Shown: positions 1-32,000 of the stretch, piece by piece
Position numbering within the stretch: position 1 is the first letter of the stretch
Layout of the letters: each line of letters opens with the position of its first letter
Assembly: GCF_017876815.1 (NCBI RefSeq)
Contig: NZ_JAGIOS010000001.1
Coordinates: forward strand, 660,001 to 692,000
DNA: 32,000 nucleotides
Reading direction: 5' to 3'
Source: Sinorhizobium meliloti
GTDB taxonomy: Bacteria > Pseudomonadota > Alphaproteobacteria > Rhizobiales > Rhizobiaceae
Translations under genes and position numbers: made by a program
Notes under the pieces: generated by a model
What the model was told of the DNA's origin: nothing
Seen by the model: only the letters and a program-made list of their open reading frames with translations
Databases searched by the model: none

Positions 1-524
1 TTGACACGTTTGCCATGGGCCTCCTCCGCCTTCTCGGCCGCAATCGCGAGCCGCTTTTCGGTCGGGTTGCGATCCTCCTCCGGCTTCTTTCGCGCCTCGA
101 TCGCCTTGTCTATGAACATCTGCTCGAATGCGTTCGGCTTGATGTAGGCAACCTCGCGCGCGATCCGGTCGCCGAGGCGCTGCGCGATCGCCGTCGCCTT
201 CGGGCCGCCGTTGGAAACATCCCAATGCGAACCGGTCCAGACGGCGAAGGCGGGCTGCTTCGCCTTCTCCTGCGCCAGGACGATGAAGTCCGTACCGAAG
301 TGTGTGATCAGCCGCTTGCCATTGTCAGTGTCGGAGTGGTCGAACTCAGCGCAATACTCGACGGCCGCTTCATTCGGCTTCAGATCGGCCGAGAGGTGAG
401 CCGGCGGCTCGTCCGAAGGACCAAGAGGGGTTTCGGGGTTTTCGGGCTCCCGCTGCGCGGAGAATTCTTCCAGTTTTTGCGCGACATCCTCAGGGAGGGT
501 CGGCCGCTTCTTGCGTTCCGCCAC
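1..524 (-). CDS. P4-family phage/plasmid primase-helicase, N-terminal part (continues past the window start)
   Basis: Absent from the ORF track because it runs off the edge. My minus-strand translation from GTG at 524 reads VAERKKRPTLPEDVAQKLEEF...AEFDHSDTDNGKRLITHFGTDFIVLAQEKAKQPAFAVWTGSHWDVSNGG... This is the D-x-G-N/K-x-x-R ... W-x-G-x-H-W N-terminal signature of P4-alpha/D5-type primase-helicases. It starts 1 nt after the stop of the upstream Toprim gene. Confidence 0.6.
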   Translation of the reverse strand, partial: MAERKKRPTLPEDVAQKLEEFSAQREPENPETPLGPSDEPPAHLSADLKPNEAAVEYCAEFDHSDTDNGKRLITHFGTDFIVLAQEKAKQPAFAVWTGSHWDVSNGGPKATAIAQRLGDRIAREVAYIKPNAFEQMFIDKAIEARKKPEEDRNPTEKRLAIAAEKAEEAHGKRV

Positions 525-525
525 G

Positions 526-1755
526 TCAATACCTCGTCATCAATGCTGAAAAATCCATGCCGACCGGTGGGCACCAGGTCTCGATCGTTCGGCCCTCTCG
601 GGCCAGACGCTTTTCGGCGCGCACCATCGCGGCCGCAGTGAAGACCGCTTCGCTGTCACCGTCGGCGAGCAGCACGAGCTCGGCGACGTGATCCGCCACC
701 TGCATCGCTTCATCGGGCGCCTGGTCGGCCTTAGGGACCGGCCCCGCGACCATCACACGCCTTTGCTTGCCGTTCTTGTCCGCCTTAGTCAGGCTCGGAT
801 GCGCAAAACGAGATTCTGGATCAGCTGGGCCGGTAAGGTTGCCGAGGTCGCCGGCCGCGAAATAGAAGGTGTCCTTCCGGAACCGCTCGGCGCCGGCGAT
901 TGCAAGGCCATTCTCGATACCTTCGCCACCAACCCATCGGTTCGACGACATCAGCCCAAAAAGCGGGATCAAGGAGCCACGTTTCGTGCCGCGCACCTTC
1001 TTCGTCGGCAGAGGCTCGCCCTTGTCGTCTCGGCCGAGATCCGGCCGGAACTTCGGCTCGAGGCTCATGTCGATCCATGTCTGGTGGCAACCGGTGACGT
1101 GCCCAGCCAGGTCGACGAAGGGCGCGACCATCGCCACGCCGACATGACGCGCGATTTCATGACCGCGATCGTCGCGGCCGTGCCAATAGGTGCAACGCGC
1201 ATTGCTGCGCAAATAAGCGAACACCACAGCTGGCATGTTATAGCCGGTGCGCGCCCTCAGATATGCGGCAACATCCGGATGCGGCTCGACCGAGGCATTG
1301 AAGAAGATGCCGCGCGATTGCTTCACTTCGCGGTCGCGATAGGCGTTGTTCTGCTTTTCTCGCTCGGCGGCCGCAGCCTCGTTCTTCGCCCTTTGCGCCG
1401 CGATCCGCTGGCGACGCTCGGCAATCTGGTCTTCGGTCTCGCGTTCGGCCTCATTCGGCAAAGGCTTGCCGAGGACCTCGGCGCAGGCCGTGAGAAAACC
1501 GGCGCGCGACCGCAGGTCGATATGCCCGGCATGGGCAACGAGGCTGATGCCGTCCTTGCCACCGATCCCGCAGCTGCGGCAGTTCCAGGCGCCCTTGATG
1601 CTGCTGATCGCAAAACGGTCCTTGCCCTGGCAGACCGGGCACGGCCCCGCGTGATTGCCCTTGAAGGTCGGGCCGACGAGGCCGAGCGAGAACGCTGCGT
1701 CGACGACGCTCACGCCGCGCGCTTCTTCGATGAAGAGCTCGATCGCGGTAGTCAT
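526..1755 (-). CDS. Zinc-finger / Toprim-domain primase-like protein
   Basis: N-terminal CPVCQGKDRF...WNCRSCG is a CHC2/P4-alpha type zinc-binding motif. The C-terminal GEGIENGLA ... LLADGDSE matches Toprim Glu and DxD motifs. Its ATG overlaps the upstream stop as ATGA (1752-1755). Confidence 0.75.
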   Translation of the reverse strand: MTTAIELFIEEARGVSVVDAAFSLGLVGPTFKGNHAGPCPVCQGKDRFAISSIKGAWNCRSCGIGGKDGISLVAHAGHIDLRSRAGFLTACAEVLGKPLPNEAERETEDQIAERRQRIAAQRAKNEAAAAEREKQNNAYRDREVKQSRGIFFNASVEPHPDVAAYLRARTGYNMPAVVFAYLRSNARCTYWHGRDDRGHEIARHVGVAMVAPFVDLAGHVTGCHQTWIDMSLEPKFRPDLGRDDKGEPLPTKKVRGTKRGSLIPLFGLMSSNRWVGGEGIENGLAIAGAERFRKDTFYFAAGDLGNLTGPADPESRFAHPSLTKADKNGKQRRVMVAGPVPKADQAPDEAMQVADHVAELVLLADGDSEAVFTAAAMVRAEKRLAREGRTIETWCPPVGMDFSALMTRY

Positions 1756-2087
1756 AGCGCACCTGCCGGCGCACTCGCCAAAACCGACGTACGCTCTGCG
1801 CCTGCGCGCAACGGCGCCAGATCACGATCGTCGGCGGCGCGGAAATGTCCGCAACGCTCAAGAGACGTCAGCGCGAGATAGAGCGGATGACGACCAGGCA
1901 GCGGCCAGAACATGCGGCCGAGGCTGATGAAGGCGGTGCCATCTTGCCAGCCGAGCAGCCCATACAAGGTGCTGATCAAGCGGATGCGGTTGAGGTTCGC
2001 TTCGACATCAATGCCGAAGGCTTGAGCCGTGCGGATGCATTCCGGCCGTGACGGCGCCACAACGAGGAGGATGCGCGGCCGCTCCAT
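1752..2087 (-). CDS. Hypothetical phage protein
   Basis: 111-aa ORF in the coupled leftward operon. ATG at 2087 shares one base with the upstream TGA (TGATG); the alternative GTG at 2090 gives a GTGA overlap. I recognise no motif. Confidence 0.45.
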   Translation of the reverse strand: MERPRILLVVAPSRPECIRTAQAFGIDVEANLNRIRLISTLYGLLGWQDGTAFISLGRMFWPLPGRHPLYLALTSLERCGHFRAADDRDLAPLRAGAERTSVLASAPAGAL

Positions 2088-2599
2088 CACGCCGCCTCGC
2101 GCCAGCGGGTGAGAGCAGCTTCACCCTTCAATGTCAGGCGCAGCACGGCCGGGACATTGGTGCGCCCTTCGCGCAGCTGGTCCACATAGCCGCCATCGCG
2201 CATCTTCTGCAGGATCGACAGCATGGCCTTTTGGCGCATGCCGATCGCGCGGGAAAGGTTCGCATAGGTGACGGTGACAGTCTTGTCATCGCCGGCCTCG
2301 ATATGGCCGAGCAGCGCTATACGGTACTTGCGCGCCAACGTGCTGCGGTTCTCGACCGACGCCTCGTCCTCGGCTTGGGGGGCACCTTTGAAGGGGTTGT
2401 GATTGAACGTCAACACGATGGCAGTGCGGACAGCAGCGGCCGGTACGCGCATCATCTCGGCAACATCCGGAAGAGCGATCCCCGCCTCGGCGGCCAAGAG
2501 ACAGAACTCTGTGCGCTGATAGGGTTCGAAGCGCGCGAAGTTGGCGGCGGTAACGAGACCCGGCTCGAAGAAACCAATCTTGGCTACTTGCTTTCCCAT
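2087..2599 (-). CDS. Hypothetical protein with a probable C-terminal winged-helix DNA-binding region
   Basis: The internal ATG at 2599 is preceded by AAGGAG (TGAAAGGAGCCGGACC-ATG). The C-terminus (ANLSRAIGMRQKAMLSILQKMRDGGYVDQLREGR...LTLKGEAAL) looks MarR/wHTH-like. The longer track ORF (to 2935) has an Arg/Ser/Ala-rich, non-protein-like N-terminus. Confidence 0.55.
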   Translation of the reverse strand: MGKQVAKIGFFEPGLVTAANFARFEPYQRTEFCLLAAEAGIALPDVAEMMRVPAAAVRTAIVLTFNHNPFKGAPQAEDEASVENRSTLARKYRIALLGHIEAGDDKTVTVTYANLSRAIGMRQKAMLSILQKMRDGGYVDQLREGRTNVPAVLRLTLKGEAALTRWREAA

Positions 2600-2612
2600 G
2601 GTCCGGCTCCTT

Positions 2613-2984
2613 TCAGGTGAATTGCTGGACGAGGCTTGGACGAGCAGCGGCTGCCATCGGCGGCATCGCTGAGGGTTCGGGTCTGGCGGGTTTAGCGCCG
2701 CCCTTGCGCTTGGCGATCCATGCGGAAAGCCGCTGCCAATCCTCATCACTGAGGAAGATGATGCCGCCGAACATGCGGCGCTCACGCCAGGACAATTCCT
2801 GTACGGACGCACCGGGACCAAACCACGCGCCGATGCACTTCGCGCCGTCAGGAAGGCGGAGGATCTCGACAGGGTCGCTGATGACGCGGCACCAAACCGG
2901 CGCATTGGTCGTCGCGCAACCGAGCGTCTCTCCAAGGGCGCGCTCCGGATCGTTGGTGACGATGAAGAGGCGGATCTGGCTCAT
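2613..2984 (-). CDS. Hypothetical phage protein
   Basis: Start MSQIRLFIVTNDPERALG at 2984, overlapping the upstream stop as ATGA (2981-2984). The longer track version (to 3134) is Arg-rich junk that overlaps the neighbouring gene. Confidence 0.5.
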   Translation of the reverse strand: MSQIRLFIVTNDPERALGETLGCATTNAPVWCRVISDPVEILRLPDGAKCIGAWFGPGASVQELSWRERRMFGGIIFLSDEDWQRLSAWIAKRKGGAKPARPEPSAMPPMAAAARPSLVQQFT

Positions 2985-3250
2985 TCGGCGGCCTCGAGCA
3001 GATCGAAGAGGCTCGGCATCGCCATCTCGCGCGCCGCCGCCTCGACATACTTGCAACCGTCGGAGAAATAGGCCGGGTTCAGTTCGACCGCGAAGGCGGC
3101 GAAGATCGCGCGGCGTCCGCCGGCGCACGCCCACTTCACGATGGCGCGTTGATGGCCCTTGAGAAGAGGATTGATCTCGGCGTCGACCTCGAAACCGCCG
3201 GCCGGCGCCATCTGGATCTTGTCGGCGAGAAAGGCGGCGTAATCCATCAT
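2981..3250 (-). CDS. Small ORF, possibly an in-frame deletion remnant of a helicase / DNA-methyltransferase gene
   Basis: The N-terminal half (LLKGHQRAIVKWACAGGRRAIFAAF) resembles the stretch just before the Walker A motif of phage SNF2/DEAD-type helicases. The C-terminal half (AVELNPAYFSDGCKYVEAAAREMAMPSLFD) resembles the extreme C-terminus of N4/N6 DNA methyltransferases. ATGA overlap with the upstream stop (3247-3250). Confidence 0.4.
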   Translation of the reverse strand: MMDYAAFLADKIQMAPAGGFEVDAEINPLLKGHQRAIVKWACAGGRRAIFAAFAVELNPAYFSDGCKYVEAAAREMAMPSLFDLLEAAE

Positions 3251-3426
3251 TGCGCCTTTCCGTCCATCAGGTCGGCAATGCGCTGCATGCTGACCTCGAC
3301 CCCGGCGCCATCGCGCCAGGCCTTCACGGTCTTGCGGATGGCGCGCAGCAATTCCTTCCGCTGCAGGCCCTTTTCCGAGCGAAGGCGATCACGATCGCGG
3401 CGGGTCTGATGATGTGGCTCGTTCAT
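3247..3426 (-). CDS. Hypothetical small basic phage protein
   Basis: Start MNEPHHQTRRDRDRLR at 3426, overlapping the upstream stop as ATGA (3423-3426). 59 aa. Confidence 0.45.
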   Translation of the reverse strand: MNEPHHQTRRDRDRLRSEKGLQRKELLRAIRKTVKAWRDGAGVEVSMQRIADLMDGKAQ

Positions 3427-3701
3427 CGCGCGGCCTCCGCCTGCCATCGTGGCGTTACGCCGGCGATTGCATAGATGGCGGCGGCCTCGCTGCGCAGACG
3501 CTTTGAAGTCGAAAGGCCGTAATCTCCGGAAACGAGACCGGCACCAGCCAAAGCATGACGTTCGTCAGCCATGGCAAGCGCCTTGGCGACAGGCACCTTG
3601 CCCTGTCCCTCACAACGCGGGCACGGGCCGGTGATCCAGCCGAGTTTCCCAGTCCCACGGCAGCCCAGGCAAACGATCCGAGTGATCCGTACCTTCGTCA
3701 T
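3423..3701 (-). CDS. Small DnaJ-type zinc-finger protein
   Basis: CLGCRGTGK ... CPRCEGQGK are two CxxCxGxG repeats. ATGA overlap with the upstream stop (3698-3701). Confidence 0.55.
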   Translation of the reverse strand: MTKVRITRIVCLGCRGTGKLGWITGPCPRCEGQGKVPVAKALAMADERHALAGAGLVSGDYGLSTSKRLRSEAAAIYAIAGVTPRWQAEAAR

Positions 3702-4174
3702 GCCGCACCGCCGATGCGCTGCTGGAGCGCCTGGAGTGCTTTGATCGCCTCGTCGATCTCGCGGGTGATTTCCTTCTTCTCGCGGCCGTCGACATGATCG
3801 TCGTCGAGTGCGTCGCCCACGGCGCGCACAACGTCCATCAAATCGGAGTTGAGGCGCACCAGGTCCCTGTGCGTTGGCGGCGCCAGAGCGACCGACAGAT
3901 CAGCGCCCTCGACGATCGGGGTCACCCGGTAACCGACAATGTCTGCCATGGCGGAGAGGATGATCGGCGAGCCCGCCTCGATGTCCGCCTCTACTGCGAC
4001 ATCGATCGGCAGGAACTTTTCGGCGTTCTCCTCGCCGGTCGAGCCACACTTCGAGAGTTGCGCAGACCGGATGCGCGTGACGTGCTGAAAGGCGTCGCCG
4101 CCGCCAGCCATATCGACCGATCGGCGGGTCGCGGCCTTCAGCGTCAGGCCCTGTTTGTCAGAAATAGTGCGCAA
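3698..4174 (-). CDS. Phage regulatory protein, CII/YdaT-like (tentative)
   Basis: Second gene after the Cro-like gene, as in ydaS-ydaT / cro-cII modules, with an acidic helical C-terminus (REKKEITREIDEAIKALQALQQRI). Start uncertain: TTG at 4174 sits 5 nt after GGGAGG; the track start is TTG 4195; the next ATG is at 4111. Confidence 0.45.
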   Translation of the reverse strand: MRTISDKQGLTLKAATRRSVDMAGGGDAFQHVTRIRSAQLSKCGSTGEENAEKFLPIDVAVEADIEAGSPIILSAMADIVGYRVTPIVEGADLSVALAPPTHRDLVRLNSDLMDVVRAVGDALDDDHVDGREKKEITREIDEAIKALQALQQRIGGAA

Positions 4175-4293
4175 GCCATCCTCCCTGAAAATCAAGGAAA
4201 TCGTTTCCAGAAGTCTTTCCGTGAAAGGCGCCCGTCGCGCCCGTAAGGTCAGCCCATCAGATCAAGGGGGACCACATGCAAACCAACGCACCA

Positions 4294-4503
4294 TCATTCC
4301 GCAGCCTCCGAGGGCGGATAGAAATCCGGACGCAGTACGTGACGAGAGACGCCACTGATGCGCTCGACCGAGAGGACACGGCTAACCGGAACGCGCTGCC
4401 ACTGAAGGACAGCCGCGGGAGTGATACCGAGTTTTCGCGCCAGTTCGCTCGCGCTTCCCACGCGGTCGATCGCCAACGCTAGTGAAGGGTCAATCGTCGT
4501 CAT
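4294..4503 (-). CDS. Cro / YdaS-family HTH regulator
   Basis: MTTIDPSLALAIDRVGSASELARKLGITPAAVLQWQRVPVSRVLSVERISGVSRHVLRPDFY matches the YdaS/Cro pattern (G-s-x-LA-x-lG-x-x-x-aV-x-W ... LRPD). Divergent from the CI-like gene. There is no SD, and a -10-like TATATC ends 5 nt before the ATG, so the mRNA is possibly leaderless. Confidence 0.7.
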   Translation of the reverse strand: MTTIDPSLALAIDRVGSASELARKLGITPAAVLQWQRVPVSRVLSVERISGVSRHVLRPDFYPPSEAAE

Positions 4504-4585
4504 GCACAGATATAAGCAGAACTTAGAAAAAGACACAAGCGATAATTACATAGACCAAGAAGCCGTGATTAGACCAGTTATAAGC
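4504..4585. promoter_or_regulatory. Divergent cI-like / cro-like control region with operator-like motifs
   Basis: AT-rich 82-bp spacer. It contains ATGTAATTATCGCTT (minus strand, 4551-4537) and GCTTATATCTGT (minus strand, 4517-4506), both repeated at 5640-5662. TATAAGC occurs at 4511-4517 and 4579-4585. Candidate minus-strand promoter: TTGTGT (4538-4533) - 18 nt - TATATC (4514-4509). Confidence 0.55.
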
Positions 4586-5281
4586 ATGGCTAAAGGCGAA
4601 CTGGCGATCCAAATCGGAACTGCAATCAGGACGGCGCGCAAACGTCGCGGCCTCGTTCAGCGCAACATTGCCGAGCATTTGGGGATCGATGTTGCGGCCG
4701 TCGGCATGTGGGAAGGCGGGCGCAATCTCCCGAGCACCGAGAACTTGATGCGGGCGGCACTCTTTCTTGGCATCAATCCGGTCGCCCTGGCGCGCGGTGA
4801 ACTCGTCTACATAAATGGGACCGATGATCTCGCCGACGCCGAGATCATATCAGATCCATCGCCGCCTCCGACCGGACCGATGGATGTAAAGCTTCTCGGT
4901 GTCAGCTATGGCGGCGACGATGGCGATTTCACATTCAACGGCGAAGTGGCCGGCTACGTCCGCAGGCCTCCGGGCATCGCCTCACTGCACAACGTTTTCG
5001 CGCTGCATGTTCTGAGTGACAGCATGGTCCCGCGTTACGATCCGGGCGACATAATCTATTGCGGCGGGCGCGATGCCGTGCCTGGAGACCACGTAGTGGT
5101 CGAGATGTTCGGGGAATCCGAAGATCAACCCGGCAAATCGTTTATCAAACGGCTGAAGCAGCGCACGACGAAGCAAATCATCGTCGACCAATACAACCCG
5201 GCCAAGGAAATCATCTTCGACCGGTATCAGGTCAAAAACCTTTGGCGCGTAATCCCGTTGAAAGAGCTGCTTGGTTTCTAA
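4586..5281 (+). CDS. CI/LexA-like phage repressor (XRE HTH + S24 peptidase domain)
   Basis: N-terminal IRTARKRRGLVQRNIAEHLGIDVAAVGMWEGGRNLPS is an XRE-type HTH. The C-terminus has LSDSMVPRYDPGDIIY (catalytic Ser) and SFIKRLK (catalytic Lys). Start taken at ATG 4586; the track ORF begins at 4421, which would overlap the cro-like gene. Confidence 0.85.
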   Translation: MAKGELAIQIGTAIRTARKRRGLVQRNIAEHLGIDVAAVGMWEGGRNLPSTENLMRAALFLGINPVALARGELVYINGTDDLADAEIISDPSPPPTGPMDVKLLGVSYGGDDGDFTFNGEVAGYVRRPPGIASLHNVFALHVLSDSMVPRYDPGDIIYCGGRDAVPGDHVVVEMFGESEDQPGKSFIKRLKQRTTKQIIVDQYNPAKEIIFDRYQVKNLWRVIPLKELLGF

Positions 5282-5531
5282 GAACCTCTGCTTCGGCGCG
5301 GAGCCTATCCGCATCGTGATTGAAGTACACCTGAACTGACACGTTCTTTCCGGGCAGCCCGCTCTCACGGCACGCTGAGCAACTGAACTTCTTCGCAACG
5401 ACCGACAGCGCCGTGTGCAGCGTCACTCCATGGCAAAGCATCTGTTCAGGCGTCCGCCACCGGTTGCGCCCGCAGTCTGCACACTCAATACCTAGCCGAC
5501 TGGCCTGCCCCAACAAAACGCCAGATGACAT
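5232..5531 (-). CDS. Hypothetical Cys-rich (CxxC ... CxxC) small protein
   Basis: 99 aa with ECADCGRNRW ... FSCSACRES. GAGGTG lies 8 nt upstream of the ATG. Convergent with the repressor gene and overlapping its 3' end by 50 nt. Confidence 0.45.
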   Translation of the reverse strand: MSSGVLLGQASRLGIECADCGRNRWRTPEQMLCHGVTLHTALSVVAKKFSCSACRESGLPGKNVSVQVYFNHDADRLRAEAEVLRNQAALSTGLRAKGF

Positions 5532-5688
5532 CGTTGCCGCACCTCATGTTCTCGATGTGTTCACATAATTGATTCTTTACCTTTAAGAGTCCAGAGCCAT
5601 TCGACCTAAGTTTTGCTTATAATTTCCACTTGCAAGCAAATGTAATTATCGCTTATATCTGTCAGCCTCGAAACGGAGGCTAGCCGAT
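5532..5688. promoter_or_regulatory. Second divergent control region, probable early rightward promoter/operator
   Basis: AT-rich. TTGCAA (5630-5635) - 18 nt - TATATC (5654-5659) faces the 5689 gene, with GGAGG at 5675-5679. The spacer and -10 carry ATGTAATTATCGCTTATATCTGT (5640-5662), the same words as in 4506-4551. An extra GCTTATAA sits at 5615-5622. Confidence 0.55.
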
Positions 5689-5925
5689 ATGAACCGAATT
5701 CAACGCCATTCCGAAACCGCCGCCGCCAAGATTGCCGCGGCACCTCGCTGCGTTCGATCACTCGAAGAGCGCCTGGCCGACGACATGCGCGAACTGGCCT
5801 TCTCCGGCCAAGACGTCAGCGTTGAGATGCTGAAGTACCGCGGCTGGTCTGAGCCGACCCTTAAGCGCCTCCTGCCTGAAGCCGCGAAGATCGCCCGCCG
5901 TCAGTCTGTCCGTCAGGTCGCCTGA
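5689..5925 (+). CDS. Hypothetical phage protein (first gene of the rightward operon)
   Basis: 78-aa ORF with a GGAGG SD about 9 nt upstream. No recognisable motif. Confidence 0.5.
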   Translation: MNRIQRHSETAAAKIAAAPRCVRSLEERLADDMRELAFSGQDVSVEMLKYRGWSEPTLKRLLPEAAKIARRQSVRQVA

Positions 5926-5926
5926 C

Positions 5927-6127
5927 ATGGACAATCACTTCACCCCCTTTGGCGGTCGCGTTGATCCTCCCAAGCAGATCACCCTTCGCGAACCGCCCCT
6001 CTGGACGTACCGCATTGTCGCGATCCTCTTCGCGCTCTGCTGTGCGTCCGGAGGCTGGCTCGCCAATGACACAGTCGATGCTCTCGTCAGCCTTGACCGT
6101 GATTACGCCTCCATGGATCGGAGGTGA
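5927..6127 (+). CDS. Small hypothetical membrane protein
   Basis: 66 aa with one hydrophobic helix (WTYRIVAILFALCCASGGWLA). Starts 1 nt after the previous stop. Confidence 0.45.
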   Translation: MDNHFTPFGGRVDPPKQITLREPPLWTYRIVAILFALCCASGGWLANDTVDALVSLDRDYASMDRR

Positions 6128-6129
6128 GC

Positions 6130-6810
6130 ATGGCCGCAACCGCCCGCCTCGCTGACGATGCAATCACGACCGTCTGGGTGGGCGGATCGAGCATCGATTT
6201 GTCGTGCCCCGATCCGGCCATCGTCTGCTTTCGCGAGATCGGCAACACCCTTTCCAAGATCGCCCGCTTCAACGGCCGCTACGAGGGCCCGCTCTACTCG
6301 GTCGCCCAGCATTGCGTCGTCGGTGCGCAGGCATTGATAAATGAGGGCGAGAGCGCCATGCACGCGGCGCTCTTCCTGCTGCATGATGCGCATGAATGGA
6401 TCCTCGGTGATCTCATCACGCCGGCTGCGAAGCTATACGCCGCAGTCGGCCGCGAGCTCTATGGCGAAGCTAACGTCCTCGACGCGATCGGAGCCTGCAA
6501 AGCCGCATGGGATGAAGCGATCTATTTCGCGGCCGGTCTCCCCGGCCCCGAAGCCTGGAGCCGAAAGCAGCGCGCCACCGTCGAGAACATGGACAAGCGC
6601 ATGCAGCTTGCCGAGGCCGTCGCCCTCTTCGGTCCGCGCGCGGCCGCGCACTTCCCCAAATCCGAAACTCCAAAGCTGACCGGCGCCATCAAACCATGGC
6701 CGCCGATGAAGGCCGAGGAAGAGTTCAGAAAACTGGCCTACCGCCTGATCGGCGAGGATCGCGTGCTCGAATGTGCCTCGATCGTCGCCGCCAACAGAGC
6801 CTTGAGGTGA
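6130..6810 (+). CDS. HD-domain phosphohydrolase-like protein
   Basis: SVAQHCVVGA ... ALFLLHDAHEWILGDLITPAAK fits the H...HD...D metal-binding pattern of HD hydrolases. ATG 6130 lies about 6 nt after GGAGG; the track start is GTG 6124. Confidence 0.6.
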   Translation: MAATARLADDAITTVWVGGSSIDLSCPDPAIVCFREIGNTLSKIARFNGRYEGPLYSVAQHCVVGAQALINEGESAMHAALFLLHDAHEWILGDLITPAAKLYAAVGRELYGEANVLDAIGACKAAWDEAIYFAAGLPGPEAWSRKQRATVENMDKRMQLAEAVALFGPRAAAHFPKSETPKLTGAIKPWPPMKAEEEFRKLAYRLIGEDRVLECASIVAANRALR

Positions 6811-6813
6811 CTT

Positions 6814-7308
6814 GTGTCTGGCTATCTCAACGAAGTAACCCTGATCGGTAACTTGGGCGCCGATCCTGAAATCCGCCGCACCCAGGACGGCCGGCCGATC
6901 GCCAGCCTCCGGCTTGCAACCACCGAGAGCTGGCGCGACCGCAACACCGGCGAGAAGCGCGAGAAGACGGAGTGGCATAGCGTCGTCGTCTTCAATGAAC
7001 GGCTCTGCAAGGTCATCGAGCAGTACGTCCACAAGGGCGATAAGATCCTCGTGAGAGGCCAGCTCGCCACCCGCAAATGGCAGGATCAGAACGGCAACGA
7101 CCGTTACTCGACCGAAATCGTGCTGCAGGGCTTCAACGCGTTCCTGACCATGCTGTTGGGCCGCCGCGAAGGCTTCAGCTACCGCGCCGGCGATGGCGCT
7201 TCCGACTATGGCTATGACGGCGACCGTGCCGCCGGCTCTTCCTCCTCTTCCAGACAGTCCACCGGTCCCGGCTCGAGCCGTGACTTCAACGACGACATTC
7301 CCTTTTGA
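6814..7308 (+). CDS. ssb: Single-stranded DNA-binding protein
   Basis: Canonical OB-fold N-terminus ([38 protein letters not shown]...TEWHSVVVF), a Gly/Ser-rich linker and a C-terminal DDIPF tip. GTG start after GAGG. Confidence 0.9.
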
Positions 7309-7319
7309 CGGAGACGACG

Positions 7320-7739
7320 ATGGGGCAAGTGCTCAGCAATGATCCGGCCGCGACGGTCGGAGGCGTACCGATCGGCGCCGTGAAGGCCGCGGCGAAGGCG
7401 ATTAGCAAGCAAGCAGCTGGCGAGCAGCCGGCCGAAGAGGCGCAAACCGAGGCCTTCGACAAAAAGGAAACAGGAGCGTCGGAGGCGCACGGCGTCGCGC
7501 GCGACCAGCTCCGCGCCTTCATCGAGCGGATCGAACGCCTCGAGGAAGAAAAGGCGACGATCGCCAGCGACATCAAGGACGTCTATGGCGAGGCCAAAGC
7601 CATGGGCTTCGACACGAAAATCCTGCGCAAGGTCATCCGCATCCGCAAGCAGGATCACGATGAACGCATAGAGCAGGAGGCGATCCTCGACACCTACCTC
7701 CAGGCGCTTGGCATGGTGTCAGCGGGGGAGGACGAGTGA
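7320..7739 (+). CDS. GapR / DUF2312 (UPF0335) family DNA-binding protein with an N-terminal extension
   Basis: [70 protein letters not shown] is the conserved DUF2312/GapR core. ATG 7320 lies 6 nt after GGAG; the track start is TTG 7305. Confidence 0.8.
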
Positions 7740-8104
7740 TGTCGACGATAGTTACCCTGCTTTGCGAAACTCAGATCGAGCTTGCACGGATCTCCGAAAG
7801 CGACTTCCGAGACGAGCTGCGCCGCCGCACCATCATCATGGAAGAGATCAAGGAAGAAGTTCGCCAGGACGTCTTGGACACGCTCTCGCCGAGTTCTTCC
7901 GCGACCGAGGATCTTTTCAATGAAATCGAGCGCCGGAAGGTGACCCACGATCATTGGACCGATCGCGTCTATAGGCTCCTCGCTGAAGGTGATTGCGCAG
8001 GCGCGATGGACATCATGCATCGCGAACTCGACCTTTCCCCCCCGTCCCACGAGTGCGCGATCGCCGACCTCATCGCCGGCCGTAAAGGAACCGCCCATGT
8101 TTAA
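7739..8104 (+). CDS. Hypothetical phage protein
   Basis: About 121-aa acidic ORF. ATG 7739 (or GTG 7736) overlaps the GapR-like stop, with GGGGAGG upstream. Confidence 0.5.
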   Translation: MSTIVTLLCETQIELARISESDFRDELRRRTIIMEEIKEEVRQDVLDTLSPSSSATEDLFNEIERRKVTHDHWTDRVYRLLAEGDCAGAMDIMHRELDLSPPSHECAIADLIAGRKGTAHV

Positions 8105-9215
8105 AACCAAGAAGGCGGCCTTTCAGGCTGCGCTGTCATCCGTGAAGGATGCGGTCAACAGCAAGAACACGATCCCGCACCTCGCCAACATCGCGGTGGA
8201 ACGCCACGCCGAAGGCATCCGCCTGCGCGCGACAAACCTCGATATCGAGATCGCCGCGCCCTTCCAAGCCGAGATCGGCGCCGACTTCTCCGGCTTCACA
8301 TTTCCCGCCAAGACCGTCACCTCGATTGTTGGAGCGGTCGACGACGGCAAGGACATATCCTTCGAGGCAGTGATGCTTGGCAACAAGCTCGAGGCGGTGA
8401 CGATCCGTTCCGGCCGGTCGAGGATCAAGGTTCCGATCCTGCCCCTCGCCGATTTCCCGATCCTCGACCAAGGCGAACTACCTTTTGCGGTGTCGCTCGG
8501 CAGTTCATCCTTCATCCGCTGCCTCTCGGCCGTCGACTATGCCTGCTCGACCGAGGAGACGCGCCACTACCTGAACGGCGTGTTCCTCGACGCGTCGGAG
8601 GCCGGGCTGATGTTCGTGGCGACCGATGGCCACCGCATGGCCCGTCGCTTGCTACCGTCGTCAGATGTCGACGATCCTATCGAAAGCATGCCGAAGGTGA
8701 TCCTACCCAGGGAAACCGCGCCGCTGCTCGTCAAGCACCTGCCGAAGGACGAGACGCTGTCGATCTCCCTTTCTGAGTTCCGCATCCGCTTCGCGGCGGG
8801 GAACATCGTCATCATCTCGAAGCTCGTCGAGGGCACCTATCCCGACTATCGCCGGCTGTCGCCCGGCTCGCACAAGATCCGCGCCCGGATCAGTGGCGCC
8901 GAACTAAAGGCGGCTATCGCCCGCGTGCTGACAGTTAACACTGAGAAGGGCAACGCCGTCCGCTTCACTTTCGATAAGACGTCAGCGACACTCACCTCTC
9001 GGCCGGGCGACGCTGGCGAGGCTGAGGACGTCGTCACCGCCGCCAGCGACGGCGAATTCGTCGTCGGCATGAACGGCGCCTATCTCCGAGAATCGATCGA
9101 TCACCTCGACACCGAGGAAATCGAACTCGACTTCAACGATCCCGCATCGCCGATCCTGCTGCGCAAGCCAGGCGAGACCGACACCCACACCATCATCATG
9201 CCGATGCGCGTCTAG
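8097..9215 (+). CDS. dnaN: DNA polymerase III beta sliding clamp, mobile-element-borne paralogue
   Basis: 372 aa with family hallmarks along the full length: NTIPHLANIAV, ATNLDIEI, TRHYLNGVFL, VATDGHRMA, LVEGTYPDYRRL, VGMNGAYLRESI and the C-terminal IIMPMRV. Start at internal ATG 8097. Confidence 0.9.
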   Translation: MFKTKKAAFQAALSSVKDAVNSKNTIPHLANIAVERHAEGIRLRATNLDIEIAAPFQAEIGADFSGFTFPAKTVTSIVGAVDDGKDISFEAVMLGNKLEAVTIRSGRSRIKVPILPLADFPILDQGELPFAVSLGSSSFIRCLSAVDYACSTEETRHYLNGVFLDASEAGLMFVATDGHRMARRLLPSSDVDDPIESMPKVILPRETAPLLVKHLPKDETLSISLSEFRIRFAAGNIVIISKLVEGTYPDYRRLSPGSHKIRARISGAELKAAIARVLTVNTEKGNAVRFTFDKTSATLTSRPGDAGEAEDVVTAASDGEFVVGMNGAYLRESIDHLDTEEIELDFNDPASPILLRKPGETDTHTIIMPMRV

Positions 9216-9224
9216 GAGGCCACC

Positions 9225-9728
9225 ATGATTACCGAGATCACTAAAGACGCGATCAGGAAGGTTCAAGCCGCACTCGGCCGCGAAGGCGTCTATGTTTCGT
9301 GGAGTACAACGCAGCGGGCGCTTGCCGCCGCATTCAAGGGTAAAGGTTATCAGGATCGCGTTTCAGCCGCTCATTCTGCCCTTTTTCATGATGACCCAAC
9401 CGACGTCCCAGAGCGCCTTGCTCGCTTCTTCGAGGAGGTCAACGAAACCTGCCAGGCATTCGGCATGTCTCGCGAGGACGCGCACAAGCTTGTCGATTAC
9501 ACCTATGACCGGCCGGTCGGCGATCCAGCCAAGGAGATCGGCGCCGCCCTGCTCACCCTCGCTTCGCTTTCCGTCGTAACTGGCTTCGACATGATGAGCT
9601 GCGCCGAGGCAGATCTCGAAAAGCTACAGCGGCCCGAGACGATCGCTCGCATCCGGGCCAAGCGGTCAACCCGCCATGGTCGCGGACCATTGCCTGGCTT
9701 TGACGCTGAACAACGGGTGCCTGAATGA
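9225..9728 (+). CDS. Hypothetical protein, possibly a MazG-like NTP pyrophosphohydrolase fold
   Basis: AGGAGG lies 5 nt upstream. The C-terminal half (FFEEVNET...EIGAALLTLASLSVVTGFDMMSCAEADLEKL) loosely fits the MazG helix pattern. The functional call is weak. Confidence 0.5.
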   Translation: MITEITKDAIRKVQAALGREGVYVSWSTTQRALAAAFKGKGYQDRVSAAHSALFHDDPTDVPERLARFFEEVNETCQAFGMSREDAHKLVDYTYDRPVGDPAKEIGAALLTLASLSVVTGFDMMSCAEADLEKLQRPETIARIRAKRSTRHGRGPLPGFDAEQRVPE

Positions 9729-10093
9729 GCAGCCGGCGCGACCAGATCCGCGAAAAGATCATGGCGCGCGTCATGATCGACCCGGTGACCGGTTGCTGGA
9801 ACTGGACCGGGCCGACCTCAGGCAAGACCGGCCGAGGCAAGGATTATCCGCGCATGTGGTTGAGCGGCCAGACGGTCGCCGTGCATCTCGTCATGTGGAC
9901 CAATGAGCACGGATACATCCCCGGCAAGAGGCAGCTCGACCACAAGTGCCGCAACCGCCTCTGCGTCAATCCGGACCCCAAGCATACCGAGCTGGTGACG
10001 TACAAGGAAAACCAGAAGCGCCGCGACAGAGCCCGCGCGGCAATGATCCGACACAACGGCGGCCCGCCGCTTGAGTGCGCGGAGGTGCTATGA
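9725..10093 (+). CDS. HNH endonuclease
   Basis: GCWNWTG ... AVHLVMW ... LDHKCRNRLCVNPDHTEL..KENQ is the HNH_3-type motif. ATGA overlap with the upstream stop. Confidence 0.8.
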   Translation: MSSRRDQIREKIMARVMIDPVTGCWNWTGPTSGKTGRGKDYPRMWLSGQTVAVHLVMWTNEHGYIPGKRQLDHKCRNRLCVNPDPKHTELVTYKENQKRRDRARAAMIRHNGGPPLECAEVL

Positions 10094-10419
10094 TGCGTGC
10101 CGCTGACGGTCCCTTAGGCAAGATCTTCACGCTCGACGAGGCGAGCGCCTATCTACGCATGACCGGGCGCGCGATCGCCAAAGTTGCCAAGCGTGAAGGT
10201 CTGTGCACTATTTCCGGTCGAGACATGCTCTTCAGCGAGAGCGACCTTCTGGCAATTTGGGATGCGATGCGATGCCCCTCAAGCTCGTCCAGCGCAAAGG
10301 CTCGGACTTCTACTACATCCGTGGCACCGTCCGCGGACAAAGCCTATTCGAATCTACTGGCACTCGCGACAGAGAAGTCGCGGAAGCGATCCGTATCAAA
10401 ACGGAAAGCCGGCTGCTGA
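10090..10419 (+). CDS. Excisionase/AlpA-like HTH protein, with its C-terminal tail read through the integrase start
   Basis: FTLDEASAYLRMTGRAIAKVAKREGLCTISGRDMLFSESDLLAIWD is an excisionase-family HTH. GGAGG lies 4 nt before ATG 10090 (ATGA overlap with the HNH stop). The frame stays open for 148 nt inside int, giving a low-complexity Ser/Lys tail. Confidence 0.55.
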   Translation: MMRAADGPLGKIFTLDEASAYLRMTGRAIAKVAKREGLCTISGRDMLFSESDLLAIWDAMRCPSSSSSAKARTSTTSVAPSADKAYSNLLALATEKSRKRSVSKRKAGC

Positions 10420-11429
10420 ACGAAAGCGTTCACGGCAAGAAAGCCCTGATCACGTTCGAAGAGGCCGCAGAGTCATACATCGCGTCTGGCGGCTCCGAAC
10501 GATTTCTCATCAAGGTCTCACCCTCGACCGGAAAGGTCTCCGGCATTGTCGCGCATTTTCGAGGCAAGCTGCTGAAGGACCTGACCCAGTCAGATCTTGA
10601 CGCGGCCGCTCGCATTCTCTTCCCGACAGCCTCGGCCGAGACGCGCAACCGTCAATGCTACACGCCCTTCATCGCCGTCTGGAACCATGCCGCCGGCAAC
10701 CAGTGGGCCGAGGTTCGCCAATGGAAGCGGCCGCGCAAGGCGAAGGGTACGAACATCGTAAAACTCAAGGTGCGCGCCGGCACCAAGCCGACGAGCTATG
10801 ACCGAGCTGCCCAGTTCGTCGCCGCCATGTCACCCGCACCGGCTCAGTTGATGACCGCCCTATTCTACACCGGCATGCGACCAATCGAGATGTTCCTCCT
10901 CGAGGCGTCAGACGTGAACATGCCAGGACGATGGATAACGCTCGACGCTAGCAAGACAGGCGAGCCGCGCGGCATTCCCATCCACGAGTTTCTAGTGCCG
11001 CTCTTCGAGGCGCTGGTGGCCCGTGGCGGCGTTCTTTTCCGCTCGCACAAGGGAGACCTCTACCCGCCGACGGAGGAGTTTGGCGGCCAGATTTCCAGCG
11101 CCATCACCGGCGCCCGCAATCGCCTTAAGAAACGCGGCGTCTCTATTGTCGACATCGCGCCCTATACTGCCCGCCACACAGTATCCACGCAGCTCGTCAT
11201 CAACGGCATCCACCCCTACATCAAGGATCAGATCCTCGGCCACGCCGCCGACGACATGAGCCGCCACTACACCCATGTGCCGCAGCAGCCACTGATCGAT
11301 GCCATCAACACCCTGCCCGTGCCGCAGCTCTGGCGCGATCAGGAATGGTGGAGCGATCCAGTCTACTGGTCGCGAAGACTGGTGAAGTGGGGTGATCCGG
11401 CGAAACGCCGAGTGCAGAAGGTGGGTTAG
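10272..11429 (+). CDS. int: Tyrosine recombinase / phage integrase
   Basis: The N-terminus MPLKLVQRKGSDFYYIRGTVRGQSLFESTGTRDREVAE is typical of alphaproteobacterial phage integrases. The catalytic region has TGMRPIE, ARHTVST (HxxR), LGHA and RHYTHV (Tyr). Adjacent to a tRNA-derived att site. Confidence 0.9.
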   Translation: MPLKLVQRKGSDFYYIRGTVRGQSLFESTGTRDREVAEAIRIKTESRLLNESVHGKKALITFEEAAESYIASGGSERFLIKVSPSTGKVSGIVAHFRGKLLKDLTQSDLDAAARILFPTASAETRNRQCYTPFIAVWNHAAGNQWAEVRQWKRPRKAKGTNIVKLKVRAGTKPTSYDRAAQFVAAMSPAPAQLMTALFYTGMRPIEMFLLEASDVNMPGRWITLDASKTGEPRGIPIHEFLVPLFEALVARGGVLFRSHKGDLYPPTEEFGGQISSAITGARNRLKKRGVSIVDIAPYTARHTVSTQLVINGIHPYIKDQILGHAADDMSRHYTHVPQQPLIDAINTLPVPQLWRDQEWWSDPVYWSRRLVKWGDPAKRRVQKVG

Positions 11430-11506
11430 CGCAACTGTGCATTATCCGTGCACAGCGCTTGCGAAAAGCGAAATTCATGTTTAGCTACGCATGCTTACAA
11501 AGGCTC

Positions 11507-11561
11507 GCTGCTGGCCTTGGTAAGGGAGAGGCCGAGAGTTCAAATCTCTCTAGCAGCACCA
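11507..11561 (+). other. Truncated tRNA-Thr(GGU) 3' portion, putative attR core (not a complete tRNA gene)
   Basis: 11515-11561 reads CC-TTGGTAA-GGGAG-AGGCC-GAGAG-TTCAAAT-CTCTC-TAGCAGC-A-CCA. That is an anticodon loop with GGT, the 3' anticodon stem, a 5-nt variable loop, a perfect T arm, the 3' acceptor strand, the discriminator and CCA. There is no D arm and no matching 5' anticodon-stem strand. GCTGCTG at 11507-11513 can pair with the 3' acceptor strand. Two small hairpins (11435-11455, 11456-11470) lie between the int stop and this segment. Confidence 0.7.
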
Positions 11562-11607
11562 GTTTTCTCTAGCGAACAGCTATTTACCAGCCATGAAGGC
11601 CGATGCC

Positions 11608-12855
11608 TTACGCCTGCGTTTGCCGTGGCAGGTACCAGACGTCGACGGGGAGCCGCCGGCCCGCCAGGGCGGCTGATTTCAGGGACATCCACTCGGCTGT
11701 CGGGATCGGGCCTTGCAGCCGCTCGTTCAGCGCAAGCGAGATCACAAGCGGAGCGTCGAGCGACTTGGCCAGGGTTTCGAGTCTCTGCGCCACGTTCACC
11801 GCATCGCCTATCACGGTGAACTCGCTGTGGACGCCGCTGTCCAGAACGCCTCCGACGACCGTGCCGTAGTGCAGGCCGATGACGGCATCGAGGGTGGGAT
11901 AGCCGTTCGAGAGGTTGTGGTTCCTCCAGTCGTCGAGCGCATCGACCAGATCCAGCGCACAGGCGAGTGCCCGGTCGGCATCGTTTTCCATGGGCCGCGG
12001 CTGCCCGAACACGGCCATGACACCGTCTCCGATGAACTTGTCGACGGTCCCCCCATGATCGAAGATCGTCTGGGAGACGAACCGGCGGTATTCCGCCAGA
12101 ACGGAGGCCAGATCGCCGGCGGTGGCAGTCTCGGCGAATCTGGTGAAGTCGCGCAGGTCGACGAACATGATCGCCGCGTTGCGCCGGCCGAGGCCGAAAG
12201 CATCGCCGCCTTTCTGCAGTTCCGCCACGATCAGCGGCGAGAAGAACCGCGAGAGATTGCGACGCCGCTGGTCCGCTTCGAGCGCCTCGTTGCGCGTCCG
12301 GTCGTGATCCCTCGCAAGCAGGTAGGTGGCAAAGGCTGTGAAGCCGAAGCTCACCGTCAGCCCGAAGTCCTGACTGAAGAAGGAAGAAAGCAGCGCCATG
12401 ACGTCTCTGGCCCCGTGTCTCACCGCCGAGATGGCCAGCATGGCCACCCAGGAGACGAGGACGATCCCGGAAAAAGTGAGAACGAGGCGGCGGTCGAGCT
12501 GGAGGCCGGCGTGGATGAGCAGGACGAAACCGACCACGAGGCTGGTCGTGGTCAGGTTATGGTCCTCGGAGGCCGGAGCGAGGATATAGGCGTAAAGGAT
12601 CGCCGCGACGAGCAGCCCGTCCAGAACGACGAACAGCGTCTTGAGCCAGAAACGGCCGGGGAGAAACAGTGCGGTCGCGACCGAAACGATGCTGATGATG
12701 AAATAGGCGATGACGACGACGTAGTGCGTGTCTCTGGTTCCCTCGCTTCCACCGAGCAGGAGGTTTGCAATCAAGATCGCGAAGGCGACGAACCTCAGTG
12801 CGCTCGAGCGGATTTCCTTTGCGAAGTCCCAGGGTGCGTGAAGCGTATACGTCAT
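11608..12855 (-). CDS. cya: Membrane-anchored class III adenylate/guanylate cyclase
   Basis: About six N-terminal hydrophobic helices followed by the cyclase domain: AAIMFVDLRDFTRFAE ... GGTVDKFIGDGVMAVFG ... IGLHYGTVVGGVL ... EFTVIGDAVNVAQRLE. Confidence 0.9.
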   Translation of the reverse strand: MTYTLHAPWDFAKEIRSSALRFVAFAILIANLLLGGSEGTRDTHYVVVIAYFIISIVSVATALFLPGRFWLKTLFVVLDGLLVAAILYAYILAPASEDHNLTTTSLVVGFVLLIHAGLQLDRRLVLTFSGIVLVSWVAMLAISAVRHGARDVMALLSSFFSQDFGLTVSFGFTAFATYLLARDHDRTRNEALEADQRRRNLSRFFSPLIVAELQKGGDAFGLGRRNAAIMFVDLRDFTRFAETATAGDLASVLAEYRRFVSQTIFDHGGTVDKFIGDGVMAVFGQPRPMENDADRALACALDLVDALDDWRNHNLSNGYPTLDAVIGLHYGTVVGGVLDSGVHSEFTVIGDAVNVAQRLETLAKSLDAPLVISLALNERLQGPIPTAEWMSLKSAALAGRRLPVDVWYLPRQTQA

Positions 12856-12907
12856 GTCCTACCCGATCAGGGGTGATGCTTACCGGTTAGCCGGCAAAGC
12901 CGGATGA

Positions 12908-12934
12908 GGAGGCGGCGGCAATCCCGCCGCCTCC
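12908..12934 (-). terminator. GC-rich hairpin downstream of the copper operon
   Basis: GGAGGCGGCGG-CAATC-CCGCCGCCTCC is a perfect 11-bp stem, 10 nt after the CusF-like stop on the minus strand. A second small hairpin, CCGGC-TTT-GCCGG, follows. There is no U-tract, so intrinsic termination is not certain. Confidence 0.4.
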
Positions 12935-12944
12935 CCCCGGTGGA

Positions 12945-13229
12945 CTACTTCACCGCGGTGACGGTCAGCTTGCCGTCGACGCGTTCGGCGACGAATTCGA
13001 TCTGAGCGCCTTCCTTCAGCTTCGACAGCAGGGCTTCGTCCTTGACCCGGAAGACCATCGTCATTCCAGGCATTTCGAGCTCCTTCAGGTCCTCGTGCAT
13101 CAGTGTGACCTTCTTCGCCTTGGCATCGACCTTCTTGACGGTGCCTTTGGTGAAGTCGGCGGCGAAAGCGCCATAGGCCGTGCCGAGAGCGAGGGCGAAG
13201 GCCAGCGTGGACTTTACAATCGTTTTCAT
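12945..13229 (-). CDS. CusF-like periplasmic Cu(I)/Ag(I)-binding protein
   Basis: Signal peptide followed by GTVKKVDAKAKKVTLMHEDLKELEMPGMTMVFRV...GAQIEFVAERVDGKLTVTAV, the CusF/SilF pattern with the MPxMTMxF motif. Confidence 0.8.
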   Translation of the reverse strand: MKTIVKSTLAFALALGTAYGAFAADFTKGTVKKVDAKAKKVTLMHEDLKELEMPGMTMVFRVKDEALLSKLKEGAQIEFVAERVDGKLTVTAVK

Positions 13230-13250
13230 GTGAGACCCTTTCCTGAGGAT

Positions 13251-13730
13251 TTATTTCTGTGCGACGGTCACGTCGCCGTGCATGCCCGCGTCGTAGTGAC
13301 CCGGCACCAGGCACGCGATCTTGAACGTGCCGGCATTGGTGAATTTCCAGACGATTTCGCCGGACTTTCCGGGGGTGAGACGGATCGCATTCGGATCCTC
13401 GTGCTCCATGTCGGGGAATTTCTCCATCGCCGCCTTGTGCTCCATGACCTTGTCCTGCTGGTCGAGGACGAATTCATGCTCGAGCTCGCCGGCGTTCTTG
13501 ATCGCGAAACGGACGGTCTGGCCCTCGCGGACCTGGAAGTCCGACGGCGCGAAGATCATCTGGCCGTCATCCGTCTCCTTCATGGTCACCCGGATCGTCT
13601 GGGTGACGTCGGCCTTCTTGCCGGGTTCCCCGACGGCCATGACCTCGTCATGACCGCCCTCGTGACTGCCGGAAGCGAGCGCCGGTGAGGCGAGCGCCGC
13701 GGCAAGAAGTCCGAAGATTGCAGCTTTCAT
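13251..13730 (-). CDS. Periplasmic cupredoxin (plastocyanin/azurin-like, CopI-like) copper protein
   Basis: Start MKAAIFGLLAAALASPALA (AAGGA SD). The mature N-terminus is His-rich (SGSHEGGHDE). Type-1 Cu ligand pattern: HEFVL ... ACLVPGHYDAGMHG. Confidence 0.8.
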   Translation of the reverse strand: MKAAIFGLLAAALASPALASGSHEGGHDEVMAVGEPGKKADVTQTIRVTMKETDDGQMIFAPSDFQVREGQTVRFAIKNAGELEHEFVLDQQDKVMEHKAAMEKFPDMEHEDPNAIRLTPGKSGEIVWKFTNAGTFKIACLVPGHYDAGMHGDVTVAQK

Positions 13731-13769
13731 CGTATTGTCCTTTGGTTGGTTGAAGATGGTCATGCGGTA

Positions 13770-15119
13770 TCACCCGTGTTTGGAGTGCTTCGGCGTGATC
13801 TGGGTCTTTGCGTTGTCGGCCCTGGTCCAGTCGGGAAGCTCGCCCGTCCACTCCCAGGCCTGCGTTCCGGGCGGGTTTTCGTACCAGCCGGGATCGGAGT
13901 AATCGTCCGCCGAGATGCCCTCGCGCACCTTGACGACGGAGAACATGCCGCCCATCTCGATCGGCCCGTGCGGTCCCCAGCCGGTCATCATGGGTATGGT
14001 GTTTTCGGGAAGTTCCATTTCCATCTTGCCCATGTCGGACATGCCGGCCGTGCCCATCGGCATGTATTCCGGGCGGACTTTCCGGATCTTTTGCGCGACT
14101 TCCTTCTTGTCGACCCCGATGAAGGTCGGGATGTCGTGTCCCATGGCGTTCATCGTGTGGTGCGACTTATGGCAATGGATCGCCCAGTCACCCGCGTATT
14201 TGGCGTCGAATTCGTAGGCCCGCATGGCGCCGACCGGAATGTCGATGCTGACCTCCGGCCACCGCGCCTCCGGCCGGACCCAGCCGCCGTCGGTGCACGT
14301 GACCTCGAAGTCGTAGCCGTGCATGTGGATCGGGTGGTTGGTCATGGTGAGGTTACCGACCCGTACGCGCACACGGTCGTTCTTGGAAACGACGAGCGGG
14401 CTGATGTCCGGGAATATGCGGCTGTTCCAGCACCACATATTGAAGTTGGTCATTTCCATGACGCGCGGCACGTAGGAGCCCGGCTCGATGTCGTAGGCGT
14501 TGAGCAGGAACACGAAATCCCGGTCGACCGGCATGAACTTCGGGTCCTTGGGATGGATCACGAAGAAGCCCATCATCCCCATCGCCATCTGCACCATTTC
14601 GTCGGAATGCGGGTGGTACATGAAGGTGCCGGACTTCACGAGATCGAACTCGTAGACGAAGGTCTTGCCGGGCGGGATGTGCGGCTGCGACAGCCCGCCG
14701 ACCCCATCCATGCCGGACGGCAGGATCATGCCGTGCCAGTGGATCGTCGTCGGCTCCGGCAGCTTGTTGGTGACGAAGATGCGGACCCGATCGCCCTCGA
14801 CCGCTTCGATCGTCGGACCCGGCGACTGGCCGTTATAGCCCCAGAGATAGGCGGTCATGCCCTCGGCCATCTCGCGCTCGACCGGCTCGGCGACGAGATG
14901 GAACTCCTTGACGCCGCTGTTCATCCGGTGAGGCGCGGTCCAGCCGTTGACGGTCACCACCGGGTTGTAGTCGGGGCCGGAGGCCGGACGGACGGGAGCT
15001 TGCGTTTCCGCCGTCTCCATGATTGCCGCTTCCGGCAGGCCCATATTCGACGTTTTCGCCCAGGCGGCGGTGGATACCAGTGCGGCGCTCGCGCCGAGTA
15101 ACTGTCGTCTGTTGAACAT
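13770..15119 (-). CDS. Multicopper oxidase (CopA/PcoA-type) with a Tat signal
   Basis: Twin-arginine leader MFNRRQLLGASAALV. Cu-binding motifs HWHG, HPHSD, HPIHMHG and HCHKSHH. Met-rich C-terminal segment (MPMGTAGMSDMGKMEMELPENTIPMM). Confidence 0.9.
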   Translation of the reverse strand: MFNRRQLLGASAALVSTAAWAKTSNMGLPEAAIMETAETQAPVRPASGPDYNPVVTVNGWTAPHRMNSGVKEFHLVAEPVEREMAEGMTAYLWGYNGQSPGPTIEAVEGDRVRIFVTNKLPEPTTIHWHGMILPSGMDGVGGLSQPHIPPGKTFVYEFDLVKSGTFMYHPHSDEMVQMAMGMMGFFVIHPKDPKFMPVDRDFVFLLNAYDIEPGSYVPRVMEMTNFNMWCWNSRIFPDISPLVVSKNDRVRVRVGNLTMTNHPIHMHGYDFEVTCTDGGWVRPEARWPEVSIDIPVGAMRAYEFDAKYAGDWAIHCHKSHHTMNAMGHDIPTFIGVDKKEVAQKIRKVRPEYMPMGTAGMSDMGKMEMELPENTIPMMTGWGPHGPIEMGGMFSVVKVREGISADDYSDPGWYENPPGTQAWEWTGELPDWTRADNAKTQITPKHSKHG

Positions 15120-15133
15120 GTTCGGTTCCTTTC

Positions 15134-16579
15134 TCAGTTGCCGCTTTCGGCGGCCGCTGCGACCTCAGTTTCGCCGGAGGCTCCGCCGCCGTAAATCGCC
15201 GGAGCCAGATCCGCCTCGGCCAGCCAGAAGTCGCGCTTGGCGTTGATCGCGAGCAGGATCGAATTGACCTTTTCGCGGCTGTCGGCGAGCAGTTCGAAGG
15301 TGCTGGTGATCATCCCGTTATAGGTGAGGAGGGACTGCTCCTCGATCTTGGTGCGCAGCGGCACGACGCTGTTGCGGTAGTGCCGGGCGATGTCGTAGTT
15401 GGCGCGGTAGGCCTGATAGGCCGAGCGTGCTTCCGAGCGGACATTGACGGCCTTCTCGGCGAGAAGGTTCGCCGCCCGCATATAGGCGAGCTCGGCCTTG
15501 CGCATGCGCGCCTTGCCGCTGTCGAAGATGGGAATGGCGAATTCGAGATCGACCCGGCCGGTCGTCTCCGACGAAATGTCGCCGTCCTCCTTTGCCCGCT
15601 CGGTCTCGAAGCCGGCGAGGAGGTTGAGGTCGGTGACGTAACGGGTGGCCTCGGTCAGATTGTAGGATCTGGCCGTCGCCTCCAGGTCGAGCTTCGCCAT
15701 CTGGAGATCGACACGGCGCCGCAGGGCTTCCGCCTCGATCTGGTCGCGCTTCATCAGGCCCTTCGGCAGGGAAGCCAGCCGGTTCGGCACCTGGAATTTG
15801 ACGTCCGAACCCCAGAGGCCCAACAGCCGCGTCAGTTCCTCCTTGGCCAGACGCGCCTCGAGCCGCGCCTTGGCCCCTTCTCCCGCCAGTTCGGCGTAGA
15901 AGACATGCTCGCGGGCCTGCGACCCCTTCGTCATGGCCCCGCTCTCGCCGAGCTTTTCGGCAAGCTCGGACGCCGCGTCGGCCGCCGCCTGCGCCTGGTT
16001 GAGCTGGCCCACCGTTTCCCAAGCCGCTACGGCATTGATCCAGGCACGCCGCGTCTCGGAAGCAAGCTGCAACGTGCGCGAAGCGGCATCCAGCTGCGCC
16101 TTCCGGAACTCGGTGTCGGCGAGCGCGATATTCCTGTCGCGGGTGACGAGCGCGAGAATGTTGGAGACGATCGCGCCCTCGACCGTCCGGAACGCCGTAA
16201 GTCCAGGCGTGCCGATTCCCGTAAGCCCGACACCGACGGTCGGGTTGACGAGCATTGTCGCCTGCCAGACGTCGGCCGCCGACTCGCCGAGATCGGCATA
16301 GGCCGCCTGCAGCCCCTTGTTGTTGAGCAGCGCGACCTGGACCGCCGTCTCGACGTCGATGGTCTTCTTCGCCATCAGCGCCTTCACCCGCTCGGAGACG
16401 GAGCGGGCCTGTTCCTGGTTCTGCACCCATACGGTCTGCTTGCCGGCGGCTTCGGCCGTTGTCGCCGCGACCAGGGAAAACCCGGCATTCTTAACCGCGT
16501 ACTCGCCAGCGGTAACGCAGCCGCCGAGTACCAGCGGCAGTGCGAGCGTCGCCGCCAGCTTCATCCTGGCTTTCATCAT
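15134..16579 (-). CDS. TolC/CusC-family outer-membrane efflux lipoprotein
   Basis: Lipobox LVLGGC. Long Ala/Leu/Glu-rich coiled repeats typical of the OEP family (two halves, each with ...Y.A..dLg.s.adv / L.r.i.E..L.tyN.M...). ATGA overlap with the upstream small gene. Confidence 0.85.
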   Translation of the reverse strand: MMKARMKLAATLALPLVLGGCVTAGEYAVKNAGFSLVAATTAEAAGKQTVWVQNQEQARSVSERVKALMAKKTIDVETAVQVALLNNKGLQAAYADLGESAADVWQATMLVNPTVGVGLTGIGTPGLTAFRTVEGAIVSNILALVTRDRNIALADTEFRKAQLDAASRTLQLASETRRAWINAVAAWETVGQLNQAQAAADAASELAEKLGESGAMTKGSQAREHVFYAELAGEGAKARLEARLAKEELTRLLGLWGSDVKFQVPNRLASLPKGLMKRDQIEAEALRRRVDLQMAKLDLEATARSYNLTEATRYVTDLNLLAGFETERAKEDGDISSETTGRVDLEFAIPIFDSGKARMRKAELAYMRAANLLAEKAVNVRSEARSAYQAYRANYDIARHYRNSVVPLRTKIEEQSLLTYNGMITSTFELLADSREKVNSILLAINAKRDFWLAEADLAPAIYGGGASGETEVAAAAESGN

Positions 16580-16803
16580 GATGCGCCTCCTTTCGGAGCC
16601 TGCGCATCATTCTGGTCGCGCCATGGTTTGGGATCGACGGCCCTGCGGTCCGTATAGCCCGCGACAGGACTCGTATAGGCAACGGGGCGCACGTCGGCAT
16701 CGTTGGCCGGGAGCTCCCCCGAAGCGATCACATCGGGAGGCAGAGTGGCGGCGCAACCGCTCGCAAGAAGCGGCAGGACGGCCACGAAAAACAGATGTTT
16801 CAT
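16576..16803 (-). CDS. Small lipoprotein of unknown function
   Basis: MKHLFFVAVLPLLASGC has a lipobox; 75 aa. Its stop overlaps the OMP start. The longer track ORF (to 16878) has a non-signal N-terminus. Confidence 0.5.
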   Translation of the reverse strand: MKHLFFVAVLPLLASGCAATLPPDVIASGELPANDADVRPVAYTSPVAGYTDRRAVDPKPWRDQNDAQAPKGGAS

Positions 16804-16897
16804 GGATTTATCCGAATAGGAGATTGCGGCAGCGCTCGAGAGCAAGGCTTGCTCGCGAACACGCGTTCGACCCGTCAATCGGACGGGTGCATCCTAT

Positions 16898-17275
16898 TCA
16901 GGCGCTTGGGGGCCGGTGCAGCAGCGGCATTTCGCCCGTCGTCCGGGCGTCGTCGACGAATTCCCGGACGGGGGATACGCGGGGTCCGCCAATAGCGTCG
17001 GTCGCCGCGAGAATCGCCATGCCGGCACAGAAGTCTTTGCAGCATTGCTGCTTCGCCGGCTTTTGGTCGCCTTCGGCAGAGGAGTCTTGATCGCCGTGCG
17101 AATGCACGCCGCTCGCCGTATCGTGATGGTCGCTCGACTGCGCGATTTCAGATTTAGACCAGCCGCTGTGCATGGCTGCGGAGGAACTCGGCAATGCGTA
17201 TACCGCCAGTGACACGAAAATCACCAGGCGGAACAGAATCAACAGCTTTTGCGTCGTGATTCGCAGCATGCCCAT
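16898..17275 (-). CDS. Membrane-anchored His/Cys-rich putative metal-binding protein
   Basis: One N-terminal TM helix, then SSDHHDTASGVHSHGDQD and QQCCKDFCAGM. First gene of the copper operon. Start uncertain: TTG 17281, ATG 17275 or ATG 17269. Confidence 0.5.
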   Translation of the reverse strand: MGMLRITTQKLLILFRLVIFVSLAVYALPSSSAAMHSGWSKSEIAQSSDHHDTASGVHSHGDQDSSAEGDQKPAKQQCCKDFCAGMAILAATDAIGGPRVSPVREFVDDARTTGEMPLLHRPPSA

Positions 17276-17605
17276 GCTCAATGCCTATCATCGGGCTCAA
17301 AATTGTCAATCTTCAGCTCACATCGACACGCAAGGCGCATCGACGTGTGGCGCGACTACAACGGGCGAACTTCGCCGCTGCAACCCGATTTCGAGTTCTA
17401 GGGCTTACAACGATGGCAAGGTCAATCGGAAAATATCGGGGACGAGAAAAAAGTCGAAAGTCTCAGGTGCCGTGGCATGCCCGCCACGGTCAGGAAATTG
17501 TTAACCATATTCTCCGTTCCTCGGGGAACAGCCCGGCCGGCGCCACAGGAATAACTCTATTCCGCGCTCTTTCGAACGCGGAAGCAAAACAACAGGTCGG
17601 AGAAG

Positions 17606-17758
17606 ATGGACATGATCAAATCGGGTCTCGGCGTCACCGTCGCGGTTCTCGCCCTGTCCATCACAGTCAGCGGCATCCTGCATTTTGCGCTGTCCAGCTA
17701 CCGCCCGGCGGCGAATGCCGCCGTGTCGCACGAAATCACCTCATCGATACCACGATGA
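17606..17758 (+). CDS. Unlisted 50-aa small membrane protein (below the ORF-track cutoff)
   Basis: My translation: MDMIKSGLGVTVAVLALSITVSGILHFALSSYRPAANAAVSHEITSSIPR. GGAGAAG lies directly upstream of the ATG, third-position GC is strongly high, and there is one clear TM helix. Confidence 0.4.
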   Translation: MDMIKSGLGVTVAVLALSITVSGILHFALSSYRPAANAAVSHEITSSIPR

Positions 17759-17804
17759 AAGAGGCCGCCTTGTCAGGCGCACAAAGATCGCCCGAGAATA
17801 TGCG

Positions 17805-18017
17805 TCAGGAAACGCGGCGACGCTGTTCCGGGCCGAAATCTCCCAGCTGAGCCAGAAGTTCGTCGCAGGAGCACTTCTTCGTGTCCATCAAGTCGAGAAT
17901 GCGCTTGGCGGCCCTGTTGGCCTCCACACCATCCCTGCCGACATTGTGCAGAGCGCACCAGATATCGAGCGCTCCGCGCATGACGTCCACGTCATCCGGA
18001 GAATAGGCCTGACGCAC
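17805..18017 (-). CDS. Hypothetical 70-aa protein
   Basis: GTG start 5 nt after GGGAGG. High GC3 and a balanced helical-looking composition (MRGALDIWCALHNVGRDGVEANRAAKRILDLMDTKKCSCDELLAQL). Confidence 0.5.
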   Translation of the reverse strand: MRQAYSPDDVDVMRGALDIWCALHNVGRDGVEANRAAKRILDLMDTKKCSCDELLAQLGDFGPEQRRRVS

Positions 18018-18121
18018 GAACCCCTCCCAAGGTGTACCTCAACGACCTCATCATGGGGCAATCGGGGGGAAATTCAAGGAAATAGTGGGGTACCGCAATA
18101 AGTCATATGATTGAGGGATTC

Positions 18122-18150
18122 GAAGCCGCAGCCGCCGGTTTCTTTTCTCT
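18122..18150 (+). terminator. Terminator-like hairpin with a T-tract on the plus strand, just downstream of the pncB stop
   Basis: GAAGCCG-CAGCCGC-CGGTTTC (7-bp stem with one G-T pair) followed by TTTTCTCT on the plus strand. On the minus strand (the pncB direction) it is preceded by an A-tract and has no U-tract. Confidence 0.35.
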
Positions 18151-18152
18151 CG

Positions 18153-19457
18153 TCACACCCGTACGGATTGCTCCACGAAATCCTCGCTGCCGAAAAATTT
18201 CAGATAGCGCTCGACCTCGGCTGGATCCCCCGTCGCCTTGCGCGGGTTGTCCGAGAGCTTGACGGCCGGACGGCCATTTGCCTCGCTGACCTTGCATACG
18301 ATGGAGATCGGGTTGAGGCCGTTGATTTCGGTCGGGGCGCAGCCGGCGAAATCATTCGTCAGGTTCGTTCCCCAGCCGAAGCTCATGCGCACGCGCCCTC
18401 CGAAATGGCAGTAGGTCCTGATGATCGTGTCGACGTCGAGGCCGTCGGAGAAGATCAGAAGCTTCTCCCGCGGGTCTCGGCCCATCTTCTTCCACCAGGC
18501 GATGATCTTCTCGCCTCCCTCGATGGGCGGGGCACTGTCCGGCCGGAAGCCGGTCCAGTCCGCCACCCAGTCGGGTGCATCCCTGAGGAACGCGGCCGTC
18601 CCGAACGCGTCCGGGAGCACGATCAGGAGGTTGCCGCCATAGAGCTGGTTCCAGTCCTGCAGAACCTTGTAGGGCGCGGCCGCAAGCTCGCGGTCGTTGC
18701 GGGCAAGCGCCGCAGCCACCATCGGCAGCTCGTGCGCATTGGTGCCGACCGCCTCCAGATCATTGTCCATTGCCAGCAGCACGTTGCTCGAGCCTGTGAA
18801 GGACGAGCCGATGCCTTCCTTGAGCGCCTCGACGCACCAGCGCTGCCATAGGAAGCTGTGCCGCCGGCGCGTACCGAAGTCGGAAATGCGCAGGTTCGGA
18901 TGCTCCCGCAACTGCTCGACCTTCGACCACATCTTGGCCTTGGCGCGGGCATAGAGGACGTCCAGCGTGAATGGGCCGAGCCCTTTCATCGCCGCGCGCG
19001 AGCGCAACTCGTTGATGATCGCGAGCGCAGGGATTTCCCACATCGTCGTCTCGGCCCAGCGGCCACGAAAGGTCAGTTCGAATTGGCCGTCACGACGCGA
19101 CAGCTCGTATTCCGGAAGGCGGAATCTTGCGAGCCAGGCGAGAAATTCCGGCGAAAAGATCTGCGTGCGGCCATAGAAGCTGTTACCCGCAAGCCATATC
19201 ATTTCTTTCTTGGTAAAGCGCAGGCCTCGCGCGTGGTCGAGCTGGTCGCGCAGTTCCTGTTCGTCGATCTCGTCGGCAAGGCGCACCGTCTTCGTGCGGT
19301 TGATCAGCGAAAAGGTCGCGTCCACGTCCGGATAGAGCTGCCAGATCATCTGCAGCATCAAAAGCTTGTAGAAATCCGTATCGAGCAGGCTGCGGACGAT
19401 CGGATCGAGCTTCCAGGTATGGTTATAGACCCGTCGCGCGATATCGGTCTTTGGCAT
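18153..19457 (-). CDS. pncB: Nicotinate phosphoribosyltransferase
   Basis: [39 protein letters not shown]... together with full-length family features ([32 protein letters not shown]). ATG 19457 is preceded by GAGGAG. The track's longer N-terminus is Arg/Pro junk. Confidence 0.92.
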
Positions 19458-19572
19458 GCAATACGCTCCTCTTGGACCGTCATGACCCGCTCTGAAGCGA
19501 GGCGATCGTGGTCGATATCCTAAGTCCGAGCGGGGATGCGGCCGACGCCGCACTTCCCCGTCCCGGGGGCGA

Positions 19573-20172
19573 CTAGATCAGCCGGACGCCGGCATCGCGC
19601 ATGCGCAGGGTCATGGCCGCAAGCGAGCCGTTCAGATCGATGCCACGGCAGGCGCCGAGCACCACCGACGTCGAAAAACCCTTGGCGACCGCATCGAGTG
19701 CCGAGAAGGCAACGCAGAAATCGGTAGCCAGGCCGCAAAGCGTCACGCTTTTTATGCCGCGCTCGCGCAGGTAACCGGCAAGCCCGGTCGGGGTCCGGTG
19801 GTCGTTTTCGAAAAAGGCGGAATAACTGTCGATCTCGCGACGGAAGCCCTTGCGTATGACGAGCTCCGCCGAGGTCCATCGCAGGGACGGATGAAAATCG
19901 GCACCGGCGCTCCCCTGGACGCAATGCTCGGGCCAGAGCGTCTGCTCTCCGTAAGGCATCGCCACGGTCTGAAACGGAGCCTTGCCCGGATGCGTCGAGG
20001 CGAAACTGGAATGGCCGGCCGGGTGCCAGTCCTGCGTCAGGACGACATGCGGCGACGCGTCGATGAGGCGATTGACGGCGGGCACGATTTCATCGCCGCC
20101 CTCGACCGCGAGAGCGCCGCCGGGGCAGAAGTCGTTCTGCATATCGATAACGATCAGGGCTTCGTCAGCCAT
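19573..20172 (-). CDS. pncA: Nicotinamidase / pyrazinamidase
   Basis: [19 protein letters not shown] ... [12 protein letters not shown] ... [10 protein letters not shown] is the isochorismatase-family nicotinamidase catalytic pattern (Asp, Lys, Cys and a His metal site). ATG 20172 follows GAGAGG. Confidence 0.9.
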
Positions 20173-20281
20173 TGCCTCTCGCAAATCCGGCCGAGCCGCA
20201 TCGGCCATCAACAAATCGATCCCGATCACGATGATTCAGGTCGGATCGACCTAAGTCATGAACGTGATCGATTCTAATAAG

Positions 20282-20335
20282 TTAGAGCGGGATGCGGGCG
20301 GAAAACCGCATACGCTTTTCCTCATCCCGCTCTAA
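20282..20335. repeat. Intergenic palindromic repeat element (RIME/REP-like)
   Basis: TTAGAGCGGGATG (20282-20294) and CATCCCGCTCTAA (20323-20335) form a perfect 13-bp inverted repeat around a 28-nt loop. The loop contains the nested hairpin GCGG-AAAA-CCGC. I recognise this word as a common rhizobial intergenic repeat. A related partial copy lies at 19519-19541. Confidence 0.6.
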
Positions 20336-20447
20336 ACCAGATCAATCATAGAACGCGCGCGGCGGCAAGCATGTTCGACGCTCGCGACGTGAATCCCGGC
20401 GAACCTGCGAAGCTTATAAAGGTGATTGATTATAAGACGTTAATGCA

Positions 20448-20504
20448 TGCCGGCCGAAAGCATTCAGCCGGCAGCCGCGTCGACACCGCCCACGCCTGGT
20501 GTCG
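20448..20504 (-). terminator. Two tandem hairpins downstream of rkpU
   Basis: CGACACC-N10-GGTGTCG (20481-20504) and TGCCGGC-N12-GCCGGCA (20448-20473) lie directly after the rkpU stop on the minus strand. There is only a weak T-rich tail. Confidence 0.35.
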
Positions 20505-20517
20505 GCCCACTCCAACG

Positions 20518-21705
20518 TCAGTTGTTGAAATCGTTGAGATTGTCGGCGACGTTCACGCCGGAATTCACGATACCGATCGGCCGTGCGACGAAATCGAGGA
20601 ATTTCGTGATGTCGACAGAGGGATGGCGCGAGGCGTAGATGACGTCGCGATTCTTGACCGGGAAGGTCTGACCGACGATGAGGCTGTCCGGTTTCGTCAT
20701 GTCGAACCGGTAGACGACCGGGTAGCGCCCGACGCGGTCGGCCTTCATGCCCTTGCTCAGCAGCTTGTGAAAACGCTCCTGCCCGAGCAGGCTCATGACG
20801 ATATCCGGCTCCTCGTAGCGGAACACGAAGTAACCTTTGGCATCCACCGTCCGGTCCGAGCCGCCGCCGGCGAGCGCCACGGCCTCGAGCAGGTTGAGAT
20901 CGTTGGCGCCGAACTCGACGCGCTGATTTGCCCGCACCTGGCCGAGCACCGTGAAGGTGCGCGGATCGCGCGTCACGAATATCTGGTCGCCCGGCTTTAC
21001 GTGAATGTTTTCCGAGGGGCTCTCGATGATCGACTTCAGCAGGACCGTGCCGGTCTTCTTGCCGCGCACCAGCGTCACATAGGTCTCGTAGGGCTGCGCC
21101 GATGGCCCGCCCGCCTTCGCGATGACCTCGTTGATCGTCTCGCTGACGAGATTGAGAGGCACGACAGAAGGACGGCCGACGGCACCGGACACCGTGACGA
21201 TGCGCGACGCCGTCGACGTCGACGTCACGATCACGTCCGGCTCGACGGCCTTCTGTTTCAACGCATCGAGGATCGCCTGGCGCGCCTGCTCGAGCGTCAG
21301 GCCGGCAAAACGGACCGATCCGACATAAGGGATTGCCGCCTTGCCATCGGGCTGGACGACGAGATCGATGCTCGTCTGCTTCGATTCAGTTGTGGAAAAC
21401 AGCCCGTCGCTGCCCGCCTCGAAGATCGTGACCTTCAGCTGGTCGCCAATGCCGATGACCACCTGACCGACGCCGCCGCCGATGCCGAAGCGGCGGCTGA
21501 GGGTTGTGGAAACATATTCGGAGACGAGCCGCGCCGACTGGCCATCGACATCTACAATATCAAATACCGTCGCGTTCCTTCTGCCGATCTCCGAGCCGGA
21601 CTGGCCGGCATCCGAAACGATATCGGTTGTCAGAGGGCCCTCGCCCGGCACGGCCTGGCATCCCGCAAGCGCGGTACAAAGCAGAAGGGCAGTCACTCGT
21701 TTCAC
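20518..21705 (-). CDS. rkpU: Wza/KpsD-family outer-membrane polysaccharide export lipoprotein
   Basis: Lipobox LLLCTALAGC. Poly_export motif region (GDQLKVTIFEAGSDGLFS...DGKAAIPYVGSVRFAGLTLEQARQAILDAL) followed by SLBB-like repeats (VTVSGAVGRP..., FTVLGQVRANQ...). It sits immediately upstream of and divergent from rkpA, as rkpU does in Sinorhizobium. Start: GTG 21705 lies 7 nt after GGAG; the alternative is ATG 21741. Confidence 0.85.
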   Translation of the reverse strand: MKRVTALLLCTALAGCQAVPGEGPLTTDIVSDAGQSGSEIGRRNATVFDIVDVDGQSARLVSEYVSTTLSRRFGIGGGVGQVVIGIGDQLKVTIFEAGSDGLFSTTESKQTSIDLVVQPDGKAAIPYVGSVRFAGLTLEQARQAILDALKQKAVEPDVIVTSTSTASRIVTVSGAVGRPSVVPLNLVSETINEVIAKAGGPSAQPYETYVTLVRGKKTGTVLLKSIIESPSENIHVKPGDQIFVTRDPRTFTVLGQVRANQRVEFGANDLNLLEAVALAGGGSDRTVDAKGYFVFRYEEPDIVMSLLGQERFHKLLSKGMKADRVGRYPVVYRFDMTKPDSLIVGQTFPVKNRDVIYASRHPSVDITKFLDFVARPIGIVNSGVNVADNLNDFNN

Positions 21706-21741
21706 TACGACACTCCGTGTTCGGCACAGCAATGATTCCAT

Positions 21742-22108
21742 ACAGATATCTGCGCCGCATTTTCCCGGCAGGGAATCCGCCGGTCTCTGAAAAGCACAAA
21801 GGCCGTCCCACAACAAGCCACCTCGCCGCGACAGCCGGCAAAATAATCGAGACTGCGCTCTTCCGGCCATACCGCCTCGATATTGGTTACGAACCGTCGC
21901 CGTAATTGTATTGGATGGATCGCAGGAGACGTATATCTAGCCCTTCGGGGTTGAAAGCTAGGCACTATGAGTTAAAAGCTCACTAATACAGCGCAGGGGA
22001 TAAAACCGGGGATACCCGCAGAGCAGGAATGTCGCCGATTGCAATTTACGTTAGACCTTGCAATGGGCTAAGACAATTTTAACGGCAGTTCAGAGCGTTC
22101 GATCTTAC
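21742..22108. promoter_or_regulatory. rkpU / rkpA divergent intergenic control region
   Basis: About 370 bp, lower in GC than its surroundings. Contains the inverted repeat ATTGCAA-N13-TTGCAAT (22038-22064), the direct repeat GGGGATA at 21996-22002 and 22008-22014, and a CCC-TTCG-GGG tetraloop hairpin at 21941-21950. I identified no promoter hexamers with confidence. Confidence 0.4.
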
Positions 22109-25100
22109 ATGACGGTTGAAATCATAGGGCGTGCATGCCTTGCCCCGGGAGCGAAATCTCCGCAGGCGCTGTTCAAAATCCTTCGTCAGGGCAAGTGCAC
22201 CGTGACCCGCGTCCCTTCGGACCGCTGGGACCTTGCGCGTTTCTGGCACCCGGTCATGGGCACGCCCGGCAAGACCTATTCGTTTGCCGCCGGCGTTCTC
22301 GACCATATCTACGATTTCGATCCCGCCGTTTTCGGGATGTCGCAGCGCGAGGCCATGTATATGGACCCGCAGCAGCGGGTTCTGTTGCAGCTCGCCTGGC
22401 GAGCGCTCGAGGACGCCAATATTTCCGTGGCGTCGCTGCACGGTGAAAATGTCGGCGTCTATGTCGGCGCCTCCAGCCTCGACCACGCCAATCTGACGGT
22501 CGACGATCCGGCTGCCGCCGGGCCCTACTTCATGACGGGCAATACGCTGTCGATCGTCTCCAACCGTATTTCCCACGTCTTCGGCCTGAGCGGCCCGAGC
22601 ATGACCGTCGACACGGCCTGTTCCTCTTCGCTCGTGGCCCTCGATCAGGCGATGCGGGCGCTGAACGCCGGAGAGATCGACACGGCCATCGTCGGCGGCG
22701 TCAATATCCTCGCCCACCCGCTTCCCTTCGTCGGCTTCGCCCAGGCGCGCATGCTCTCGCCCGAAGGGCTCTGCCGCGCCTATGACAATGACGGCGCCGG
22801 CTATGTTCGCGCCGAGGGCGGCGTCGTCTTCGTCCTGCGCCGCACCGACCGGGCGCAACGCGAGCGCGACCGGAGCTATGCCCGGATCGTCGCCTCCGGC
22901 GTCAATTCGGCCGGGCGCACCAACGGCATCTCGCTGCCCTCGCGCGAGGCGCAGGCCAATCTGCTGAGGATGATCTACGAAGGCAACGGCATCGACGCCA
23001 ACCAGGTCGCCTTCGTAGAAGGCCATGGTACCGGCACGAAGGTCGGCGACCCGGCGGAGGTATGGTCCATAGGCACGGTGATCGGCGCGAAGCGCCGGGC
23101 CCCGGTGCCGATCGGCTCGATAAAGTCCAATATCGGCCATACCGAGCCGGCCTCCGGCCTGTTCGGGATGATGAAGGCGGTTCTGGCTCTGGAGAACAAT
23201 TATCTGCCGGCCTCGCTGCATTTCGAGACGCCGAACGAGCAGATCGACTTCGACGGCCTCAATGTCCGTGTGACCGCCAATCCGATCGAGCTTCTGAAGG
23301 GCAAGCGGGCGCGGCTCGCCGGCATTAATTCCTTCGGCTTCGGCGGCGCCAACGCCCATGTCGTCATCAGCGATCCGGATCCGGCACAGGCGGAAAAGGC
23401 TGCGACCTCGCCGGCGGGCCACGTGTTTCTGGCAAGCGCCCATACCGCGTCGAGCCTCGAAAACCTGCTCAGAGACTATAAGGCCGCCTTTGCGGGCGCG
23501 ACGAAGGAAGAGACGCGCGCGATCGTCGCCGCCTCCGGCGCCAATCGGACGCATATGCGCCATCGGTTCGCGGCACGCAGCGATCATCCCGAAGATATCA
23601 TCCGGGCGATTGCCAACCACCTGGAAAAGCCCGGCTCCGATATCGGGGAGACGGGCGAAGCGGCCGCGAAAGAAGCAAAGGTCGCCTTCGTCTTCTCCGG
23701 CAACGGCTCGCAATGGGCCGGCATGGGTGTCGAGGCCTTCCGCGAGAATCTGCACTTCCGTCAGTCGTTCACTTCGGTCAGCGCCCTTTTCAGGTTCCAT
23801 TCGGATATCGTCCTCACCGATCTCCTGACCGACCCCGGACTCGACAGGAAGCTCGCGGATACGAAGGTGGCCCAGCCGCTGCTTTTCGCGATACAGGCCG
23901 CGCTCTCCGACTCGCTCGTGGCCATGGGCATCAAGCCGACCGCCGTCTTCGGTCATTCGGTCGGCGAAATCGCTGCGGCTTATGCAGCGGGGGCGCTGTC
24001 GCTCGTCGACGCCGTGTCGATCGTCGCCAAACGATCGCTGCACCAGGACCTTCTGGCCGGCCAGGGCACGATGGCGGCCGTTATGCTGGGCGAGGAGGCA
24101 GCCAAGGCCTTCGCGGCGGAGCGCGGTCTCGACGATGTCTGCGTCGCAGCAATCAACGCTCACAATTCGGTGACGATTTCCGGCCCGGCGAACGAGATCT
24201 CGGCGTTCCGCGACGCTGCGCGCAAGGTGAAAATCCCGGTTCAGATCCTCGACATCAATTATCCGTTCCACCATCCGATCATCGACCGGGCGAAAGAGGC
24301 GTTCCTCTCCGACATCCCTGATATCGCCCCCCGACGGACGGAGCTGGCCTATCTGTCGACCGTCACGGGTGCCGCGCTCGACGGGACTGCTCTCGATCCC
24401 GACTACTGGTGGAAGAACGTTCGCGAGCCCGTGCGTTTCCAGGCCGCAGCCGAGGCCGCGCTCGATCTCGGCTGCATGCTGTTCATCGAGATCTCGCCGC
24501 GTCCGATCCTTGGCTCCTACGTCAAGGAGACGATCAAGCAGGCGGCAGTGCCGGCTTCGGTGGTGGCGACATTGCTGCGCGACGCCGGCGCGAACGGCCA
24601 CGATCCGATCTCCGCGTCGATGGCGCGCGCAGTCGCCCACGGTGCCGCCGTCGACCGGTCGCGTGTCTATGGCAAGCGGGACGCATTCATCGAACTCCCC
24701 GCGCTGCCCTTCGAGCCGGTGGAACTGCGGCCGGCGGCCACGACCGATGCGACGGATCTCTTCGGACGTTCCGCAAAGCCCTATCGGCTCAACGGCTGGC
24801 GCGGCGACCCCAATGCGGGAAGCTGGAAAAACCACGTCGACGCGCATCTCTTCCCTGATCTCGCCGAACACGTGGTCGACGGCAAGGCGATCCTCCCGGG
24901 CAGCGGTTTCATCGAAATCGCCGTTTCCGCCGCCCAGCAATATCACGGCAGCGACGAGGTCGAGATCACCAATCTGGAGATCGTCCGCCCGCTCGAACTG
25001 AGCGACAGCCGCATCATGGAACTCTCGACCATCCTGTCGCCGGAGACCGGCGACATCGAGATCCGGTCGCGCGAACGTCTCTCGGAAGACGATTGGACGG

Positions 25101-28100
25101 TGCATGCCGTCGCGCGAAGCCGCAAGCCCTTGCCGACGACGAGCAACGACTGTCCGTCCACCAAAGGCTTGGCGAAGACGGCGACCGTGACGGCGGCCAA
25201 GGCCTATGAAACGGCGAAGCAGTTCGGGCTGGACTACGGCCCGCAATTCCAGCTTCTCTCCAAAGCCGTGGCCTATGGCGACCGGCTCATCGACGTCGAG
25301 TTGAAGCACCCCCAGGCATCGGGGCACCCCCACGTCACCTACGCCCTTCATCCGATCTCGGTCGACGCGACCTTCCACGGCCTGGTCGCACTCTTCGACC
25401 GCTTCACCGGCGACAAGGGCGGCGCCCCCTATATTCCTGTCCGTTTCGGCTCCGTGCGCGTCGTCAATGCCGGCCGGCCGATCGCCCGCGCAACGATCGA
25501 GATCGAGCGGGTCAGCGCCAACTCGATCAAGGCACGGTTCCATTTCTTCGACGAGACCGGCGTCGCGATCGCACACTTCGAGGATTGCCGCTTCCGCCGT
25601 ACCTATCTGCGCAAGCACAAGACGCTTGAAGGCCTTTCCTTCCACTATGAGGCAGTTCTGTCGGACGTGGTCATGCCCGGCACGAAAGTTGCGACGGCCA
25701 TGCCTGCGACGCTGGCCGAGCCGATCGATGACAATGGCGTCGACAACGCGACCCTGCTCTTCAACGCCGCCATCTACCGCGCCTGCCAGGAAATTGCCCT
25801 GAAGCTCGGCAGGGGGACCGCCACAGTGCGAGGCGACGCGCTGCCCGGGGACTTCGCGTTCCAGTGCTTCCTGACGAGCTGCCTGCTGACGCTCGAGGAT
25901 GCCGGCCTTTGCGAGCACCAGAACGGCAACTGGAAGGTCGCACGGGAGTTCTCGCTTCCGACCGTTCCGGAGATCCTTGGCGAGCTCTATGGCGACCGCC
26001 CCGATCGTGCGGTGGAAGCGGTGCTCGTCAACAACGCCTATGCGGAAGCACTCAGCCGTCTCGACGCGCTGCTTGGGCCGGTGCGTGCAGGCGACGACGC
26101 GGCTTCGTTCAATGCCGGTTTCATCAGCGAAGCGACGCTCGACCATCAGGCCGTGCATTCCGTGGCGAGCCGGTCCCGGATGGACCAGGTGCTTCATACG
26201 GTCGAACACGTTCTCGCTGCGCAGCCGGCAGGCGCCCGCCTGCGTCTCATCGAACTCGGCAGCGTCTCCGCCGGCTTCAGCCGCCGGCTGGCCGATCTGG
26301 CAGCGCGCAATGGTGCAGCACTTTCCATTTTCGAGCCGCGCGACAATGCACAACGGAATCTGGAAATCGCCTTCGAGGAGGATGCGCATGTGCGCGTTCT
26401 GAAGAAGAGCGAATTCGCCGATATCGGCCCGTTCGACCTCGCCGTAAGTGCTTCGGACAATCTCTACCAGCTGATCGAAGAGGAGAGCGGCGTCCGCACG
26501 GCCCTTCGCTCCATGCCCCCCGGAAGCGGGCTCGTCGCGGCCGTCAGCGCGCCGTCGATCTTCGCCGATTTCGCCTTGGGTCTCTCGGGCGGATGGTTCG
26601 AGCGCAGCCAGACGGCAGAATTCCCGATCGGCAGGATCGCGGCCGTACCCCATTGGCAGAAGTGTCTCGCAGATCTCGACCTCGGCGACGTGGTCGTGAC
26701 GGATCGCGAATGCCCGCATGGGAACACCATCCTGATCGAGGCCCGGGGCACAGCGGCGGCGGGCGCAGGCGCCGAGCCGGGCGAAATCGCGACACCATAT
26801 CTGCTGATCGAGACTGCCACTGCCCAGAAACCGGTCGCAGCCGGTGGAAGGAGTGCCGCTCCCGTCCGTGTGACAGGCGACCTTGCCGCAGACATGGCGA
26901 CGCTCCGCGCAGCCCTCGAAGCCATGGGCGACAGACCGTTGCGCGCGGTTTTCATGTCCGAGGCGGAGCGCGCCGCCGGCGACGGTTCGACCCTGCTGCA
27001 GACGCGTGTATTGGCGCTCAGCGCCTTTGCCGAGGCATTGAAACAGCATCTCGCCGGCGTCGAGCCGGAGGGCGACGACCGGCCGCGCCTAGTGCTCGTG
27101 GCCCCGGGCGGCGCTCCCTTGTCAGCCTCGGCAAGCTCCGGGCTGAATTCCGGATTGTGGGCCTTCGCCCGCGTCCTTCAGAACGAATATGAGTTTATCG
27201 ACGTCCACACGCTCGATCTTGCCGGTGATGCCGACATCGGCCGCAAGGATATGCTTGCCGCAGCGCTTCCCCTGCTGAGGGTTTCGGGACAGAACCGGGA
27301 ATGGCTGCTCGACCGGAAGACGGGCCTGCTGTCGGAGCTTCGGGCCGTACCCGGCGCAACGAACAAGGCTGACGGGAAAACCAACGCCTTCGCGGCCGCG
27401 ACCATTCGCCAGCGCGTCAGCTCGCAGGTTGCAAGCATCGCCTGGGAAGAGGCGAGCGTACCGGAGCCGGGCCCCAACGAGGTCGTCGTCGCCGTCGCGG
27501 CAACCGGCTTGAATTTCCGCGACGTGATGTGGGCCATGGGCCTGTTGCCGGAAGAGGCGTTGGAAGACGGCTTCGCCGGGGCAACCATCGGCATGGAACT
27601 GTCCGGCCACGTGGTCGCGGTCGGCGAAGAGATCGACGATCTCGCGGTCGGCGATGCGGTGATGGCGATCGCCTCCGCCGCCTTCTCGACCCATGCGGTC
27701 GTCGCGCGCGCCGGCATCGCCAAGCTGCCGCGAGCGTTGAGCCCGGTGGCCGCGGCCACATTGCCGGTCGCCTTCCTTACCGCCTACTACGCCATTGTCG
27801 AGCTCGGCCGCATTCAGGCTGGAGAGACGATTTTGATCCACGGTGCTGCCGGCGGCGTCGGCCTTGCCGCGCTCCAGGTCGCAAAGCTCAAGGGCGCCAA
27901 GGTCATCGCCACGGCGGGAACGCGCGAAAAGCGGCGCTTCCTGACGATGCTCGGCGCCGATCATGTCTTCGATTCGCGTTCGCTCGGCTTCGTCGAGGAT
28001 GTCCGTTCGGTCACCGGCGGGGAAGGCGTCGACCTCGTGCTCAATTCGCTTTTCGCCGAAGCGATGGAGCAGAGCCTCTCGCTGGTGAAACCCTTTGGCC

Positions 28101-29617
28101 GGTTCCTGGAACTCGGCAAGCGCGACTATTACGCCGACAGCAAGATCGGGCTCAGGCCGTTCCGCCGCAATGTCAGCTATTTCGGCATCGACGCCGATCA
28201 GTTGCTGGTGAATGCGCCGGATCTGACCAGGCGCATCTTCATGGAGATCGGAGCGCTCTTCGAGGAAGGCAAGCTCACGCCGCTTCCCTATCGCGCCTTC
28301 GATTACGATGAAATCGGCAATGCCTTCCGGCTGATGCAGAATGCCGGGCATATCGGCAAGATCGTGGTGCTGCCGCCCGTTGCCGGCAGGCACGAGGTGA
28401 CGGCGAAGGCTGTGAGGGGCATGAAGGTCGACCCGGACGGCGTCCATCTCGTCGTCGGCGGCATCGGTGGCTTCGGCCTCGTCGCCGCCAACTGGCTCGT
28501 CGAGAAAGGCGCACGCCGTATTGCGCTTTGCTCCCGCCGAGGCCAGCCGGATGCGGAGACGCGCGCGATGATCGAGCGCTGGCAGAATGGCGGCGTTGCG
28601 GCTTCGGTCCATGCTTGCGACATCACGGATGCCGCGGCCGTGGAGACGCTTCTGGCGACGCTTCGTTCGGAAGCACCGCTTCGCTCCGTCGTTCACGCGG
28701 CGATGGTGCTCGACGATGCGCTGATCGGCAATCTGAGCCGCGAACGCAACCGGCCGGTCATCGACACGAAAGCCAAGGGCGCGGCAATTCTCGATCGCCT
28801 TACCCGTGGTGACAGGCTCGACAACTTCATCCTGTTCTCCTCGGCCACGACGCTGGTCGGCAACCCCGGCCAGGCGAACTATGTCGCCGCCAACGGCTAT
28901 CTCGAAGGCCTTGCCCGTGCACGGCGCCAGGAGGGCCTGGCAGGGCTCGCCATCGGCTTCGGCGCGATTGCCGATGCCGGCTACCTGACGCAGAACGCCG
29001 ATGTCAACGACCTGCTCGCCAAGCGCATCGGCAAAACGGCGCTGAAGGCCCAGGTGGCGCTCGACATGGTGGAAAACCACGTCGCCGCGGATCCGGGCAC
29101 GGTCGACGCGGCCGTCGTGATGATTTCGGAGATCGACTGGACGGCTGCGCGGAACCTGCCGGTCGCCCGCAACGCGCTCTTCGAGGTGATCCTGCGCAGC
29201 GCCGATCAGCATGCCGCAGGCGCCGAGGGCACGACGATGGATCTCGTCGCCATGATCGAAGGCAAATCGCCGCAGGAGGCCGAGGACATCCTCTTCGATC
29301 TAGTGGCCGGCGAGATCGCTGCCATCCTTCGCGTCTCGAAGGATACGGTCACTCGCGGAAAGATATTGAAGGAGATCGGCCTCGACAGCCTCATGGCCGT
29401 TGAACTCGGCATGAGTTTCCAGCAGAACACCGGCTTCGACATGCCTTTGAGCGGCGTCGCGGACAATACCACGGTCGGCGACATCGCGCGCAAGCTCCAT
29501 GAAAAGGTAAGCAAGCGTGACCAGGGCAACGAGAACGAGGCCGGTGACGACAAGCTTGTAACAGAACTCACGCAGCGTCATGTCGGAGCGGACAAGGAAA
29601 AAGCACTGAGTCAATGA
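22109..29617 (+). CDS. rkpA: Fully reducing type I polyketide/fatty-acid synthase (KS-AT-DH-linker-ER-KR-ACP, no thioesterase)
   Basis: KS: VEIIGRACLAPG, DTACSSSL (Cys codon 22619), EGHGTGT, NIGHTE. AT: FVFSGNGSQWAGMG, GHSVGE (Ser codon 23957). DH: HVVDGKAILPGSG (His codon 24869). ER: LNFRDV..., ILIHGAAGGVGLAALQ (about 27390-28375). KR: VVGGIGGFGL (about 28440-28990). ACP: LGLDSLMAVEL (Ser codon 29387). Start taken at ATG 22109, giving 2502 aa; the track start is TTG 22058. The size and context match my recollection of rkpA in the rkp-1 region. Confidence 0.95.
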   Translation: MTVEIIGRACLAPGAKSPQALFKILRQGKCTVTRVPSDRWDLARFWHPVMGTPGKTYSFAAGVLDHIYDFDPAVFGMSQREAMYMDPQQRVLLQLAWRALEDANISVASLHGENVGVYVGASSLDHANLTVDDPAAAGPYFMTGNTLSIVSNRISHVFGLSGPSMTVDTACSSSLVALDQAMRALNAGEIDTAIVGGVNILAHPLPFVGFAQARMLSPEGLCRAYDNDGAGYVRAEGGVVFVLRRTDRAQRERDRSYARIVASGVNSAGRTNGISLPSREAQANLLRMIYEGNGIDANQVAFVEGHGTGTKVGDPAEVWSIGTVIGAKRRAPVPIGSIKSNIGHTEPASGLFGMMKAVLALENNYLPASLHFETPNEQIDFDGLNVRVTANPIELLKGKRARLAGINSFGFGGANAHVVISDPDPAQAEKAATSPAGHVFLASAHTASSLENLLRDYKAAFAGATKEETRAIVAASGANRTHMRHRFAARSDHPEDIIRAIANHLEKPGSDIGETGEAAAKEAKVAFVFSGNGSQWAGMGVEAFRENLHFRQSFTSVSALFRFHSDIVLTDLLTDPGLDRKLADTKVAQPLLFAIQAALSDSLVAMGIKPTAVFGHSVGEIAAAYAAGALSLVDAVSIVAKRSLHQDLLAGQGTMAAVMLGEEAAKAFAAERGLDDVCVAAINAHNSVTISGPANEISAFRDAARKVKIPVQILDINYPFHHPIIDRAKEAFLSDIPDIAPRRTELAYLSTVTGAALDGTALDPDYWWKNVREPVRFQAAAEAALDLGCMLFIEISPRPILGSYVKETIKQAAVPASVVATLLRDAGANGHDPISASMARAVAHGAAVDRSRVYGKRDAFIELPALPFEPVELRPAATTDATDLFGRSAKPYRLNGWRGDPNAGSWKNHVDAHLFPDLAEHVVDGKAILPGSGFIEIAVSAAQQYHGSDEVEITNLEIVRPLELSDSRIMELSTILSPETGDIEIRSRERLSEDDWTVHAVARSRKPLPTTSNDCPSTKGLAKTATVTAAKAYETAKQFGLDYGPQFQLLSKAVAYGDRLIDVELKHPQASGHPHVTYALHPISVDATFHGLVALFDRFTGDKGGAPYIPVRFGSVRVVNAGRPIARATIEIERVSANSIKARFHFFDETGVAIAHFEDCRFRRTYLRKHKTLEGLSFHYEAVLSDVVMPGTKVATAMPATLAEPIDDNGVDNATLLFNAAIYRACQEIALKLGRGTATVRGDALPGDFAFQCFLTSCLLTLEDAGLCEHQNGNWKVAREFSLPTVPEILGELYGDRPDRAVEAVLVNNAYAEALSRLDALLGPVRAGDDAASFNAGFISEATLDHQAVHSVASRSRMDQVLHTVEHVLAAQPAGARLRLIELGSVSAGFSRRLADLAARNGAALSIFEPRDNAQRNLEIAFEEDAHVRVLKKSEFADIGPFDLAVSASDNLYQLIEEESGVRTALRSMPPGSGLVAAVSAPSIFADFALGLSGGWFERSQTAEFPIGRIAAVPHWQKCLADLDLGDVVVTDRECPHGNTILIEARGTAAAGAGAEPGEIATPYLLIETATAQKPVAAGGRSAAPVRVTGDLAADMATLRAALEAMGDRPLRAVFMSEAERAAGDGSTLLQTRVLALSAFAEALKQHLAGVEPEGDDRPRLVLVAPGGAPLSASASSGLNSGLWAFARVLQNEYEFIDVHTLDLAGDADIGRKDMLAAALPLLRVSGQNREWLLDRKTGLLSELRAVPGATNKADGKTNAFAAATIRQRVSSQVASIAWEEASVPEPGPNEVVVAVAATGLNFRDVMWAMGLLPEEALEDGFAGATIGMELSGHVVAVGEEIDDLAVGDAVMAIASAAFSTHAVVARAGIAKLPRALSPVAAATLPVAFLTAYYAIVELGRIQAGETILIHGAAGGVGLAALQVAKLKGAKVIATAGTREKRRFLTMLGADHVFDSRSLGFVEDVRSVTGGEGVDLVLNSLFAEAMEQSLSLVKPFGRFLELGKRDYYADSKIGLRPFRRNVSYFGIDADQLLVNAPDLTRRIFMEIGALFEEGKLTPLPYRAFDYDEIGNAFRLMQNAGHIGKIVVLPPVAGRHEVTAKAVRGMKVDPDGVHLVVGGIGGFGLVAANWLVEKGARRIALCSRRGQPDAETRAMIERWQNGGVAASVHACDITDAAAVETLLATLRSEAPLRSVVHAAMVLDDALIGNLSRERNRPVIDTKAKGAAILDRLTRGDRLDNFILFSSATTLVGNPGQANYVAANGYLEGLARARRQEGLAGLAIGFGAIADAGYLTQNADVNDLLAKRIGKTALKAQVALDMVENHVAADPGTVDAAVVMISEIDWTAARNLPVARNALFEVILRSADQHAAGAEGTTMDLVAMIEGKSPQEAEDILFDLVAGEIAAILRVSKDTVTRGKILKEIGLDSLMAVELGMSFQQNTGFDMPLSGVADNTTVGDIARKLHEKVSKRDQGNENEAGDDKLVTELTQRHVGADKEKALSQ

Positions 29618-31029
29618 GCAACGACGGAAACGGCCAGACCTTCCCGAAAATGAACAGCAGTCTCAAGGAGAGCCTGTTGGACAGGATGCGGAACACGCAT
29701 CAATCGTCCGAGCGCAACCGGATGGCGCGCTCGGAGCGGGAGTTGCCGCCGGCTCCGCGTCGCCAGCAGGCGCGTTTCGAGGATCTACCCGAGTATAAGC
29801 AGGTCCTTACGCAGAAGATCGCCAGCGAGCAGCTCGGCATCGCCAACCCGTTCTACCGGCCGCATCAGACGGCAGCCGGTGCGACGACGATGATCGATGG
29901 CCGCAAGCTGATCAACTTCGCCTCCTATGACTATCTCGGGCTCAACCGGCATGCTCACGTCCTCGAGCGGGCGCGCGAGACGATCGCCGGCTTCGGGATT
30001 TCCGCGTCGGCGAGCCGCCTCGTTGCCGGCGAACGGCCGCAGCATGTGGAGCTGGAAGAAAAGATCGCGCAATTCTGCGGCGTTGATGCCGCCGTCTGTT
30101 TCGTAAGCGGCTACCTGACGAATGTCGCCGCGATCAGCTGCCTGATGGGGCCGAAGGACCTCGTCATCCACGACGAGTTCATCCACAACAGCGCGCTCGC
30201 CGGGATCAAGCTTTCAGGCGCGACACGCCGCTTCTTCAAGCACAACGAGACCGCGGATCTCGAGCATGTCCTGCGCACCGTCGCCGGTGACTACCGGCGC
30301 ATCCTGGTGATCGTCGAGGGCATCTACTCGATGGACGGCGACGTCGCCAATCTGCCGGCGCTTCTGAAGCTCAGGGCCGAATACGGTTTCTGGCTGATGG
30401 TCGACGAGGCGCATTCGCTCGGGGTCCTCGGCCGGCACGGCAGGGGCCTCGCCGAACATTTCGGGGCCGATCCGCACGAAGTCGACATCTGGATGGGAAC
30501 ATTGTCGAAGACGACGTCGAGCTGCGGCGGCTACATAGCAGGAAGCGCCGCCCTGGCGGCCGTGCTGAAGGCATCTGCCGGCGGCTTCGTCTATAGCGTC
30601 GGCCTCGCGCCCGTGCTTGCCGCATCCGCGGTCGCCAGCCTCGACATCCTGGCAAGCGAACCGGAACGCACGGCGGCGGTGAGACGCAACGGCAGCCTGT
30701 TCCTGAAGCTTGCCAAGGAGGCCGGCCTCGATACCGGGCTGAGCGGCGGCTTTTCGGTCGTGCCTGTCATCGTCGGGGATTCGCTGCGCGCCGTCCAGCT
30801 TTCGAACGACCTGCTCGCCGCCGGCGTCAACGTCCTGCCGATCATCCACCCGGCGGTGCCGGAAGGACAGGCGCGCTTGCGCTTCTTCATCACCTGCGAC
30901 CACACCGAGGAACAGATCCGCCGCACCGTCACATTGACGGCCGAACGCCTGAAGGATCTCACCGACCGCAATTTCGGCCTCGGCGGCGTCGATATCGAGA
31001 AGATGCTGAGTGCGCTCTCGGCGCGCTGA
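29614..31029 (+). CDS. rkpG: PLP-dependent alpha-oxoamine synthase (AONS / serine palmitoyltransferase family)
   Basis: INFASYDYLGL, SGYLTNVAA, MVDEAHSLGVLG and GTLSKTTSSCGGY (PLP lysine). The ATG overlaps the rkpA stop as ATGA (29614-29617). There is an N-terminal extension of about 90 aa before the conserved fold. Confidence 0.9.
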   Translation: MSNDGNGQTFPKMNSSLKESLLDRMRNTHQSSERNRMARSERELPPAPRRQQARFEDLPEYKQVLTQKIASEQLGIANPFYRPHQTAAGATTMIDGRKLINFASYDYLGLNRHAHVLERARETIAGFGISASASRLVAGERPQHVELEEKIAQFCGVDAAVCFVSGYLTNVAAISCLMGPKDLVIHDEFIHNSALAGIKLSGATRRFFKHNETADLEHVLRTVAGDYRRILVIVEGIYSMDGDVANLPALLKLRAEYGFWLMVDEAHSLGVLGRHGRGLAEHFGADPHEVDIWMGTLSKTTSSCGGYIAGSAALAAVLKASAGGFVYSVGLAPVLAASAVASLDILASEPERTAAVRRNGSLFLKLAKEAGLDTGLSGGFSVVPVIVGDSLRAVQLSNDLLAAGVNVLPIIHPAVPEGQARLRFFITCDHTEEQIRRTVTLTAERLKDLTDRNFGLGGVDIEKMLSALSAR

Positions 31030-31068
31030 CCACCAGCCGCCGCAGGCGGGCCGCCAACGGGTTCGTCC

Positions 31069-31872
31069 ATGACACATGTGATCATCACCGGCGGCTCGAG
31101 CGGAATTGGCCTTGCGGTCGCCTCGATCTACGCGGCCCGCGGAGCGCGGCTCTCTCTTGTCGCACGCTCGCGCGATCTTCTGGAGAAGGCAGCACAGAAT
31201 CTGGTAGCCGAACACGGTCTCGAGGCTGGAGCTGTCCGTGTGGAGGCCGCCGATGTCTCCAAAGGAGAGGAGATCGAGGCCGCGGTCTTCCGCTGTGTGG
31301 ATGCGTTCGGACCCTGCGACGTTCTCGTGACCTCGGCAGGCGTCGTCGAACCGGCGCCATTCGAGGCGATGCAGGGCGCGGCCTTCCACCGGCAGATGGA
31401 AACGAACTTTTCGGGCACGGTGCATGCCGTGCGCGCAGTTTATCCGGACATGAAGAACAGGCGCCGCGGCCATATTCTGATGGTTTCTTCGGGTGCCGGC
31501 CTGATCGGCATCTACGGATATACCGCCTACTGCGCCTCGAAGTTCGCGCTTAACGGCTTCGCCCAGGCGCTGCGCAGCGAAGCGCGCGCCCACAATGTCG
31601 GCATTTCGATCTGCTTTCCACCCGATACGGAGACGCCGCAATTCAAGAGGGAGCTTGCCGCCCGGCCAGTGGAGGCAAGCGTAATCATGGGAACCGTCCG
31701 CCCATGGACGGCCGAGGCGGTCGCGCGAAAGATCGTCAAGGGCATCGACCGGCGGCGCTTCGAGATTTATTTTGGCGCGGTCTTGTATCTTCTCGGCCGC
31801 TTCGGGCCGGCGGTCAGGCCTTTCCTCAATTGGTGGTTCGACCGGGCAATCGCGCGCAACAGTGGACTGTGA
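31069..31872 (+). CDS. rkpH: Short-chain dehydrogenase/reductase, 3-ketodihydrosphingosine-reductase-like
   Basis: VIITGGSSGIGLAVA (NAD(P)-binding motif), SSGAG ... YCASK (catalytic Ser/Tyr/Lys). Its position after rkpG matches rkp-1 loci. Confidence 0.9.
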   Translation: MTHVIITGGSSGIGLAVASIYAARGARLSLVARSRDLLEKAAQNLVAEHGLEAGAVRVEAADVSKGEEIEAAVFRCVDAFGPCDVLVTSAGVVEPAPFEAMQGAAFHRQMETNFSGTVHAVRAVYPDMKNRRRGHILMVSSGAGLIGIYGYTAYCASKFALNGFAQALRSEARAHNVGISICFPPDTETPQFKRELAARPVEASVIMGTVRPWTAEAVARKIVKGIDRRRFEIYFGAVLYLLGRFGPAVRPFLNWWFDRAIARNSGL

Positions 31873-31953
31873 CGGCGGCGCCCGCGGCCATGCTTGTGCC
31901 AGCCAATATTAGGCTTTAAGTGTCGGGAGAAGCCTTCTGCCGAGGCGGCGACG

Positions 31954-32000
31954 GTGAAATGGCTCAAAGGTATCGGCTTGGCGCTCATTCCCTTCAACCT
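31954..32000 (+). CDS. Probable start of the next gene, a hydrophobic N-terminus (possibly the rkpI membrane protein); truncated by the window end
   Basis: GTG at 31954 lies 8 nt after GAGG and reads VKWLKGIGLALIPFN. Only 15 codons are visible, so this is very tentative. Confidence 0.25.
   Translation, partial: MKWLKGIGLALIPFN

Follow-up and report, generated by a model that had tools for sequence, protein, structure and literature searches.

Introduction

What do the 'fatty-acid-synthase-like' genes of the rkp-1 region make? The question has stood since 1993, and the K-antigen capsule to which these genes belong decides whether Sinorhizobium invades its legume host. The literature describes rkpU and rkpA-J as needed for KPS, and a summary of it states that mutations in each of rkpG, rkpH, rkpI and rkpJ affect KPS. 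Since the work on the rkp-1 locus that put forward the 'lipid carrier' idea (Petrovics 1993; Kiss 1997), the product has been called 'a specific lipid carrier', and in the literature covered here the description stops there. The initial annotation of this DNA repeated that rkp-1 is required for the capsule and may supply a lipid carrier, in agreement with these reports.

Here we analyse a window, the whole stretch of 32,000 nucleotides of S. meliloti DNA, together with the genes that follow it and the homologous loci of other bacteria. The balance of the sequence evidence tips slightly towards a reading in which the rkpA-rkpG-rkpH trio builds a sphingoid-like amino-alcohol lipid that would serve the capsule as a lipid-phosphoglycerol-Kdo primer or anchor.

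Results

The Window Holds the rkp-1 Locus

The chromosomes of S. meliloti match the window at 99.6-100% identity, and the order of its genes, rkpU followed by the divergent rkpA-G-H-I-J, agrees with the literature description of rkp-1. Near-identity and gene order identify the window as the S. meliloti rkp-1 locus for the K-antigen capsule (Table 1). The rkpA gene is 100% identical in S. meliloti genomes, RkpG is 99.6% identical to its counterpart in CP090106.1, and in four S. meliloti genomes RkpG is identical and has the same genes around it. As described for Rm41, 1021 and HH103, rkpA is fused here; the older split annotation, rkpABCDEF, is according to the literature one fused rkpA. Given their size, their intact motifs and their high GC3 (0.74-0.84), the ORFs of the window are not chance features. 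Reports of the locus go back to 1993-97, and at the level of genes it does not differ from published rkp-1; the analysis adds a precise pathway open to testing rather than a new locus.

Table 1. Features of the rkp-1 locus in the window.
Feature	Position	Strand	Size or residues	Description
rkpU	20518-21705	-	395 aa	Poly_export and SLBB; extent from public gene calls, ORF open to 21870
rkpA	22109-29617	+	2502 aa	Iterative fully reducing type I PKS/FAS-like synthase without release domain (Pfam, motifs)
RkpA KS	22115-23227	+	aa 3-373	Pfam; Cys171 (DTACSSS), HGTGT, NIGHT
RkpA KS C-terminal extension		+	aa 375-486	Pfam
RkpA AT	23687-24601	+	aa 527-831	Pfam; GHSVGE, YPFH
RkpA DH	24821-25600	+	aa 905-1164	Pfam; HVVDGKAILP
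RkpA 'linker'	25601-27469	+	aa 1165-1787	Conserved region with a degenerate methyltransferase fold
RkpA ER	27470-28369	+	aa 1788-2087	Pfam; GGVGLAA
RkpA KR	28439-28972	+	aa 2111-2288	Pfam; GIGGFG, LDD, YVAAN
RkpA ACP	29303-29491	+	aa 2399-2461	Pfam; GLDSL, Ser2427
rkpG	29614-31029	+	471 aa	PLP-dependent alpha-oxoamine synthase (AOS), PKS-coupled clade
rkpH	31069-31872	+	267 aa	KDSR-subfamily SDR; TGGSSGIG, S-Y-K, PPDTETP
rkpI	31954-32000	+	first 15 codons	GTG start; full gene 538 aa, runs beyond the window

RkpU is an outer-membrane polysaccharide export protein of the Wza/KpsD type, matching Pfam Poly_export at 1.6e-14, SLBB_2 at 8.4e-18 and an NCBIfam polysaccharide export protein model at 1.3e-29, while the overlapping plus-strand ORF (20371-21735) has no Pfam match. 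The initial annotation had set a capsule exporter beside the trio; the gene does adjoin it, but lies on the opposite strand and is transcribed divergently from rkpA. Of the components of an ABC-transporter-dependent, group 2-like capsule system, neither the KpsM/T/E transporter nor KpsC was found in the window or the 10 kb downstream. In S. meliloti these genes have been reported in the separate rkp-3 region, and they adjoin the homologous PKS-AOS pair in Nitrosomonas, Leeia, Caballeronia, Desulfomicrobium and others.

RkpA Is a Fully Reducing Synthase without a Release Domain

The catalytic motifs of a polyketide synthase (PKS) are all intact in RkpA, namely the Cys-His-His set of the KS, those of the AT and DH, the NADPH sites of the ER and KR, the KR Tyr and the ACP Ser. 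Pfam searches of the whole protein, extended to E<=10 for its last 155 residues, detected no thioesterase, reductase or condensation release domain. The xxFH motif of the AT suggests specificity for malonyl units. The ACP is the counterpart of RkpF in the older split annotation, which the literature names as an ACP. Synthases of the WcbR/RkpA type have been recognised as one group tied to capsule export genes.

The domain order and the absent release domain are as the initial annotation had them, but the region between DH and ER, given there as a linker of about 570 residues, spans 623 between the Pfam boundaries and is no plain linker. Its length is conserved, at 558-666 residues across 22 orthologues, and at the aligned position the orthologues of Nitrosomonas, Caballeronia and L056 match Methyltransf_23/12 above the Pfam cut-off. 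The S. meliloti region itself has no Pfam or PDB match. Its middle part has the fold of a class I methyltransferase whose SAM motif (LIELGSVSAG) is degenerate, and is therefore probably inactive; its C-terminal part may be a structural pseudo-KR.

RkpG Belongs to a Separate Clade of Oxoamine Synthases

The start codon of rkpG overlaps the stop codon of rkpA by 4 nt (ATGA, 29614-29617), as had been noted before. RkpG matches Pfam Aminotran_1_2 at 1e-44 and aligns with the SPT of S. multivorum over residues 79-440, with matching catalytic residues. His191, Asp264, His267, Lys299 (in TLSK) and Arg421/Arg423 make up the complete set found in SPT and BioF, bearing out the earlier reading of a full PLP oxoamine-synthase motif set. 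Among proteins of solved structure, bacterial SPT is the closest relative (234 bits).

RkpG falls below every NCBIfam equivalog cut-off, including those for BioF (357.9 versus 426.45), Kbl (296 versus 460) and the SPT models (300.8 versus 640, 269.5 versus 500 and 198.8 versus 670). Its clade was monophyletic in 100 of 100 neighbour-joining (NJ) bootstraps against BioF, Kbl, Thermus BioF/KBL, bacterial SPT and human SPTLC2; RkpG lies outside the S. multivorum SPT and SPTLC2 branches. Identity is at least 50% within the clade and 30-35% to BioF, Kbl and SPT. A phylogenetic comparison with BioF had been suggested earlier, and it separates RkpG from the E. coli enzyme in all 100 replicates.

Many databases label RkpG 8-amino-7-oxononanoate synthase. 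This name, and the fact that its top NCBIfam score is to the bioF model, are what speak for RkpG being a housekeeping enzyme of the BioF, Kbl or ALAS type, placed beside the PKS by chance. The missed cut-offs, the tree and the coupling to a PKS in 71 of 80 species effectively refute such an assignment, and we give it almost no credence.

RkpH Resembles Human KDSR

RkpH carries TGGSSGIG at residues 7-14 and YCASK at residues 154-158, confirming the SDR motifs named in the initial annotation. It aligns with human KDSR, whose reference sequence was confirmed by exact look-up, over its full length including PPDTxTP (38% identity, 250 aa, 173 bits). Because this score exceeds both that of human KDSR against its fungal counterpart TSC10 (104 bits) and that of RkpH against any solved SDR (at most 110 bits), we assign RkpH by sequence to the KDSR subfamily as a genuine member. 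UniRef and JGI already name its orthologues 3-dehydrosphinganine reductase. The KDSR-type enzyme is found only in Rhizobiaceae-type loci; in other lineages an unrelated SDR takes its place.

RkpI and RkpJ Suggest a Link to Kdo Chemistry

Beyond the window, rkpI is followed by rkpJ and then by a divergent kpsF. The initial annotation had stopped short of rkpI and rkpJ, the genes directly downstream of the trio that would tie the lipid to Kdo chemistry. The only PDB sequences matched by RkpI are the phosphoglycerol transferase GacH and LtaP, relative to which it keeps the metal-ligand and Thr-nucleophile motifs (QSESF, GGYT, NHGPW, YGDH). Foldseek with the AF2 model (pLDDT 81) returned LtaP, GacH and LtaS as top matches, with E values from 1e-12 to 1e-10. 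A multi-pass membrane region with six hydrophobic segments precedes the C-terminal catalytic domain, which the positive-inside rule places probably in the periplasm, where all characterised relatives have theirs. From these motifs and the modelled fold we assign RkpI to the GacH/LtaS-type phosphoglycerol-transferase-like enzymes, with the orientation predicted. Its family is small and separate (250 matches at E<=1e-5), and no NCBIfam model matches it.

RkpJ matches Capsule_synth (PF05159) across the full domain with 417 bits, and the NCBIfam KpsS model with 194 bits against a cut-off of 600. By sequence it is a member of the KpsS-like beta-Kdo transferase family and not a strict equivalog. Together, RkpI and RkpJ suggest a lipid-phosphoglycerol-Kdo primer.

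The PKS-AOS Pair Is Conserved and Mostly Lies among Capsule Genes

An RkpG-type gene lies directly behind an RkpA-like PKS in 71 of the 80 species surveyed, Nitrosomonas, Caballeronia and other genera among them, and of the 65 loci that could be evaluated, 51 have the AOS start codon in a 4-nt overlap with the PKS stop codon. Adjacency with this overlap occurs in four proteobacterial classes, usually among capsule genes: Wza, KpsMTE, KpsS/C or KpsF genes flank the pair in 53 of the 80 species. All five genes (PKS, AOS, SDR, RkpI-type and RkpJ-type) co-occur in 31 of 80, and in distant lineages they are found together on plasmids. Some pairs are solitary, with no capsule gene within 10 kb; in Methylobacterium and Hansschlegelia they lie away from capsule genes. 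In Burkholderia pseudomallei, as worded in a review, loss of the region containing wcbR reduced the capsule and did not abolish it.

Discussion

A Pathway to a Lipid Primer

The domain content, catalytic residues, family assignments and conserved gene linkage described above allow us to infer a series of chemical steps. RkpA, a single iterative module laid out like mammalian FAS, would build a long saturated chain out of malonyl units, tethered to its own ACP, with no means of releasing it. RkpG, translated in step with RkpA, would accept the ACP-bound chain and join it to a small amino acid, Ser, Ala or Gly, in a PLP-dependent decarboxylative Claisen condensation that releases a 2-amino-3-oxo lipid. 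This off-loading role is proposed because RkpG has the full Claisen-condensing set and is coupled to the PKS in the 51 overlapping loci; the Caulobacter SPT, working with AcpR, provides a precedent for acyl-ACP as AOS substrate. RkpH would reduce the 3-oxo group to yield a sphingoid-base-like 2-amino-3-hydroxy lipid, RkpI would transfer a head group, phosphoglycerol or a related phospho-alcohol, from phosphatidylglycerol, and RkpJ would start the Kdo chain on it. These steps would yield a single-chain lipid-phosphoglycerol-Kdo primer or anchor made for this purpose, in the role of the lyso-phosphatidylglycerol of E. coli group 2 capsules, and the capsule would be exported through the rkp-3 ABC transporter and RkpU.

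The order of the last steps is where this scheme is strained. KpsS-type enzymes act in the cytoplasm. With the catalytic domain of RkpI in the periplasm, as predicted, the order RkpI then RkpJ would need the lipid to be flipped twice; alternatively, RkpI may act late, on something else.

A sphingoid lipid made by the trio had been the central proposal of the initial annotation. Homology and gene context (a PKS without thioesterase, an AOS and a KDSR-type SDR) support it well. The restriction of the KDSR type to Rhizobiaceae-type loci, with a non-KDSR-like SDR in the clusters elsewhere, counts against the pathway, as do the published naming of the S. meliloti KPS anchor as a phospholipid, the solitary PKS-AOS pairs and the reduced, not abolished, capsule of B. 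pseudomallei.

We give a smaller but appreciable probability to a reading in which the trio makes an amino-alcohol (or related) lipid that is not the covalent anchor. This lipid would be needed for capsule assembly or export as a distinct envelope lipid or a transient carrier, while mature KPS would be attached to an ordinary glycerophospholipid. The one published account of the S. meliloti KPS anchor that we traced calls it, in the title, a 'phospholipid anchor' (Fraysse 2005), which would agree with this, as would the pairs of Methylobacterium and Hansschlegelia and the B. pseudomallei phenotype given in the review. The predicted orientation of RkpI also suits late modification better than primer synthesis. 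Against this reading stand the position of rkpI and the KpsS-like rkpJ directly behind rkpH in Rhizobiaceae, the joint occurrence of the five genes on plasmids of distant lineages, and the effect on KPS of mutations in each of rkpG-J that the literature summary states.

That structural account of the anchor is said to have identified it in part, as phosphoglycerol with hydroxy-octacosanoic acid, and reportedly mentions no amino alcohol, which would also speak against the proposed pathway. Such a hydroxy-C28 group would fit RkpA being in essence a dedicated fatty acid synthase whose very long acyl chain, perhaps hydroxylated, forms an ester with glycerol phosphate to give the phospholipid anchor, with RkpG and RkpH accessory or regulatory; the original 'fatty acid synthase-like' view of rkpA-F and the phospholipid of the title point the same way. 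We nevertheless regard this as improbable. The locus holds no acyltransferase or thioesterase to shift the chain to glycerol phosphate, RkpG has its full Claisen set and its widespread translational coupling to the PKS, and a KDSR-type reductase would be left without a role.

If the product is indeed a PKS-derived sphingoid-like lipid bearing phosphoglycerol-Kdo, it would represent a second anchoring mode for group 2-type capsules and a new bacterial lipid class, and the RkpG-clade AOS and the RkpI-type transferase would be pathway-specific drug or diagnostic targets. In B. pseudomallei, the homologous wcb capsule is both a vaccine antigen and a major virulence factor. A wider generalisation is more doubtful, and we offer it tentatively: a conserved PKS-AOS-ketoreductase-GacH/LtaS-like-KpsS-like module might make a dedicated single-chain sphingoid-type phosphoglycerol lipid that replaces lyso-phosphatidylglycerol as Kdo acceptor and membrane anchor. 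It would do so for the ABC-transporter-dependent capsules of many alpha-, beta- and gamma-proteobacteria, the wcb capsule of Burkholderia among them, and both the bacterial polyketide aminolipid and the capsule anchor would then belong to classes that have so far gone unrecognised.

Comparison with Known Systems

The rkp-1 regions of S. meliloti Rm41 and 1021 and of S. fredii (rkpU, rkpA-J) are the same locus, and the wcb capsule cluster of Burkholderia, with the PKS WcbR, and rkp of Nitrosomonas are homologous. In E. coli and Neisseria group 2 systems, KpsS and KpsC build a poly-Kdo linker on lyso-phosphatidylglycerol; E. coli K5 has a documented lyso-PG-Kdo terminus, and the KPS of S. meliloti 1021 is a Kdo polymer on lipid. 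RkpJ resembles their KpsS, and KpsF is encoded next to it, whereas E. coli group 2 loci have no PKS, AOS, SDR or LtaS-like genes and rkp-1 has a lipid line and a phosphoglycerol-transferase-like enzyme. That enzyme, RkpI, shares motifs, fold and architecture with LtaS, LtaP and GacH at an identity of only 16-20%.

Sphingoid synthesis by SPT and KDSR/TSC10 likewise uses an AOS and then a KDSR-family SDR. It differs from rkp-1 in that the proposed acyl donor of the latter is a PKS-bound chain instead of palmitoyl-CoA, RkpG falls outside the SPT clade, the locus has no ceramide synthase, and the context is a capsule rather than membrane sphingolipid. The Caulobacter ceramide pathway (acyl-AcpR SPT, bCerS, CerR) also has an AOS fed by an acyl carrier protein and not by CoA, but, unlike rkp-1, has neither a PKS nor a capsule context. 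The Caulobacter ceramide reductase is not known to be KDSR-like and acts after N-acylation. In the fungal fumonisin line, the highly reducing PKS Fum1, which lacks a release domain, is followed by the AOS Fum8, which off-loads the chain with an amino acid, and the 3-ketoreductase Fum13; the product is a toxin and not a glycolipid primer. In its proposed enzymology, rkp-1 would follow the same three-enzyme logic in another kingdom.

Organization of the rkp-1 locus

Genes were called by GC3 filtering combined with Pfam searches, and the features of the window (G+C content about 63%) are listed in the table below. By protein identity the window belongs to the S. meliloti chromosome: RkpG and its counterpart in CP090106.1 share 99.6% identity, and four S. 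meliloti genomes have an identical RkpG and the same gene neighbourhood. It is rkp-1, the type locus, and as a locus it is already known; it was described in 1993-97, and reviews repeatedly credit the region with making "a specific lipid carrier". The exporter that the initial annotation had placed beside the polyketide synthase (PKS) is real, since RkpU carries Poly_export and SLBB domains, but its gene lies on the minus strand; the plus-strand ORF 20371-21735, considered as a candidate for RkpU, has no Pfam match and was rejected. No sigma-70-like site emerged when the sequence between rkpU and rkpA was scanned for promoters, and no tRNA gene was found anywhere within the window.

Features of the window, with positions, strands and remarks
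Feature	Position	Strand	Remarks
Prophage-like or integrative element	526-11429	n/a	By gene content
Primase-like Zn-ribbon protein	526-1755	-	Prophage-like element
CII-like regulator	3698-4195	-	Prophage-like element
HTH + S24 peptidase repressor	4421-5281		Prophage-like element
SSB	6814-7308		Prophage-like element
GapR-like DNA binder	7305-7739		Prophage-like element
DnaN-like sliding clamp	7989-9215		Prophage-like element; the element's own
HNH endonuclease	9725-10093		Prophage-like element
Tyrosine integrase	10203-11429		Prophage-like element
Adenylate/guanylate cyclase-domain protein	11608-12855	-	
Copper-handling cluster	12945-16579	-	CusF-like periplasmic copper binder, cupredoxin, multicopper oxidase, outer-membrane efflux protein (OEP)
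Nicotinate phosphoribosyltransferase + isochorismatase/nicotinamidase-like pair	18153-20229	-	Adjoins rkpU directly
rkpU, exporter	20518-21705/21870	-	Poly_export + SLBB; divergent from rkpA
rkpA	22109-29617	+	2502 aa; GC3 filter + Pfam
DH-ER stretch of RkpA	25601-27469		aa 1165-1787
rkpG	29614-31029	+	471 aa; GC3 filter + Pfam
ATGA	29614-29617		Common to rkpA TGA and rkpG ATG, as initially annotated
N-terminal extension of RkpG	29614-29850		aa 1-78
rkpH	31069-31872	+	267 aa; GC3 filter + Pfam
rkpI, 5' end	from 31954 (GTG)	+	47 nt inside the window; rest beyond its end

The polyketide synthase RkpA

RkpA had been described as a reducing PKS that lacks a release domain, and this holds: Pfam identifies KS, KS C-terminal extension, AT, DH, ER, KR and ACP domains, and no further domain C-terminal of the ACP. 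Because all of the catalytic motifs are intact (DTACSSS, HGTGT and NIGHT in KS; GHSVGE and YPFH, an xxFH of the malonyl type, in AT; HVVDGKAILP in DH; GGVGLAA in ER; GIGGFG, LDD and YVAAN in KR; GLDSL in ACP), a saturated chain is the expected product. RkpA and its Burkholderia homologue WcbR belong to a group of PKSs recognised in the literature.

The "linker" noted between DH and ER is present and comprises 623 residues, but it is a conserved region containing a methyltransferase fold and more than a spacer. Across 22 orthologues, drawn from four proteobacterial classes, it is 558-666 aa long and alignable at 22-27% identity. The S. meliloti stretch matched nothing in Pfam or the PDB at permissive thresholds, and Pfam recognises the fold only among distant orthologues, with Methyltransf_23 or Methyltransf_12 above cut-off mid-linker in Nitrosomonas, Caballeronia and one alphaproteobacterial orthologue (locus L056). 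S. meliloti has a degenerate SAM motif there (LIELGSVSAG), and the middle of its linker is therefore probably an inactive methyltransferase fold, resembling the inactive pseudo-methyltransferase fold of animal FAS. The motif is likewise degenerate in nearly all RkpA orthologue linkers. From its position and a WGFGRV-NEYP-like motif we infer that the remainder is a structural pseudo-KR; hhalign gave no match of this putative pseudo-KR to true KR or ER domains, and a single-sequence AlphaFold model of the linker reached a pLDDT of 37.6.

The oxoamine synthase RkpG and its coupling to the PKS

Residues 79-440 of RkpG align with solved serine palmitoyltransferase (SPT), and the full PLP oxoamine-synthase motif set reported initially was found again, with the stacking His, the Asp-x-x-His, the PLP Lys and the Arg all retained. 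RkpG nevertheless scores below every curated NCBIfam cut-off: 358 bits against bioF (cut-off 426), 301 against the best of three SPT models (640), 296 against Kbl (460) and 241 against ALAS (339). Its scores against solved enzymes are flat, at 234 bits for bacterial SPT, 225 for Thermus BioF/KBL, 204 for SPTLC2 and 197 for Kbl, with ALAS (190), E. coli BioF (176) and CqsA (85) lower. In a neighbour-joining tree with E. coli BioF, E. coli Kbl, Thermus BioF/KBL, S. multivorum SPT and human SPTLC2 as references (ALAS and CqsA were compared by PDB bit scores only, and Fum8 was not in the tree), 25 RkpG-like proteins formed one clade in 100/100 bootstraps, its members being at least 50% identical to one another and 30-35% identical to the reference enzymes. 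RkpG therefore does not group with BioF, a grouping that would have spoken against the initial proposal. By these comparisons RkpG is a member of its own clade of PKS-coupled alpha-oxoamine synthases (AOS), failing the membership tests for both BioF and SPT. A prediction of its amino-acid substrate from active-site residues was set aside as unreliable.

Proteins of the clade begin with some 60-80 residues that have no counterpart in solved SPT, BioF or Kbl and that include a conserved RFxxLPxY motif, with F55 and P59 invariant. This N-terminal extension may serve to dock the ACP of the PKS.

We scanned one genome per species and obtained 80 loci with an RkpG-like gene, in Rhizobiaceae, Methylobacterium, Pseudovibrio, Nitrosomonas, Leeia, Castellaniella, Thiobacillus and Desulfomicrobium; such loci also occur on plasmids of Pseudomonas, Caballeronia and Microbulbifer. 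An RkpA-like PKS (about 2500 aa) lies directly upstream of the AOS in 71 of the 80. Of 65 evaluable loci, 51 have a start codon that shares 4 nt with the PKS stop, six show another overlap, and in eight the gap is 30 nt or less. No other evidence points as strongly as this conserved coupling to RkpG as the enzyme that off-loads the PKS. The PKS-AOS pair has capsule genes of one sort or another beside it in 53 of the 80 species, and PKS, AOS, short-chain reductase (SDR), LtaS-like and KpsS-like genes all fall within the examined stretch in 31, as they do in the Pseudomonas plasmid locus, which is outside the 80-species survey.

Some loci carry further genes: in Caballeronia, an LpxC-like deacetylase that separates the PKS from the AOS (L007 13907-14833), a GNAT N-acetyltransferase and a PhyH-type (phytanoyl-CoA-dioxygenase-family) gene on the Pseudomonas plasmid (L006 16252-17295, 19411-20013), and a PhyH-type dioxygenase in two Methylobacterium loci (L044, L047). 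These lineage-specific genes hint that the lipid may be tailored with N-acyl and hydroxyl groups. Hansschlegelia and several Methylobacterium have a two-gene PKS-AOS unit (L040, L074; also L046, L049, L052, L062, L070) with no recognisable capsule gene within 10 kb downstream; in L074 a double GT2 glycosyltransferase lies upstream of the pair. An AOS of the RkpG clade occurs without a PKS in Arthrospira (L085 4796-12961), after two fatty-acyl-AMP-ligase-like genes and an Asp/Asn beta-hydroxylase and before a B12-binding radical SAM enzyme, and in a Hyphomicrobiaceae MAG (L057 9908-13791), where a penicillin-amidase-family gene comes next.

RkpH, RkpI and RkpJ

When RkpH is aligned with human 3-ketodihydrosphingosine reductase (KDSR; the query matched KDSR_HUMAN in an exact look-up), the two are 38% identical across 250 of the 267 RkpH residues (173 bits, E 4e-57), a stretch that takes in TGGSSGIG, the region around Ser-Tyr-Lys and, towards the C-terminus, PPDTxTP. 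For scale, human KDSR and the fungal KDSR TSC10 score 104 bits against each other, and no solved SDR gives RkpH more than 110 bits; no KDSR was among the 60 best PDB matches. RkpH thus passes the sequence tests for the KDSR subfamily, bearing out its initial assignment as a KDSR-type SDR. Automatic annotation hints at the same sphingoid link, UniRef and JGI giving the name "3-dehydrosphinganine reductase" to orthologues of RkpH, the original Rm41 entry Q52937 among them. KDSR-type SDRs are found only in Rhizobiaceae-type loci (within L001-L039; 127-186 bits to KDSR). The Burkholderiales, Pseudomonas, Microbulbifer and Methylobacterium loci have a different, generic SDR (57-86 bits; L005-L007, L041-L047, L056, L067, L071 and L083 are among the loci with a non-KDSR SDR), which may be a non-orthologous replacement for the same step. 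Among close relatives RkpH diverges much faster than RkpG (82% versus 97% identity to S. medicae; 93% versus 98% to Ensifer sp. USDA 6670).

RkpI (538 aa) has a Sulfatase-superfamily domain and belongs with the LtaS/GacH enzymes. A PDB sequence search matched only the GacH phosphoglycerol transferase and the lipoteichoic acid primase LtaP, and QSESF, GGYT (with the Thr nucleophile), NHGPW and YGDH are retained. Its AlphaFold model (pLDDT 81) is most similar to LtaP, GacH (with bound sn-glycerol-1-phosphate) and LtaS, phosphoethanolamine transferases and sulfatases ranking below these. Six hydrophobic segments in the family's hydropathy profile, together with the positive-inside rule, predict a periplasmic catalytic domain, as in all characterised relatives. 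RkpJ (441 aa, Capsule_synth/KpsS-like) belongs with the KpsS-type enzymes; the gene for the KpsF isomerase comes next, on the opposite strand.

A proposed pathway to the capsule lipid

The best-supported reading is a four-step pathway. RkpA would grow a saturated chain on its own ACP, RkpG would off-load it in a decarboxylative condensation that joins it to a small amino acid, RkpH would reduce the 3-oxo group, yielding a 2-amino-3-hydroxy lipid, and RkpI and RkpJ would add phosphoglycerol as the head group as well as the first Kdo. The product would be a single-chain lipid-phosphoglycerol-Kdo, a mimic of the lyso-PG-Kdo terminus of the E. coli capsule. Such a product would reconcile the genes with the "phospholipid anchor" reported for the Kdo homopolymer that is the K-antigen capsule of S. 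meliloti 1021.

Several observations count against it. In the published description of the anchor no amino alcohol is mentioned; the abstract of Fraysse 2005 reportedly gives the anchor as a phosphoglycerol bearing hydroxy-octacosanoic acid. The predicted periplasmic location of RkpI clashes with the cytoplasmic KpsS step, and the reductases are non-orthologous across lineages. Some PKS-AOS pairs also stand alone, and B. pseudomallei without its wcbR-containing region retains some capsule, according to a review. The sequence observations of the initial annotation were confirmed, and its interpretation, in which RkpA, RkpG and RkpH make a sphinganine-like anchor or primer for the capsule exported by RkpU, is supported in part; the proposal of this particular lipid, here extended with RkpI and RkpJ, is a plausible hypothesis.

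In the open literature we found no paper assigning the rkp-1 product or tying RkpG or RkpH to a sphingoid lipid, and no link of oxoamine synthases or PKSs to capsule lipid or sphingolipid. Caulobacter SPT with AcpR provides a bacterial precedent for acyl-ACP-dependent AOS chemistry. In the way they would work, RkpG and RkpH resemble SPT plus KDSR, and the RkpA-RkpG-RkpH line as a whole resembles the fungal Fum1-Fum8-Fum13 line.
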